64,000 nucleotides of DNA from an uncultured virus (IMG/VR IMGVR_UViG_3300027747_002957) (lineage: Duplodnaviria; Heunggongvirae; Uroviricota; Caudoviricetes), in IMG/VR virus record IMGVR_UViG_3300027747_002957; one strand, given 5' to 3'. This document shows positions 1-64,000 of the stretch, in pieces. The notes under the pieces were generated by a model. That model had not been told where the DNA came from and did no database searches. It worked only from the letters and a program-made list of their open reading frames with translations. How positions within the stretch are numbered: position 1 is the stretch's first letter; every line of letters begins with the position of its first letter. Position numbers and translations under genes: made by a program.

Positions 1-14
1 ACAAGGGCACCACC

Positions 15-998
15 GTGGCAGAGATGGAACAGAACTTCAGGGATGGTGCTGCGGTTGGTTTGGAAGCCTATACCAACTGGATAGTGGCCTATCCCGAGGA
101 AGGCTACCAAGACTTTGCCGACACCATGACCATGATATGGCGCAACAGGAACCACCGTATCACGGACATCAGCCCGGGCCAGGGCTACAACGTGGGCGTG
201 GACAGCATCGTGGGACAGAACCTCACCAAGCACAATCTCATGACAGAGTACTATCTGGGATCATGGATCACCAAGGACCTGCGCATGAGCAAGCTCAACA
301 AGTTCCTGCGAGTCAAGACCTTCAGCATGTTCCTGGACCACTTGGTCACTGACTTGGACATCGCCAAGAACACCAGGCACAATCTGCGCCAATGCTATGA
401 CATAGTGCTGGCGGATCCTCAGAGGCTGAACATCATTGAGTATGAGCAGTTTAACTATGACATCATACACACAGATCAGGGCGTGATTGCCAACAGCGTG
501 GCCAACGAGATCTGGCCACTGCTGCGCATGTTGTGGCGCACTCGCGGTGCCTACACTGCAGAGATAAGGTTTGATCCTGCCTGGGATCTGGCAGAGTTTG
601 GAGACAACGTGGCCTGCCCCATCACGGCCGTGTACAGGTTCGACATCAATGCCCAGGGTTCGTGGACAGCAGACTTTGACATAGGCTATCAGCAACCGCC
701 TCACACTGCAGGCATACCTCACAAGACACCAGACCAACCTTGGTGTGCCATAGATTTTGGCCGCAACAACAGCAACAGCGCCATCAGAGCTCGGCGACTG
801 GCTAGGCCTGATCTCAACGACCCTGCTGAAGGTTTCAATCCTGATGACTGGGCACGCATCATGGCCCAGCATGAAGAGATCAAGAACTTGGATCTCAGCT
901 TCCACGTCCAGTGGCATGGACAGGGCTATTGGGGCTCAAAGCCTCGCCGCAGTGGCATGTTCGCAGAGATGTTGGTGGCCTCAGGCCACCAACCTTGA
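15..998 (+). CDS. hypothetical protein (may start upstream of window)
   Basis: 327-aa ORF from the window edge; no family recognised. Confidence 0.7.
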   Translation: MAEMEQNFRDGAAVGLEAYTNWIVAYPEEGYQDFADTMTMIWRNRNHRITDISPGQGYNVGVDSIVGQNLTKHNLMTEYYLGSWITKDLRMSKLNKFLRVKTFSMFLDHLVTDLDIAKNTRHNLRQCYDIVLADPQRLNIIEYEQFNYDIIHTDQGVIANSVANEIWPLLRMLWRTRGAYTAEIRFDPAWDLAEFGDNVACPITAVYRFDINAQGSWTADFDIGYQQPPHTAGIPHKTPDQPWCAIDFGRNNSNSAIRARRLARPDLNDPAEGFNPDDWARIMAQHEEIKNLDLSFHVQWHGQGYWGSKPRRSGMFAEMLVASGHQP

Positions 999-1466
999 TC
1001 TCACGTCCTTGAGCCTATCAGCAGCCACGCTGGCAGCAAACGCATCAGGCTTGACGAAGGGTATGACGTTGCAGGTGCCTCGTATGTACCCTATGGCCTG
1101 CTGTATCACGCAGCTGCTGCCGTGCCTCTCGTCGGGATTGATGTCCAAATGCACTTCGATCTCGCGATTGGGCATGGCTTCGATCAGCTGCAGGTAGAGG
1201 TTGCTCACGCGATAGACCTCGTTCATCAGCCGCAGCTGTGGACGGTCCTTGCGCTGGTCATAGTCGATCTCACGATCTGCGCAGCCAAAGATCTTGCAGC
1301 CGTTGTTGCCATTCTTGTGAACCACCACGGCCAGGGTATAGTCCGCATGCCAACGGCCCTTGTGTATGAATCGCTCGCTGTCACAGCCAATGTAGAGGCG
1401 TGTGTTTGGTCCGCAGCTCTCAACGAAAGTGGCTATTTCCTGTATGTCGATCTCTCTTGGTAGCAT
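981..1466 (-). CDS. RNase H-like YkuK/DUF458 family protein
   Basis: Motifs YIGCDS, RLMNEV, EVHLDIN, KPDAFAAS..AD; start set at MLPREID after a GGGGGA RBS-like site. Confidence 0.85.
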   Translation of the reverse strand: MLPREIDIQEIATFVESCGPNTRLYIGCDSERFIHKGRWHADYTLAVVVHKNGNNGCKIFGCADREIDYDQRKDRPQLRLMNEVYRVSNLYLQLIEAMPNREIEVHLDINPDERHGSSCVIQQAIGYIRGTCNVIPFVKPDAFAASVAADRLKDVRSRLVA

Positions 1467-1467
1467 G

Positions 1468-1665
1468 CTATCCCCCATCGGTTTTGCCTGTGCTGGCAAG
1501 AGAACCAGCACGAGCCTGTGCGTTAGCCTGTTGATAGTATTCAACTTGGCGCAGATCGCGCGTGCGGAGGATCAATCGCCCTCCGCGGGTCACCGTGTAG
1601 TACCTCTTGCCGTGGCGCGAGTCGTACTGCAGTATCTCATAAGGTCTTGGACCTGTTTCTGGCAT
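1468..1665 (-). CDS. small hypothetical protein
   Basis: 65-aa ORF downstream of a TAAATA motif, abutting the next gene. Confidence 0.55.
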   Translation of the reverse strand: MPETGPRPYEILQYDSRHGKRYYTVTRGGRLILRTRDLRQVEYYQQANAQARAGSLASTGKTDGG

Positions 1666-1712
1666 AGCATGGTGACCACTGGATATTTATCTAGGGTTAG
1701 ATGACAAAATCG

Positions 1713-2099
1713 TTAATCGTCTTGCCCATGATCATCAGGGAACTCGTGTGCCAATCGCAGGGCATTCCACTGAGCAAATCCATACTCTTTGATACCAAGA
1801 TCAAGATCCGCATTGACCAGCATCACGTAGTCTCTGATCTGCTCAGCAGTGACGTCTTCCAGCCATTCCGTCATGCCAGGGCCAATGCCCCAGCGATGGT
1901 TACGGAAATGTCCTTTGATGCTGTCTTCCATCCAGCTGATGACCTTGGGATCTTCATGACCAGCCAACCAACTGAACGCTGCCTCCCAGGTTGGACCATA
2001 GGGCAGCTGGTACTTTCCAAGCCGTCCTCTGATGCTGCCGCTGATGCCAAACTTGTTGGCCGTACCCAGTGGTGGTGTGAGCGTGTAAAGCCAGTTCAT
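1713..2099 (-). CDS. GIY-YIG/T5orf172-like small nuclease-domain protein
   Basis: LY...NKFGIS....RL..YQ pattern; 4-nt overlap with upstream gene. Confidence 0.55.
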   Translation of the reverse strand: MNWLYTLTPPLGTANKFGISGSIRGRLGKYQLPYGPTWEAAFSWLAGHEDPKVISWMEDSIKGHFRNHRWGIGPGMTEWLEDVTAEQIRDYVMLVNADLDLGIKEYGFAQWNALRLAHEFPDDHGQDD

Positions 2100-3202
2100 G
2101 ACAATGCCGAGTCCCAGTTTCTGATCTTGTCCTTGCCCACAGACAGCTGCAGGTTCGTGGACACCAAACGCTTGATGCCGTTGCTGACAACCCAGTTCGG
2201 AGCCAGCTCAGTTTCTCCAGGGTTCTTGCCCTGGAGGCAGGCTTCCTTGATGGCCAGCTGCGCATCTCGAGCTTTCTTATAGCGGCTGCGCAACAGTGTG
2301 GCCACCTGATCCATCTCAGCTTCGGTCCAGGTGATATCATCCAGCTCATTGTCCTGCAGCACCATAGCAAAGCTTGTGCAGAGACAACCGTCGATGCTTT
2401 GGTGAAGGAAGTTACGCACATGCCATTTCAGCACGATCTCCAACAACCTGCCTGGATCGTTGCTGCCTTTGTCCAAGGCAAAGGTCTCATAGACTTCGTT
2501 GAGATTGTGGATGGCATTGGTGATCTTCATGCCGCTGCGTTTGACAAAAGCTGCGGTCTTGCGCACACGGGCGTCGATGAGATGCGCGGGGTAGATGCCG
2601 CATGCTACCTTGATCTTGTGCTGATCAAACACGTCACAGCCGCGCTTGTTGATAACGTTGATGTTGAGGAACATATGACCAGCGATGAACAATCCTTCCT
2701 TGAGCGTGGCCTCGCGGGTTCCCATGTCTGGGATGTCAGCCAACCAAAATGGCAGTTCTGTAATGCCCTGGCGAATGCGATTGGCACCAGTGTGAGTGCT
2801 GTCGCAATTGAGCACGATGTTGCCATACTTGTCAGGCATCTTCAGCCCCAGTCCAGTGGTGGCAAACTGATCGTACCAGGACTTTTCAATCTTGAGGCAG
2901 TGGTTTGGGCTGGTATCGCGGTTGAAAGCTGGATGCGTGTAGATGACGTCCTTGCTGACCAACTCAAATCTTGGTGTGAGATTCATCATCTGGAAGGCTG
3001 TCTTGACCCTGCCTTGCCAAGTACCGATTGCGGCATCTACTGCTGCTGCGATGTCAGCCATGGGGATCAGACCATCGGCATAGTTGAGGCTCATGTCCTC
3101 AGTGTCAATGTAGCTGGCGTCTAATGAGAAAGGTTTGCTGAACTTTTTCATGAAAGTAGCAATACCATTGTGCGGTGTTGCGCGACCTGCGTTGCGGGCC
3201 AT
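2096..3202 (-). CDS. hypothetical protein, possibly divergent ParB/DGQHR-like N-terminal domain
   Basis: 368 aa with its own promoter; FNR and DSTH in positions reminiscent of YQR/DGQH. Confidence 0.6.
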   Translation of the reverse strand: MARNAGRATPHNGIATFMKKFSKPFSLDASYIDTEDMSLNYADGLIPMADIAAAVDAAIGTWQGRVKTAFQMMNLTPRFELVSKDVIYTHPAFNRDTSPNHCLKIEKSWYDQFATTGLGLKMPDKYGNIVLNCDSTHTGANRIRQGITELPFWLADIPDMGTREATLKEGLFIAGHMFLNINVINKRGCDVFDQHKIKVACGIYPAHLIDARVRKTAAFVKRSGMKITNAIHNLNEVYETFALDKGSNDPGRLLEIVLKWHVRNFLHQSIDGCLCTSFAMVLQDNELDDITWTEAEMDQVATLLRSRYKKARDAQLAIKEACLQGKNPGETELAPNWVVSNGIKRLVSTNLQLSVGKDKIRNWDSALS

Positions 3203-3279
3203 TTCAGTCTCTCCGTTTGCTCTAACCCAGTGGGTTATCCAGTATGGCCCTGGGCACGATTGCCCTCGCCATGACTACA

Positions 3280-3307
3280 GTTATAGCACGTAAGAGCAAG
3301 CTGTCAA
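3280..3307 (-). promoter_or_regulatory. sigma70-type promoter TTGACA-N16-TATAAC
   Basis: Consensus -35 and TGn-extended -10 upstream of the 2096-3202 gene. Confidence 0.7.
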
Positions 3308-3350
3308 CAGCTATTTTACGGTAATCTCATGTTGAAATCTCTGGGAATTT

Positions 3351-3376
3351 TGGCGGTGAGGGAGGGATTCGAACCC
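3351..3376 (-). pseudogene. 3' fragment of a tRNA (Ser-like; T-arm + acceptor strand + CCA)
   Basis: GGGTTCGAATCCCTCCCTCACCGCCA with no matching 5' half. Confidence 0.7.
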
Positions 3377-3389
3377 AACTAACGAGTTT

Positions 3390-3477
3390 TGGCGGAGCCC
3401 CAGGGAATCGAACCCTGTCAACCCTCACGGGTTGTACGGCTTAGCAAGCCGCTGCATTACCGTCCTGCCCGGACTCC
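3390..3477 (-). tRNA. tRNA-Ser(GCT)
   Basis: Cloverleaf, GCGGC-TTGCTAA-GCCGT, long variable arm, GCCA end. Confidence 0.95.
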
Positions 3478-3903
3478 TTACCACAATCTCATCTCGTCTA
3501 ATAACTCACTATATACTGGAGCTGGCTTTTTGTCAACGTTTATTGTCTTCTTGCCCTGTGATTTTCGCACAATAAAGCTTTTTTTATCCGCAGCTATATC
3601 GCATATTGGATAATAGCAAACACAATCTACATCTGGAATATAGATAGCATAAGCATCTATTGCTGTGCGATTTATTGGAATTTTTTTACCGTTTACTATA
3701 CTAAAAAGTTCTAAATGTATCTGATCTACTTTATCAAATGCTCTATATTTGACCTGTAAGCGTCTAACTTGATAATCTTTATTCACTACTATCAAATCAA
3801 CGGCGCTGAAATCATTAAAAGGCGTAAAGCATTCGTAGCCTTTACGGTTTAGATCCCTGATAACTTCTATTAAACCTGTTACACCTTTTTCGTTCACGTT
3901 CAT
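3478..3903 (-). CDS. PD-(D/E)XK endonuclease (group I intron-associated/PDDEXK_5-like, putative homing endonuclease)
   Basis: KG..G...V...L..KGY...P......DLIV......RLQVK pattern; visibly AT-rich relative to flanks. Confidence 0.8.
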   Translation of the reverse strand: MNVNEKGVTGLIEVIRDLNRKGYECFTPFNDFSAVDLIVVNKDYQVRRLQVKYRAFDKVDQIHLELFSIVNGKKIPINRTAIDAYAIYIPDVDCVCYYPICDIAADKKSFIVRKSQGKKTINVDKKPAPVYSELLDEMRLW

Positions 3904-3950
3904 AGTTCACCTCTGCTGTATTTATGCAGTCAGTGACGCAATGTGTGCTT

Positions 3951-4160
3951 TCAGGCGTAGGTCTCTGAGGCGCTGGGCCCTGTGCTGGATGCGCTGTGAA
4001 CCAGCTCACCGCTGTCCACGTGATAGATCTTGGTGGTCTGAGCGCCAGTCTGCCTGCTGTAGTGCAGAGCATGTTCCAAGCTGTCAAAGAACTCTTCGAA
4101 CACGGTGAGGATACCGCCGCGCCATATATGGCTCTTGACTGAATGTTTGTGCTTGCTCAT
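3951..4160 (-). CDS. small hypothetical protein
   Basis: ORF MSKHKHSVKSH... 4 nt after the upstream stop. Confidence 0.6.
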   Translation of the reverse strand: MSKHKHSVKSHIWRGGILTVFEEFFDSLEHALHYSRQTGAQTTKIYHVDSGELVHSASSTGPSASETYA

Positions 4161-4164
4161 GTGA

Positions 4165-5220
4165 TTATTTAGCAGTGAAATATCTCTGCCACAGGCGCTG
4201 AGTCTCACGACCATAGCTGCTGAGCCTGTGCTGCTGCCAGCGAGTGTTGAGCCAAGGCAGCTCCCAGCTGAGGTGCAGCTTGCGCACCATGTCAGCACTG
4301 CTGGTTGGATCAGCAGCAAACAGCCCCACACCCCAGGGTATCTCAGCACTGCCCACCAGAGGCACGCCTTGGCTGATCAGATCAGCTCCCACGATGTTGA
4401 ATGTTTCACTGAAGCTGACCTGCATGCCTAGATCCATGCTGGCACACAGCTCTAGGAACCTGTCTCTGGGTGTCCAATCATGTGCGATCAGCCTGTGGCC
4501 TGTGGGATGCAGCTGTTCAAAGAGGTTCTGCAGGTTACGCATGATGGGCTCGCCCTTGCCCTCGATCCTGCCACTGTTGATGTGGAACCGCAGCTTCTTG
4601 CCCATGCGGTTGGCAAACTCCAGCGCGGCTATGGCCTGCAGCAGATGATTTTTCAATGGACGCACTGCGCCAAAGCAGCTGATGTCCAGGCTGGGCTTGC
4701 GATGGTCAAACTGTTTGGTCTTGTGGCCTTCGGGATAGTAGTTGGGCAGGTATATCACCCTGTCTCTGGTCTGTTGAACAGTCCAACGGTTGCGCGTGGC
4801 TATGATGTCTGAGACTTCTCGCAGCATGCGGGGTGCGTTGCAGGCTATTACCACGTTGGCAAAGCTGCTGTAGTCGCAGAGCCAGTCCATGGCCATGCCT
4901 TCCATGGCCATGAAGGGCATGTCGCTGTGCAGTCGTATGATCCATGTCACAGCAGGGTGTAGGCGCTGCAGCACCGCAAACTTGCTGGGCACTACCCAGA
5001 GCGCTTCTATGATCACGTGGGAAGGTTGATAGGCTGTGACTTCTCTGTCGATGTCATTGTTGTCTGTGACTACCACCAGCTTGCTGTCAATGCCGCCGTC
5101 TGCGAGCATTTGGTCCACGAAGCTGGCTGAATTGAACAGTCCGGTGCTGAGTCCAACATGATTGTGTGTGACTGCGTTGTAGTCTTCTCTGCGCTTGAGT
5201 ATGAACAGTACCTTGGCCAA
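4165..5220 (-). CDS. GT-B (GT4-like) glycosyltransferase
   Basis: FGAVRPLKN and SETFNIVGAD....GVP resemble GT4 C-terminal motifs. Confidence 0.7.
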   Translation of the reverse strand: MAKVLFILKRREDYNAVTHNHVGLSTGLFNSASFVDQMLADGGIDSKLVVVTDNNDIDREVTAYQPSHVIIEALWVVPSKFAVLQRLHPAVTWIIRLHSDMPFMAMEGMAMDWLCDYSSFANVVIACNAPRMLREVSDIIATRNRWTVQQTRDRVIYLPNYYPEGHKTKQFDHRKPSLDISCFGAVRPLKNHLLQAIAALEFANRMGKKLRFHINSGRIEGKGEPIMRNLQNLFEQLHPTGHRLIAHDWTPRDRFLELCASMDLGMQVSFSETFNIVGADLISQGVPLVGSAEIPWGVGLFAADPTSSADMVRKLHLSWELPWLNTRWQQHRLSSYGRETQRLWQRYFTAK

Positions 5221-5295
5221 AGCCTTCTCCCTGATGCTTTGCCGTACTTATACCATGGTCAGCGTCATATTAGTGTAGTAATTCTCAGCTGTTTA

Positions 5296-5369
5296 TGGTG
5301 CTCCCAGCAGGTACCGCCCCTGCGTTTCCGCATTACCAATACGGTGTAATACTTTTATACTATGAGAGC
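5296..5369 (-). tRNA. tRNA-Thr(GGT)
   Basis: CCGTA-TTGGTAA-TGCGG; atypical T-loop GGCGGTA; ACCA end. Confidence 0.85.
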
Positions 5370-5789
5370 TTATCGCTTGGTCTCTGCTGCCAATGATTTA
5401 TACCCGCTAGCAGTGGGATGTATCTGATCCTTGGCAAGATCCTTGGATGGTATCTCTATGATGCCGTCCCTGAACTGATCAGCCACGGACAGCACTGCGG
5501 TGCGTGCTTCGTTAAACCTTGGCTGTGGCACTATCCACAGCACCCTGTCTGCTCTGATCTTGTTGCGCACCAGCTCAAGATAGCTAAAGCTGGGTACCAA
5601 GCTGAGATCATTGGTGCCCAGGCTGATAACCACGGTGTGGTATTCCATCATGTCTATCAATGGACGGTGGCCATTGTGCTGCCACCAATCCCTGCTGTTG
5701 ATCCCAGGTTTGACCATGCTCACGCACTCAGGCCTCGCGGCTGAGATACCTGCTGCTATGCTGTCACCCAGGATCAGGCATTCCAACAT
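5370..5789 (-). CDS. SGNH/GDSL hydrolase family protein
   Basis: ILGDSIA, SLGTND, DQIHP motifs. Confidence 0.8.
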   Translation of the reverse strand: MLECLILGDSIAAGISAARPECVSMVKPGINSRDWWQHNGHRPLIDMMEYHTVVISLGTNDLSLVPSFSYLELVRNKIRADRVLWIVPQPRFNEARTAVLSVADQFRDGIIEIPSKDLAKDQIHPTASGYKSLAAETKR

Positions 5790-6004
5790 CAGCTGCGTTC
5801 CATGTCCGCTGCTTCGCGGATCACAGTGACCAGATCTTCGATAGTGGAGACCATGATCTTGGCAGTGATCCACTCGTCGTTGTCATCGCGACCACCTGCT
5901 TCTACCATGAAGCCGTTATCATAGAGGTTTACTGTGAAGCTGTCGTTGATCTTGGTCAGCTTGTCGCTCAGGGTCTTTACAGTTTTCTTTGGCGATTTAG
6001 CCAT
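5789..6004 (-). CDS. small hypothetical protein
   Basis: 71 aa, AAGGAG RBS, TGATG coupling to next gene. Confidence 0.75.
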   Translation of the reverse strand: MAKSPKKTVKTLSDKLTKINDSFTVNLYDNGFMVEAGGRDDNDEWITAKIMVSTIEDLVTVIREAADMERS

Positions 6005-6064
6005 GTGCTAGCTCCTTATGGTGGTTGTCAGTCTGATACATTATACCGCGCAAGGTGCGCTTGT

Positions 6065-6679
6065 CTAGAGCAGGTTGATGCCAAATGCCTGCTCGGCCAG
6101 CTCGGTCATGCCATGGAACAGGTAATAGATGGCCATGGCCAGCAGCGCGTAGCCTACGTAGCGAAACATGATGCGATTGATCAGGCTCTTGGTCGTCTTG
6201 TTGGCCAGGGACACGGACCAAATCAGCAGCAGCATGGCAGGTAGTCCCAGCAGCAACCCCTGCACTACGCCAGCAGGGTCAGAATGTATCTCGCTGCCCA
6301 GGAACACCGTGGATTCCAAGGCTTCGCGCAGGCAGATCAAAAACACCGTGAGCTGCACTGTCCAGATGCTGCCGTCTCTGACTTGGTCGGCATGGGCCTT
6401 GGCATGCTGGAAGATGGCCCTGCTGTTGAAGAATATGTAGAGCAGCACCAGCGCAGTCACGATCATCATCACATGCTCTATATGTTCGATATAGGGCCAT
6501 ATGATGTCCACGGCAAACCATCCCGCGATCAGCGTGATGCACCACGTGACCAGGAAGTTGATGTTGATGCTGCGCCTATGGTGCTCTGGCAAGGCAGCGG
6601 CAATCATGCTGGTCAGCAGCACGCTCTCGAAACCTTCCCTGACTAGCACGAGTGCGGTGCTGGCTACGGTGCTTATCAT
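6065..6679 (-). CDS. FTR1/EfeU-like iron permease
   Basis: Two RExxE motifs (REGFE, REALE) in a multi-TM protein. Confidence 0.75.
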   Translation of the reverse strand: MISTVASTALVLVREGFESVLLTSMIAAALPEHHRRSININFLVTWCITLIAGWFAVDIIWPYIEHIEHVMMIVTALVLLYIFFNSRAIFQHAKAHADQVRDGSIWTVQLTVFLICLREALESTVFLGSEIHSDPAGVVQGLLLGLPAMLLLIWSVSLANKTTKSLINRIMFRYVGYALLAMAIYYLFHGMTELAEQAFGINLL

Positions 6680-6696
6680 TTTGCGGTCCTCTAATT

Positions 6697-6773
6697 TGGC
6701 GTCCACGGGGTGACTCGAACACCCAACCTGCGGTTTAGGAAACCGCCGCTCTATCCTGTTGAGCCACGTGGAC
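6697..6773 (-). tRNA. tRNA-Arg(CCT)
   Basis: GCGGT-TTCCTAA-ACCGC, CCA end. Confidence 0.95.
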
Positions 6774-6811
6774 TTAGCCACGATTATAGCGCCAATCGCA
6801 GCTGTGTCTAG

Positions 6812-6887
6812 TGGTACCCACGGAGAGACTCGAACTCTCACTGAGGAGATTTTAAGTCTCCTGCCTCTGCCTTTGGGCTACGTGGGC
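6812..6887 (-). tRNA. tRNA-Leu(TAA), short variable loop
   Basis: GGAGA-CTTAAAA-TCTCC, CCA end. Confidence 0.9.
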
Positions 6888-6892
6888 TCAGT

Positions 6893-6968
6893 TGGTAGAC
6901 CCAGCCGGGTTCGAACCGGCGACACCCTGATTAAAAGTCAGGAGCTCTACCTGCTGAGCTATGGGTCT
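6893..6968 (-). tRNA. tRNA-Lys(TTT)
   Basis: CCTGA-CTTTTAA-TCAGG, CCA end. Confidence 0.95.
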
Positions 6969-6978
6969 GTGAGATGCG

Positions 6979-7005
6979 ACAGCAGGGGCTTTTGGCCCCT
7001 GCTGT
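6979..7005. terminator. GC-rich hairpin (terminator or processing stem)
   Basis: ACAGCAGGGG...CCCCTGCTGT inverted repeat; T-rich tail only on + strand. Confidence 0.45.
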
Positions 7006-7031
7006 TTGGTTTGATTAATTTTTGACTGGGA

Positions 7032-7241
7032 TCAGATGTGATAGGTTGCTCTGCGATCCTCATGATCGCGTTGCTTGTTCACGCTCTGCTTGGCGATGCG
7101 ATAGATGTCGCAACGGCTCATGCCCAGATCAGCTAGCTCCCTGTTGCTGAGCCTGCTGAGCTCGTTGACCGTGCGGTTGACCCTGCACCAGTCGTTGATC
7201 TTGACTATCTGCTTGTTGATCATCGTGATTATCATGTCCAT
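7032..7241 (-). CDS. DUF1127 (YjiS-like) small protein
   Basis: RT.NELSRLS.RELADLG.SR.DI motif; AGAGGA RBS. Confidence 0.9.
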   Translation of the reverse strand: MDMIITMINKQIVKINDWCRVNRTVNELSRLSNRELADLGMSRCDIYRIAKQSVNKQRDHEDRRATYHI

Positions 7242-7383
7242 GTGTCCTCTGTGTGTTTGGCAAGTGCCTTCTCTCATATATATCACCTTGCGGTGCACAA
7301 CACAACTGTGTGCAGCGCATGACTGTGTTGCGTGCTGCGCGGACACATGCGTTTTGGTTATGGCTCACACGGATTAGAGCATG

Positions 7384-7459
7384 TGGCTGGGGAAGTAGGA
7401 CTCGAACCTACAGCCTTGGGATTCAAAGTCCCCTGCGCCACCAATTGCGCCATTCCCCA
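7384..7459 (-). tRNA. tRNA-Gln(TTG)
   Basis: GGGGA-CTTTGAA-TCCCA, U1-A72, GCCA end. Confidence 0.93.
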
Positions 7460-7478
7460 ATGATGTGTTTGAAAAGGT

Positions 7479-7553
7479 TGGCTGGGGAACAAGGGTTCGA
7501 ACCTCGAATGGCGGAGTCAGAATCCGCAGTTATACCAGTTTAACTATTCCCCA
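7479..7553 (-). tRNA. tRNA-Gln(CTG)
   Basis: GCGGA-TTCTGAC-TCCGC, GCCA end. Confidence 0.95.
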
Positions 7554-7556
7554 ACT

Positions 7557-7640
7557 TGGCGGAGGTACAAGGAATCGAACCATCAACCTTGCGGTGGCGC
7601 GGTTTTCAAGACCGCTTGAGCACCTTGCTCGCATACCTCC
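7557..7640 (-). tRNA. tRNA-Ser(TGA)
   Basis: GCGGT-CTTGAAA-ACCGC, long variable arm, GCCA end. Confidence 0.92.
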
Positions 7641-7669
7641 AAAAAGCAGAAATGGCCCCATTAGAGCCA

Positions 7670-8570
7670 CTTTGCGGACGCTGAGATTACACGTCTTACA
7701 TCTATGCCTCGGGCATTATCACTGGCCTTGCGAGCCGCTTTCTCCCGACATCCACCCTGTGCTGTGACCAGTCACTGGGTCCATAGACAATGTCGCCGTT
7801 TATAAGGTCAGGCAGTAGACCTGTCGCTGGATGCTACTCCACACAATCCATCCCGTTAGCCTTGCGAGCTATTCACGACCGCTAAGTCGTTACGAACCCC
7901 CATGTATGAACCAGATAGGCCTTGCGAGCTTTCTCTGGACTTGGTTAGCTTGCGCCCCAAGCGTTTGACATCTTACACATCCAACCGAAGTAGACTTTGC
8001 GTTTTTCAACAGAGGGAATTGAACCCACTACCGATCCTTTATGCTAGGATTGCTCTACCAAATGAGCTATGTGCAAACCCACAACGACGTGCTACTTCAG
8101 CTGCTGAATGGAGTTTTGCCCCACTCAATACAACACGCCGCATACCTTTCACCTGCCGGCTACTCCGTGGTATTTTGCGACAACTGACGCGCTCCTCCTC
8201 GGGCGCACCAATCACCACGCATACTGCGCTCTAGCCCTTGCCTGCGAAGCTCGGACACGAACACTACCCTTTCTCATACCAGTTGGCTGGTTGGTCTGTT
8301 GTGAGGTCAGCACCACCTGTTACTCTCCGGACGCCTGCGTTACCCTTGCGGGCGCTTGAACATCCGTTCTCTCCACAACACCAGCTTCATTGTTACCTCA
8401 GCCGTTTGATGAGCTAAGGCCCTGTTTCCAGGGTGAGCAGGCTTGCTTAGATGGACTGTTCGCACAGCGCTGGTATGTGAGCATTCCAGCTTTGGGCGCA
8501 TCACTGCGCTTATCCTATTGAGGCCAAGCCCCCAATTTCTGCGCTGTGAACGTTGCCGTGCTCAGCGTCT
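7670..8570 (-). ncRNA. large ornate ncRNA, probably GOLLD
   Basis: ~900 nt with no credible CDS between tRNAs; many GNRA-capped hairpins (GCTCGCAAGGC three times); internal tRNA-like element; 3' TGTAATCTCAG; own promoter. Ends approximate. Confidence 0.75.
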
Positions 8571-8578
8571 ATAGAATT

Positions 8579-8606
8579 ACTATAACACCGCTGTGATCGT
8601 TGTCAA
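8579..8606 (-). promoter_or_regulatory. sigma70-type promoter TTGACA-N16-TATAGT for the large ncRNA
   Basis: Consensus -35 and TGn-extended -10. Confidence 0.75.
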
Positions 8607-8626
8607 CGGGTATAGTGAAAAACTTT

Positions 8627-8702
8627 TGGCGCTCTCCCCAAGCTTCGAACTTGGAACTGGAGTTTCGTAGACTCCTGTGATATCCAGTTTCACCAAGAGA
8701 GC
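8627..8702 (-). tRNA. tRNA-Arg(ACG)
   Basis: GGAGT-CTACGAA-ACTCC, CCA end. Confidence 0.93.
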
Positions 8703-8706
8703 ATGA

Positions 8707-8782
8707 TGGTGCCCAAGGAGGGACTCGAACCCCCAACTGACTGTTTTTGAAACAGCCTCCTCTGCCATTGGGATACTTGGGC
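8707..8782 (-). tRNA. tRNA-Leu(CAA), short variable loop
   Basis: GCTGT-TTCAAAA-ACAGT, CCA end. Confidence 0.9.
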
Positions 8783-8795
8783 TGATAAGTAATCC

Positions 8796-9404
8796 ATGTA
8801 TTGTTCACATGGGCAAGATACCTGGATACGTGATTTCTTCGGGTCGCAAGTGGGCCGATGCTTGGAAATCGGAGCCCATGACGGACTGGCACAGAGTCAA
8901 ACGCTTAATCTCATAGAATCAGGATGGCATGCTGTGCTGGTAGAACCACACGAAGCCAACTGCCGTAGCATGCGCCAGCTTTACGAATCTCGCGGTGTCA
9001 TGGAACGCTGCACCATCATTCAGGCTGCTATAGTGCGCCCAGAATATCAGGGAGACACCGTTACCATTTATGACAAGCAGGATCCACATGGCCCTAATGG
9101 TCCAAGCCGCAAGAGCAGCATACGCAGCGATTGGTGGTATGAGTCTGAGCTATCCAATCTATATCAAACGGATGTTCCCTGCCTCACTTCAAAGAATCTG
9201 ATCAAGCAGATAGGCATGGAGATTGACTTCGTGACCATCGACGCGGAAGGACTCAGCTTTGAGATAGCGCGCCGCATGCCGTGGGCAAAGATGCCAACCA
9301 GGCTGCTGAGCGTAGAATCACCCCGAGACTGCATATCAATGATCGAATCTCAGGGTTGGCGCTGCTGCGAGATATTCCAAAACGATCTGTTTTTCACGCG
9401 CTGA
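8796..9404 (+). CDS. FkbM family methyltransferase
   Basis: SHGQD, LEIGAHDG, LVEP, IDAEG motifs. Confidence 0.85.
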   Translation: MYCSHGQDTWIRDFFGSQVGRCLEIGAHDGLAQSQTLNLIESGWHAVLVEPHEANCRSMRQLYESRGVMERCTIIQAAIVRPEYQGDTVTIYDKQDPHGPNGPSRKSSIRSDWWYESELSNLYQTDVPCLTSKNLIKQIGMEIDFVTIDAEGLSFEIARRMPWAKMPTRLLSVESPRDCISMIESQGWRCCEIFQNDLFFTR

Positions 9405-9418
9405 AACAGCACTGTGAA

Positions 9419-9496
9419 TGGTCGGGGCGGCGAGATTCGAACTCACGACCTCTGGTCCCCCAGACCAGCGCTCTAACCAGGCTGAGCCACGCCCCG
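9419..9496 (-). tRNA. tRNA-Pro(GGG)
   Basis: CTGGT-CTGGGGG-ACCAG, CCA end. Confidence 0.95.
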
Positions 9497-9507
9497 ATAT
9501 GAATTGT

Positions 9508-9666
9508 CTACCAGTGCCTTATCACACCGGCGATGATGAACAGGTTGGTGAGCAGATAGCTCAGCACTATCACTGATCTAACCACTGCTACTCTGTCAGC
9601 GATGCTGGGATCATCGCTGGCTTTCTCACCCAGGCTCTTGGCCCAGATATACCACAGACGCTTCAC
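9508..9666 (-). CDS. small membrane protein
   Basis: GTG-start 52-aa ORF, W.IWAKSLGEKA...TM...IRHW. Confidence 0.65.
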   Translation of the reverse strand: MKRLWYIWAKSLGEKASDDPSIADRVAVVRSVIVLSYLLTNLFIIAGVIRHW

Positions 9667-9688
9667 CCTGTGTTTCCTGTCCGTGTTA

Positions 9689-9771
9689 TGGTGCTGAGTG
9701 AGGGACTCGAACCCCCGATGTTTGTGTTCCGCCTTACAAAAGCGGTGCAGTCGCCACTGTGCCAACTCAGC
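9689..9771 (-). tRNA. tRNA-Thr(TGT), enlarged variable loop
   Basis: CCGCT-TTTGTAA-GGCGG, CCA end. Confidence 0.85.
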
Positions 9772-9835
9772 ATATTATATGACAAAGGCAGCTCAACCAG
9801 CTGCCTTTGTAGTGTACCACCATCGTTCGCAGATA

Positions 9836-10036
9836 TCAAGCAGTCTTCTTGGGCTTGAATGGGCTCTTGTGTGGTTTCTTGGCTTTCTTGGTCTTCTTGG
9901 CCACGGCCTTCTTGGCTACTGTGGCTGTGTTTGCAGCTACCTGATAGCTGTTGCCTGCTGGAAAGCTTGCTGCTTCTGCTGTGCTCACGCCTGCGAACGC
10001 AAGCAGTGCCGCAGCGATGATCAAGGTCTTGGTCAT
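9836..10036 (-). CDS. small exported Lys-rich protein
   Basis: Signal-peptide-like N-terminus MTKTLIIAAALLAF; basic C-terminus; GAGGA RBS. Confidence 0.7.
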   Translation of the reverse strand: MTKTLIIAAALLAFAGVSTAEAASFPAGNSYQVAANTATVAKKAVAKKTKKAKKPHKSPFKPKKTA

Positions 10037-10080
10037 GCTCTGTTCCTCGTTTTGGTCCAACCCCACTGGCTGGACAGTAT

Positions 10081-10108
10081 TATTTACTGACACCCGCTTG
10101 CCTGTCAA
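10081..10108 (-). promoter_or_regulatory. promoter TTGACA-N16-TAAATA
   Basis: Upstream of the 9836-10036 gene. Confidence 0.6.
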
Positions 10109-10117
10109 GCTGAGAAT

Positions 10118-10192
10118 TGGTGGGCGATGAGAGGGTCGAACTCCCGACTGTCTGCGTGTAAAGCAGCTACTCTACCACTGAGTTAATCGCCC
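10118..10192 (-). tRNA. tRNA-Val(TAC)
   Basis: CTGC-TTTACAC-GCAG, CCA end. Confidence 0.93.
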
Positions 10193-10200
10193 GTATCTCT

Positions 10201-10275
10201 TGGTGGACCGCCGGGGTGTCGAACCCCGTCCTGAAGCTTGCAAAGCTACCGTGCTCCCGTTATCACTAGCGGCCC
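10201..10275 (-). tRNA. tRNA-Ala(TGC)
   Basis: Loop TTTGCAA, G3-U70, CCA end. Confidence 0.92.
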
Positions 10276-10283
10276 TTGTTGTA

Positions 10284-10442
10284 TTATATGCGAACTACCG
10301 ACCATTTGCTACCGAATTTCTTGTTCTCGGCTCGGTGCTTGAAGATCTTCCTAAACTCCTCCTTGCGGAGCTCGGAGATGGTCTTCTCGTCGTGGTCGAG
10401 ACAAGCACGATATAGCTTGGAAATCAGCTTCTTTTGCTTCAT
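10284..10442 (-). CDS. small basic hypothetical protein (52 aa)
   Basis: [14 protein letters not shown]... with AAAGGAG RBS and upstream TAAATA; below the ORF-track cutoff. Confidence 0.7.
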
Positions 10443-10473
10443 GTTCGTCTCCTTTCATGTGGTATTTAACCAT

Positions 10474-11208
10474 TTATTGACCGGAACCTGTGGTGTTTGC
10501 TAGAGCCAGATTCTGCAGTATTATCCCATCTGGATCATCTGTTGGCACACACTTGTAGTTCTCGCCCAGCACATAAATGTTGCCCGCCAGGCTGATCCTG
10601 TAGTCATCACTGGTATAGAACGGATATACAGTGTGCATGAGCCAACTAGGCCACATCACTATCATGCCTTCCCAGTCCTTTTCTACAGGGAAGTTGAACA
10701 TGGCTATGCGCTCAGTCTTGCCTGGATAGACAAACTGGAAGTTGCTGGTAACATTCACGGTACCTTTGGGAAACAGGTTTTGTTCAGCAGCAATGTCGTA
10801 AGGTATCTGCACCCACACTGTGAAGCTAACCGCACCAGTGTGATTGTGTATGGGATTGAACTCATGCTTCTTCTGGAAGTTAGCCCAGAGATGGCTGAGA
10901 CAGCTGACCTTGTTGCCATAGAGATTGAAATGTTGATTATAAGTCTCGTACATCTCTTCTATGAAACCAAGGAAGCCTGGCACTGGCAGGGGGTCGAACA
11001 TGTATTCTTCCCTGATCATGCCAGCCAGTCCGTGATTAGCAGGAGTTGGATTAGCTGTGTGCTGTTTGAGTATCTCAGCCTTGAGAGCTGTGAGCAAACC
11101 CAGTTCCAGCTTGCCTGCCATGACTGGGATGTCGTCGTTGTCTAAAAGGTTCACACGATTGAACCTACGAGGTTGAATCTGTTTGGCTTTGCGTTTGCTC
11201 TCGCCCAT
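10474..11208 (-). CDS. putative 2OG-Fe(II) oxygenase
   Basis: EFNPIHNH, WPSWLMHTVYP, RISLAGN motifs. Confidence 0.8.
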   Translation of the reverse strand: MGESKRKAKQIQPRRFNRVNLLDNDDIPVMAGKLELGLLTALKAEILKQHTANPTPANHGLAGMIREEYMFDPLPVPGFLGFIEEMYETYNQHFNLYGNKVSCLSHLWANFQKKHEFNPIHNHTGAVSFTVWVQIPYDIAAEQNLFPKGTVNVTSNFQFVYPGKTERIAMFNFPVEKDWEGMIVMWPSWLMHTVYPFYTSDDYRISLAGNIYVLGENYKCVPTDDPDGIILQNLALANTTGSGQ

Positions 11209-11218
11209 GTGTTGCTCC

Positions 11219-12106
11219 TCAGATTTCGCCGTCTGCTGTGACAGTGATGTTGCTGATGCTCCAATACTGGCCGCTGCTGTTGCAGAGGCTGCCCCAGGCA
11301 CAGCTGCCGTTCCACCATGGGCTGCTACCTGGCCCTGCGGGGCTGTAGCCCTGCCAAAAGCTGAGATCCAACCAATAGCCTGTGGCCATGCTAGTGACCA
11401 AGTCCTGCATGTTCACTGTGCCGCTGCCTTCTGCTCCTGAGCCGTCTGCGGTGTCATACACGGTCACGCTGGCACCGTTCTGTGTGTAGGTGACCACCAT
11501 GCGTGGCGTGGTGTAGGTAAACGTGGCTGTCATCACAAAGGGCTTGGTCATGTCGATGATGCCGACCATGCTGTGCAGCCCTGCGCTGGGATCAGCCTTC
11601 ATGGTGCTGTAGTTGAAGCAGGGCGTGTCAGCAGTGGCAGCGAACGCATACTCATAGCGCTGCGGTGCGCTGCTGCCTCCGCTGCCCAGATGCAGGGTGG
11701 TCTGAGTGATCTTGTTGCCGTTGGTCTCTATGAGATCAATCTCTCGGCAGTTCCAGCTGTTGTTGTTGCCACCAGCATCGCAGTAGTTCGCGCCGGTGGG
11801 CTGAACCTTGGGATTGCTGGGATTCTCTGTGAGATAAAAGCTAGCGTTCACGTAGTTCTGCGTGACCTTGCTGAGGTCAATGGTAGCAGTGATTGACGTG
11901 ATGTTGGTGTAACCATGCGTGCTGACCACTCGCCCTGCTGCGCAGGCCGTGCCACTGCCAAAGGTCACTGAGCTGCCACTCACTGTGGGATTGGTGCCGC
12001 AGTTGTTGTAGTCTACCGTGAACGTGGGTGTGTATGTGCCTGCGTGTGCCACGTGATTCCACACAAGGAATCCCAGACAGGCTGCTAATAGAAATAGTTT
12101 CTTCAT
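11219..12106 (-). CDS. secreted glycoside hydrolase, clan GH-B (GH7/GH16-like)
   Basis: Signal peptide; YCDA...CREIDLIETN catalytic-type motif; IDMTKPF. Confidence 0.65.
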   Translation of the reverse strand: MKKLFLLAACLGFLVWNHVAHAGTYTPTFTVDYNNCGTNPTVSGSSVTFGSGTACAAGRVVSTHGYTNITSITATIDLSKVTQNYVNASFYLTENPSNPKVQPTGANYCDAGGNNNSWNCREIDLIETNGNKITQTTLHLGSGGSSAPQRYEYAFAATADTPCFNYSTMKADPSAGLHSMVGIIDMTKPFVMTATFTYTTPRMVVTYTQNGASVTVYDTADGSGAEGSGTVNMQDLVTSMATGYWLDLSFWQGYSPAGPGSSPWWNGSCAWGSLCNSSGQYWSISNITVTADGEI

Positions 12107-12127
12107 GAGTTTTCCTCGTTGGAGTTT

Positions 12128-12202
12128 TGGAGCGAACGGAGGGAATCGAACCCTCGACCAACAGCTTGGAAGGCTGAGACTCTACCACTGAGTTACGTTC
12201 GC
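12128..12202 (-). tRNA. tRNA-Gly(TCC)
   Basis: CAGC-CTTCCAA-GCTG, TCCA end. Confidence 0.95.
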
Positions 12203-12220
12203 ATATTCTAATATAATGAT

Positions 12221-12277
12221 AGTGCCTCAGCAGAGAGATAGTCTAATTGACATCGCTATCTTTTCTGCTGAGGCACT
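12221..12277. repeat. ~21-bp imperfect inverted repeat between two tRNA-Gly genes
   Basis: AGTGCCTCAGCAGAGAGATAG...CTATCTTTTCTGCTGAGGCACT. Confidence 0.8.
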
Positions 12278-12281
12278 GATG

Positions 12282-12397
12282 AGCGGACGAAGGGGGTCGA
12301 ACCCTCGACATCGACCTTCCGGAACACACCTTAACATGCACTAGGGTGCAACAATGTGTTCTGGCAAGGTCGCGCTCTACCACTGAGCTACATCCGC
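12282..12397 (-). tRNA. tRNA-Gly(GCC) with 44-nt insertion at position 37/38, no encoded CCA
   Basis: CGACC-TTGCCA[12361-12318]A-GGTCG; D and T arms canonical. Confidence 0.8.
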
Positions 12398-12408
12398 GTC
12401 TCAAACTT

Positions 12409-12483
12409 TGGTTGCGCAGGCTGGAATTGCACCAGCGTTCTCTTGGTTATGAGCCAAGTGAGTTTCTACTTCTCCACCGCGCA
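12409..12483 (-). tRNA. tRNA-Met(CAT) (initiator-like acceptor stem)
   Basis: CTTGG-CTCATAA-CCAAG, AACCA end. Confidence 0.88.
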
Positions 12484-12518
12484 ATGTAATTATATCTGAA
12501 TTTTCTCTAAGAGCAAGA

Positions 12519-12595
12519 TGGCGGTCACGGTAGGACTCGAACCTACATAAGACGCTTTAGAAGAGCGTTGCCTTGTCCAGTTAGACTACGTGACC
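12519..12595 (-). tRNA. tRNA-Arg(TCT)
   Basis: ACGCT-CTTCTAA-AGCGT, CCA end. Confidence 0.95.
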
Positions 12596-12681
12596 AATGA
12601 CTCTTGCGTTTGTCATCTGTCTGTATTAAATATGTACTGCAGCATGCGTGCTGCGTCAACACACACAGAGGAGATAATACC

Positions 12682-13014
12682 ATGAACAACATGCAGGACT
12701 TTTTCAAGTTTGACTACGCAAAGTTCGCACAGGACGTCGCAGAAAACATGAAGTCAATGAGCGCAATGCCAGAAGTCAAGTTCAACAAGAACGGATATGA
12801 GATCCGCACGCAGCTGCTGGACATTGCCAAAGACGTGGTGCAGTTTGAATACAAGACCAAGATCGGACAGATGGAGTTCAGTGCTCAGCAGGACGACAAG
12901 AAGGGCCAAGTGGTACACACTGTGACCATGCCAGAGGTACCTGGTGTCGACAAGGTGCTAGAAGCAGCTGAGAAGTTTAATGCCTTCATAAATGGAAACG
13001 GCAAGAGCAAGTAA
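12682..13014 (+). CDS. hypothetical phage protein
   Basis: GAGGAG RBS and upstream TAAATA; KNGYEIR motif. Confidence 0.8.
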   Translation: MNNMQDFFKFDYAKFAQDVAENMKSMSAMPEVKFNKNGYEIRTQLLDIAKDVVQFEYKTKIGQMEFSAQQDDKKGQVVHTVTMPEVPGVDKVLEAAEKFNAFINGNGKSK

Positions 13015-13074
13015 TACCAGGGTTAAATACAGGGTCCTGCGGTGCAGGACCCTTTTCCTTGGCGTAAATACCTC

Positions 13075-13998
13075 ATGGCGCACATCACCAACAACAGGCA
13101 GGGTTTTCTCAATGTCACCTGGGAAGTCACCAGCACCTGCAACTACAGCTGCTGGTACTGCGGTGAAGCCCAGCACGATGGCAAATACAGATGGCCTGAC
13201 CTAGATGTTGCGCTGCGTTGGTGGCACAGTATCTGTGACCAGCGACCCAGCGTGCACGCAGATCTCCTAGGTGGCGAACCAACCCTGTGGCCTGATCTGA
13301 GCACTTTCCTCAGGGATAAACCCCAGAACCTCACCGTGGAAGTCAGCACCAATGGCAGTCGCACGCTGCGCTGGTGGGCTGATGTTTGGCCGCTGATGAA
13401 CGGCGCTAGCATCAGCTATCATCCATCGCATGCTGACGTAGATCACATCTATGACCTCTGTGAGCTGCTCAGCGCTGATCCCAGCAAGATACTGCATCTC
13501 AGCCTCATGCTGGATCCCGATCACCTTGATGCGCTGCAGTCACTGTATGTTAGGCTGCTGAGGAGTGGCATGCGCATGACCTGCGATAGCAAGCAGCTAA
13601 CCGTGCGCAATGCCAGGGACCAGCAGAGCATAGAACAGACCCATCGTGATCAGCGCGTGCTGGAGATGATCGCAGGCAACCGTTTCTATCGCAGCTGGCG
13701 GGGCGGGCATCCGGGAGCACCAACTCGCAGCTGGCTGGATGGGGTTGAGTTCAAGACAGCTGACCTCAAGGCCCAGGGCCGCAACAGGTTCCGTGGCTGG
13801 ACCTGCACTGCCGGGCAGGACAGGCTGTTCATCTTAGCTGATGGCACGATCTACAGGGCAGGCTGCAGGCAGGGTGGCCAGATCTCGCAGCTGAACAGCA
13901 CTGCTCCGATAGACTTTGGTGCTCTAGGCACAGTGGTATGCGGCAAGGATGCCTGCTGGTGTGGTCCTGAGATCAGGCTGGAGAAGTGGCTGGATTAA
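13075..13998 (+). CDS. radical SAM protein with C-terminal Cys cluster
   Basis: CNYSCWYC, GGEPT, STNGS. Confidence 0.92.
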   Translation: MAHITNNRQGFLNVTWEVTSTCNYSCWYCGEAQHDGKYRWPDLDVALRWWHSICDQRPSVHADLLGGEPTLWPDLSTFLRDKPQNLTVEVSTNGSRTLRWWADVWPLMNGASISYHPSHADVDHIYDLCELLSADPSKILHLSLMLDPDHLDALQSLYVRLLRSGMRMTCDSKQLTVRNARDQQSIEQTHRDQRVLEMIAGNRFYRSWRGGHPGAPTRSWLDGVEFKTADLKAQGRNRFRGWTCTAGQDRLFILADGTIYRAGCRQGGQISQLNSTAPIDFGALGTVVCGKDACWCGPEIRLEKWLD

Positions 13999-14049
13999 CC
14001 GGCTCCTGCATGCCTGGCCACCAGTGTCAGAGATATCGCCTAGAATGAT

Positions 14050-14126
14050 TGGTGCGATCGGGCGGATTCGAACCGCCAACACCCAGCACCTCAAGCTGGT
14101 GACTCTACCAGTTGGACTACGATCGC
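14050..14126 (-). tRNA. tRNA-Leu(GAG), short variable loop
   Basis: CCAGC-TTGAGGT-GCTGG, CCA end. Confidence 0.9.
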
Positions 14127-14131
14127 ATGCA

Positions 14132-14206
14132 TGGTGGATCCATGGGGAGTCGAACCCCAACCTGCGCCCTGCCGAGGCGCTGTGCTCCCGCTATCACTAT
14201 GGACCC
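14132..14206 (-). tRNA. tRNA-Ala(GGC)
   Basis: GCGCC-TCGGCAG-GGCGC (C33), G3-U70, CCA end. Confidence 0.9.
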
Positions 14207-14211
14207 AGATT

Positions 14212-14286
14212 TGGTGCTCCCAACGGGAGTCGAACCCGTCTCCGCAGATTGAAAGTCTGCTATCCTAGCCGATAGACGATAGGAGC
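14212..14286 (-). tRNA. tRNA-Glu(TTC)
   Basis: GCAGA-CTTTCAA-TCTGC, CCA end. Confidence 0.95.
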
Positions 14287-14328
14287 TGATTATATTGTTA
14301 TGTATAGTAACAGCAGGTATACTGATCC

Positions 14329-14922
14329 ATGCTTGATTACTCAGAACTGAAATTGATCCATGTTGCCAGCCAGGGGCAGTTGATATGCGAACAGCATTAC
14401 GTTGACATGATCCAACGCGAATGCCAAAAGATACTGGCCAGTGGTCATAGATTGGCTGCCAACTACAGCTGGGATAACCTGCAGGTCCGAGAACACCAGA
14501 ACTTTGACATGCTGCTGCATGGTGATGAGATAGTGACTTGGTGCGGATTGTACAACGGCCTTAGATATCCCGCTGGAGTGTTCAGGATCATGAACAGACT
14601 CTATCTGAATCCGCTGTACAGACAGGCCCTGTATCCTGCCTATGCCAGAGACATGATCTATCCCTATCAGCTGGCACAGAACGTGGACAAGATCAAGGTA
14701 CTGTTCCTCAGCCGTGATGACATCAAGGGAAAATTCCATCTCAAGCGCTGGGTTAAATACCACTGCGGTGAGCCTGGTTGGCGCGTGAGCAAAAACATGG
14801 TACAGGTCAGTGACTGCAGGAAACGCAGCTGTTATCAGTACATCGCATTCAAGACCCGCGAACCAGTTGACTGGTTCCCAGACACAGTTACCGAAGCACA
14901 ATGGTTGGAGTTGCCAGAATGA
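14329..14922 (+). CDS. hypothetical protein
   Basis: 197-aa ORF coupled (ATGA) to the desaturase. Confidence 0.75.
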   Translation: MLDYSELKLIHVASQGQLICEQHYVDMIQRECQKILASGHRLAANYSWDNLQVREHQNFDMLLHGDEIVTWCGLYNGLRYPAGVFRIMNRLYLNPLYRQALYPAYARDMIYPYQLAQNVDKIKVLFLSRDDIKGKFHLKRWVKYHCGEPGWRVSKNMVQVSDCRKRSCYQYIAFKTREPVDWFPDTVTEAQWLELPE

Positions 14923-15731
14923 AAACACTATACCTATCCAAGTTCACCAAGTACATAGCCATACCGCAACACCTTCTGGGCGTGCTGGCTATCTATCTGT
15001 TTTTTGAACTACAGCTCAGCTGGTGGTGGCTCGCGCTCAGCTATGTGGGCTGGGTGGTGCTGGGCGTTTTTGGTGTGAGCACCATGTATCACAAGTACTA
15101 TTCGCACAGGGCCTTTGAGTTCAAACCTCAGTATGTCTGGGTTGGCAAGCTGTTCACGCTGCTGGGTGCGCTGTGTGGGCAGGGGTCACCCATCGGCTAC
15201 GCTGCTGTGCACAGGCTCTATCACCATCCCTATGCGGACAAGGATGAGCGTGATCCTCACAGCCCGCATGTGCACGGTTTCTGGCACAGCTACTATGGTT
15301 GGCATTTCAAACCAGCAGTGTTCCAGCTGCGCAAGCTCAAGGACGTGCTGGAAGATCCTTGGGCAACCTGGATACACAAGAACTACTATCGTATATGGTG
15401 GTGCGGACTGCTGATGCTGTCAGTGATAGATTGGCGCTTGGCGCTGTACGGCATGATCATACCAGGTCTGATACATGTGCATGAGATGAACATCCTCAAC
15501 AGCCTCAGCCACATGAAATGGTTTGGATATCGCAACTTTGACACAGATGAGCACAGCGTGAACAACTGGATATTTGGAGTGCTCAGCTGGGGAACTGGTT
15601 ATCACAACAATCATCATGCGGTGCCAAACACTTGGCACAATCAGGTGCGCTGGTTTGAGTTTGATCCATTCAGATACATCATGCCACCTCTGATAGCCAA
15701 GGGTCATGAACCACCGCAGATCAAGGGCTGA
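14919..15731 (+). CDS. fatty acid desaturase (delta-9/OLE1-like)
   Basis: His boxes HKYYSH, HRLYHH, DPHSP, HNNHH. Confidence 0.92.
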   Translation: MKTLYLSKFTKYIAIPQHLLGVLAIYLFFELQLSWWWLALSYVGWVVLGVFGVSTMYHKYYSHRAFEFKPQYVWVGKLFTLLGALCGQGSPIGYAAVHRLYHHPYADKDERDPHSPHVHGFWHSYYGWHFKPAVFQLRKLKDVLEDPWATWIHKNYYRIWWCGLLMLSVIDWRLALYGMIIPGLIHVHEMNILNSLSHMKWFGYRNFDTDEHSVNNWIFGVLSWGTGYHNNHHAVPNTWHNQVRWFEFDPFRYIMPPLIAKGHEPPQIKG

Positions 15732-15736
15732 ATGAC

Positions 15737-16516
15737 ATGCCCGCACTGAGCCTTTACGCACGCACATTGATGATACCGCTACATCTGCTGTTCGCAGCAG
15801 GCATCTGCCTGCTGCCATGGCACTGGTACGATCTGGCCATTGGTTTCCTAGCCTGGATGGTCATAGGTGCAGTGGGTGTTGAGATAGGTCTGCACAGGCT
15901 GTTTTCGCACAGGTCATTCAGCTGCAGCAAGACCATGAGCAGGATCATAGCAGTGATTGGCTGTTATGGAGCTCAATGGTCTCCCATTTGGTGGGTAGCA
16001 CTACATCAGGGCTATCATCATCCTCATGCAGACGGTGAGTCAGATCCTCACTCACCTAACAAAGGCCTATGGCATGCGTTCATGGGCTGGTATTTCACGG
16101 TCGATCCCAATGAAATAAATCTCAAGGCAGCCAAGCGCTTGCTCATGGATCCATTCCAGCTGGCACTGCACAGGCACTATCTCTGGGTATTCTGGACTCC
16201 AATTGTGCTGCTGGGTCTCTGTGACGCAGAACTATGCTTGTGGATTTTTATCATACCGGCACTGCTGAGCTTCCATCAAGAGAATCTGGTTAACCTGTTT
16301 TGCCATCTGCCTCGCTGGGGCTACAGGAACCACGACATCAGTGACGAAAGCTGCAACAATCTCTTGCTGGGTTGGTTCGCATGGGGTGCTGGCTATCACA
16401 ACAACCATCATGCCAAACCCCACACCTACTCATTTGGAGAGCGTTGGTTTGAACCAGACGTGTGTGGCATCTTGGTTCCGGCTATATTGACAGTTGATCG
16501 CGCACTGTTCCAGTGA
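15737..16516 (+). CDS. fatty acid desaturase (delta-9/OLE1-like)
   Basis: His boxes HRLFSH, HQGYHH, DPHSP, HNNHH. Confidence 0.92.
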   Translation: MPALSLYARTLMIPLHLLFAAGICLLPWHWYDLAIGFLAWMVIGAVGVEIGLHRLFSHRSFSCSKTMSRIIAVIGCYGAQWSPIWWVALHQGYHHPHADGESDPHSPNKGLWHAFMGWYFTVDPNEINLKAAKRLLMDPFQLALHRHYLWVFWTPIVLLGLCDAELCLWIFIIPALLSFHQENLVNLFCHLPRWGYRNHDISDESCNNLLLGWFAWGAGYHNNHHAKPHTYSFGERWFEPDVCGILVPAILTVDRALFQ

Positions 16517-16589
16517 TGGTAGGTTGAAAACCTGTGCCCTGGAATGTAATCGGGACGTGGCCTGGGATAATCAGGAAGGGCGCTGAGCA

Positions 16590-16663
16590 TGGAGGTCTGG
16601 GAGGGAATCGAACCCCCGTGGGTGGATTTGCAGTCCACAGCGTGGCCACTCCGCCACCAGACC
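16590..16663 (-). tRNA. tRNA-Cys(GCA)
   Basis: GTGGA-CTGCAAA-TCCAC, TCCA end. Confidence 0.95.
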
Positions 16664-16701
16664 AATAGCATTACTATGTGATCAAAGTCAATTGATGTCT
16701 A

Positions 16702-16778
16702 TGGCGACCTGCAGGGGTAACGATCCCCTCATCTCTAGCGTGACAGGCTAGCGTCTTCACCGTGCCGACTCGCAGGCC
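16702..16778 (-). tRNA. tRNA-Asp(GTC)
   Basis: CTAGC-CTGTCAC-GCTAG, GCCA end; atypical T-loop ATCGTTA. Confidence 0.9.
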
Positions 16779-16784
16779 ATTGTG

Positions 16785-16859
16785 TGGTGCCCGAGGATGG
16801 GATTGAACCACCGACGCGGAGCTCTTCAGGCTCCCGCTCTACCACTGAGCTACCCGGGC
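16785..16859 (-). tRNA. tRNA-Phe(GAA)
   Basis: GGAGC-CTGAAGA-GCTCC, CCA end. Confidence 0.95.
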
Positions 16860-16864
16860 TGAAT

Positions 16865-16940
16865 TGGTGCTTACATCAGGCATCGAACCTGATTATCCGC
16901 CGTATGAAAGCGGTGAGATGGCCAACACCTCCCTGCAAGC
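16865..16940 (-). tRNA. tRNA-Met/Ile2(CAT)
   Basis: CCGCT-TTCATAC-GGCGG, CCA end. Confidence 0.85.
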
Positions 16941-17309
16941 TCACTTAACGTTCTGATAAGCGCTTTTCTCGTTCTTGAAATAGTTGTGCGGATCTACCGC
17001 AGCCTTGCTCTTGCGGCGATTGATCATGCCGCTCTTGGTGGTCGCGCTGGCTATGGTCTGATACTCGTCTAATCCAGGCAGATTGGGTTGCGTCTGCTGT
17101 GACCGCATCAAGTCTCTGAGATGAGTGGCATAGGCATGCTTGGTCATGTCGTCTAGCTCTGTCCAAGGCTTGCGGCGCGTGCTCAACAGCGTGAGCATGA
17201 CCTGTGGTAGATCGGGCATAGCGGTTTGGCTGCGATCCCAGTGACGGGCTGCGAACTCTGGATTGGCTACCGGTTGAGTGGTTTCTGACAGTAGATCTGC
17301 TATCTTCAT
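16941..17309 (-). CDS. hypothetical protein (MKIADLLSE N-terminus)
   Basis: 122 aa directly after TAAATA. Confidence 0.75.
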   Translation of the reverse strand: MKIADLLSETTQPVANPEFAARHWDRSQTAMPDLPQVMLTLLSTRRKPWTELDDMTKHAYATHLRDLMRSQQTQPNLPGLDEYQTIASATTKSGMINRRKSKAAVDPHNYFKNEKSAYQNVK

Positions 17310-17316
17310 CAGATAT

Positions 17317-17580
17317 TTAGTGCAGAGTCCTGGTGGTCGGAGCCTCAGCCTCGATGGCTTCGAATTCTGCTATCAAGCTCTCTTTGACATGATCAGGTAA
17401 TGCTTCCCAGTCTTCTGCTGTGACCTCTGAGCTCTCAGCGAGTAAATCATCGCTGTTTAGCTTGGCTGTGATGGCAGCGACCAGCTCATCTAATTCTTGC
17501 TGCGTGCCTTCAAAGTCATCAAAAGCGCCTGGTGCGAACACTATCTTGAACTCTGGTTTGGTGTTTGCGTCGTCGGTCAT
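17317..17580 (-). CDS. acidic hypothetical protein
   Basis: 87 aa, AAAGGA RBS. Confidence 0.8.
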   Translation of the reverse strand: MTDDANTKPEFKIVFAPGAFDDFEGTQQELDELVAAITAKLNSDDLLAESSEVTAEDWEALPDHVKESLIAEFEAIEAEAPTTRTLH

Positions 17581-17601
17581 AGATAGCGTCCTTTCTCAAA
17601 T

Positions 17602-17676
17602 TGGCACCGGTGCTAGGATTCGAACCTAGAATGACGGTTTTGGAGACCGCAGTGATAGCCGTTTCACCACACCGAT
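17602..17676 (-). tRNA. tRNA-Trp(CCA)
   Basis: GCGGT-CTCCAAA-ACCGT, GCCA end. Confidence 0.95.
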
Positions 17677-17682
17677 ATGTAA

Positions 17683-17760
17683 TGGTGCCCCACCTCCGAT
17701 TCGAACGGAGAACCTCTTGCTTCTAAGGCAAGCACCTCTAACCAGTTGGGCTAGTGGGGC
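17683..17760 (-). tRNA. tRNA-Leu(TAG), short variable loop
   Basis: CTTGC-CTTAGAA-GCAAG, CCA end. Confidence 0.9.
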
Positions 17761-17767
17761 ATTAACT

Positions 17768-18424
17768 CTAGACCAGACCAAGCTTGGCAAGATGTGCCAG
17801 GCTCTGTCTCACTATCTCAGCAGCAGTCTCTGTGACCAGCTGAGCATCAAACTCGCGTTGTATCATTATGGTAAACGGGCGCAGCCTCGGCTTTTGAGGA
17901 TCGCTTACCACGTGCACTTGGTTGGATGGCACGAAACCAGCATCCTGCCGTATCCTATCAAACAGGCTGCCCTTGGCTTCGTTCACTATGGGACCGTTGA
18001 TGTTCAACAGGTAAGGGAAGTAATCTTCGTTGATCATCCAGTTCTTGAAGAAGCTGATGTTCTTGAGGCTGCGCTCCAGAGCATTGCCCGGATTGTCCTG
18101 CTGATGCTTGTTCTCGCCTATGAACAAGGGCCTGATCAAACCATCGCTGCAGAGCACGGTGATGATCCCACCATCTGGCCTGCTGCTGCCATCGTTGCCC
18201 AGCTGCTCAGCTAGATGAGTGCGATCATAGCGAGCCAAGCTGGCAATGATGTCTGAATTCTTGACGTTGCCAGCGTGAGCTAGCCTTAGATCGCTGTGCT
18301 GCGCACGAAGCTGAGCAAAGAGGTGATCCACGCAATCACGGAAGTTGGCTTCCGTGTTGTTGGACCAGTTGATCCAGATCCTTGCGTTGCGATTGTTCTC
18401 GCTGAGCTGCGCACTGTTTGCCAT
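17768..18424 (-). CDS. EcoRI-family endonuclease
   Basis: RPDGGI, GENKHQ, GNALERSLKNI, FPY correspond to EcoRI KPDGGI/AEAKHQ/GNAIERSHKNI/FPY. Confidence 0.8.
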   Translation of the reverse strand: MANSAQLSENNRNARIWINWSNNTEANFRDCVDHLFAQLRAQHSDLRLAHAGNVKNSDIIASLARYDRTHLAEQLGNDGSSRPDGGIITVLCSDGLIRPLFIGENKHQQDNPGNALERSLKNISFFKNWMINEDYFPYLLNINGPIVNEAKGSLFDRIRQDAGFVPSNQVHVVSDPQKPRLRPFTIMIQREFDAQLVTETAAEIVRQSLAHLAKLGLV

Positions 18425-18507
18425 GTGTTTATTATATCACCAAGGCAGCAGTCATGCAAGCAGCTATCTCGCTCATTGATTTCTGGTTCTGCTTGGCATC
18501 ATAATGT

Positions 18508-19404
18508 GTGATGTTAGCTTACGATTGGCACTACGACAGCATCAGCACAGCACCTGTTGAACAGAGGTTCACCATGACCTACATGACCCTGAGCCGTGAA
18601 CCGCTGAGCTGGCGTTCTGAGATATTGGCTACGGCACGGCACATTGCTGACTCTGAGACCAAGCCATTGGTGGTGTGTCTCAGCGGCGGCATAGACAGCG
18701 AAGTCATAGCCCGTGCCTTCTTGGAGCTCAAAGTGCCATTCAGTGCTCTCACTGCTGAGTTCACGGACGGCAGCAACAGTCACGACATCTGTCATGCCAA
18801 ACAGTTCTGCGCAGACTATGGCATAGAGCAGCACCTGTTAAGGCTGGATCCCGCGCAGGCTTTTGGCCCTGGCATGGAGCGATGGATCAGCGATGGCTAT
18901 GAAGCCTGGAGCCCCTACAGATACCTGCAGCTCTATCTCTTGGAGCGTGCCCAGCGACTGGGAGCCTGCAGCGTGCATGGCGGTGGCACTGACTGCCAGA
19001 CCTACTTCACCGTGTCAGATCAGATCTGCTACAAGCAGAACAGCGGTGTGGTATGTGCGCTGCAGTGGATGGAGCGCAACCATCAGCGACACTATCCCTA
19101 TTTCTACAGCAGCACTCCCGAGATGGTCGCGGCCTATCAACAGATTGATTTGATAGCTGTGATGCTCAGAGATCCCAACTACTTCCGTAGTTTTTCTCGC
19201 AGCAGCTATAGCCCTGAGAAGCAGATAGTGATGCATGCTCAGTGGCCAGCAATGACTCCCAGGCCCAAGTATGATGGTTTCGAAAACATCAGAGCACAGG
19301 CTGACAGCGTGAGCCGCAGCATGGCCGAGCGTTTCCCGCATCTCTGCAAGAGATGGTTTCCCGTCAACGACATGAGAGCCCAGCTGGGCATGGAGCCATT
19401 ATGA
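18508..19404 (+). CDS. PP-loop (N-type ATP pyrophosphatase-like) protein
   Basis: VCLSGGIDS motif. Confidence 0.75.
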   Translation: MMLAYDWHYDSISTAPVEQRFTMTYMTLSREPLSWRSEILATARHIADSETKPLVVCLSGGIDSEVIARAFLELKVPFSALTAEFTDGSNSHDICHAKQFCADYGIEQHLLRLDPAQAFGPGMERWISDGYEAWSPYRYLQLYLLERAQRLGACSVHGGGTDCQTYFTVSDQICYKQNSGVVCALQWMERNHQRHYPYFYSSTPEMVAAYQQIDLIAVMLRDPNYFRSFSRSSYSPEKQIVMHAQWPAMTPRPKYDGFENIRAQADSVSRSMAERFPHLCKRWFPVNDMRAQLGMEPL

Positions 19405-20087
19405 ACCTCTTGGAAACCTATGACGACTGGGTCAGGGCCCAGCAGCACAGGAACAACACTTGGTATGACACGCTGTACGTGATCAGCCACAGGCGCTCGC
19501 AGCGAGTATGCCACGTTACCACTAAGATCAGCGTGGCACGCAGCCTCATGGATCAGGAATATGGTCAGCTGCGCATGAGCATGAACAACAAGAAGGGCCT
19601 ACCAGCAGACTTTGACATGTCACGACCGTGGTTGGCCATGTGTGACAAAGCTGCCAAGGTAACCATGAGCGAGTTCATGGACTCAGACGTGGCTCACTAT
19701 CAGCTGCTGAGCGACCGATACTGGGCCATGGATCTGCTCTATCATGACATACTGCGGCAACATATCGCCTGCCTAGCACATGATCTGCCGCACCAACAGA
19801 GGATCTATGCTGCCAAGGCGTCACAGGCGCAGCTGGTGCTGACCGGAGAGTCTGATCACAGCCTTACCTATCATGTGCATGACTGGGCAGATATCAGTGG
19901 TCTGGATCTGGAGTCTGCTGCCAGAGACATAGCGTTCCAGCAACAAGAAGATGATCTCTTGCTGGCACAGATAGAACAGCTGAGGCTGAGATATCAGTGT
20001 CGCATCAAGGCTGCTGCTGACCGTGATCAGCTGGCAGAAATAATCAACCAGTTCAAGCATGAGTGTACCACCAATGGCAACGTGTGA
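19401..20087 (+). CDS. hypothetical protein
   Basis: ATGA-coupled ORF between two PP-loop genes. Confidence 0.75.
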   Translation: MNLLETYDDWVRAQQHRNNTWYDTLYVISHRRSQRVCHVTTKISVARSLMDQEYGQLRMSMNNKKGLPADFDMSRPWLAMCDKAAKVTMSEFMDSDVAHYQLLSDRYWAMDLLYHDILRQHIACLAHDLPHQQRIYAAKASQAQLVLTGESDHSLTYHVHDWADISGLDLESAARDIAFQQQEDDLLLAQIEQLRLRYQCRIKAAADRDQLAEIINQFKHECTTNGNV

Positions 20088-21198
20088 CGGCCTCTACTAC
20101 TACAGCTCGGCCAATCTGTTCTTTGGTGACAGGTCGCGCATGGACCAGCTCATGGCCGATGACCAGCATGGACTGCGGCTGTTCCGCGATACCTTCATCG
20201 GCTGGGGAGGCAAAGCCAACGTGTGTTGGCATGATAGATCGCTGTCCATAACCACGCCCTTTCGCATGGTGACCATGCCGGGCATGGAGCTACCACGATA
20301 TCGCAAGATTGATCAGAGCCTAGAACAGATTTGCCATGATAGGGCCATGGATCTGCTGGTACAGGCAGAAGCAGCTGACAAGCAGCTGTTGGTGATGTAC
20401 AGCGGTGGCATAGACAGCACGCTGATGCTGGTCAGTCTCATGAAGGCAGCCAGCCCAAAGCAGCTGCGTGCTAGGGTCATGGTGCTGCTGAACCAGCAGA
20501 GCCGCAACGAGAATCCCAGCTTCTATCGTGATCACATCATCAGCAAGTGCAGCATCGATCACAGCCAGTTCTTCCATCGTTACCTAGGCGATGATCGCTA
20601 CATCACAGTGACCGGAGAGTTCAATGATCATCTCTGGGGCAGCCAGCAGCTGGTGGACAGCAGTCACATATTCACGGAACAGCCCTGGGACCTAGCCATG
20701 TGCAGCGATCTGGTAGTGCGTTGGTTGTGTGAAAGATACGACACAGTGACCGCAGAGCGCATCTACACCGTGCTGGCACAGGTGGGCAATGCCTGCCCAT
20801 TCAGCCTTGACAGCGTCTATGCGTGGTACTGGTGGATAGTTTTCACCTGCAAGTGGCAGCAGACCTTCTGGCGGGGAGCTGCGTTCGCACACGCTGAACA
20901 GCGCCACAAGCTGATACCAGAACAAAACTACACTGCTTTCTACAGCACAGAACCATTCCAGCTATGGCACATGAACCATAGGCACGAGCTGCGAGACGAC
21001 AAGTGGCTCTGCAAGGATATCATCCATGATTTCAACGGTGACAGCGACTATCGCAACCGCAAGACCAAGCAGGGCAGCCTTGGTTGGCTGCTGCAGAAGA
21101 AGCCCAGTGCCACGGCCATCGACAGTGACCTAGCATGGCATGATAGCTGGAACAACGATGCTTGGTTGAACCCTGACAACAGCTGGAGCAGAGCATGA
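20059..21198 (+). CDS. PP-loop protein (asparagine synthetase-like)
   Basis: MYSGGIDS, VTGEFNDHLWG. Confidence 0.78.
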   Translation: MSVPPMATCDGLYYYSSANLFFGDRSRMDQLMADDQHGLRLFRDTFIGWGGKANVCWHDRSLSITTPFRMVTMPGMELPRYRKIDQSLEQICHDRAMDLLVQAEAADKQLLVMYSGGIDSTLMLVSLMKAASPKQLRARVMVLLNQQSRNENPSFYRDHIISKCSIDHSQFFHRYLGDDRYITVTGEFNDHLWGSQQLVDSSHIFTEQPWDLAMCSDLVVRWLCERYDTVTAERIYTVLAQVGNACPFSLDSVYAWYWWIVFTCKWQQTFWRGAAFAHAEQRHKLIPEQNYTAFYSTEPFQLWHMNHRHELRDDKWLCKDIIHDFNGDSDYRNRKTKQGSLGWLLQKKPSATAIDSDLAWHDSWNNDAWLNPDNSWSRA

Positions 21199-21199
21199 T

Positions 21200-21275
21200 T
21201 GGTAGACTTCTTGGGACTTGAACCCAAAACCTACCGCTTAAGAGGCGGTTGCTCTAACCATTGAGCTAGAAGTCT
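21200..21275 (-). tRNA. tRNA-Lys(CTT)
   Basis: ACCGC-CTCTTAA-GCGGT, CCA end. Confidence 0.95.
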
Positions 21276-21278
21276 AAG

Positions 21279-21905
21279 CTATAATCTACCAAAAGCCCAC
21301 TGGCGTTCCTGGCACCACCAGCAGCGACCGCAGTGCCCATGATCGGTAGTCAAGGATTCACAGGACCTTGTGATTGGGAACAGCCTATCCATCAGGTCAA
21401 GCTCTTGATACATCTGCCTGACCACACGCTTGTCAATGTTGGTAAATGGTACGCAGATGCGCAGATCAGGATACCATGTGGGTCTCTGTACCTCGGGATC
21501 TCTGGCAGATTGTTCAGTGTTTGGCTGATCAAAAAAGTTAGCTATCTCAGCAGGTGGGTTGGCAGTCACAGCAGTGTATCTCACATCAAACAGTCCCAGC
21601 TGTTGGTATTGGTCCTGTGTGGCGAATAGATTATCTGGATTCTGTGATTTCACATACCAAGTGTGGTGCATCAGATTGTTGTTGCCTGTGAGAGACATGA
21701 TTGTCTTGATGACCTGATGTGCGACGCCGGCGCTGGCATAGCGTTTTCTTTCGCTGGCACAGGTAAGCACGTGGATTGGTCCAGGATGATTGCTCATCAG
21801 AATGAACAACAGTAGGCTGCTATCGGCACCACCGCTCAAACTCACCCCTATTGGACCATCTGTGATCTGTATCTCGACTCCGGCAATGGTAACAGTGCGC
21901 ATCAT
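21279..21905 (-). CDS. QueC-like PP-loop protein
   Basis: SGGADS; PF...DK; TRSC......HCGRCWWCQER Zn motif. Confidence 0.75.
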   Translation of the reverse strand: MMRTVTIAGVEIQITDGPIGVSLSGGADSSLLLFILMSNHPGPIHVLTCASERKRYASAGVAHQVIKTIMSLTGNNNLMHHTWYVKSQNPDNLFATQDQYQQLGLFDVRYTAVTANPPAEIANFFDQPNTEQSARDPEVQRPTWYPDLRICVPFTNIDKRVVRQMYQELDLMDRLFPITRSCESLTTDHGHCGRCWWCQERQWAFGRL

Positions 21906-21955
21906 AAACTTCCTCTGTGACCATTGTAAGGTTCTGCGATATACTAAGCAAAAAA

Positions 21956-22379
21956 CTATGAAGGTTCCCAGTCCATACAGGTCACCTACAACCCTCTAAC
22001 ATCACAAGCAAGAGGCTCCGTTGCGATATCTCACGATACGACTGCCGAGTGTGTCCTCTTGCTAATTGCTTGCCACATGACCCCGCCGCGCCTGTCCGTG
22101 GCATCGTGCCGCTCTCAGAGAGCAGGACCCCGCACTTGATTTTACATGGTGGTGCCTACCATAGCGTGTGCGCTGCGGAATCGAACCGCTCCGGGCATTT
22201 GATGCCTACTCCGCCCTTGGGCGTCTCGGACTTCCCTGTGCTGCCATTACACTAGACGCAAACTGTCAAGACGCGTGGGCGCTCGAATCCCTCCTAATCG
22301 ACGCTTTGGACCCGTCGAACCGGGAGCCACCACATGGGCTGGGCACCATTACCCAATTAAGGCTCGCTAACGCATCTGA
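21956..22379 (-). ncRNA. cluster of putative structured ncRNAs including two tRNA-like elements
   Basis: No credible CDS; paired ends; D-arm and T-arm motifs at 22166-22263; T-loop-like element at 22266-22379. Confidence 0.55.
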
Positions 22380-22381
22380 TT

Positions 22382-22457
22382 TGGCTCCGCGGCTTGGACT
22401 CGAACCAAGGACCAAGTGATTAACAGTCACCTACTCTACCAACTGAGCTACCGCGAA
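22382..22457 (-). tRNA. tRNA-Asn(GTT)
   Basis: GGTGA-CTGTTAA-TCACT, GCCA end. Confidence 0.95.
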
Positions 22458-22506
22458 ATGAACTTTCATACACATACTAGCACTTTTATGCTGTGTGTCA
22501 ACCATT

Positions 22507-22639
22507 TGTTTCCACAGCACAACATCGTGATGCTGGGATTCGAACCCGCACTTCTGACTGCTCAGCCAGCGTCCTCTCCGTTGGACCAATCCACAGCTAC
22601 TACCAAAAGGGTATGCTGCGATGTTGCGTTGCGGAAACA
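22507..22639 (-). ncRNA. tRNA-like core enclosed by ~21-bp terminal stem
   Basis: TGTTTCCGCAACGCAACATCG / CGATGTTGTGCTGTGGAAACA around D-, anticodon-like and T-arms. Confidence 0.65.
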
Positions 22640-22649
22640 AACAGTGTGG

Positions 22650-22726
22650 TGGAGCACCCTGAGGGATTCGAACCCCCGACCGTCGCGTTCGAAGCGCGAA
22701 GCTCTGTTCCACTGAGCTAAGGATGC
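22650..22726 (-). tRNA. tRNA-Arg(TCG)
   Basis: TCGCG-CTTCGAA-CGCGA, CCA end. Confidence 0.95.
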
Positions 22727-22731
22727 GTATA

Positions 22732-22919
22732 TGGTATCCAGGAGGGACGAGTGTCGACCCTCTTTTCAGCGCACGGGTTGCCAAGGTTCTAAGTGGGACC
22801 TACCTATCGGTTACCCACAACCCGACCTCGTCACACAGGGGATGCCATTCAACGCTGCTGCGTGGCGGCAGAGCCTGTTCCCATGTGACCGTGCTATAGT
22901 TACGCTGCCTCCTAGGATC
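22732..22919 (-). ncRNA. ~188-nt structured RNA ending in ACCA
   Basis: ATCCTAGGAGG pairs with CCTCCTGGAT-ACCA; nested helices; fills the gap between two tRNAs. Confidence 0.6.
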
Positions 22920-22920
22920 T

Positions 22921-22998
22921 TGGTCGGGGTGCTCAGATTCGAACTGAGGGTCTCCTGGTCCCAAACCAGGCGCGATAACCAGGCTTCGCTACACCCCG
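22921..22998 (-). tRNA. tRNA-Pro(TGG)
   Basis: CCTGG-TTTGGGA-CCAGG, CCA end. Confidence 0.95.
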
Positions 22999-23005
22999 AA
23001 TTAGT

Positions 23006-23088
23006 TGGTGGGACGTCCTGGAATCGAACCAGGCATGCCATAGGCGGGGGATTTACAGTCCCCGGCATCACCTTGATGCTTCCGTCCC
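23006..23088 (-). tRNA. tRNA-Tyr(GTA)
   Basis: GGGGA-CTGTAAA-TCCCC, long variable arm, CCA end. Confidence 0.95.
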
Positions 23089-23102
23089 AAACTCTTGTGG
23101 CA

Positions 23103-23371
23103 TTATCTCTACAAAGATACACTATTATGGACTCAAACCATAATGGCATCAGAGCTAACTGATCCATGTATCATACCCCACGTCTGGGCAGTGTATCCAT
23201 GAAGAAACAACTGTTATCTCTACAAAGATACTACATAAAGTCAACTTCGGATTCGGTTGCCACCGTCCTTAGCGCCTAACTCTGGTTATCTCAGGACTCT
23301 CAATGCGCCATGAGTGTCCCTAGCTAATACGTCTATCAGCCTACCCAGTGTAGTATCCATGTAGAGATAAC
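23103..23371 (-). ncRNA. two tandem RNA cassettes sharing a conserved terminal duplex
   Basis: TTATCTCTACAAAGATAC at 23103 and 23214, each with a downstream inverted partner GTATCCATG.AGA.A. Confidence 0.65.
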
Positions 23372-23415
23372 TTGCTGTTACCCCAGATTCCCATGTCAAA
23401 CAGCGTCTATTCACT

Positions 23416-23443
23416 ACAATAGCAGGTTTACGACAGCTGTCAA
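23416..23443 (-). promoter_or_regulatory. sigma70-type promoter TTGACA-N16-TATTGT
   Basis: Upstream of the ncRNA/tRNA block. Confidence 0.65.
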
Positions 23444-23459
23444 CCAGATATCATGCAGA

Positions 23460-23999
23460 TCAAGCCGTGATCTTCAGCCTGGGATTCTTCAATAGATCAG
23501 TGTAATCGTTCCACTGATCATTCTTCTTCATGAAAGCTAGCGTAGCGGCTGGCACTTCTATGGAATGCAGATAGCTGGCAAAGTTCTTGATGCTGCCAGC
23601 CACGAACTCTTCTGCTTCTGATCTGTTCATGCTCTTACCGCTATGTTGGAGGTATTCTGTGGGAACCACTCTGTATCGCTGCTTGAGTCTGTTCGCATCT
23701 ATGACAAAGATCACACCTGGAACACCCTGTTGAGCTGCCATTGATCCAGAACCACCACCGGTGGTCCATTTCTTAGCGAACTGGTGGCTGCGTGTCAGGG
23801 ACACTCCCATGACAGCATCTTCTCCGCCTGCTGTATCTATGTCTTTTTCTTTGAATCTTCCGCGCCAGCCGCCAAACAGCTGTTTGGTATTTCCGGCCAG
23901 TTTGTCCATCCTCAGTATCTTGGCAGCGTTTCGTGGGCTGGTCCCGTGATACAGGAACTGTTCTCTCACTGCCTCGCTGACGATATCGCTGATTCTCAT
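23460..23999 (-). CDS. putative ADP-ribosyltransferase-fold protein
   Basis: LYHGTS...GVSLTR...EAEE pattern; MRISDIVSE N-terminus. Confidence 0.55.
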   Translation of the reverse strand: MRISDIVSEAVREQFLYHGTSPRNAAKILRMDKLAGNTKQLFGGWRGRFKEKDIDTAGGEDAVMGVSLTRSHQFAKKWTTGGGSGSMAAQQGVPGVIFVIDANRLKQRYRVVPTEYLQHSGKSMNRSEAEEFVAGSIKNFASYLHSIEVPAATLAFMKKNDQWNDYTDLLKNPRLKITA

Positions 24000-24031
24000 G
24001 ACGTATTTACTGTTAATTGCGCAACTGCATG

Positions 24032-24105
24032 TGGTACCGCCTAGTGGAATTGAACCACTGTATCGAGCTCCACAAACTCGCGTTCTACCATTGAACTAAG
24101 GCGGC
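24032..24105 (-). tRNA. tRNA-His(GTG), alphaproteobacterial type
   Basis: CGAGT-TTGTGGA-GCTCG; no G-1, G1-U72, A73. Confidence 0.93.
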
Positions 24106-24113
24106 ATCATGGG

Positions 24114-24260
24114 TTGGACCAGCCGTGTGCGCACCCGCTGTGGTTCAGAGCCATACGCTGCGCTGCCTCTACCGCTGGTCCAAGATTGATGAGCATCACC
24201 GTGGTTCACGCAGCTGGTCGGCCCCATGGCCGGGCTGTGATCCTTCTACCGCTAGCTCAA
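24114..24260 (-). ncRNA. two tandem ~70-nt related stem-loop elements
   Basis: Both have a closing stem and AGCGGTAGA...CACGG. Confidence 0.5.
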
Positions 24261-24262
24261 AC

Positions 24263-24338
24263 TGGTTGGCACAGATGGACTCAAACCATCGACCTCACGA
24301 TTATCAGTCGTGCGCTCTATCTGCTGAGCTATGCGCCA
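24263..24338 (-). tRNA. tRNA-Ile(GAT)
   Basis: CACGA-CTGATAA-TCGTG, CCA end. Confidence 0.93.
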
Positions 24339-24537
24339 AAAAACTTCTAGTATCCCACAATAACGTCCGCTTGGATCTGGTGTTTGTCGATGTTCAAAAC
24401 ACAGATGCGGATTCAGTTCAAGTATCTGGTTGTGCAGGTGTGTCCAAACGGCCATGTTGTATTGTTCATAGGCTGTGACACTGCCCTGTTCATTGGTATC
24501 TATGATCAGATATCCCTGCATGTCTGTTTCCCTGTAT

Positions 24538-24613
24538 TGGTGCTCCCAAGGGGATTTGAACCCCTGTACCCAACGTGAGAGGCTGGTATCCTAGGCCGCT
24601 AGATGATGGGAGC
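24538..24613 (-). tRNA. tRNA-Glu(CTC)
   Basis: CCAGC-CTCTCAC-GTTGG, CCA end. Confidence 0.93.
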
Positions 24614-24615
24614 AA

Positions 24616-25611
24616 CTATTCTATGATCAACCTATCTCTGAGGTTGTGTTGGCAGTGCCGCACACATTCTGTGTTGGTCTGCATGTTGGTGTGAAGCCAA
24701 GCGAACCAATCGCCGCTGACAATGTCTTCGACGCTCGCATGGTGAAGATCGTGATGTGCCTGCTGTCCGAGATCACTGATTATGGTCTCGTAGCGAGTTT
24801 TCACCCTGGTATTTGACAGATCTATGAAACAGCAAGGGCTGACCTCACCACGATGGTTGATGAACAGCTCTGGCGGTTGCTCTTCTGGTGCCAGAGCTGG
24901 ATTTCTTGTCAGGGCCTTGCAGGTCACGCTGGCCTGTGAATGATAATCGCCGAGCTGTGTGACCTTGATGCCTCTGTCATTGGCATCGCGACCGCTGTAT
25001 CTAATGAGCAGCTGCTGGAAACCTTCAATGCTGTGCAGAGCTCGGATCTCAGCTAGCTGATGTTGGTTGTGCTCAAACACCACGAACTGCCAAAAAGCCA
25101 TGCCGCCTGCGCCGATATATGCTCTCCAGTTCTGCTGTAGCTTTTGCCAATCGCTGCCAATCCTATAGATGTGATTGGTGTCTTCCAATCCGTCTATGGC
25201 AAACACTGTTCTCAGTCTGCCATCGCTGTGCCTGCTCAGCTGTCCCAGTTCTTGGAACCACCTAGCTGTGCGGGTGCTGCCGTTGGTGTGTATGAGAACT
25301 CGCAGTTGATCGTTGATGCCAAGCCAGTGGGTGATCATACCAAACAGCTGGGGATGCATGCTGGGATCATCTATGTTGCCGCTGAACACCACTCGCTGTA
25401 GATTGGGCCACTGTCCAGCCACGAAACTCTGTTGTAACAGCTGCAGATCCAGGAACTGATCATTCATCTGCTCTCCCAGTCTCAGCCTCGTGGCCCGCGA
25501 GCAGCCGGGGCAGCTGAGATTGCAGAAATTGCTGATCTGCAGGTGTATGGTTTTGGTATCAGCCGCAGTGCGAGGCCATCTTTGCATGGCGTTACTTATG
25601 GTGGCAAGCAT
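24616..25611 (-). CDS. radical SAM/SPASM-like protein
   Basis: CNLSCPGC, HTNGS, FAIDG, C-terminal G.V.PCC. Confidence 0.9.
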   Translation of the reverse strand: MLATISNAMQRWPRTAADTKTIHLQISNFCNLSCPGCSRATRLRLGEQMNDQFLDLQLLQQSFVAGQWPNLQRVVFSGNIDDPSMHPQLFGMITHWLGINDQLRVLIHTNGSTRTARWFQELGQLSRHSDGRLRTVFAIDGLEDTNHIYRIGSDWQKLQQNWRAYIGAGGMAFWQFVVFEHNQHQLAEIRALHSIEGFQQLLIRYSGRDANDRGIKVTQLGDYHSQASVTCKALTRNPALAPEEQPPELFINHRGEVSPCCFIDLSNTRVKTRYETIISDLGQQAHHDLHHASVEDIVSGDWFAWLHTNMQTNTECVRHCQHNLRDRLIIE

Positions 25612-25721
25612 GGCTTGCTCACCGTTGAATCTCCCCGCCGAAACCACCTATTCGGCCCTTTGGCTCAAGTACTGGTCGGGGGCTGCTCTTATGCCAAGGG
25701 AGCAGCGGCCTGTCAGATAAT

Positions 25722-25751
25722 AAAAAACCCAGGAATCTTTCGATTCCCGGG
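25722..25751 (-). terminator. intrinsic terminator (putative attenuator)
   Basis: CCCGGGAATC-GAAA-GATTCCTGGG followed by T6. Confidence 0.9.
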
Positions 25752-25785
25752 GTGCTTTGGACGATTGTGTTGCTGTTTTGCTACA

Positions 25786-25938
25786 CTATCCTCTACACCC
25801 CTCTGCTGGCAATTCCACGCCGCGATCTAAGCCACAGAGCTGCCCATTAGCTACTGCCAGCCAAATGGTATTGGGCATGGCTTGATAGCTATGTTGCAGT
25901 GTAAAGCTCGGTGATTTAGGCGCGAAACTTGTCATCAT
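25786..25938 (-). CDS. putative leader peptide (50 aa, all 20 amino acids)
   Basis: MMTSFAPKSPSFTLQHSYQAMPNTIWLAVANGQLCGLDRGVELPAEGCRG; lies between promoter and terminator; not in the ORF track. Confidence 0.7.
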   Translation of the reverse strand: MMTSFAPKSPSFTLQHSYQAMPNTIWLAVANGQLCGLDRGVELPAEGCRG

Positions 25939-25944
25939 GATCTA

Positions 25945-25972
25945 TTTATACAGCCTAGGGAGAAACTGTCAA
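25945..25972 (-). promoter_or_regulatory. promoter TTGACA-N16-TATAAA(TA) at head of tRNA region
   Basis: -10 box lies 6 nt before the leader ATG; also matches the T4-type late TATAAATA. Confidence 0.8.
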
Positions 25973-26000
25973 CCGAAAAGTCAAAAAGCTCAGATCTATC

Positions 26001-27407
26001 TCAGTTGCTGGCATCTAACCAGCTGACCAGCAGCGGATCCAGGTGATCCCTGTAGCTCTGATCACGGCTGCGGTCGAACACAGTGATCTCTGTGAGCATC
26101 TTGTGCTTGTCCTCGGCATTGCGATCAATGGCTGCGCTGATCAGCTTGACGAGGTTGCTCCTGGTGTTGCTGTTGACGTGGCTGGGTATCACCATGCCTT
26201 GTATCCTCGACAGGGCCTCCTGCAGCAGGTGCACCGGCAGCTTGTCCAGGGCCGTGCCACGGGTCACTGGCATGATCTCATCAAAGTGCAGGTGCACGTC
26301 GTGGTACAGCGTGGCAGCCCACTGATAGTACTGATCGATGTTCAGTATGTTCAGAGCGCTGACCACCGTGACCATGGTCAGGCCCCCGGGCTTGATGCGG
26401 CTGACGTAGGCCCTGATGTTGTTGGTCAGCACGTCGAACTGTGCAGGATAGCGTATGTACTCATAGACCTTGCCAGCTCCATCTACGCTGAAATCATGCT
26501 TGTTCACCTTGAAATGGCTCAGCATGTCCAGCATTTCATCCGTCATGATGCTGCCGTTGGTATGGAAGTGCAGCTCCGTCTGGCTGGCCGCTCCAGTCTC
26601 GATGTAGCGCTTGAGAAGGTCCAGCATCTTGCCATCGTAGAATGGTTCGCCGCCGCTGGCGCTGATGCGCTTGATGGCATGCGTGTTCTCCATCAACCAC
26701 TGCCACTGGGGATTGTCCAGTCCTGGACCGTGGAAGGCAGTGCTCTGTCCCCATCGCCCCATGCTGTCGGCCACTTGCTGCTCCATGCCGTGCTCTTCGA
26801 AGTACTTCTGATCTATCAGCAGGCTGTGGCTGTTGTAGGGAGAGCACATGCGGCAGCGCAGGTTGCAGAGGCTGCTGGTGAACAGGTCCACCTCTTCCAG
26901 CTTGGGCACGGTGATCCTGTGCTGGCTCTTGCGGTTACGGTTCTGCCTGTAGCTGCTGATGCCCAGATCTTCCTGGCGCCAGCACACATCACAGCGAGGG
27001 TCCCTGATGCCAGCTGCCAGGTTGCTGCGCAGATCCTCCCAGTTTTCATGGTGGAATATCTGGTCCGGGGTCAGCTGATGCACATTGGGCACGCCCATGC
27101 CACCTCTCTTGACCCCGCCTGTGTCCAAGTTACGCATGTTGCAGCAGGGCATGGCATCGGTCAGCTTGGTACCAGCGTAGCGTTTGAAGCTGACCTGGGA
27201 CCAGGCATAGGCACAGTAGGTATCGCTTTGTTCTGCTGCTTGGTCAGCCGGGCTCAGGCTCTGTAGGCCACGGTGTCCTTCCAGCACGGCCTGCGCATCA
27301 GCATCTGGCACTTCTAGGGACAGCAGCCCTGGGCCAGGCTCAGCCTGTTGTCCCATGGTCAGGTGTCTTATCAGCAAGCTATCTGGTTCGTACCATGCCC
27401 AGGCCAT
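26001..27407 (-). CDS. radical SAM protein with N-terminal twitch/SPASM-like Cys domain
   Basis: YC.YAW...PCC...CDVC, then CNLRCRMC, GGEPF. Confidence 0.92.
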   Translation of the reverse strand: MAWAWYEPDSLLIRHLTMGQQAEPGPGLLSLEVPDADAQAVLEGHRGLQSLSPADQAAEQSDTYCAYAWSQVSFKRYAGTKLTDAMPCCNMRNLDTGGVKRGGMGVPNVHQLTPDQIFHHENWEDLRSNLAAGIRDPRCDVCWRQEDLGISSYRQNRNRKSQHRITVPKLEEVDLFTSSLCNLRCRMCSPYNSHSLLIDQKYFEEHGMEQQVADSMGRWGQSTAFHGPGLDNPQWQWLMENTHAIKRISASGGEPFYDGKMLDLLKRYIETGAASQTELHFHTNGSIMTDEMLDMLSHFKVNKHDFSVDGAGKVYEYIRYPAQFDVLTNNIRAYVSRIKPGGLTMVTVVSALNILNIDQYYQWAATLYHDVHLHFDEIMPVTRGTALDKLPVHLLQEALSRIQGMVIPSHVNSNTRSNLVKLISAAIDRNAEDKHKMLTEITVFDRSRDQSYRDHLDPLLVSWLDASN

Positions 27408-27493
27408 CTACACCGCCAATTCTCTCTGTGCTCTGTATTTAATGCTCTTAAATACCATACCACTGAACATTATCTACATGAAAGACATGACAC

Positions 27494-28066
27494 ATGGCTG
27501 ACTTAACCAAACTGGATCTAAAGTTTGACCTGTCTGATCTGCTGGGAGGATTAGAGCAAGTGCTGAGCATCTGTGATTGGCATCCGGACCACAGGCAGAT
27601 AGGCATCACGCATGCGCTGGCCCCAGATACCACAGCAGCTTGGCACGATGCCACTGGCAGCCTCACTTATAGGTGGGGACCTGATCACATGGACGAGCAT
27701 GGCCAGCTGCGGCGCCAGGAGATTGTGCGCAAGGAATCAGACTTCACCAACTTCGTCAGCGAGTTTGAGCATACTGTATGGCGACATGTCTATGACCAGC
27801 TCAGCGCTCGCTATCAGCTGGGCAGGATCAGGCTCATGCTGAGCCGTCCCAAGACCTGCCTCAGCTGGCACAGGGACCACGAGCGCCGCATACACATACC
27901 ACTGATCACCAATCAGGGCGCACGCTTGGTAATAGAAGACACTGCGCATCACCTGCCAGCTGATGGCAGCGTGTATCTGGCCAACACCACTCTGCATCAC
28001 ACGGCTTTCAATTCGGGTTTGGAGCCTAGGATACACATGGTGGCCTGCATGCTGGGCACGCGCTAG
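27494..28066 (+). CDS. Asp/Asn beta-hydroxylase-like 2OG-Fe(II) oxygenase
   Basis: WHRD...RIHIPL.TN...HTAFN....RIH. Confidence 0.8.
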   Translation: MADLTKLDLKFDLSDLLGGLEQVLSICDWHPDHRQIGITHALAPDTTAAWHDATGSLTYRWGPDHMDEHGQLRRQEIVRKESDFTNFVSEFEHTVWRHVYDQLSARYQLGRIRLMLSRPKTCLSWHRDHERRIHIPLITNQGARLVIEDTAHHLPADGSVYLANTTLHHTAFNSGLEPRIHMVACMLGTR

Positions 28067-28371
28067 TCGCTGCTGAGACTACGCAATATGCGATCCTGAT
28101 CATACTTCTCCATGGCAGCTCTCTCGGCAGCCTTGAGCTCAAATCCCAGATTGGCAGCGTGAGCCAGCATCCAATCATACCCATCAAACCAATGCTCCGC
28201 CTCTTCGATGCCCAGGAACTGCATCTCCTGGCGCCTTGGCCCCTGTATGACCTTGGTGATGCTGGGTGTCATCTTGATCTTGTGTCGATCAACGTTCATG
28301 ACGAATCCGCGCTCCTGCGCCCTGCTGCGCAACCTCTCCCAGCGTTCCAAGTAGTCTAGCTTGCTGTCCAT
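28063..28371 (-). CDS. hypothetical protein
   Basis: MDSKLDYLERW..., convergent with the previous gene. Confidence 0.7.
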   Translation of the reverse strand: MDSKLDYLERWERLRSRAQERGFVMNVDRHKIKMTPSITKVIQGPRRQEMQFLGIEEAEHWFDGYDWMLAHAANLGFELKAAERAAMEKYDQDRILRSLSSD

Positions 28372-28435
28372 GTGATGATTATAAGATGCCTTGCTGATTT
28401 GATCAAGATGCCTCTGATCACAACATAAATATCTC

Positions 28436-29602
28436 ATGGACACCTTTTGCGGCAGAAGTTGGAACGACTACAGGATAAACCTAGACCAAGGTTGGCAGAT
28501 GTGCTGCAAGACGCCTTGGCGCAGCATGGATGAAGGCGTGGACTGGTTCAACAGTACCGAGATCAGGGAACGGCGCAGCGCTCACCTCGAGGGTAGCAGG
28601 CACAGCGACTGTGCCACCTGCTGGAAGCTGGAAGATCGAGGACAGATCAGCCTGAGGCAGCTGGAAAAACCCTTGGATTACGTGCCCAGCAACACCGATG
28701 CTGTGGGATCAGCGCACCTAGACATAGAGCTCAGCAACATCTGCGATCTGGCCTGCAGATACTGCGACAGCAGAGCCAGCAGCATCTGGGCCGAGCGGCA
28801 CCAGCATCCGGCATACAACAAGGCTTCGCGCGGTTCAGCTGAGCAGCGCAGGCTCAAGTTCGACAGGTTCAAGGCATGGCTGGTGCCGCGCTTGGACATG
28901 TTCACTGGCATTAGCTTCAGCGGCGGAGAAGCGCTGCTCAACGACGAGCTGTACGAGCTGCTGGAGCAGCTGGATCTGCGCGATCAGAGGATCAAGATCT
29001 GCACCAATCTCAACACGCCACCAGCCTACATGTTTCGCCTGCACAGGGTGCTTGATCGGCTGCTGGCACATGGCGTCAAGGTCACCTTCAGGATCAGCAT
29101 GGACGGCACTGGCACCAGGAACGATTGGCAGCGCGACGGCAGCGAATGGTCAGTGATGGAGCGCAACTGGCATGACTTGGGCAGCAGAGACGTGCAGCTC
29201 AACGTGGCCCTGACCACCACACCACTGACCTTGGAGAGCATGTGCGATGCTGGACGATGGGTAGCTGACAACGCGCAGGGCCTGCGGCACAAACCCACCT
29301 GGGAACGGCCTGGCACCGTGCTGGGACCTTCTGCGCTGGACCCCATGCCCTGGATGAGCAGTTACAGGTCCGAGCTGGCCGAGATGCGACAGCTGGTGTG
29401 CGATGATCGCGTTAACGTGGACCGCAACGTGCTGCTGATCTTTGATAACTGGCTGCAGCTGGACGCTGGACCCCACGATGCCAAGATGACTTCGCATATG
29501 GTTCGCTGGCTTGACGCGCATCAGGCCAAGTGGGGCGGCGCAGACTGGCGCGGCGTCTATCCAAAGCTCAGCTCGCTGACTGATTCCATACTCAAAAGCT
29601 AG
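28436..29602 (+). CDS. radical SAM protein (N-terminal Cys domain)
   Basis: FC..SW...MCC...CATC; CDLACRYC; GGEAL. Confidence 0.92.
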   Translation: MDTFCGRSWNDYRINLDQGWQMCCKTPWRSMDEGVDWFNSTEIRERRSAHLEGSRHSDCATCWKLEDRGQISLRQLEKPLDYVPSNTDAVGSAHLDIELSNICDLACRYCDSRASSIWAERHQHPAYNKASRGSAEQRRLKFDRFKAWLVPRLDMFTGISFSGGEALLNDELYELLEQLDLRDQRIKICTNLNTPPAYMFRLHRVLDRLLAHGVKVTFRISMDGTGTRNDWQRDGSEWSVMERNWHDLGSRDVQLNVALTTTPLTLESMCDAGRWVADNAQGLRHKPTWERPGTVLGPSALDPMPWMSSYRSELAEMRQLVCDDRVNVDRNVLLIFDNWLQLDAGPHDAKMTSHMVRWLDAHQAKWGGADWRGVYPKLSSLTDSILKS

Positions 29603-30456
29603 TCCAGCTTGTAGAGCTGCCTGCCCTGTATGATGCTGTGCAGCTGCTGACCATAACCGCCCTTGGTGCTGTAGCTGCCTAGGCTCTTGACCAACCTGGC
29701 ACCATTGAGCAGCTGGTTGTGCTTGCGTAGATCTGCGCGAGCTGACCTAAAGCCATGATAGGCAGGGTGCGTGTTGAGATTTCTCATGTAGGCACGCACG
29801 CTGTCTTCTGGGCTGTCAAAAGCTCGATATTTCTCACCATACTGTCCCACCGCGCTGGGTGCTTCTGGATCAAAGGTCTTTTGACCGTAGAACACGTTGG
29901 CCTGCTGTGCCAGAGGTTGCTGCCCCCAACCGCTCTCCACTGCGGCCTGTGCCAGCGCCATGCTGCGAGGCACAATGTCCACCTTGGTGACCAAGTCCCT
30001 GAGATCAGCAGCCTTGTAGTAGCTCTTCATACCTTCCAACCATTCAGCCTGAGCCTTGGTCAGCGTCTTTTGCCTGCTAAGCTGCAGCAATGCCTGCCGC
30101 TGCTGGCGTATCTCAGAATTCTCAGCATCGATCAGAGGCAGCACTACCTGCTTGAAGGTGTGGACACGGGTATTGGCATCCTTGGTATCTAAACCCTTGA
30201 GAGCAGCTGGAAAATTGGGGTTATCCTGCGCTTTCTGAGCCAGGTCTCGGTCAATGATCTGGCCTATGGCATCTGTGGCTGATGCTGACGCTGGTTCAAC
30301 GATGGCTGCGGGTGTGTCAGGTACAGCACTAGGCAGGTTGTTGCCTGCTGGCCCAGCACCAAGCATGCCAGCACCCAGCACGCCGGCGCGTACCAGATCT
30401 CGCAGGCTGGCTTCGTCCAGATGATCAGTGTTGGCTAGAAGGTCGTTGATGCGCAT
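29599..30456 (-). CDS. glucosaminidase (GH73, Bax-like) peptidoglycan hydrolase
   Basis: ALAQAAVESGWG, N.FG-like NVFYG, NLNTHPAY, YS motifs. Confidence 0.85.
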   Translation of the reverse strand: MRINDLLANTDHLDEASLRDLVRAGVLGAGMLGAGPAGNNLPSAVPDTPAAIVEPASASATDAIGQIIDRDLAQKAQDNPNFPAALKGLDTKDANTRVHTFKQVVLPLIDAENSEIRQQRQALLQLSRQKTLTKAQAEWLEGMKSYYKAADLRDLVTKVDIVPRSMALAQAAVESGWGQQPLAQQANVFYGQKTFDPEAPSAVGQYGEKYRAFDSPEDSVRAYMRNLNTHPAYHGFRSARADLRKHNQLLNGARLVKSLGSYSTKGGYGQQLHSIIQGRQLYKLD

Positions 30457-30514
30457 GGTCAGATATTTATGGCTCTGGCCACCACTAAATATCCTGCTGA
30501 TCAAGAGGTAACAC

Positions 30515-33388
30515 ATGGCTGACATCACAGGACCAACCGGACCCACGGGCCGATTTGGCGGGACTGGCCCCACTGGGCTCAGAGGCGAGACCGGAGCCAC
30601 GGGTCCACTGGGAGGCCCAACAGGACCTCAGGGCGGCATCGGGCCCACCGGCCCCAGCGGTCCGCAGGGCAACCAAGGCCTGCAGGGACCAACTGGTCCT
30701 GGCGCAGGGGACACTGGACCCACTGGTGCCACTGGTCAAGCTGGCTACAACGGTGTCACCGGACCCACTGGGCTCAGAGGTGAGACTGGACCAACAGGAC
30801 CACTGGGCGGTCCCACTGGACCACAGGGTTTCAGAGGACTGACTGGCTACACGGGTCCCACTGGTAAGACTGGACCACAAGGTGGCGTTGGTCCCACAGG
30901 ACCGCTGGGTGGACCGACCGGACCCAGTGGACCCACTGGTCCCATAGGGCAGACTGGATCGCCTGGTCAGCAGGGTCCTCGCGGTCTAACTGGCGCCGCA
31001 TCCACAGTCACGGGTCCCACTGGTGCCACTGGTGCGCCAGGCACTGCTGTGCTCACGGGAGCTACCGGACCAACGGGTCCCTTGGGTGGACCAACCGGCA
31101 ACACAGGTCCCACTGGACATACCGGACCCACCGGCACTGGCGTAACTGGACCCACGGGCAGCATCAGCAGCGGCAACATACGCATCACCGGCAACAACAT
31201 AGACACCAACAACGCGCAGCCCATAAACCTGGGAACTTACGGCAAGTTTCTCACGGTCACTCCCACTGGCAACGTGGTGTTGCCTACCAGCACCAGCCCT
31301 GTGAACACCGCCAGGCTCACTGCTGCGCTCAACGACACTGTGAGCATTGAGACCACCACTGACCAGGGCGGCAATCCAGTGAGCGATTGGCGCTTTGGCT
31401 ACAACGGAATCCTGCAGCTGCCCAATGGTGCGCAGATCAGCGATCCTCAGGGCAACCTCACGCTGGCGGTTGGGGGTACCACGCAGGCAGTGACTGTCAG
31501 CACCTATGACAGCAGCGGCGGCGGCCACTATCACTACTGGAACTTCAACAGCCAGGGTGGCTTGGTGTTCCCAGACCTCACGGTGCAGACCACTGCCTAC
31601 ACGGGCAGTGGTGGCGCAGGCAGCACTGGTCCCACAGGTCCCACGGGCAGTGTAGGCGCCACTGGCGCCACTGGCAGCAGCGCCAACACTGGCAACATAA
31701 CCTTCACTGGCACTGCCATAGGCACCACCACTGGCCAGGACATAGCACTGAGCACCAACGGTCAGAACTGGTACTTTGGCCAAGACGGCACCCTCACGCT
31801 GCCCGCATCAGGCAATATCGTAACCACCGGCGGTAACCTAAACATCACTAGCACAAGTGGTTGGGTAAACATCACCAGCGGTCCGCACACTTTCACCTTT
31901 GATGCTGACAGTGTTGGTAGGTTCATCATGCCATCCAATAGCGTGATAGCAGGCAATGAGGATGGTGTGCGAGTGTTTGCAGGAAACCTTGCCACAGAGG
32001 CCGGCAACGTATGGACCTTTGGCTATGGTGGGACGCTAGAAATACCAGATAGGGGCATCATCAGGACTCAGAACTGGGACAGCTTCTCGCTGCAGTCCGA
32101 CAACACCAACATAACCATAATACCCAATGTTGACCAAACACAGGGATGGACCTTTGGCTACAACGGCATACTCACGCTGCCACGCAACAATTATCTGCAG
32201 ACCATTGACACAAACCTAACAGTGGGTAGCCAAGGTACTGTGCGCATCAACAGCAATGCTGCCACCGGCGGTGGTACTTACGGTTGGGTATTTGGCTCAG
32301 ATGGTAGCACTACCCTACCAAACGGGGCCAAGCTGAACAATGGTACTGCGTATCAGTTCGCCACAGACAACACAGTTACCGCCAGCTTGGACCTGCGAGA
32401 CTCCGCCGGTCGTGGTTTTTATACCAACAGTAGTGGTTACACCCTGCGCAGCAACGGCAGCTACAACTGGGTGTTTGGCACAGATGGCAGCTTGACGTTC
32501 CCCAACGTGAACAGCAGAGTAGGCGCAGGCGTTGGTCAGATATTCGATGGACCAAGCTGGCGAGCCGGTCTGAACATCCAGGGCGCAGCTGACAATAGTC
32601 CGGTGCTGATCTACAACTACGGTGCTGACGGCAAGGGCTTTGGTGCCAGTGCTGTGTATATCCAGCACGATAACGTACAGATTATAACCAACAACCAGCG
32701 TTCGGGTGGGCCCGGCCTCACGTGGCAGTTTGACAATAGTGGTAACATTACGTTACCTTTAGGTGGCACCATTAATTTTGCCAACGGCAGCAACGCACTG
32801 GTTGGCGGAGGCAGTATTGGCAGCACAGGTCCCACAGGACCCACTGGAGCCAGCGGAAGCATTGGGTCCACCGGTGCTACTGGCCCAACAGGCCCAAGCG
32901 GAAATCTAGGACCAACAGGTACCACGGGAGATACAGGCCCCACAGGACCAAGCGGAAACCTGGGACCAACAGGTGCTACTGGATATACTGGTTCAACTGG
33001 CTCAACGGGTCCAACCGGACCTGCAGGCACAACTGGCAGTTGGAATGTGACTGTGGGATCCAACACCTATAGCTTTACTGTGCCTGAGAATGGCACCTAT
33101 GCCATGTGGGTCAGGGGCAACATACCCAATGGAATCATAACATGGAATGCCACTGCTACTGTGACCAATACCAACGTGCCTGTGCTGGGACAACAGTTTG
33201 CTTGGAACTACACCGGCGGTGGGACACCATTAGAGATCACACAAATCCCTGCTCAGTTTATCGGCACAGCTGGCACAATAGTTTCTAGCAATCCCAGCGT
33301 GGGTACGCCATCTAATGAGTTTGCTTTCACTATCTTCAACAACAGCGGATCGCCTAAGACTGTGTATTGGGGTTATGTCACACAATGA
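30515..33388 (+). CDS. collagen-like virion fibre protein
   Basis: (GPT)n triplets plus repeated W.FG.DG.LT.P beta repeats. Confidence 0.85.
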
Positions 33389-33458
33389 TCTTGATGTCTG
33401 CAGGTTCAATCCTTAACATTGACTGTCGCAGATGCGATAGCAAAACAAGGAGAATCAC

Positions 33459-33572
33459 ATGGCAGATCCCATGAGCAAGAAGAAGCCCAAGAAGCCCAAA
33501 CTCAAGGAAAGCGTGGCAAATCCACCGCGCACAGCTGCTGCAGCACCGCCAGCCAAGAACAACAAGAAGTGA
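33459..33572 (+). CDS. very small Lys/Pro-rich protein (37 aa)
   Basis: AAGGAG RBS; MADPMSKKKPKKPKLKE... Confidence 0.5.
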   Translation: MADPMSKKKPKKPKLKESVANPPRTAAAAPPAKNNKK

Positions 33573-33630
33573 GAATTTAACTATGTCCATGTGTGAACTA
33601 CCAAAAAATAACCGTTATTGAAGGGCACAC

Positions 33631-34821
33631 ATGGACACCTATTGCGCGAGAAGCTGGAATTACTTCCTGGTTGATCTAGACAAGCTTGAGCAGAAAATGT
33701 GCTGCAAGACCAAATGGAAACCCATGGATCCAGGGGTTGATTGGTTTAACGGCACAGATATCAAGGAGCGCCGAGCTGATCATCTACAGGGCAAGCGTCA
33801 CACAGACTGCGAGCACTGCTGGGAGATAGAAGACACGGGGCATTTCAGTCCTCGCCTAGCTGTGCGCAGACCAGACCCCATACCAGACTCCCTGGAAAGT
33901 TATAGCCATGGCATGCTTGAGCTGTCAGTGGGCAATACCTGCGATCTAGCCTGCAGGTATTGCGATAGCCGTTACAGCACCATCTGGGCAGCACGCACGC
34001 AAGACAAGAGCAATAACAAGGAAGGCAGAGCCAGCTACAAGCTCGAAACACGCACACAGCAGGCCATAGATCAGTTCTATGCTTGGCTTGACACAGAGAA
34101 AGACAAGCTGTCTAAGGTGCTGATCACAGGTGGTGAACCTCTGCTGATACCTGATACCTATGAACTGCTAGAGCGAACGCGGTTTCGAAACGTTAAGATA
34201 ATTTTTAACACCAATCTCAACACACCTGATCACTATCTAAACCAGATAGAAGAGGCCATAGATAGATTGTTAGATGATGGCAACAAAGTTCTTTTCAGAG
34301 TCAGCGTGGATGGCGTTGGTCAAAAAAATGATTGGCAGAGACAGAATTGCGACTGGGACAGATGGCGCGACAATTGGTTTCGCATAGGATCTCGTCCGGT
34401 ACGCATGAAAGCTGCACTCACTCTCACTCCATTGACTCTAGAAGGCATGCACGAACTAGCAGAATTCGTGCTGGACAGTGGACCAAAACTGCATCATGAG
34501 CCAACATTTGAAGTTGTGAACGTGGTAACTTGGCCTCGCCCTTTGAACGTCACTGAATGGATACCTGCCTACAAGCATGAGATCGCAGAATTTGGTCGCA
34601 TAGTTGAGCAGCAGCGTGATTATGGGCAAAAAGAACCAATCAAGCGGCAGATCAGCACTTGGTTAAGCCTAGAAGATGCATTACCTAGTGCCAAGCAGGT
34701 GCGCAGCTTCACAGACTTCCTCGATGGCAGCCAAGCCAGATGGGGCGGCGGTGATTGGCGCACCATCTATCCCAAGACAGCTGCTATAGCACAGCGTGTA
34801 CTGGATCAAGGACCAGCCTGA
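33631..34821 (+). CDS. radical SAM protein, paralog of 28436-29602
   Basis: MDTYCARSWN start, CDLACRYC, GGEPL; shared C-terminal WGG.DWR..YPK. Confidence 0.92.
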   Translation: MDTYCARSWNYFLVDLDKLEQKMCCKTKWKPMDPGVDWFNGTDIKERRADHLQGKRHTDCEHCWEIEDTGHFSPRLAVRRPDPIPDSLESYSHGMLELSVGNTCDLACRYCDSRYSTIWAARTQDKSNNKEGRASYKLETRTQQAIDQFYAWLDTEKDKLSKVLITGGEPLLIPDTYELLERTRFRNVKIIFNTNLNTPDHYLNQIEEAIDRLLDDGNKVLFRVSVDGVGQKNDWQRQNCDWDRWRDNWFRIGSRPVRMKAALTLTPLTLEGMHELAEFVLDSGPKLHHEPTFEVVNVVTWPRPLNVTEWIPAYKHEIAEFGRIVEQQRDYGQKEPIKRQISTWLSLEDALPSAKQVRSFTDFLDGSQARWGGGDWRTIYPKTAAIAQRVLDQGPA

Positions 34822-34875
34822 TCTGATAAATTAGCATGTGGGCCTCACGGTGAGGCCTAACTCCAAGAGGCTCAC

Positions 34876-35445
34876 ATGACAACGCAGGAAGAACGCAACG
34901 AGAAGATCGCCGAGACTCTGGCTGCCAACCAGAGCAAAGGAGCACTGGTTGAAAAGATAGTTTTCGCTGGCATACCCATACTGTTCAGCTGCGTGGTCTA
35001 TCTAATGACGGCTCTGAGCACGGCCAACAACGAGATCATACTGCTCAAGAGCAAGATAGCAGTGGTAGTCAACACCGACAACAAGGCCATACCGCCACAG
35101 GGCACCACCATAGACATGGCTGAGATACGAGAGAAGCTCAGCAATCGCATAGATTCAGTGGAAAAGGAAGCCGCGCTGGCACGCAGTGCCATGACGCTGG
35201 ACCGCGAGAAGCAGATGGCTGCGCTGGAGAAACAGCGCATGGACATGACCGCAGATGCCGCACAGGCCCGCGCACAGATACGCAGTGATGCCGCAGCAGC
35301 CACGGCCAAGATGGGCAACGATCTAGGTGATAAGATCGATCTCAACGAGCGCAACTCAGCATTGGCGCATGCTGAGATGGACAAGCGCATGGCATTGATA
35401 GAGCATGAAATACGTTTCATGCAGGCAATAGCATCCAAGAAATAG
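34876..35445 (+). CDS. membrane-anchored coiled-coil protein
   Basis: One TM segment followed by heptad-like helix. Confidence 0.75.
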   Translation: MTTQEERNEKIAETLAANQSKGALVEKIVFAGIPILFSCVVYLMTALSTANNEIILLKSKIAVVVNTDNKAIPPQGTTIDMAEIREKLSNRIDSVEKEAALARSAMTLDREKQMAALEKQRMDMTADAAQARAQIRSDAAAATAKMGNDLGDKIDLNERNSALAHAEMDKRMALIEHEIRFMQAIASKK

Positions 35446-35455
35446 GAGAACTAAC

Positions 35456-36016
35456 ATGGTGCTCAGGGACAAGACGGGCAAGATACTAAGCCGCAGCGAA
35501 GGCGAAGCAGTGATGAAGGGCCGTGGGGCCATAACCATCAGCATCTATGCTGCGCTGTTGGCCATATGCACGCTGTACAGCAATGCTGCCAGCAGCACAG
35601 TGCTGGGAGATACGCTCAAGATCAACGATACCTATAACTTCTATCAGGCCAAGAGCATCAAACAGAGCCTGGCAGAGTACGAGATAGACGATGCTCAAGC
35701 ACGCGGCGATGCCAAGCGAGCCGAGGAGCTCAAGGCCAAGATAGCCAGATATGAGAGCGATCCGGCCACAGGCGAAGGCAAGCGAGAACTGTTGACCGAA
35801 GCCAAGAGATTAGAACGCGAGCGCGACAGTGCCAAGGCCAAGGGTCCCTATCTCAGCTTTGCCAGCGCTGCGCTGCAGATAGCCATTGTGCTGAGCAGCA
35901 CGGCCATACTGGCAGTGAGCATGGAGATGCTGTGGGCCAGCGTGGCAATTGGTGTGCTGGGTGCGCTGCTGCTAGGCAACGGTATCATCAGCTGGTTTGC
36001 CATACCCGGCTTGTGA
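35456..36016 (+). CDS. DUF4337-like membrane protein
   Basis: FYQAKSIKQ and LQIAIVLSS motifs. Confidence 0.8.
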   Translation: MVLRDKTGKILSRSEGEAVMKGRGAITISIYAALLAICTLYSNAASSTVLGDTLKINDTYNFYQAKSIKQSLAEYEIDDAQARGDAKRAEELKAKIARYESDPATGEGKRELLTEAKRLERERDSAKAKGPYLSFASAALQIAIVLSSTAILAVSMEMLWASVAIGVLGALLLGNGIISWFAIPGL

Positions 36017-36062
36017 ACGATCAGCTCTCACGTTATAATCTAGCCAACAGCAGGAGCAGGCT

Positions 36063-36293
36063 ATGATCAAGAACGTGATGGGTGATGGTTGGATTGACAT
36101 CCAAAAGACTGACAGCTATGGTGGCGTGGACATCTCAGTCAAGGCTGGTTACATGCTGAACGCTGTGCTAGAAGAGATGAGGCAGCATCTGGCCGAAGCC
36201 AAGCTGGAAAAACAGCTGAGAGAATCGGACCCCAACGTCAAGCTGGCCTACGACAGCTACAAGATGGCAGTGGCTCTCAGCACTGAACACTGA
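36063..36293 (+). CDS. hypothetical protein
   Basis: 76 aa, AGGAG RBS. Confidence 0.7.
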   Translation: MIKNVMGDGWIDIQKTDSYGGVDISVKAGYMLNAVLEEMRQHLAEAKLEKQLRESDPNVKLAYDSYKMAVALSTEH

Positions 36294-36352
36294 ACGGCCC
36301 ATCGCTGGAATAGCATCTGGATGGCACTGTCGCACCGCTAAATATCTGCGAC

Positions 36353-38178
<1,826 letters not shown>

Positions 38179-38182
<4 letters not shown>

Positions 38183-38523
38183 TCTCCAGTACCTGGGAGC
38201 GGGCTGAAATACTTCTCAAACTTGTTGGGTTCACCATCATAGTCCCTGGCATGATCCTCATGCGGGCGAGCCTTGGTGACCTGAGGCCATGTCCTGCTGT
38301 ACTCGTCGTTGAGATTGAGCCAACGTGTGAGATCCTGTCGCTTGTCAGTGTCTGGACGGATCGCATCGGCTGGACACTCTGGCTCGCAGACGCCGCAGTC
38401 TATGCACTCGTCTGGATTGATCACCAACATGTTCTCGCCTTCGTAGAAACAGTCCACTGGGCATACCTGCACACAGTCCATGTATTTGCATTTGATGCAG
38501 TTGTCTACGACCACGTATGTCAT
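38179..38523 (-). CDS. fdxA: 7Fe ferredoxin (FdxA type, DUF3470 tail)
   Basis: [50 protein letters not shown]. Confidence 0.95.
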
Positions 38524-38556
38524 TGTTGATCCTTGGCTTGATGTACAGTAATTATA

Positions 38557-39258
38557 TCAGCTGTTGCGCTGCGGGTCAAGCTGCCAAGCCACATAAGGTG
38601 GTGCTCGCCAGGGTATGTTTCGTTCGGTCATCACAGTCTGCAGCACTGCTTCGGGCTTGTCAGCAGCTTCTATCCTCTGTCCCAGATCTCTGATGCTGCC
38701 ATAGTTCCAAGCAGCATGCATCATGTCAGCCGGCGCTATGCCAAACTGATCGCAGATCCACAGATCCTCTGGGGCTATGTGTGGCGCATGCGGCGCCATA
38801 ACTCCTGGCACATGAGGCGCTGTGTAGGCACCCTGATCAAACCACTGAGGTATGTGAGGACCCAGCTGCATCACCAAGTCCGTGCGGGTGTGCACTATCC
38901 AATCATAGCTGTCTGCCATATAGATCAGGTCCAACGCAGTCTTGCTCTGGTAATACATGTTGAACACAGGGCGTATGTCTGCGCCATTGGGCAGCGTCTC
39001 GAGCGCAGTGGCACGAGCTATCTGTGCTTCTGTGGGTTCAGTCTGCATGATCACGTTGTCAAACAGATCCTGACTCAGCAGCTCAGTGGCGCGTTGGTCC
39101 TTCCATGACCGCCATGTGGCCAGATAGGTAGTGACGTCTGCGTTCTGCACTCCTTCAAACTGTGCCATGAACTCTCGCACGCGCTGTGCCGTGCTGGCCA
39201 CGGTGGGACGCACTGGCCCCCTGAACAATACAGCTATCTTTGCCCTGCGCGGTTCCAT
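38557..39258 (-). CDS. hypothetical protein, possibly glycan-synthesis related
   Basis: IAVLFRG..R, RTDL and DQF motifs; similar layout to 61349-62095. Confidence 0.65.
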   Translation of the reverse strand: MEPRRAKIAVLFRGPVRPTVASTAQRVREFMAQFEGVQNADVTTYLATWRSWKDQRATELLSQDLFDNVIMQTEPTEAQIARATALETLPNGADIRPVFNMYYQSKTALDLIYMADSYDWIVHTRTDLVMQLGPHIPQWFDQGAYTAPHVPGVMAPHAPHIAPEDLWICDQFGIAPADMMHAAWNYGSIRDLGQRIEAADKPEAVLQTVMTERNIPWRAPPYVAWQLDPQRNS

Positions 39259-39368
39259 GTTTTTCTCCGAATATTGATCTATATTGCTGCCGTGCAGCCT
39301 AGATCACTAAATAAATTCACTTTAGGACCTGGGTATACAAGTGATCCAGGAGCAGGGGGTTTCATGCA

Positions 39369-39899
39369 GTGTACAACCTACCTCTATCTGGCACAGAGCC
39401 AGCTCCATTCCGACGTGCCACCTTCGTTGACATGCATCATGTGTGGCACATCGTGTACCATGCCTACTCAGCTTATATCCCGCTGCTAGGCCGCACACCA
39501 CCAACGTTTCTCGAGGATTTTGACGGTCACATAGCTGCCAAGAACCTGTGGCTCAGAGACAGCACAGATGGCGTGAATGCCATGGTTGTGTTGACTCCCG
39601 CTGATGATCATCTCATGATACAGGCACTGTGCGTGAATCCTGCCAGCCAAGGGCAGGGACTGGGCCAACAGACCCTGGCATTTGCCGAAAGCCGGGCTCG
39701 CACGCTGGGATTCTCAGAGCTGCGACTCTACACCAACAGCAAGATGTCGCGCAATCTCAAGATTTATAGGCAGTGGGGCTTTCGCGAGACTCATCGCGAA
39801 AGCTATGACTGGGGCAAGCGTGTGCATCTGCGCAAGATGCTCAAGGCTGCGCGAGTGATCAGGATGCGTCGGCCAGCCTTGCTTCCAGTAGCAGCCTAA
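39369..39899 (+). CDS. GNAT acetyltransferase
   Basis: V.PASQGQGLG, LYTN..M.RN..IY...GF. Confidence 0.88.
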   Translation: MYNLPLSGTEPAPFRRATFVDMHHVWHIVYHAYSAYIPLLGRTPPTFLEDFDGHIAAKNLWLRDSTDGVNAMVVLTPADDHLMIQALCVNPASQGQGLGQQTLAFAESRARTLGFSELRLYTNSKMSRNLKIYRQWGFRETHRESYDWGKRVHLRKMLKAARVIRMRRPALLPVAA

Positions 39900-40677
39900 C
39901 ATTTTCTGCTAGATCGCGGTCATAGCCAGCGTCTGTGTCGTTGAGAGCGGGCAGGTTCTTCAGCGCCCAGACCCAGTAATCGTCTGGGATCTCAGTCAGT
40001 GCCACACCGCGATACTTGCCAAAGGGCCAAACTGCGATCTGGATCGTGCTCCAGCACAGTGCATGTAGCTGACTGCCAAGGTCGGCGTCGAGGCTTAGCA
40101 GGTCTTTCTCCACACCAATGCTGATCAAACGTTCCAGCAGCAGCGCACACATCAGCGTATCGGCACCAGCCCTGTGGCTAACATGGCTATCTGGTACAGG
40201 CAGATCCAACAGATATCTGAGATAATTGAGACCGTATTCGATATCTCCAAAGTCGTGACCCAGGATCTGCTTGCTGAGCCGCCATGTGCAGATCCAATCT
40301 GATTGGTCACGCGAGCTAGCCACGTCTGCTGCGCTGCCACAGCGATCCCAAGCTGCAGCCAGCACTGCCTGGTCATAACTGCAGTTGTGTGCTACGAAGT
40401 ACTTGGCTTTATCCCAAGCTAGCATGTCTTTGATTTCTTTGGTGCATTGATCCCAATATGGCTGATCTTGGATCATCCTGGGGCTAATGTTGTTCTTAGC
40501 GCTGGCAGCCGGAGGGATGCCCTGGCGTGCGTTGAACAGCCTGTCTCGGATAACCCAACCATTGCTATCGTCAAACCTGGCACTGGCCAGTTCCACGATC
40601 TCTGCTTGTTCGGCTATGAGATTGGTAGTTTCAGTGTCAAGTACCGTGACTTCAGTGAGGAATTTACGTGTGTTCAT
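39859..40677 (-). CDS. DEDDh 3'-5' exonuclease (ExoX-like)
   Basis: LDTET, VAHN..YD, HRA.AD; C-terminal PFGKY.G. Confidence 0.9.
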   Translation of the reverse strand: MNTRKFLTEVTVLDTETTNLIAEQAEIVELASARFDDSNGWVIRDRLFNARQGIPPAASAKNNISPRMIQDQPYWDQCTKEIKDMLAWDKAKYFVAHNCSYDQAVLAAAWDRCGSAADVASSRDQSDWICTWRLSKQILGHDFGDIEYGLNYLRYLLDLPVPDSHVSHRAGADTLMCALLLERLISIGVEKDLLSLDADLGSQLHALCWSTIQIAVWPFGKYRGVALTEIPDDYWVWALKNLPALNDTDAGYDRDLAENVRLLLEARLADAS

Positions 40678-40715
40678 GCTGTGAATATAGCACGGTTATC
40701 CGGCACTGTCTACCG

Positions 40716-41192
40716 TTATTGTATGAAGAACGTGTATTGGTTGTAGTAGTGGAACTGCAGATAGTAAGCGTTCTGCATGTTGTCTATGTTCTGAACATTC
40801 AACCAGTAGGCAGGGATATCGCCCGTGCCCAGCTGATTCACGTTCAGAGGCATGTGTGCCTGCGCGGGCTTAGCTTGGTCCCTGTTCAGGGTATCTGCGT
40901 AGTAGCACACGGTGCAGCCAAGGCCGTTGAGATTGATGCGGTTGCCTGCCATGCCAGGTGGTATCACGTTGATACCGTTGGGATCTATGCTGAGCCACAT
41001 CAGCATGGTACCCTGCTGCTGGCTCCAGAACGTGCTTTGGTTGCCAGTGACCACGCACTGCTGCCAATCAGGCGCCAGCCTCATGGGCCAACAGTCAGTT
41101 TGGCTGGCTGGTATGGTATATTGGAATGTGGGGCTGTAGTCCTGTCGGATGTTCACGCCCGGCTGTGTGAGAGGTAAGGGATAGTAGACCAT
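40716..41192 (-). CDS. hypothetical (probable virion) protein
   Basis: 158 aa after TAAATA. Confidence 0.7.
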   Translation of the reverse strand: MVYYPLPLTQPGVNIRQDYSPTFQYTIPASQTDCWPMRLAPDWQQCVVTGNQSTFWSQQQGTMLMWLSIDPNGINVIPPGMAGNRINLNGLGCTVCYYADTLNRDQAKPAQAHMPLNVNQLGTGDIPAYWLNVQNIDNMQNAYYLQFHYYNQYTFFIQ

Positions 41193-41233
41193 GCTGATAT
41201 TTATGGGCTAAATATCCAACATCAATCCTGCGA

Positions 41234-42193
41234 GTGCCCATGAGCGTTTATTCATATCCCGTAGTTAACCAACAGGGTCCAACAGGCCCCACAGGTCCCC
41301 TTGGTGGTCCCACAGGTCCTGCTGGCGCGCCCGGCACGGCTGTGAACACTGGCGCTACTGGTCCCACAGGGCAGCAGGGTCCTCAGGGTGTGGCTGGCAC
41401 GGCCACTAACACTGGCGCTACTGGAGCCACAGGACCGCGAGGTGCCACGGGTGCACCTGGTACCGCAACCAACACAGGTGCCATGGGTCCAACTGGGGCA
41501 ACAGGTGGTCCAGGACTGCGCGGACCTACTGGCGCACCCGGATCAGCCACGCTGACCGGCGCTACTGGACCCACGGGTTATACTGGCTACACAGGTCACA
41601 CAGGTCCACAGGGACCAGGCAGCACTGTGAGCGGCCCCACAGGGCATACAGGACCTACTGGACCAGCCAGCATCATCACGGGCCCCACTGGATGGACGGG
41701 CAACACCGGACCTACTGGACCAGCCAGCGCTGTCACGGGTCCAACCGGTCCAGGTGTGGGTTCTACTGGACCCACGGGTGCAACTGGCACCACGGGACCC
41801 ACGGGCAGCAGCTTGCCCAGCATCACCACTGCCAGCGTGACCACCAGCAGCTTGGCCAACGGAGCCAACGCTCACGTGTTTGCCAGCGGTTTCACAGCCT
41901 ATGGCCTGTTGAGCATAGAGACCAGTGCAGCTGCCTGGATCAGGATCTATACCAGCAACGCGGCGGTCACGGCTGACCAATCAAGGACCCAGGGCACAGA
42001 TCCCGCGCCGGGCAGTGGTCTCATAGCCGAAGTGATAAACACAGGAGCCAACACGCAGGTCATATCTCCTGGCAGCCTGGGTTTCAGCAGCGAGATCTCA
42101 CCTGCTACCAACATACCGCTGTCAGTGACCAACAACAGCGGCAGCACGGTGGCCATCACAGTCACTCTCCAGCTCATACAGTTGGCGTCGTGA
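41234..42193 (+). CDS. collagen-like protein
   Basis: GPT/GAT repeats plus C-terminal globular domain. Confidence 0.85.
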
Positions 42194-42242
42194 TAGACAT
42201 GGTGAGCGCATTGGTATATAATGTGGCGAGGAGCGCGATCAG

Positions 42243-42452
42243 ATGGTAACACCAATCCCAGCCACAGGCACGGCCATCAGGATGGGCGGTGTGTGGGCAG
42301 CATACACAGCGGGTGCGCTACCACCTGGGGGAACCAATGTGAGCCTCAATGCCATGCTGGGTGTCAGCAAGAGCGGGCTGAGAACAGCAGGCCAGATCAC
42401 TCCTTTGAGCGCAACTTTTGGCGGCAGGATAGGACCATTCAACTACGTCTGA
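42243..42452 (+). CDS. small putative virion protein
   Basis: IPATG.AI.M...LSATFGG. Confidence 0.65.
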   Translation: MVTPIPATGTAIRMGGVWAAYTAGALPPGGTNVSLNAMLGVSKSGLRTAGQITPLSATFGGRIGPFNYV

Positions 42453-42499
42453 TATCTTGACTGTGACATGCTCAAGTCCTACACTATGAGATAATCACA

Positions 42500-43168
42500 G
42501 TGGAGATCAGCATGGAAATCGCACGCGCAAGAGACTTGTTGGATCGCATAGCCAGCAGGTCTGACTATGAGTTCCGTAACTTTGAGATGGAAGCACAGGG
42601 CAGCTGGCATCGCCAAGTGCGTTATGCCCTACGGCAGAAGGAGCAGCTCACCGACAGCATAGAAACACTTAACTCTGAGATTGACAGCCTACAGGCTGAG
42701 CTGAGTGCGCAGCAGCGCAAGATCACCGCAGAGATCAACCAGCTGGCACGACAGCGCCGCGACGCGGAACAGCAGCTCAAGCAGGTGGATAGCTGGATCG
42801 ATACCTACGATGACGCAGAATTTGAAGATGCTGTCAGTGGGTTTGAAGGCAGCGAAGGTGACAACTGGAGCGAGGTGCTGGGACGTGAAGTTGGTGTTGA
42901 GCTGCTGAGCGACAAGCAGACCAGCAAGCAGAGCCTGGGACAGCTGAGCTTGTTGCCTCTGGCAGACTACAAGAAGAGCGTGATCATCACCAACCAGTTT
43001 GCTACCTTCCTCAAGAAGACCGCTGAACAGGCAGAGCACAGCGCTGGCATCAACAGGCCCAATACCCTGCCGACTGCTGCTCCTGTGGCAGAACCAGCAG
43101 ACGACCCTGTGGTCGAGACCAAGGCAGCACCAGCCAAGACCGTGGCCAAGAAGACCAAGCGCAGCTGA
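42500..43168 (+). CDS. coiled-coil hypothetical protein
   Basis: 222 aa; TTGACT-N17-TACACT promoter just upstream. Confidence 0.75.
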   Translation: MEISMEIARARDLLDRIASRSDYEFRNFEMEAQGSWHRQVRYALRQKEQLTDSIETLNSEIDSLQAELSAQQRKITAEINQLARQRRDAEQQLKQVDSWIDTYDDAEFEDAVSGFEGSEGDNWSEVLGREVGVELLSDKQTSKQSLGQLSLLPLADYKKSVIITNQFATFLKKTAEQAEHSAGINRPNTLPTAAPVAEPADDPVVETKAAPAKTVAKKTKRS

Positions 43169-43170
43169 CG

Positions 43171-43830
43171 ATGAGCAGCATGATTCGCCGTGCTCGTGCT
43201 CGCACCAGCCAGGTCAGCATCTGTGTGCCCTGCCGTGACAGCGTGCACGCAGCCTTTGCCTTTGATCTGGCCAAGCTGCTGCAGCACTGTGCCATGGCAG
43301 GCCTGGAGGTGCTACCACATTTCCACATAGGCACGCTGATAGTGAACCAACGTGAGCAGCTGGTCAACATGGCCCTTGAAGCTGGCAGCAGCCACGTGCT
43401 GTGGCTAGACAGCGACATGATGTTCCCACCTGACACTGTGCAGCGTCTGCTGGCACATGATCTAGCCTTGGTAGCGGGCAACTACGTGACCAGGCAGTAT
43501 CCACACAAGACCGTGGCCTACACTCAGCTGAACGATTGGACCAGCTATGTGATCAACGATGGCACAGAACCAGACCTCACGGCAGTGCAGGGCGTGGGCA
43601 TGGGCTGCATGCTGGTAACCACTGATCTGCTGCGTGAAATGGCTGCGCCCAGGTTCCAGACAGTCTGGGTCCCAGAGTCAAGTGACCACATGGGCGAGGA
43701 CTTTTATTTCTGTTCACAGGCTCGCCAGCTAGGACACGAGATATGGATCGATAATCTGCTTAGCAGGGATCTGCAGCATCTGGGAACCGTGGCTTTCAAT
43801 CACAGCATGGTGAGGTCAGGGCTGCTGTGA
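43171..43830 (+). CDS. GT-A (GT2-like) glycosyltransferase
   Basis: WLDSD (DxD), G.GMGCML, GEDFYFC, HLG. Confidence 0.82.
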   Translation: MSSMIRRARARTSQVSICVPCRDSVHAAFAFDLAKLLQHCAMAGLEVLPHFHIGTLIVNQREQLVNMALEAGSSHVLWLDSDMMFPPDTVQRLLAHDLALVAGNYVTRQYPHKTVAYTQLNDWTSYVINDGTEPDLTAVQGVGMGCMLVTTDLLREMAAPRFQTVWVPESSDHMGEDFYFCSQARQLGHEIWIDNLLSRDLQHLGTVAFNHSMVRSGLL

Positions 43831-43857
43831 CCGTTAAATAGTGGCACAGGAGCACGC

Positions 43858-44223
43858 ATGACCTTCCAGATATTCTCAGAGCTGAAACCCACGCAGTATG
43901 TCACAGTGCTCATGTACACGGCTCCTGGTGGCAGCAACAGCGGTGCACAGGGCAGCTTGCTGATAGTGAACCAAGGCAATCCAGAAGTCAACAGTGGCAA
44001 CATTGACTTGGATCTTGGCCGAGACAGTGACTACATCAGGGTGGGAATTAGCAACAGCTTGGTGCTATCAGATGATGGATTCATAGCCTATGACACCATG
44101 GTCCCGCCAAATCACATGACACAGCTGCAGGGACTGTGTTTGTCCAGCGGCAGCTGTCTTTTCGTGTACAGCCAAAAGGGCCAAACCAGCTTTGTGTACA
44201 CTGGTACTACTGTTCCTGCCTAG
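43858..44223 (+). CDS. hypothetical (probable virion) protein
   Basis: AGGAG RBS and TAAATA upstream. Confidence 0.72.
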   Translation: MTFQIFSELKPTQYVTVLMYTAPGGSNSGAQGSLLIVNQGNPEVNSGNIDLDLGRDSDYIRVGISNSLVLSDDGFIAYDTMVPPNHMTQLQGLCLSSGSCLFVYSQKGQTSFVYTGTTVPA

Positions 44224-44438
44224 CTGACTTCCTTGCCATCGCTGTAGAACTCCAACAGGCCAAGGCGCAGCACGAATGGGCTGCGTTTATTTCGTCTCCT
44301 CATGTGCATCACGTAGCCAGTGGGCATCTCCACTTCCATCTCAGCGTCTTGCTTGCGTATGATCACACCCTTGACCCTGCGTTCCGTGTCGCTGCACTCT
44401 ATGTAAACCCTGTTCTTTGGCGGTTTTTCCTTGAGCAT
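44220..44438 (-). CDS. small hypothetical protein
   Basis: 72 aa, AAGGGA RBS. Confidence 0.7.
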   Translation of the reverse strand: MLKEKPPKNRVYIECSDTERRVKGVIIRKQDAEMEVEMPTGYVMHMRRRNKRSPFVLRLGLLEFYSDGKEVS

Positions 44439-44476
44439 CTGTGATCCCTTCTGCGAGCAGTGTGTGATCTCTGTTA

Positions 44477-46534
44477 TCAGAACCGCAAGTTATATCGCAG
44501 CATAGCCACGCCCTGCGTGCCAGCCTTGGCATCACCGTCCGGCTGCAGCCTCAGTCCCGCAGCTACCGTGAGCTTGCTGCGCTCGCTGAAGCTGTTGGTC
44601 CAGTAGGCCTGTAGATCCGTTTCCGTGCCAGTACCCACCAAGCTTATCCGCTGTGGTTGATAGCTGATGTTGCCATCAAAGTCACGGCTCACTGGCAAGC
44701 TGAGATTGGCCGAACCACTGATGCTGTGGTTTGGCAAGCTGGCCACGAGACCCAGCCTGTCTGACTCTGCGAACACACCCACCTTGCTGATGCCCAGCGC
44801 AGCACTGGCCAGCACCACTGGTTCCGTGCCACTGACCAATTGGTTCACGCCCGCCAGCTTGCTGATGCCAAGGCTACCGCTGGCATCCAGCTGATAGCCT
44901 GATCCCAGCTGCCATGCATGGCCCAGGCTAGCAAATGCCGTGTCGGCACCAGTGGCCAAGCTGCTACCCACAGCAGCCTGCTGCCCATAGAGGCTGTTTT
45001 CTTCGTGCACCATGCCCAGCTGCAGATCTCGCCACTGATAGAACGCACCCATGATCCTGGGCTGTGACAGCTGTTGCGGCGTCAGCAGTGGATCTGTGCT
45101 GTCAGGTGTTTGGTGTTGGCTGTACCATACCGTAACACCCTGGCTGCTGATCAGCAGCTTTTGGTCCTGACCCATGCTGAGGTAAGGGTTACCAAGGCCC
45201 GGCAATGGCGTGACTGGAGCCAATCCCTGCGCGGCATTGGCATCATCCACCAAGCCTACCTTGAAGCCTGCGGCTTCTTGGACCAGGCTTTCCTGTCCAA
45301 ACCTGGACAGCTGCGCTGTGAGATCCACTGTGCTTCTGCTGCTGGTCATCACGCTGTTGAGACCTAGGCTATAGGCGCGTCCATAGTCGTCCAGCACCAT
45401 CATGCCATTGCCCAGGGTGTCAACGTGACCAAATGTCGAGGGCAGGCTGAGCCCGCCTAGGGCCAGAGGTATGCTGCTGCTTTTCACGTCCGAGCCAGTG
45501 GGTATGACCACGGCACCCTGCGGTGCGGTGGCAGCAGCAAGATTGATCATGCCCTGCCCGTATATGGCAGAGTTGGCATAGATTCCTGTCTTGTTGGCGG
45601 TGCGCAGCAGCAGGCTGGTGATCTGCTGTCCAGTGAGATAGGGCCACTGCTGAATCAGCAGCGCGATACCACCGCTGACGATCGGCGCAGCAAAGCTGGT
45701 GCCGCTGCCCAGGGCCAGCTGGTTACCATAGAGGCCCACGATGTTTGAACCCGGGGCTGTGAGGCAATAGCTGGCTGCTATACCGCATCTGTTGCTCCAG
45801 CTGGCTATGGCGCCGTTGGTGTCAGCAGCTGCTACCACGATCCAGCTGCCCAACAGCTTGCTGTTGATGCTGGGCAGGGTAGCATAGTAGTCTGGGCTGC
45901 TGGTACCGTAGTTGCCTGCGGCAAACACGTTTACCACGCCTCGGGCCGAGGCTTTCTCGTAGGCACTGATGGTCGCTGCGTTCTCTTTGAGCACAGCAGC
46001 AGTGCTGACCTGGCTCATCATGAGGTTGGTGCCCCAGCTGTTGTTGAACACCCGGGCACCGTTGTTGGCAGCATAGTTGATGCCCGCTGCCAGCTGGCCA
46101 TCTGTCCAGCTGCCCTGACCCGAGCTGTTCATGACCTGTATGGGCAGTATCTTGGCGCTGCTGGCCACGCCATACATGGTCATTGCAGTGCCCTGTGTTT
46201 GAGTGTTGGCAGCTATGAGGCTGCTGACGAAGGTGCCGTGACCATTGCCGTCAGTGGTAACGCTACCACCAGTGTAGATGTTGTAGCCTGGCCCTGCGAT
46301 GTTGCCCGAGAACTTGTAGCTGCTGGCGTTGATGCCCGTGTCAAACACGCCCACGGTCACGCCGCGTCCCGTGAGACCTCGCCCAATAGCCGTCTGCAGG
46401 TTGATGAACGGGTAAGCCCAGCTCACATAGTTCTGTCCGATGGGCACATAGTAGGCACCGAGGGTCTGTGTGTCGGCCCAGCTCTGGACAGCGCTGAGAG
46501 CCAGAAATGCGCAGGATATCAGCATCTTCTTCAT
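44477..46534 (-). CDS. secreted S8 subtilase with C-terminal beta-barrel-like domain
   Basis: Signal peptide; FDTG, HGT, FAAGN, GTSFAAP; terminal Phe. Confidence 0.9.
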   Translation of the reverse strand: MKKMLISCAFLALSAVQSWADTQTLGAYYVPIGQNYVSWAYPFINLQTAIGRGLTGRGVTVGVFDTGINASSYKFSGNIAGPGYNIYTGGSVTTDGNGHGTFVSSLIAANTQTQGTAMTMYGVASSAKILPIQVMNSSGQGSWTDGQLAAGINYAANNGARVFNNSWGTNLMMSQVSTAAVLKENAATISAYEKASARGVVNVFAAGNYGTSSPDYYATLPSINSKLLGSWIVVAAADTNGAIASWSNRCGIAASYCLTAPGSNIVGLYGNQLALGSGTSFAAPIVSGGIALLIQQWPYLTGQQITSLLLRTANKTGIYANSAIYGQGMINLAAATAPQGAVVIPTGSDVKSSSIPLALGGLSLPSTFGHVDTLGNGMMVLDDYGRAYSLGLNSVMTSSRSTVDLTAQLSRFGQESLVQEAAGFKVGLVDDANAAQGLAPVTPLPGLGNPYLSMGQDQKLLISSQGVTVWYSQHQTPDSTDPLLTPQQLSQPRIMGAFYQWRDLQLGMVHEENSLYGQQAAVGSSLATGADTAFASLGHAWQLGSGYQLDASGSLGISKLAGVNQLVSGTEPVVLASAALGISKVGVFAESDRLGLVASLPNHSISGSANLSLPVSRDFDGNISYQPQRISLVGTGTETDLQAYWTNSFSERSKLTVAAGLRLQPDGDAKAGTQGVAMLRYNLRF

Positions 46535-46612
46535 GGCAGGACTCCTTTCCATTACAGCAATACTAACACAGATCTGTGCTTTCACAAGCGAAAAGATCGG
46601 CTAAATAAGCAC

Positions 46613-47155
46613 ATGAAACTCCAAGATCTCGCCGAATCCAAGCAAAAAGAACAGCTAGAGCTGATAAAATTGCCCTATGCCATGAGCGCACTTGAACCCA
46701 TCATGGAGCGCAAGGTGGTGGAATTCCACTACAGCGTGCTCAGCAAGGGCTATGTGGATCGCTACAACCGGGGCGAGGGCGATCCAGGATTCAACAGGGC
46801 AGGAGCGCTGCTGCACAACCTCTGGTGGCCACAGCTGATGGCACCCAAGCTCAACAACAGGCCTCGAGGCGCTGTCGCTGATCTCATGGAAAAGACACAG
46901 GGGGGCTGGGATGAGTTCAAGGAAACGTTTACCAAAACCGCGCTTGACCTTCAGGGCAGCGGTTGGTGCTACATGGCCAAGAATGGTGAGATCAAGACGC
47001 TGAAGAACCAAAGCTGGCGATCAGACGTGGTCATGCCCATTGACCTCTGGGAGCACAGCTACACTCCATTCACGCTGCGCAAGGACTATCTCAAGACCAT
47101 ATGGCGCATCATTGACTGGAACGTGATCAATCATCGCCTGTCTGCCAGCACGTAG
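46613..47155 (+). CDS. Fe/Mn superoxide dismutase
   Basis: LPY...ALEP, HNLWW, QGSGW, DLWEHSY. Confidence 0.88.
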   Translation: MKLQDLAESKQKEQLELIKLPYAMSALEPIMERKVVEFHYSVLSKGYVDRYNRGEGDPGFNRAGALLHNLWWPQLMAPKLNNRPRGAVADLMEKTQGGWDEFKETFTKTALDLQGSGWCYMAKNGEIKTLKNQSWRSDVVMPIDLWEHSYTPFTLRKDYLKTIWRIIDWNVINHRLSAST

Positions 47156-47856
47156 TCCCTGCCCGACACAGTCATGGGCACTGGGGCTCTGTGAGATTCG
47201 AACCAATCCCAGCCACGCTTGAGCTCTAACCAAAATGCCAGATTGTGATCATGTGTCAGACCCAGCATGCGCCAGTCAGTCATCCTGAAAGGGTAGATCT
47301 GCAGCTGCACTGACTGCTGTCCATAGCGTGCGCTATCACGCACAGCAGCATAGATCTCTTCCATGCTGGCATCTGTCATGGCATAGCAGCCTGCGCTGCT
47401 GCAGCCTCCGTGTATCATCACGTCACTGCCAGTGTAGCCCCAGTTGCGATCAAACTGGTTGGGATAACCAGTGTTGATGCTGAGATGCTCGCGGCTGTGT
47501 GGGTTCAAGCTGCTCACAGTGATGCTGTAGAAGCCTTCTGGTGCCTGTCGATCTCCCTGGCGCCGCTTGGGACCCAGACCACCGCTGAACCTGCAGATGG
47601 GATAGGTCTTGGCAAGTATCCATGCACCATCTCGCTGCTGTCGCCACAGTTCCAGCTCGTGGTCTTCCTTGATTATGCGCAGCAGCACTGCCCCCTGTGC
47701 GTCCACGCCCTCGGGCTGAGTGTTGATGCTCTGCTGCACGGTTCCTCGCCGAGGATCATGCCGATCAAACTGCTGGACCTCGGGTACAGTGCTGAGGCTG
47801 GCACAGCCACCGAGCAGCGTGGTTAACAGGACCACCCCTGCCTGCCGCGCGTTCAT
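47131..47856 (-). CDS. L,D-transpeptidase-family lipoprotein (YafK/DpaA-like)
   Basis: Lipobox [23 protein letters not shown]. Confidence 0.88.
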
Positions 47857-49322
47857 TGGTCCAAGATCGCTGACAGGATGTCCTTGGCACGCTGTGGGTT
47901 CTTGAGACGCTCCAAGGCTTTGTTTTCAATCTGGCGCACGCGCTCACGAGTGACGTTGAAGCGATTGCCGATCTCTTCCAAGGTATACTCTCGCATGGTA
48001 CCGATGCCGAAGCGCATGCGCAGCACGCGCTCTTCTCTGCTGCTCAGTCCTTCCAACACACCGCCTATTACCTCGGTGATCTCTGCCTTGGCGATCTGCT
48101 CAAACGCATTCTCAGATTCCGTGTCTTGGATGAGATTGCCCAGCTTGCCCTCTTCTTCGTCGCCCACGGGCGTCTCCAAGCTGATTGGATCCTTGGCCAC
48201 TCGCAGCGTGCGATTGATCTTTTCCACGTCACAGTTCAGCATCTTGGCCAGCTCTTCCACGCTGGGTTCATGTCCCGTGACAAACAGATGTTCCTTGGTG
48301 GCTTTCTGTATCTTTTTCAGCGTGTCCAACACGTGGCTGGGGATGCGGATGGTGCGATTGCTTTCAGTGGCTGCCTTGATGATGGCCTGTCGGATCCACC
48401 ATGTGGCGTAAGTTGAGAACCTATAGCCCAGCTGCCACTTGAACTTCTCCACGGCCTTGAGCAGGCCGATATTGCCCTCTTGGATGAGGTCCAGCAGCTG
48501 CCCACCGTTATAGCTGTTTTGGTTGTACTTCTTGGCCACTGAGATCACCAAGCGCAGGTTGGCCTTGGCCATGGCTGCGATGGCATCGTCCTTGACCTTG
48601 CTCTGATGGCGCAGCACTCGCACTGCGGTGCGCAGCTCGCCCACTGGCAATCCAGCAGCGTCTGCCTGTTCCTGCATCATGCCCACCCAGTGTCCGATCT
48701 CGTTGGCTTTCTGCTTGAGCTTGTCCCACTTCTTGCCCTTGGTATCCTGCAGCCATGTCATGTGCTCATGGCCCACATAGCGTTCCAAGAAGTCATTGCG
48801 ATCGATGCCACAGTCCAGCGCTAGCCGCATTAGCGCACCATCGCCCTCCAGCAGCTTTTTATTGGTTCCCTGCAGGCGCTCCATGATCATGCCGATGCTG
48901 GCAGGCAAGAGATTCAGCTCATTGAACGCGGCAATCAGCTCGTCCTTGGCAGCTTTCTTGCTGGTATCGCTGAGATAGCTGGCACAGAGATCGCGCACGC
49001 CGGTCAGCTGTGTGTTGAGCTCTTCGCTGAGCGCGCCATCTTCGTCGCCTTCAAGATCAAACACCGTGTCAACGGCTCTGGTGCCATGCTGTATGTCAGC
49101 GATCCAACCGTCGATGGTCTGCACAGTCATGGGCACAGCAAACAGCGTGTCCATGATCAGCTGCTTGCTGCTTTCGATGGTCTTGCTGAACTCGATTTCC
49201 TTGGCATGGTTCAGCAGTGGTGTCTTGCCCACTTCCCTTAGATACAAGCGCACGGGATCGCTGCTGGTGCTCTCGCTGCTTTCTCGTGACTTAGCGACCT
49301 TCTTGCTGGGCTGTTTAACCAT
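47853..49322 (-). CDS. rpoD: RpoD-like sigma70 factor (lacking region 1.1)
   Basis: [52 protein letters not shown]. Confidence 0.93.
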
Positions 49323-49408
49323 GTGATGCCTGCTCCTGTGTGCGTGATGGTGGTCGTGCTAGCAACCAAGCTAGCATGATCTGTGTGGCCTGTCAAGTGG
49401 ATTTGTGT

Positions 49409-49567
49409 CTAGCCGCCCCTGGGACCAGCTTTGCGGATGACGTTCTTGGGTGCGTTGTAGCTGTTTTGCTTGTGCGAGTTCTTGAAATCGCTGCGCAAAT
49501 TCTTGGGATCTGGCTTGTTTATCTTGGGTAATATGATAGTGGTTTTTGGTTTTTTACCATCCGTCAT
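49409..49567 (-). CDS. small basic protein
   Basis: 52 aa, GGAGA RBS. Confidence 0.55.
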   Translation of the reverse strand: MTDGKKPKTTIILPKINKPDPKNLRSDFKNSHKQNSYNAPKNVIRKAGPRGG

Positions 49568-49681
49568 CTGTCTCTCCGCTGCACCGTTACCTCTATTATA
49601 TAGCGGCGTGATCTGTGGTTTACAACGAGCCCAATCAAAAATATAATGGAATCTCCGCACTGGCCTAAGGTTAAATATCTG

Positions 49682-51106
49682 ATGTCTCAGCTCATATTAT
49701 GGAACATGCCAGCCACATATGATAGCACAGCCAGTGCTGTGAGACCTCTTGGACCACACAAGCTGGCTAGCTGGTTGCGGCAGAATGGATATGCTGTCAA
49801 GGTGATAGATTTCGCAGGCTGCATGAGCCTGGCAGATCTGGTTGCCATCACGGAAAGATGGATCGATCACACCACCCTGGCCATAGGCGTCAGCACCACT
49901 TTCTTCCCCAACGAAGATCCTCAGGCTAGATCGTCAGGCCAGGCCATAGAACAGGCATTGCCCATGCCAGATTGGGTCAGAGCAGGCCAAGCTGCTGTGG
50001 CGGCCAAATACCCTGGCCTGCGTTGGGTCATGGGCGGAACTCGAGTCAACCAATTTCTACAGCCTGGCTGGACTGGTTTCACGGGTGCCGGCGAAGATCA
50101 GATGCTGGCATGGTTGGATGAGACCAGCCAAGCAGCTGGTCAGACCAGGCCACGGTTCGATATCACCACCAGCTGTGGTCCCGTGTTCACCGACGACGAT
50201 CACATAGATCGCTGGGAAGTGATACCGATCGAGCTGGGCCGTGGCTGCATGTTCCGCTGTAGGTTCTGCAGCTATGAATATCTGGGCAAGACTCCTGGCA
50301 CCTATCTGCGCAGTGCTGACAGCATCAAAGCTGAGATCATGCACTACCATGAGCGCTGGGGCGTCACGAGGTTCTATTACATCGACGACACTGTTAATGA
50401 AACAGTGGAAAAGGTGCGCATGCTCAGGGACATAGCTGCCAGCGTGCCCTTTAGACTGGAATGGATCGGCTACATCAGGGCTGACTTGGTATGGGCACGC
50501 CCCGAGACTGAACAGCTGTTGCTGGAAAGCGGCCTGCGCAGCACTTTCATAGGCATAGAAAGCTTTGAGTCCAACAGCAGCAAGATGATAGGCAAGGGTT
50601 GGTCAGGACTGCACGGCAAGGAATGGTTGCTGAAGATGCAGCAGCGGTGGGAAGGCAAGATCAACTGGGCGCTGGGACTGATAGTGGGTCTACCTGGACA
50701 GACAGAAGCACAGCTCGAAGCTGATGGCCAGTGGTTGATTGACAACAACATGAACAATTGGCGCTGGGCTGCGCTGTGATCAGTTCCAGGCATGTTTGAA
50801 AGCGAGTTCAGCCGCAACAGTCAGAAATACGGTTTCAGCTTCCCTGATCCCACTCAGAGCTGGGAGTGGGCACACCAAGAAAGTGGCTGGAACCTGACCA
50901 AGGCACGCAAGCTGGTCATGAAATACACTCGCGCACATCGACCACTGATGAAGCAGGCTGCTTGGCCACTGGGGGATTGGGCTAGCCTGGGATTTGAACT
51001 GGATCTTCTCATGCAGGAAAACTGCAAGACCAGCCCATACCTACCCATCCTAGCAGAGCGCAAGCTAGCGTTCGTGGAAAATTACGTTGCCCACAGCCTG
51101 GCTTGA
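49682..51106 (+). CDS. B12-binding (class B-like) radical SAM protein interrupted by an in-frame TGA (50777-50779)
   Basis: GRGCMFRCRFC, IDDT.N, IGIES, IVGLPG; frame continues after TGA into SEFSRN..KYG. Confidence 0.75.
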
Positions 51107-51159
51107 TAGATCAGCCCAACTTTATATGCTATAATAAATCACGACCTTGGAAACGATCA

Positions 51160-52542
51160 GTGGCAGACAAGCAACGCATAGATGAGCTGGCACCCCTGAT
51201 GGACGCGATCAGTCCTACCTTCTGCTTGGCCAAATGGCATCATACCACCATATACCTCCACACCGGCGAGACCCACAGCTGCTATCATCCAGCTCCACAT
51301 GCCATAGACGAAAAGCGCATTGGCTGGGACCCTGGCGCCCTGCACAACACTCGCGAGAAAAAGGCAGAACGTCGCCAGATGCTGAACGGGGGCAAGCCCA
51401 AGGGCTGCGACTACTGCTGGAAGATCGAAGACATGGGCACAGGCTATGTCAGCGATAGGCACATACGCAACAGCACCATCTATCGCCCTGAACGCTTGGC
51501 AGAGATCACTGCACTGGGTGCCAACTTTGATGTCAAGCCCGAGTACATAGAGATCAGCTTTGGCAACGAGTGCAACTTCAAGTGTGGCTACTGCCATCCC
51601 AAGGCCAGCAGCAAATACTACAACGAGATACGAGACCACGGTCCCTATGTCATGGTCAAGAACCATCGCTGCGACATAGATTGGCTGCACATACGCGAAG
51701 AAGATTCCAATCCCTTCGTGGATGCTTGGTGGCAGTGGTGGCCGCAGATCAGAGACACTGTGAACATCATGCGAGTCACTGGCGGCGAGCCTCTGTTACA
51801 CAGCAGCACCTGGCTGCTGCTGGACGACCTGCTGGCCAATCCCATGCCCAATCTAGAGCTGAACATCAACAGCAATCTGGGAGTCAAGCCCATCCTGGTG
51901 GAGCGCATGAGCCGCAAGGTCAGACAGCTCATGGATCACGGCTGCATCAAGAGCTTCAGCCTTTATACCAGCATGGATACCTGGGGTCCACAGGCAGAAT
52001 ACATACGCACAGGCTTAGACTTGGCGACCTGGGAGCAGAACCTAGACACCTATATGACAGTGAGCGGCCAGATCGTCAGCTTTATGATCACCTTCAATGC
52101 GCTGAGCGTGCCCAACTTCCAGTCACTGCTGGTCAAGCTGTTGGAATGGCGTGCTCGATATGCTCCCACACATGATCCCAAGCCCAAGATACGCAACGTG
52201 CGGTTTGACACGCCCTATCTCAGAGAGCCACTGCAGTATGACATCAACATACTGCCCAAGGCAGAATTCATGCCCTATATGCATGCTGCGTTGGCCTACA
52301 TGGAAGCTCACGAGGATGACGAGAACAAGCAGGCCTTTGGCACCCTGGAGGTAGACAAGTTCCGACGAGTGGTGAGATACATGGAGACCACTGCGTACAC
52401 AGAGGATAAAATAACAGAGGGCAGGCGAGACTTCCATGCTTGGTTCACGGAGCATGATCGCCGACGGCACACGGATTTCACGGCCACTTTCCCAGAGCTG
52501 GTTGAATTTTACAGGGAGTGCGCTCAGATCCATGAACACTGA
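51160..52542 (+). CDS. radical SAM protein (N-terminal twitch-like domain)
   Basis: FCLAKW, CDYCW, CNFKCGYC, GGEPL. Confidence 0.92.
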   Translation: MADKQRIDELAPLMDAISPTFCLAKWHHTTIYLHTGETHSCYHPAPHAIDEKRIGWDPGALHNTREKKAERRQMLNGGKPKGCDYCWKIEDMGTGYVSDRHIRNSTIYRPERLAEITALGANFDVKPEYIEISFGNECNFKCGYCHPKASSKYYNEIRDHGPYVMVKNHRCDIDWLHIREEDSNPFVDAWWQWWPQIRDTVNIMRVTGGEPLLHSSTWLLLDDLLANPMPNLELNINSNLGVKPILVERMSRKVRQLMDHGCIKSFSLYTSMDTWGPQAEYIRTGLDLATWEQNLDTYMTVSGQIVSFMITFNALSVPNFQSLLVKLLEWRARYAPTHDPKPKIRNVRFDTPYLREPLQYDINILPKAEFMPYMHAALAYMEAHEDDENKQAFGTLEVDKFRRVVRYMETTAYTEDKITEGRRDFHAWFTEHDRRRHTDFTATFPELVEFYRECAQIHEH

Positions 52543-54778
52543 TGATCTCATAGACTCCAAGAAGAATGAAGTGTTCTGCATGCTGCCTTGGACGCACATG
52601 CACTTCTGGCCAGATGGCCGCACCATGCCCTGCTGCATCACGGACCCTAACACCAACGTGTTGGGCAACTTCAACGATCAGACCATAGCACAGCTGTGGA
52701 ACAGCGAACTGATCCGCGACATGCGACGCAACATGCTGGCAGGTCGACGCAGCCATGCCTGCAGCAAGTGCTACGAGCAAGAGTCAGCTGGCGTGGAAAC
52801 TCTGCGCATCAGCAGCAATGCTGAGCTCAAGCAGCATCTGCCCTTGGTCTCGGAGACTGCTGATGATGGTGCTCTGCCTCGCGTGAACCTGGCATACCTG
52901 GACATACGCTTCAGCAACATCTGCAACCTGCGCTGCAGGACCTGTGGCCACGGTCTCAGCAGTGGATGGTACGACGAGTACAAGGCTCGCTGGCCAGAAT
53001 ACAGCCAGCCCCGCATCATGAACATCAACAAGTCCGGGGACTTCTGGGCTCAGCTGCTGCCGCATCTGGACCACACTGAGCATGTGCACTTCGCAGGCGG
53101 TGAGAGCCTCATGACTGACGAGCATTATCGCATGCTGGACCATTGGATCAGCCGAGGTCTCAAGTACGTGCTGCTGCGCTATACCACCAACTTCACGGTG
53201 CTGAACTACAAGAAGCGTGATCTGTTCGAACTGTGGAAGAACTTCAACAACATCAGGGTGGCAGCTAGCTTGGATGGCAGCCATGCTCGCGGAGAGTATC
53301 TGCGCAAGAACATGGTGTGGAGCGAGGTAGTGGAGAACCGCCGCCGACTGATGCGAGAAGTGCCTAAGGTGGTGTTTGCGATCACGCCCACCGTGAGCCT
53401 CATGAACGTGCTGCACCTGCCTGACTTCCACAGGGAATGGATAGAGCTGGGCCTGCTGGAACCCCAGCATGCACGGCTGAACATACTGACCTGGCCCAAC
53501 CACAGCAGCGTGCGAGTGCTGCCCAGCCATCTCAAGGACCAAGCGCGGCACAAGATACGCGAGCACCAGACCTGGCTGAGGTCACTGGGCACGCCAGACT
53601 GGTATGTCAGCAACTGGGACAGCGTGATCAACGTCATGGACAGCAGCGACGACAGCCACCTCATCCCTGACTTCCTCCGCGAGACCAAGCTGGTGGATGG
53701 CATGCGCAAGGAAAGCTTCTTTGACACGTTCCCCGAGCTGGCCAGCATGGATCCTGATGCCCGGCCCCGCTCAGTGCCCGCAGCGGCTGTGCCTTCAGCA
53801 GTGACTACTGGTGCTCAGCTGGACAGGATAGACTGGAGCGGCGAGCCAGTGCTGTTCATCACCTGGCAGACCAGCGATGTCTGCAACCATCGCTGTGGCT
53901 ACTGCAACCCTGGCAACTATGGCGGCACACAGCCCAACACTGACATCAAGGCCTACCAGCGCAACATGGCCACCATGTTGGCTGCCATGCGCGACCGAGG
54001 CTTCAAGAGGATCAAGCTGTTCCTCAGCGGAGGCGAACCCACGCACTGGCAGGGGCTCATACCCATGCTGGACTGGTTCAAGTTCAGCAGCGACTATGAC
54101 GTCACGGTGGCCATCAACACCAACCTCAGCAGGCCCACGGTGTGGTGGGAGAGGTTCCACAGTTACTTCGACGACGTGGTGGCCAGCTACCACCCCGAGT
54201 GGGTCAAGCACGAGCAGTTCATGGCCAATGCCAAGTACTTGGAGACCAGAGTCAACTACTTGGCCATACGCATGATGATGGCCGAGGACCACTGGGATAG
54301 CCAGATGGCGCGTGCTGATGAGATCTTTGATGCCATGGGTAACGTGCACATGGAATACGTACCCATACTGGCCGAGATGAGCACTGCGGCCCAGCCCTAT
54401 GACTACAGCGACAAGAACAAGATAGACTGGCTGATGAACAACAACCTGCGCATCAAGCAGACGCTGACCAAGCCCAAGAACAGAGTGGGCAGCACAGCCA
54501 CCATGGAGCATTGGAGCGACGGCACGGTGCAGCCAGTGAACAGCAACAGGTTGGCAGCAGAGCGCGTCAACTTCTTTGAGGGTTGGCAGTGCGATCTTGG
54601 TACCAGCATCAACATAGGCATCAATGGCGACATAACCCTGGGCAGCTGTGGCGTCAGCGGAGTCATAGGCAACATCTCTGGGCAGCTGAACCTGGACAGC
54701 CTGCCCGTGACAGTGACCTGCAGCAAGCACCACTGCCACTGCGGCACTGACATCTGCATCCCCAAGAGGCGCACATGA
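52532..54778 (+). CDS. fusion of two radical SAM domains
   Basis: CNLRCRTC/GGES and CNHRCGYC/GGEPT in one ORF. Confidence 0.9.
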   Translation: MNTDDLIDSKKNEVFCMLPWTHMHFWPDGRTMPCCITDPNTNVLGNFNDQTIAQLWNSELIRDMRRNMLAGRRSHACSKCYEQESAGVETLRISSNAELKQHLPLVSETADDGALPRVNLAYLDIRFSNICNLRCRTCGHGLSSGWYDEYKARWPEYSQPRIMNINKSGDFWAQLLPHLDHTEHVHFAGGESLMTDEHYRMLDHWISRGLKYVLLRYTTNFTVLNYKKRDLFELWKNFNNIRVAASLDGSHARGEYLRKNMVWSEVVENRRRLMREVPKVVFAITPTVSLMNVLHLPDFHREWIELGLLEPQHARLNILTWPNHSSVRVLPSHLKDQARHKIREHQTWLRSLGTPDWYVSNWDSVINVMDSSDDSHLIPDFLRETKLVDGMRKESFFDTFPELASMDPDARPRSVPAAAVPSAVTTGAQLDRIDWSGEPVLFITWQTSDVCNHRCGYCNPGNYGGTQPNTDIKAYQRNMATMLAAMRDRGFKRIKLFLSGGEPTHWQGLIPMLDWFKFSSDYDVTVAINTNLSRPTVWWERFHSYFDDVVASYHPEWVKHEQFMANAKYLETRVNYLAIRMMMAEDHWDSQMARADEIFDAMGNVHMEYVPILAEMSTAAQPYDYSDKNKIDWLMNNNLRIKQTLTKPKNRVGSTATMEHWSDGTVQPVNSNRLAAERVNFFEGWQCDLGTSINIGINGDITLGSCGVSGVIGNISGQLNLDSLPVTVTCSKHHCHCGTDICIPKRRT

Positions 54779-56040
54779 CCACTGACAGCTTCTGCGTGAT
54801 GCCATGGCGCAATCTCAACACCACTCCCATGGGCCAGTGCAAGCTCTGCTGCAACATACAGGATTTCAAGGTCATACATGAGGTGGGCGGCACTCCCTTG
54901 AACTGGGGCACCAACAGCCTTACGCACATCTGGAACGGTGAGCACATGCAGGGCGTGCGGCAGAAGATGCTGCAGGGTGAACAGGTCAGCGACTGTGGCA
55001 TCTGTTATGGCATCGAAGCCAGCGGGGTAGCTAGCCCACGGCAACTGGCCAATCAAGCACAGCCCATGGATAGATCTCTGCTAGGTAGGATCAGCGACAG
55101 CTTGCCTGTGAGTTTTGAGCTGCGGCCCAGCACTCGCTGCAACCTAACCTGCGTCACTTGCTGGAGCGGCAGCAGCGACAGGGTGGCTGCACAGAGGCGT
55201 GAGCTTTTGGATGATGACAACACAGTGCTACCGCCGTGGTTGGCCAAAGAATGGCACAAGGAGCTGCGCATCAACAAATCAGATGGCAGCGAAGAATGGA
55301 AAAGCGATGGTGATTACATAAGCAGGTCGCAGAGCCTTGACAACTTCAAACTCATGGCACCAACCCTGCAGCGTCTGTATATCACAGGCGGCGAGCCAAC
55401 CATGGATGCCAATATCTATCAGTATCTGGACATACTGCTGGAGGCAGGCAACACTGACTGCGAGGTCAGCTTCACCACCAACTGCACCCTGTGGAATCCC
55501 AAGCTGATACAGCAGCTGAGCCAGTTCAAGACAGAAGTGCAGATCAGCATAGACGGTTTTGGTGCGCAGGACGAATTCATACGGCAGGGCACAGTGTGGA
55601 GTGAAAAGGACCAAAACTTCCGTCGCTATCTCAGCAGTGGCATGGCACAGAGCATCAAGATATTCACGGTGGTCAGCGCACTGAACTGCCTCAGCATGCG
55701 ACCTCTGCTGCGGCACATCAGCTACACGGTACAAGAGATAGGGACCCCCTGCATATGGTTCCCCATAGTCTTGGATTTTCCGCCATATCTCAGCGTTGAA
55801 GCTGTGCCACTGGCAGCTCGGCAGTCTGCTTGGCGCGATCTAAAGCGCAGCATTCCTCAAGGCCCCTGTGACATGCATCATGGCATCGCGTATGCCCAGC
55901 AGGTGGTGACCAACAGGCCCTTTGACAGTGATCTCAGCCTGAGGCTGCAGCAGTGGTTGGTGTTCAAGCGCACAGCGCATGGCATAGACACTGCTGACAT
56001 ATTACCAGAGCTCACGGAGGCCCTTGTTGCCTGTGCCTGA
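54775..56040 (+). CDS. radical SAM protein (N-terminal twitch-like domain)
   Basis: FCVMPW...CC; CNLTCVTC; GGEPT. Confidence 0.92.
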   Translation: MTTDSFCVMPWRNLNTTPMGQCKLCCNIQDFKVIHEVGGTPLNWGTNSLTHIWNGEHMQGVRQKMLQGEQVSDCGICYGIEASGVASPRQLANQAQPMDRSLLGRISDSLPVSFELRPSTRCNLTCVTCWSGSSDRVAAQRRELLDDDNTVLPPWLAKEWHKELRINKSDGSEEWKSDGDYISRSQSLDNFKLMAPTLQRLYITGGEPTMDANIYQYLDILLEAGNTDCEVSFTTNCTLWNPKLIQQLSQFKTEVQISIDGFGAQDEFIRQGTVWSEKDQNFRRYLSSGMAQSIKIFTVVSALNCLSMRPLLRHISYTVQEIGTPCIWFPIVLDFPPYLSVEAVPLAARQSAWRDLKRSIPQGPCDMHHGIAYAQQVVTNRPFDSDLSLRLQQWLVFKRTAHGIDTADILPELTEALVACA

Positions 56041-57286
56041 ACATCCCAGCTTCTGCGTGCTAGCCTACAACAGCCTCAGCCTGGATGGTCCCGGCCGGCC
56101 ACGTCTATGCTGCAACAACCACGGCCACTGGAAGGACTTCAGCAATCCATTCATCACTGACATCACTGAACCCTTGGAAGTGCTCAACAGCCCGCTGCAC
56201 AAGGCCGTGAGGCAGAGCATCGCTAAGAGTGAGAGACATCCAAGCTGCAGCAAGTGCTGGCAGATCGAAGACACTGGTGGTGTCAGCTTCAGGCATATCT
56301 GGAACGGTGTCTACAGCGATCTGGGATACAGCTGCCAGCCGCGTGCCACGGCCAGCGACGGCACGCTGCTGCCAGGCAGTGACATACAGTATCTGGACAT
56401 AACCTTTGGCAATAAGTGCAACCTAGTGTGCCGCATGTGCAACTGGGCCAACAGCCACCTGTGGACCATAGACAACATCAAGCTGGGCAGGCATGACAGC
56501 TATGCTGATCAGCGTGCCTCACACCAGCAGTGGTTCGAGGATCCCAGGGCCATGGAGGTGATACTCAGCACGCTGCCCACGGTCACGCACATCAACTTCC
56601 TTGGCGGGGAACCGCTGATCATAAAGCAGCATCACGAGATCCTTGAAGCCTGCGTGGCGCAGCAAGTGGCACATCGCATCAGCATCAGCTACAACACCAA
56701 TCTCACGCACATGCCCAGCCAGCTGCTGGAGCTGTGGCAGCAGTTTGGCCACATAACCATCAATGTCAGCCTCGAAGCAATCGGCAAGGCCAACGACTAC
56801 ATACGTCAGAACAGCAGCTGGGCAGACATCATGCGTAACCTACGTGCGCTACTGAGCATAGCAAAGCACCAAGAGACCATGAAGATCGACATACACACCA
56901 CGTTCGGTCTATACAACTGTTTCAGTGCTGCTGAGCTGATAACATGGTGCAGGCAAAGGCCTGGATTGGGTGGGCTGCCATTCGTGAACGTGGTCTATCA
57001 TCCCAGCTACCAAGACGTGAGGCTGCTGCCAGACAGTGCCAAGCGCACGGTGCGTGATCAGATACTAGCCGCGCTGGAGGGCATGCAGCAGCATCAATAT
57101 CACGCATCCTGGATAGCGGCACTGAACCACATGGACCAAAGCAGTGACTCGGTGTCTGCTCATCGCAACCCCGGATGGCCCACTGACCTGTGGCTTCAGT
57201 TCTGGCATGACGCTGGCGAGATAGATCGGCTCAAGAACAGGGCCATGGCTGATCACTTACCCCAGCTCTGGGAGCTGCGACCATGA
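56024..57286 (+). CDS. radical SAM protein (N-terminal twitch-like domain)
   Basis: FC...CC; CNLVCRMC; GGEPL. Confidence 0.92.
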   Translation: MLPVPEHPSFCVLAYNSLSLDGPGRPRLCCNNHGHWKDFSNPFITDITEPLEVLNSPLHKAVRQSIAKSERHPSCSKCWQIEDTGGVSFRHIWNGVYSDLGYSCQPRATASDGTLLPGSDIQYLDITFGNKCNLVCRMCNWANSHLWTIDNIKLGRHDSYADQRASHQQWFEDPRAMEVILSTLPTVTHINFLGGEPLIIKQHHEILEACVAQQVAHRISISYNTNLTHMPSQLLELWQQFGHITINVSLEAIGKANDYIRQNSSWADIMRNLRALLSIAKHQETMKIDIHTTFGLYNCFSAAELITWCRQRPGLGGLPFVNVVYHPSYQDVRLLPDSAKRTVRDQILAALEGMQQHQYHASWIAALNHMDQSSDSVSAHRNPGWPTDLWLQFWHDAGEIDRLKNRAMADHLPQLWELRP

Positions 57287-58542
57287 CCGTGCACTGGGTG
57301 TTTGACGATCCCACAAGGTTCAGGACCATGACGGCCTGCCCAGTGACCACCCTGGGTGTGAGAGATCACTTGGTAACTGGTAGGTTTCCCATTGCCAATT
57401 TCTTCCATTACTGGCGCAACAACTTTTGGAACCGATCCGACGTGGTATGGCAGCACAGCAGCGTCGCCGATCGTCCACGCAACTATGCCTACAACATAGG
57501 CACGTGGCAGGATGCGCAGTATTGGACCGGTTGGCAGGGCAACCAAGTTGGTTTCGACTGCTTTCTCAACCACGTGCCGCCAGAGGTCATGGCCGATGCT
57601 CAGCAGGGCCGCGCGCTGTTGGTCATAGACAATCTCAACGAAGGTTTCTATGAACCGAGGCTCTATGAGTATCTGCATCAGTGCTGTGCAGAGTATGCGC
57701 TGCCTCCCAGCTCGCTGTGCTTTCTCACTGGCAATGATCTTGATCACAGAGGCTATGCTGAATGGTGCGACGGTCTTGGCATCAGGGCTCGCATCACCAT
57801 CATTGGATTCCCGCACCTGCTGTACATGCAGCAGCTGAACCTACGAAACAGCACGCGACTAACCTGGGAAGATCAGATAGCTGCCAAGCGAGACGGCAGG
57901 CCAATCAGCCTTTACAACTGCCTCAACAGGGTCAGCAGGCAGCACCGCGAGCTCATGGTCATGAAGCTGATCGAGTCAGACCTACATCAGGAAGGCCTGG
58001 TCAGCCACAACCAGCTATGGTATCATGGCTGGCCAGACTGGGGCGTGCCGGAAGCTGTGATCAACAAGGCTCAGGCCACGCTGCCACTGATAGTGGATGA
58101 CGCAGACTTTGGCAACAACAAGGCCATGCACATCAATACCAGCATCTACACCAACAGCTGGTTCAGCGTGATCAACGAGACCCATGCCTTTGACGAGCCA
58201 CACAATCTGTTCATCAGCGAAAAGCTGTGGAAACCAATCTGGGCGCTGCAGCCGTTCATGGTCTGGGGTCACCAGAACACGCTGGCACTGCTGCGCAGCT
58301 GGGGCTTCGAAACCTATGGCTGCCTCTGGGACGAGATCTATGACAGCCAAACCGATCTAGCCAGGTTGGAGCTGATACTGCAGAACCTGCGCGAAGCACG
58401 GTGGCACAGGGACAAGCTGCACTGGTGGATGCGCTGCCGAGAAGTCTGCGAGCACAACCAACAGCTGTTCTGCGGCATGGATTGGTTCAACAGCAGCCAC
58501 CATCAGCAGTTCCTTGCTGCCTATCGTGGACTAAACAGCTGA
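57283..58542 (+). CDS. putative glycosyltransferase-like protein
   Basis: INET.......FISEKLWKP....PF..G motif reminiscent of GT10 SEK. Confidence 0.6.
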   Translation: MTVHWVFDDPTRFRTMTACPVTTLGVRDHLVTGRFPIANFFHYWRNNFWNRSDVVWQHSSVADRPRNYAYNIGTWQDAQYWTGWQGNQVGFDCFLNHVPPEVMADAQQGRALLVIDNLNEGFYEPRLYEYLHQCCAEYALPPSSLCFLTGNDLDHRGYAEWCDGLGIRARITIIGFPHLLYMQQLNLRNSTRLTWEDQIAAKRDGRPISLYNCLNRVSRQHRELMVMKLIESDLHQEGLVSHNQLWYHGWPDWGVPEAVINKAQATLPLIVDDADFGNNKAMHINTSIYTNSWFSVINETHAFDEPHNLFISEKLWKPIWALQPFMVWGHQNTLALLRSWGFETYGCLWDEIYDSQTDLARLELILQNLREARWHRDKLHWWMRCREVCEHNQQLFCGMDWFNSSHHQQFLAAYRGLNS

Positions 58543-60446
58543 TGAAGAAACTCTATCTCTCGCAGATCAACAACAGCTTTGGTGGGCAGGCCTTCCTGCC
58601 CTATTCAGTGGGCATGCTGTGGAGCTACGCAGCAAGCCAGCCTGACATCGCACACAGCTATGAGCTGGGCGGCCTGCTGTTCCTTCGCGAACCCTTGGAC
58701 ACTGCGGCTGATCGCATGGTGGACCCAGACGTGCTGGCTCTCAGCTGCTATCTGTGGAACTGGAACTATAACATGGCACTGGCCAAGCTGGTGAAGCAGA
58801 GATATCCCAGCTGCGTGATAGTACTGGGTGGACCAGAAGTGCCCAGCAGTGGTTTTGATTCCGAGATCACGGTTGCTGACTATCTGGTGCATGACGAAGG
58901 CGAGATCACTTTCGTGGAACTGCTGCGAGTGATCAGAGATGGTGGTGATCCTGCTGGTGTGCAGGGCATCAGCTATCTGCGAGATGGTGTGGCTCACAAA
59001 ACAGAATCTCGTGCGCGCCTAGCAGATCTCTCAGTGCTACCAAGCCCTTATCTCAGTGGGTTGTTCGCTAAGCTGATCCGAGAAAATCCGCAGATAGCTT
59101 GGCATGCCAGCCAAGAGACACATAGAGGCTGCCCCTACAGCTGTACCTTCTGCGACTGGGGATCAGCTGTGTACACCAAGATACGGCAGTTTGACACAGC
59201 TCGCTTGGTCAGCGAACTTTCTTGGTTTGGCACCAACCGTATCGATCTGCTCTACAACTGCGACGCCAACTATGGAATCTATGCTCGCGATCTGGACATC
59301 ACTGCTGAGATGGTGAAAACCAAGCAGCAGTGGGGCTATCCTCAGAAGTTCCGTGCCAGCTATGCCAAGCGCAGCGATCAAAAGGTCTTTGACATAGCCA
59401 AGCTGCTGAACGATGCTGGCATGAGCAAGGGTGTGACGCTGAGCATGCAGAGCATGGATCCACACACATTGGGGATCATCAAGCGCAAGAACATAGCCAT
59501 CGAAGACTTCCGACCCCTGGTTGATCGCTATAGGCAGCAGAACATAGCAACCTACACAGAACTGATAATAGGCCTGCCGGGCGAGACGCTGCACAGCTAT
59601 AAACAGGGCATCGAGACACTGTTACAGGGTGGGCAGCACGACAACCTAGTGATCTACACCTGCATGGTGCTGCGCAATTCAGAGATGGCAGATCCCAGAC
59701 ACATGGCTGAGCAGGGCATACGAAAGCAGCGTGTACCTCTGATGGACAATCACAGCAGCACTCGTCCAGATGAGATACCGGAATACAATGACATAGTGAT
59801 CGCGACCAGCAGCATGCCTCATGACGATTGGCGAGCTGCCTATAGGATCAGCTGGATCGTGCAGGCACTGCATTGCCTTGGTCTCACTCAGTATCTGGCC
59901 ATGGACTATTGGCGAGTGAACGGCAGCTATACCGAGTTCTATGAGCGCTTGCTGCGAGCACACCGTGACCAACCCACACTGCTGGGCGCACAGATTGCTA
60001 GGATCGATCACACGCTGGATCGCATGCTGGATGGCGCCGAGGATCTGGGCCAGAGCGATAGCCGTTTCGGTGACATCAACTGGCCAGTTGAAGAGCTGAC
60101 ATTCCTGCAGCTGCGATCAGACAGCACTCGTTTCTATGCTGAGCTTGTGCCTTTCCTGCGTGATTGGATGACCGATGATCACATCGCAGACGCAGTGCAC
60201 TTCCAGCAGCAGTGGATACTGGGACCCGATCACGAGACAGATGAAGCACACAGCTATGGCCATGACATACCCAGCATGATCACTGCCGCGCTGCGCTGCA
60301 CGCCAGGTCCAGTGCTACGGCAACCAGTATCCGTGAGCTTTGAGTCCGCATCCTATCCCCGCAGCAGCCAAGACTGGGCGCGACAGATAGTTTGGTATGG
60401 CAGGAAACAGGTGTTACACAAGAGGAGGATACATGAGATTGCTTGA
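58542..60446 (+). CDS. B12-binding (class B-like) radical SAM protein
   Basis: SCYLWN, GGPEV, RGCPYSCTFC, DANYG, IGLPGET. Confidence 0.9.
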   Translation: MKKLYLSQINNSFGGQAFLPYSVGMLWSYAASQPDIAHSYELGGLLFLREPLDTAADRMVDPDVLALSCYLWNWNYNMALAKLVKQRYPSCVIVLGGPEVPSSGFDSEITVADYLVHDEGEITFVELLRVIRDGGDPAGVQGISYLRDGVAHKTESRARLADLSVLPSPYLSGLFAKLIRENPQIAWHASQETHRGCPYSCTFCDWGSAVYTKIRQFDTARLVSELSWFGTNRIDLLYNCDANYGIYARDLDITAEMVKTKQQWGYPQKFRASYAKRSDQKVFDIAKLLNDAGMSKGVTLSMQSMDPHTLGIIKRKNIAIEDFRPLVDRYRQQNIATYTELIIGLPGETLHSYKQGIETLLQGGQHDNLVIYTCMVLRNSEMADPRHMAEQGIRKQRVPLMDNHSSTRPDEIPEYNDIVIATSSMPHDDWRAAYRISWIVQALHCLGLTQYLAMDYWRVNGSYTEFYERLLRAHRDQPTLLGAQIARIDHTLDRMLDGAEDLGQSDSRFGDINWPVEELTFLQLRSDSTRFYAELVPFLRDWMTDDHIADAVHFQQQWILGPDHETDEAHSYGHDIPSMITAALRCTPGPVLRQPVSVSFESASYPRSSQDWARQIVWYGRKQVLHKRRIHEIA

Positions 60447-60539
60447 TTGGCTTTTGTCCCCATACCGGCGCTGGCGTAGCTGGCGCAGATACCAACAGCG
60501 CATGTCTGAGCTGCGCAAGCGCGATCCGTTCATCTACAG

Positions 60540-61352
60540 ATGAGCACGGCCAGGCTCATAGCATTTGGCGACAGCTGGACCTGGGGCAGCGAGCTGCGAG
60601 ACCCAAGCATACCAGGCTTGCGCGAGGACTTTGACCATCGAGACAGTGGCTATAGGCTTGAGCATGTGTGGAGCAGCTGCCTCGGTCGTGCCATTGGCAG
60701 AGATGACGTGATAAATCTAGCTTGGCCTGGCTGCAGCAATGACACCATTCTGCGCAGTCTCACCGAGTGGCTGATCACACAGGGATATCTGCAGGGCCAG
60801 GACCCGAGCAGGGATCTAGTAGCCATAGGTTGGACCAGCCCTGAACGCAGAGATTTTTGGTTCCATGACGTGGATGATCCCAGCTGCGTCGATCGGGGGT
60901 GGTTGACCATGTATCCCATGTGGACTCACACCTACAAGCATGCTGCAATCAACAGGTTCAGCAGAGAATACGTGCGGTATTGGTGGCATGCTGCGGAATA
61001 CATGCATCGCTATATCAACACCATACATCGTGCTCAGCAGCTGCTAGAGGCCGCAGGCGTTGAATACTTCATGTTTCAGGCCATATACCACCATCATCAG
61101 CAGCTGATCACCGAATGGAATGATCAGCAGTATCAGGTCCAGCACGAGCTGAAGATCAGCGACGCAGACAGGCAGATATGGCAGCTGATAGACGGTGATC
61201 GATTCATGCACAAGGATCAACCTCTGGCCACGTTTCACAATCACATAATCGGAGACCGTGATCCCAGAGAAGTTCTGCTGATCAGCCATCCCAACGAGCT
61301 GGGCCATCGACTGTGGGCTGATCATATCTGTGATTGGTTGACGCAGCGATGA
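60540..61352 (+). CDS. SGNH-like hydrolase/acyltransferase
   Basis: FGDSWTWG, NLA.PG.SN, HPN..GH. Confidence 0.75.
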   Translation: MSTARLIAFGDSWTWGSELRDPSIPGLREDFDHRDSGYRLEHVWSSCLGRAIGRDDVINLAWPGCSNDTILRSLTEWLITQGYLQGQDPSRDLVAIGWTSPERRDFWFHDVDDPSCVDRGWLTMYPMWTHTYKHAAINRFSREYVRYWWHAAEYMHRYINTIHRAQQLLEAAGVEYFMFQAIYHHHQQLITEWNDQQYQVQHELKISDADRQIWQLIDGDRFMHKDQPLATFHNHIIGDRDPREVLLISHPNELGHRLWADHICDWLTQR

Positions 61353-62095
61353 GAGCAGCTGTTTTTCTCAGAGGCCACAGGCGTACCTGGGATCAGACCC
61401 GCGACGCCATGACCCAGACCATGTCAGCCATCTGTGACCAAACCCACTACTATATCTGCCAATGGCGCACAGACAGCTGCAGAGATTTCGATGCTTACAG
61501 AGACATGCAGATCATGCATGCGGAGCTAACAGGTCCCGAGCATTGGGATATCGCAGACAACATCAACAGCGCTACTGCGCCTAGCTGGCAATCGCTGCGT
61601 TGTTATAAAGCTATGAAGGCCACTGGCATTGACTATGACATGATCATCGATACCAGATCAGATATCTGGATATCGCCCACTGAGATCAAGATTAGCCTGC
61701 CTCGGCAGGGAGAGATCTACACCACCAAGCTGGAGAATCCCTGGTATGACAGTGTGATGCCTGGCATGGAGGATCACTTGTTTGCTGCCGAACCAACCAC
61801 CATGGGTATATGGTGCCAAAGGCACCTGAGACCACGCAGTGACATCAGCTTCAATCACTGCATACTGTGGCAATACTGCGTGGATCTAGGGCTTGAACCA
61901 AGGCAGATACCGTGGTTATTGTCACGGTTCGTGCGTCCAAACGTGGGCCATGCACCGCAGCATGACAGCGGGTTGTTGAGTACCCTGCAGCATGAATGGA
62001 CAGGCCTTTCGCAGCAAGCAAGGCTGGCCCACTGCTTGGCTATGGGCATCGATCCCAGAGAATATGCGGCAGAATATCACATAGGACCATGTTAA
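61349..62095 (+). CDS. hypothetical protein
   Basis: AVFLRG..R, YD.II..R.D; coupled to the upstream gene. Confidence 0.7.
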   Translation: MRAAVFLRGHRRTWDQTRDAMTQTMSAICDQTHYYICQWRTDSCRDFDAYRDMQIMHAELTGPEHWDIADNINSATAPSWQSLRCYKAMKATGIDYDMIIDTRSDIWISPTEIKISLPRQGEIYTTKLENPWYDSVMPGMEDHLFAAEPTTMGIWCQRHLRPRSDISFNHCILWQYCVDLGLEPRQIPWLLSRFVRPNVGHAPQHDSGLLSTLQHEWTGLSQQARLAHCLAMGIDPREYAAEYHIGPC

Positions 62096-62151
62096 CACTT
62101 GCTGAACTGGCCGCGCGAACCGCATAATTATCTCATAGCCGGAGGACAGAC

Positions 62152-63312
62152 ATGCGCGTGGGTATGATAGGTTTGGGCAAGCTGGGCTTGCCTGTGGCAG
62201 AGGCCATGGCAAGAACACATGATGTCATGGGCACTGACATACGACCAGTGACCACTGAACGTGTCAAGCTGGGCACCTTGGCCGAAGTGGCTGCTCACAG
62301 CGAGATACTGTTCATAGCAGTGCCAACACCGCACGACCCGGCCTACGATGGCAGTGCTCCCACCAGCCACTTGCCCAGCAAGGATTTTGATTACAGCACC
62401 GTGATCGCTGTGCTGCAGCAGCTAGAACACTGTGACATCGAAAACACAACAGTGGTGCTGATCAGCACAGTGCTGCCAGGCACGCTACGCAGGCAGCTGG
62501 CTAGGCATATCAGCAAGACCAACTTGGTCTACAATCCCTATCTCATAGCCATGGGCACCGTGGCACACGACATGGTCCATCCAGAGATGATACTGATCGG
62601 CACGGCCACTGGCACAGAAGATGCTGCCGTGGAACAGCTCAGGGCATTCTATGCGCCCATGATGCAGAACGATCCCAGGGTGATCACAGGCACCTGGGAA
62701 GAGATGGAAGCCATCAAGATCTTCTACAACACCTTCATCTCAGCCAAGATTGGCCTGGTCAACATGATACAGGACGTGGCCGAGAGAGTGGGTAACATGG
62801 ACAGCGACTTGGTTGCCCGTGCGCTGGCAGACAGCACGCAGAGGATCATGGGTCCGGCCTACATGAAACCAGGCATGGGCGACGGTGGACCCTGCCATCC
62901 CAGAGACAACATAGCACTGCGCTGGTTGGCCCAGCGCTTGGACCTGGGCTATGATCTGTTTGACGGCATCATGCGTGCTCGCGAAGTGCAGGCCGACAAC
63001 CTAGCACGCGAGCTGGTCAGCCACAACCTACCCGTGGTCATACTGGGCAAGAGCTACAAGCAGGGCGTGGATCACACAGACGGCAGCTATAGCCTGCTGG
63101 TTGGACACTGCTGCGAGTCCAGAGGTGCTGTGGTCAGCTATGATGCGATCAGCCTGGCCCCAGCTGTGTATCTGCTGGCACATCAGCGCTATTACACAAC
63201 AGAGATGGAACAGATTGCTCAGGGCAGCGTGGTGGTGGATCCATGGCGCAGTACCACAGTGCCAGATGGCATAGAGCTGATACCCTATGGTAACACGAGA
63301 AGCATCACATGA
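62152..63312 (+). CDS. ugd: UDP-glucose/GDP-mannose dehydrogenase family
   Basis: GLGKLG, FIAVPTP, STVLPG, K..YN, GGPCHPRD. Confidence 0.9.
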   Translation: MRVGMIGLGKLGLPVAEAMARTHDVMGTDIRPVTTERVKLGTLAEVAAHSEILFIAVPTPHDPAYDGSAPTSHLPSKDFDYSTVIAVLQQLEHCDIENTTVVLISTVLPGTLRRQLARHISKTNLVYNPYLIAMGTVAHDMVHPEMILIGTATGTEDAAVEQLRAFYAPMMQNDPRVITGTWEEMEAIKIFYNTFISAKIGLVNMIQDVAERVGNMDSDLVARALADSTQRIMGPAYMKPGMGDGGPCHPRDNIALRWLAQRLDLGYDLFDGIMRAREVQADNLARELVSHNLPVVILGKSYKQGVDHTDGSYSLLVGHCCESRGAVVSYDAISLAPAVYLLAHQRYYTTEMEQIAQGSVVVDPWRSTTVPDGIELIPYGNTRSIT

Positions 63313-64000
63313 GCACAGACATACTGAACGGCTACACTCGCCTGGAACATGCCAACACTGAGTTGGCCAAGATAATCAACGTAAACTGGTGCATGGGCAA
63401 CACCTGTAACTTTGAGTGCAGCTACTGCCCCAAGAGCCTGCATGATGGCAGCCATGGTTGGTATGACTATGACAGCGTGCTGCAGTTCTGTGAACGCATC
63501 ATAGATCACTACAAGAGCACCATATACTTTGAGTTCACCGGCGGCGAAGTCACGCTGTGGAAGCACTTCCCAGATCTCTGCCAGTGGCTCAAGGCTCGAG
63601 GCTGCAGGGTAGGTTTCATCAGCAACAGTTCTCGCACCCTGCGCTGGTGGGAAGACATCTTGGATCACGTGGACCACGTGTGCCTCAGCTTCCATCCCGA
63701 AGCAGGTGACAAGTCGCACTTCCTGCAGGTGGCAGCCATGACCAGCCAGCGCATACGCACGCACGTTAACCTCATGATGCTGCCGGATCGCTTTGATGAG
63801 CTCTATGACTTTGCGGTGCGGCTCACGGAGATTACCAACATCAGCATGGCGCTGCAGCCACTGCTGATCAACTTTGGTGAGGAAGTCTATCCCTATGCAC
63901 CAGAGCAGCAGGAACGCATCGACAGGCAGTATGAGCTGGTCAGCAAGCACATCACTCATGATCGGCAGTTTGAAAACTACCGAGGTGCCATGGCCATGGT
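63309..64000 (+). CDS. radical SAM protein (truncated by window end)
   Basis: ATG at 63309; NWCMGNTCNFECSYC, FTGGEVT; open to the end. Confidence 0.88.
   Translation, partial: MSTDILNGYTRLEHANTELAKIINVNWCMGNTCNFECSYCPKSLHDGSHGWYDYDSVLQFCERIIDHYKSTIYFEFTGGEVTLWKHFPDLCQWLKARGCRVGFISNSSRTLRWWEDILDHVDHVCLSFHPEAGDKSHFLQVAAMTSQRIRTHVNLMMLPDRFDELYDFAVRLTEITNISMALQPLLINFGEEVYPYAPEQQERIDRQYELVSKHITHDRQFENYRGAMAM

Follow-up and report, generated by a model that had tools for sequence, protein, structure and literature searches.

The element analysed here is carried by a giant lake phage and lies on the minus strand of the window, by which we mean the whole stretch of 64,000 nt (IMG/VR record IMGVR_UViG_3300027747_002957). 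Its promoter, read from the sequence, comprises a −35 hexamer TTGACA (25967..25972, minus strand) with a T-rich stretch on its 5′ side, a 16-nt spacer ending in TG, and an extended −10 element, TG-n-TATAAA (25945..25952, minus strand), made up of TATAAA at 25950–25945 and TG at 25952–25951. An earlier sequence-only reading had claimed a minus-strand promoter TTGACA-N16-TATAAA with an ATG 6 nt past the −10, and both were found, at 25972–25945 and 25938–25936 respectively. The last position of TATAAA lacks the usual T, which accounts for the absence of this promoter from the listing of our consensus scan, and the combined −35/−10 motif occurs once per viral record searched. The canonical transcription start, 7 nt past the −10, would coincide with the A of this ATG, and the leader ORF that it opens (50 codons and a TAG stop; 25786..25938, minus strand) would accordingly be leaderless. 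Our recount agrees with the earlier one: 39 different codons occur in this ORF, all 20 amino acids are encoded, and Pro and Ala are each represented by their full set of four codons and Leu by four. The ORF contains no runs of clustered regulatory codons: six amino acids occur once each, and its two Cys codons are separate, at positions 35 and 48, with none consecutive. A weak promoter-like site within it (TTGCCA-16-GATAGT, 9/12) was discounted, as clades II and III of the relatives described below do not retain it.

Downstream of the ORF is an intrinsic terminator (25722..25751, minus strand), whose stem-loop (25751–25728) has 10 pairs, one of them G-U, and a GAAA loop, followed by T6 (25727–25722), in agreement with the strong terminator first described. 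Also present are the two complementary segments on which the earlier proposal of an attenuator was based, GGGGTG (25801–25796) in the last codons and CACCCC (25754–25749) overlapping the terminator base, and ViennaRNA predicts from them a 7-bp helix, GGGGUGU:GCACCCC, together with the nested GGA/UCC and GUGU/ACAC pairs likewise proposed. The 5′ arm of this candidate antiterminator, GGGGUGU (25795..25801, minus strand), spans codons 46–48 and lies 6–13 nt before the stop codon, within the ribosome footprint; the inner stem-loop (25760..25793, minus strand) contains the stop codon; and the last three nucleotides of the 3′ arm, GCACCCC (25749..25755, minus strand), are the first three of the terminator stem. 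With the alternative helix formed, what is left of the terminator in the predicted fold is a 7-bp remnant, three bases off the U-tract. The duplex energy of the two arms in the window is −15.6, compared with −11.1 after shuffling (p = 0.025). The body of the leader ORF is itself predicted to form a long hairpin.

Alignment of relatives revealed, 3′ of the terminator, about 220 conserved nucleotides of two types, a structured RNA without an Rfam match. Type b shows compensatory changes in 18 of 43 pairs (RNAalifold, eight sequences), and in the first hairpin of type a (25682..25706, minus strand, placed by alignment) both sides of the stem differ in L005, L011 and L015 from those in the window. 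In the window, this RNA is truncated after its first hairpin by a radical SAM/SPASM gene (24616..25647, minus strand) that separates the terminator from the first tRNA; most relatives lack the gene at this place, and in most the conserved structured RNA, not a tRNA, is directly 3′ of the terminator. A search of viral contigs with the radical SAM protein produced no locus, and INPHARED phages provided no DNA match and only distant radical SAM matches; the sigma factor, used as a query, likewise pointed to no close phage. The idea that the ORF encodes a RiPP precursor between two radical SAM genes was rejected, given that radical SAM neighbours are missing here in most relatives. About half of the loci, forming the largest clade, have a gene of about 51 codons led by a Shine–Dalgarno sequence between the terminator and the structured RNA; neither Pfam nor PHROG gave an above-threshold family for this 51-aa gene in clade IV. 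Rfam searches at E ≤ 1, T-box included, of positions 24000–28000 of the window and of six relatives returned only tRNAs and chance matches. Neither a tmRNA nor a known RNA family was detected in the element or the spacer with ARAGORN and Rfam, and relaxed ARAGORN runs on spacers gave inconsistent calls only.

The first tRNA cluster (24032..24613, minus strand; ARAGORN) consists of Glu-CTC, Ile-GAT and His-GTG, and the Glu-Ile-His order also occurs 3′ of the element in clade I relatives. ARAGORN identifies 34 tRNA genes in the window rather than the 35 originally counted, all of them on the minus strand at 3390–24613, covering 20 amino acids and downstream of the element, with none in the 38 kb upstream. 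This asymmetry recurs in two other genomes, with no tRNA in 20 kb upstream and 28 downstream in G003, and one upstream and 24 downstream in G002; of 60 loci scanned, 52 have same-strand tRNAs 3′ of the structured RNA. Thus, tRNA genes do follow the element, as the sequence-only reading had it, but not as one gated unit of about 22 kb. The array is interrupted by plus-strand genes (8796–9404, 13042–13998, 14329–16516 and 18508–21198) and has at least seven further minus-strand promoter-like sites (23443, 22501, 10108, 8606, 6810, 6067 and 3536), whose −35 boxes are TTGACA or TAGACA. Between 25785 and 24613, no minus-strand promoter-like site with at least 10/12 matches was found, and the first tRNA cluster is plausibly reached by read-through before the promoter-like site at 23443. 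Similarly, no promoter-like site was detected between terminator and tRNAs in L002, L005, L084 and L122, the last two of which have two to three near-perfect promoters upstream of the leader; L050, of clade III, has a separate strong promoter before the next tRNA.

Relatives were recovered in several ways. A word-indexed protein search identified five proteins of 48–50 aa with 78–90% identity, and pattern and back-translation scans found L001, two viral loci and 19 metagenome loci; eight further loci drawn from an ORF-derived pattern (L025–L031 and L033) were dismissed as chance matches. Clade III (L050, L068 and L071), found with a pattern of the hairpin arms, has ORFs of 43–45 codons with 30–36% identity and the same ATGATG start. 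Recurrence was thus established in two stages, first as about 20 close loci and then through the downstream structured RNA, whose core pattern matches in at least 121 viral contigs and was used to fetch 80 loci. Upstream of the structured RNA, an ORF of at least 28 codons ending before an intrinsic terminator is present in 71 of these 80 viral loci; four of the nine loci without ORF and terminator have no upstream DNA. Among 69 distinct leader ORFs, the distance from the stop codon to the terminator arm is 24–39 nt (median 32).

In the alignment of relatives, conservation extends over the promoter, the ATGATG start, the frame, both the G-run and the C-run, and the terminator, whereas the upstream flanks are unrelated. 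The −35 hexamer (25972–25967 in the window) is conserved across all aligned relatives, the extended −10 is either invariant or TATAAG in clade I, and the ATGATG start lies 6 nt past the −10, a spacing that is invariant in clade I and 6–7 nt in clade III. In clade IV a 5′ UTR of about 60 nt precedes the leader frame, and leaderless initiation is therefore not universal in the family. The frame has been preserved through 3-nt indels and a switch from TAG to TGA. On the other hand, the predicted peptide is under weak protein-level constraint, with a pN/pS of about 0.5 and with 12, 16 and 20 variable columns at the three codon positions. Nucleotide conservation is high even at synonymous sites. 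No Pfam or PHROG family covers the peptide, its AlphaFold model has a pLDDT of 53, and a leader-peptide profile search of 1.84 billion representatives gave no credible remote homologue; the matches P0006 and P0007 from this search are repetitive products aligned only to residues 17–39 and were taken as spurious.

We then examined arm pairing across the family, comparing the last 32 nt of each ORF and its stop codon with the terminator 5′ arm and the six bases preceding it; L092 was left out owing to a mis-called ORF. The mean duplex energy is −15.65 kcal/mol, as against −7.73 kcal/mol for shuffled 5′ windows, with 67 of 69 distinct sequences at p ≤ 0.05 and 52 of 69 at p ≤ 0.01 relative to shuffles. 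Pairing is achieved with 60 distinct arm pairs, such as GGGGUGU:ACACCCC, GGGGUCC:GGACCCC, GGGUUC:GAACCC and UCUCAGGG:CCCUGAGA, which take three to eight nucleotides of the terminator arm. The putative antiterminator helix is mutually exclusive with the terminator and covarying across the family, and the covarying pairs that the sequence-only reading proposed to look for in relatives do occur. A result that tells against the attenuator model is that under a preset geometry, with partners at −22 to +12 from the stop codon, only 29 of 70 sequences pass, against 12.7 expected. The 5′ arm of the largest clade is 14–28 nt before the stop codon, a position level with or behind the rear edge of a ribosome that is terminating.

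Closer to the window, the evidence from folding is mixed. The local minimum-energy fold has the alternative hairpin and a shortened terminator off the U-tract in 9 of 12 relatives, but retains the full terminator in the other three (L002, L007 and L014). In the window clade the alternative helix is paired in 12 of 12 relatives with one-sided changes only and takes just 3 of the 10 terminator-arm nucleotides, and the terminator shows compensatory changes at three pairs among 12 relatives. In clade III, all four C of the terminator foot are captured by the alternative hairpin, and a nested hairpin is still present despite a different inner stem-loop sequence. RNAalifold applied to the whole clade I leader paired the G-run instead with an upstream CGCGCC (codons 6–7), a candidate anti-antiterminator that is broken in L019 and was not seen in other clades; no anti-antiterminator is evident. 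When 31 nascent 3′ regions were aligned with MAFFT, the arms were misaligned, and RNAalifold returned no pairs.

Since L001 retains the G-run despite having a different reading frame there, conservation of this segment is at the RNA level. Together with the high conservation of synonymous sites and the long hairpin predicted for the ORF body, this is what might be expected of a switch made of RNA only, operated by a ligand, a protein or, as in a T-box, uncharged tRNA, in which the ORF would be incidental or would stabilize the RNA. We consider such a switch improbable: the Rfam searches, T-box included, gave no match to the element, the stop codon is always 24–39 nt before the terminator arm, and an incidental frame would not be expected to stay open in 71 of 80 loci, or to encode all 20 amino acids as often as is described next.

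How unusual the window ORF is by itself depends on the comparison. Among 9575 50-codon windows from Pfam-supported genes of the window, 0.21% have at least 39 distinct codons, 3.9% have 20 amino acids and none has both. Among 4000 open mononucleotide shuffles of the leader ORF itself, the corresponding values are 4.7%, 7.2% and 1.1%. The single-sequence oddity of the ORF is moderate and stems largely from its lack of the codon bias of the phage, with a GC3 of 0.48 versus 0.66 for phage genes and a codon-usage log-odds of −0.116 versus 0.236 ± 0.117 in gene windows. For this peptide, a uniform draw among synonymous codons would give as much diversity as is observed (P = 0.12). The comparison with 50-codon windows proposed earlier thus comes out stronger against genes than against shuffles, and of the diversity originally claimed, that of amino acids is upheld while codon-level diversity beyond it is weak. 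The significance of the all-20 content rests on the relatives and not on the window sequence alone.

In the relatives, amino-acid coverage was counted after trimming frames longer than 58 codons to the next ATG. All 20 amino acids are present in 60 of 76 distinct leader peptides of 36–58 aa; the 16 incomplete ones lack one to four amino acids (19 are present in 11 peptides, 18 in four and 16 in one), mostly Val, Leu, Cys or Asp and not Trp or His. When peptides were clustered at 50% identity, 14 of 22 clusters held all 20, compared with a mean of 0.9 expected for residues drawn from the family's own pooled composition, and none of 2000 simulations reached 14; at 70% identity, 28 of 40 clusters did so, compared with 1.5 expected (0/2000). 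Column shuffles gave a mean of 1.0 for representatives, where 7 of 7 were observed (0/20000), and 1.63 for clade III, where 5 of 5 were observed (12/20000), and were uninformative for the close clade I. Moreover, when a clade's consensus source of an amino acid is lost, it is replaced elsewhere in the same peptide in nine of ten cases, the exception being P0001, without Ile. By contrast, a control matched for genome and length, the neighbouring small gene, reaches full coverage of the 20 in just one of its 35 distinct proteins (44–62 aa; mode 16), and windows of the phage's own genes do so in 1.3–3.9% of cases. Complete amino-acid coverage of the predicted peptides is a family trait, far beyond chance, so that the first claim of a leader with all 20 amino acids extends from the window to its relatives; this content would imply that the leader ORF is decoded.

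Parts of the stretch are represented in four lake metatranscriptomes, each from a different study. RNA contigs lie at 25712–25919, 25755–25899, 25634–25799 (X3) and 25615–25732 (X2), and extend into the radical SAM gene. Those of X3 and X2 reach from the terminator into the structured-RNA remnant, and that of X3 bridges the terminator. No RNA contig from the four metatranscriptomes covers 25964–26300, upstream of the −10, whereas contigs cover the element downstream; missing coverage was used only for this difference between the element, which is covered, and the upstream gene, which is not, and was not otherwise counted as absence. Contigs show neither ends nor strand and RNA libraries can contain DNA, and the data hint weakly at an active promoter and at some transcription beyond the terminator.

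The same contigs bear on another explanation, in which the element would be a free-standing small gene or RNA at the edge of the array, with the 50-aa peptide or the RNA of about 215 nt acting in trans and the downstream genes expressed from other promoters. A promoter and a strong terminator do bracket the ORF, one metatranscriptome contig spans just 25712–25919, run X2 has depth downstream and none over the leader ORF, and clade III has its own promoter before the next tRNA. There is also a precedent in the peTrpL leader peptide and rnTrpL attenuator RNA of Sinorhizobium, for which trans functions are described. Nonetheless, we regard this explanation as unlikely. It would leave unexplained both the covariation of the last codons with the terminator 5′ arm in 67 of 69 sequences and the retention of 20 amino acids by relocation at 30–36% peptide identity; the peptide has no family, confident fold or strong protein-level constraint; four of five loci scanned lack a promoter-like site between terminator and tRNAs; and one contig crosses the terminator.

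We consider it probable that the element is instead a transcription attenuator operated by the ribosome, with every one of the 20 amino acids sampled in its leader ORF, the regulation itself being inferred from sequence. The attenuator geometry put forward by the sequence-only reading is borne out as regards promoter, ORF, competing hairpins and downstream tRNA genes, but not as regards a single 22-kb unit. In such an attenuator, RNA would begin at the A of the AUG from a strong σ70-type promoter, and a ribosome would translate the 50-codon frame with RNA polymerase moving ahead. GGGGUGU in the last codons could pair with GCACCCC, whose 3′ end is the foot of the terminator stem. A ribosome arriving on time would cover or unwind the 5′ arm, allowing the full terminator to form beside the U-tract, and the transcript would end at about 215 nt. 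If the ribosome lagged anywhere in the frame, because any charged tRNA was scarce or general translation capacity low, the 5′ arm would be free to capture the terminator foot, and polymerase would read on, in the window into the structured-RNA remnant, the radical SAM gene and the first tRNA cluster, and in most relatives into the conserved structured RNA and then directly into tRNA genes. As no anti-antiterminator was seen, absence of translation would also be expected to give read-through. In this scheme it is deduced where transcription starts, that the frame is translated, that ribosome and polymerase are coupled, which way the switch works and what signal it senses.

Leader translation could also matter in a way other than sensing, by shielding the RNA from Rho or RNases, timing expression during infection or coupling to the next small gene. 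Several features of the largest clade are in keeping with this: its Shine–Dalgarno-led gene of about 51 codons follows right after the terminator, and its 5′ arm would be behind, not under, a ribosome at the stop codon. The tandem strong promoters seen in some loci, moreover, point to very high transcription. We nevertheless rate a role of this kind as doubtful, slightly more so than a free-standing gene, since none of these functions predicts complete amino-acid coverage, which the neighbouring small gene does not have (1/35). Such coverage is what a sensor of any aminoacyl-tRNA shortage would predict, and no other reading considered here explains it.

The proposed attenuator resembles the leader-peptide attenuators of amino-acid operons (trpL, hisL, leuL, pheL and the multivalent thrL and ilv leaders), which control transcription through frames of 14–33 codons. 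Shared with these are a short frame before an intrinsic terminator and an alternative hairpin that uses nucleotides of the terminator 5′ arm, as well as, in the proposed mechanism, the choice of hairpin by ribosome position and read-through when the ribosome lags. It would thus work like trp/his-type attenuation, yet without two of its defining features, codon runs and a clear anti-antiterminator: in place of runs of regulatory codons, nearly every amino acid occurs once or a few times, and the default without translation would be read-through, unlike in trp. The frames are also longer (36–58 codons), the start in the window would be leaderless, and the regulated products would be a viral structured RNA and tRNA genes rather than biosynthetic enzymes.

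T-box riboswitches (RF00230) bind one uncharged tRNA directly and need no ribosome; they would share with the element a terminator/antiterminator switch that reports tRNA charging, and differ from it in that the element has a conserved ORF and no Rfam match. In cells, tRNA and rRNA promoters are under growth-rate and stringent control, which likewise matches tRNA synthesis to translational demand using strong, sometimes tandem, promoters with T-rich upstream segments. This control relies on ppGpp/DksA and NTP sensing and acts at initiation, whereas the phage element would exert control at a terminator, through the ribosome. The closest parallel for a leaderless start comes from mycobacteria, in which leaderless polycysteine short ORFs are reported to be cysteine-responsive attenuators (bioRxiv 10.1101/834739). 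Like the window element, as we interpret it, these are leaderless short ORFs that form the first cistron of a translation-dependent attenuator; they have consecutive Cys codons, respond to one amino acid and control a cellular operon, whereas the element has two Cys among 20 amino acids, belongs to a phage and precedes RNA genes. Full-text literature searches turned up no description of phage tRNA genes controlled by a leader peptide.

A broader reading of these data is that huge phages carry a general sensor of translational supply, in which shortage of any charged tRNA would open the terminator and raise the structured RNA and the phage's own tRNA genes; we see the case for and against this as evenly balanced. 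The shortage could arise from host shut-off, starvation or tRNA-cleaving defence, and a role of the element against anticodon nucleases is, at this point, speculation. If the general-sensor reading is true, it would amount to homeostatic feedback on the virus-encoded tRNA pool, through a logic of sensing all amino acids at once that has not been described for any attenuator. Attenuation by leader peptides, so far a matter of one or a few amino acids, would then extend to translation as a whole, and would be seen to act on the RNA genes of a virus. A sensor of the whole tRNA pool would also make it testable, with simple reporter constructs, why large phages have tRNA arrays and how these are expressed. 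In addition, the family is a marker for a widespread unnamed structured RNA, in at least 121 viral contigs, that would be the first product transcribed past the switch, and the element, a compact natural part of about 250 nt, could report translational stress.

Between the attenuator terminator and the tRNA genes lies a conserved structured RNA of ~220–260 nt (for example, at L002:3219–3441 and, in clade III, at L050:2566–2800), which is present in at least 121 viral contigs, including the loci retrieved by means of it (L076–L155), and for which Rfam holds no family. Compensatory changes occur in 18 of its 43 predicted pairs, and it is the first product of the proposed read-through. In type a, one of two kinds of conserved spacer RNA at this position (L005:1640–1880, L015:3215–3460 and L011:3215–3440), the 3′ end forms a tRNA-like domain in which an acceptor-like stem of 7–9 bp is accompanied by a D-like arm and a T-arm, whereas a proper anticodon arm is missing; this domain was not called by ARAGORN at default settings. 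A remnant of type a RNA persists in the window on the minus strand (25648–25720), where the copy is broken off after ~100 nt by a radical SAM gene. At 25611–25647 (minus strand), the annotated GTG start of this radical SAM/SPASM gene falls within the conserved spacer RNA remnant, and the gene's true start is more likely the ATG at 25611.

In the largest clade, a Shine-Dalgarno-led gene of ~51 codons is located between terminator and structured RNA, as at L079:786–941 (minus strand), and was found at 38 other loci. It matched no Pfam or PHROG family, and 31 of its 35 distinct proteins contain 14–17 amino-acid types. Upstream of the leader in this clade, near-perfect sigma-70 promoters stand in tandem, two or three per locus (L084:33–246 and L122:115–240, matching the consensus at 11–12 of 12 positions), an arrangement like that of cellular rRNA and tRNA operons.

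Two relatives of the window phage are represented by longer contigs, G002 (157,923 bases) and G003 (87,334 bases), whose estimated completeness of 30% and 17% respectively implies genomes of ~500 kb for both. A 43-base segment spanning the C-run, terminator and U-tract is 100% identical between the window (25718–25760) and G002 (L037:13–55), whereas elsewhere the genes of the two are 65–84% identical or not alignable; recombination or very strong constraint could be the cause.

Beyond the attenuator, the window encodes a full-length sigma-70 (47853–49322) and at least 12 radical SAM proteins, several with SPASM or B12-binding domains (with accompanying genes, at 13042–13998, 24616–25647, 26001–27407, 28436–29602, 33631–34821 and 49646–60446), together with 2OG-Fe(II) oxygenases, an Asp/Asn hydroxylase, two fatty-acid desaturases, collagen-like proteins and a subtilase.

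In the divergent locus L001, the leaderless position is occupied by a two-codon mini-frame, ATG-TTG-TAA (L001:2785–2793), and the main frame begins ~45 nt beyond it, preceded by AAGG. In the window, further genes at 17768–18424 (minus strand), 14329–14922 and 18508–19404 (both plus strand), one of them encoding an EcoRI-like endonuclease within the tRNA array, start 5–6 nt past a −10-like hexamer, which leaves no space for a ribosome-binding site. Since the leader is thus not alone in this placement, leaderless starts may be common in the window phage, even though GAGG-type sites precede many of its other genes.
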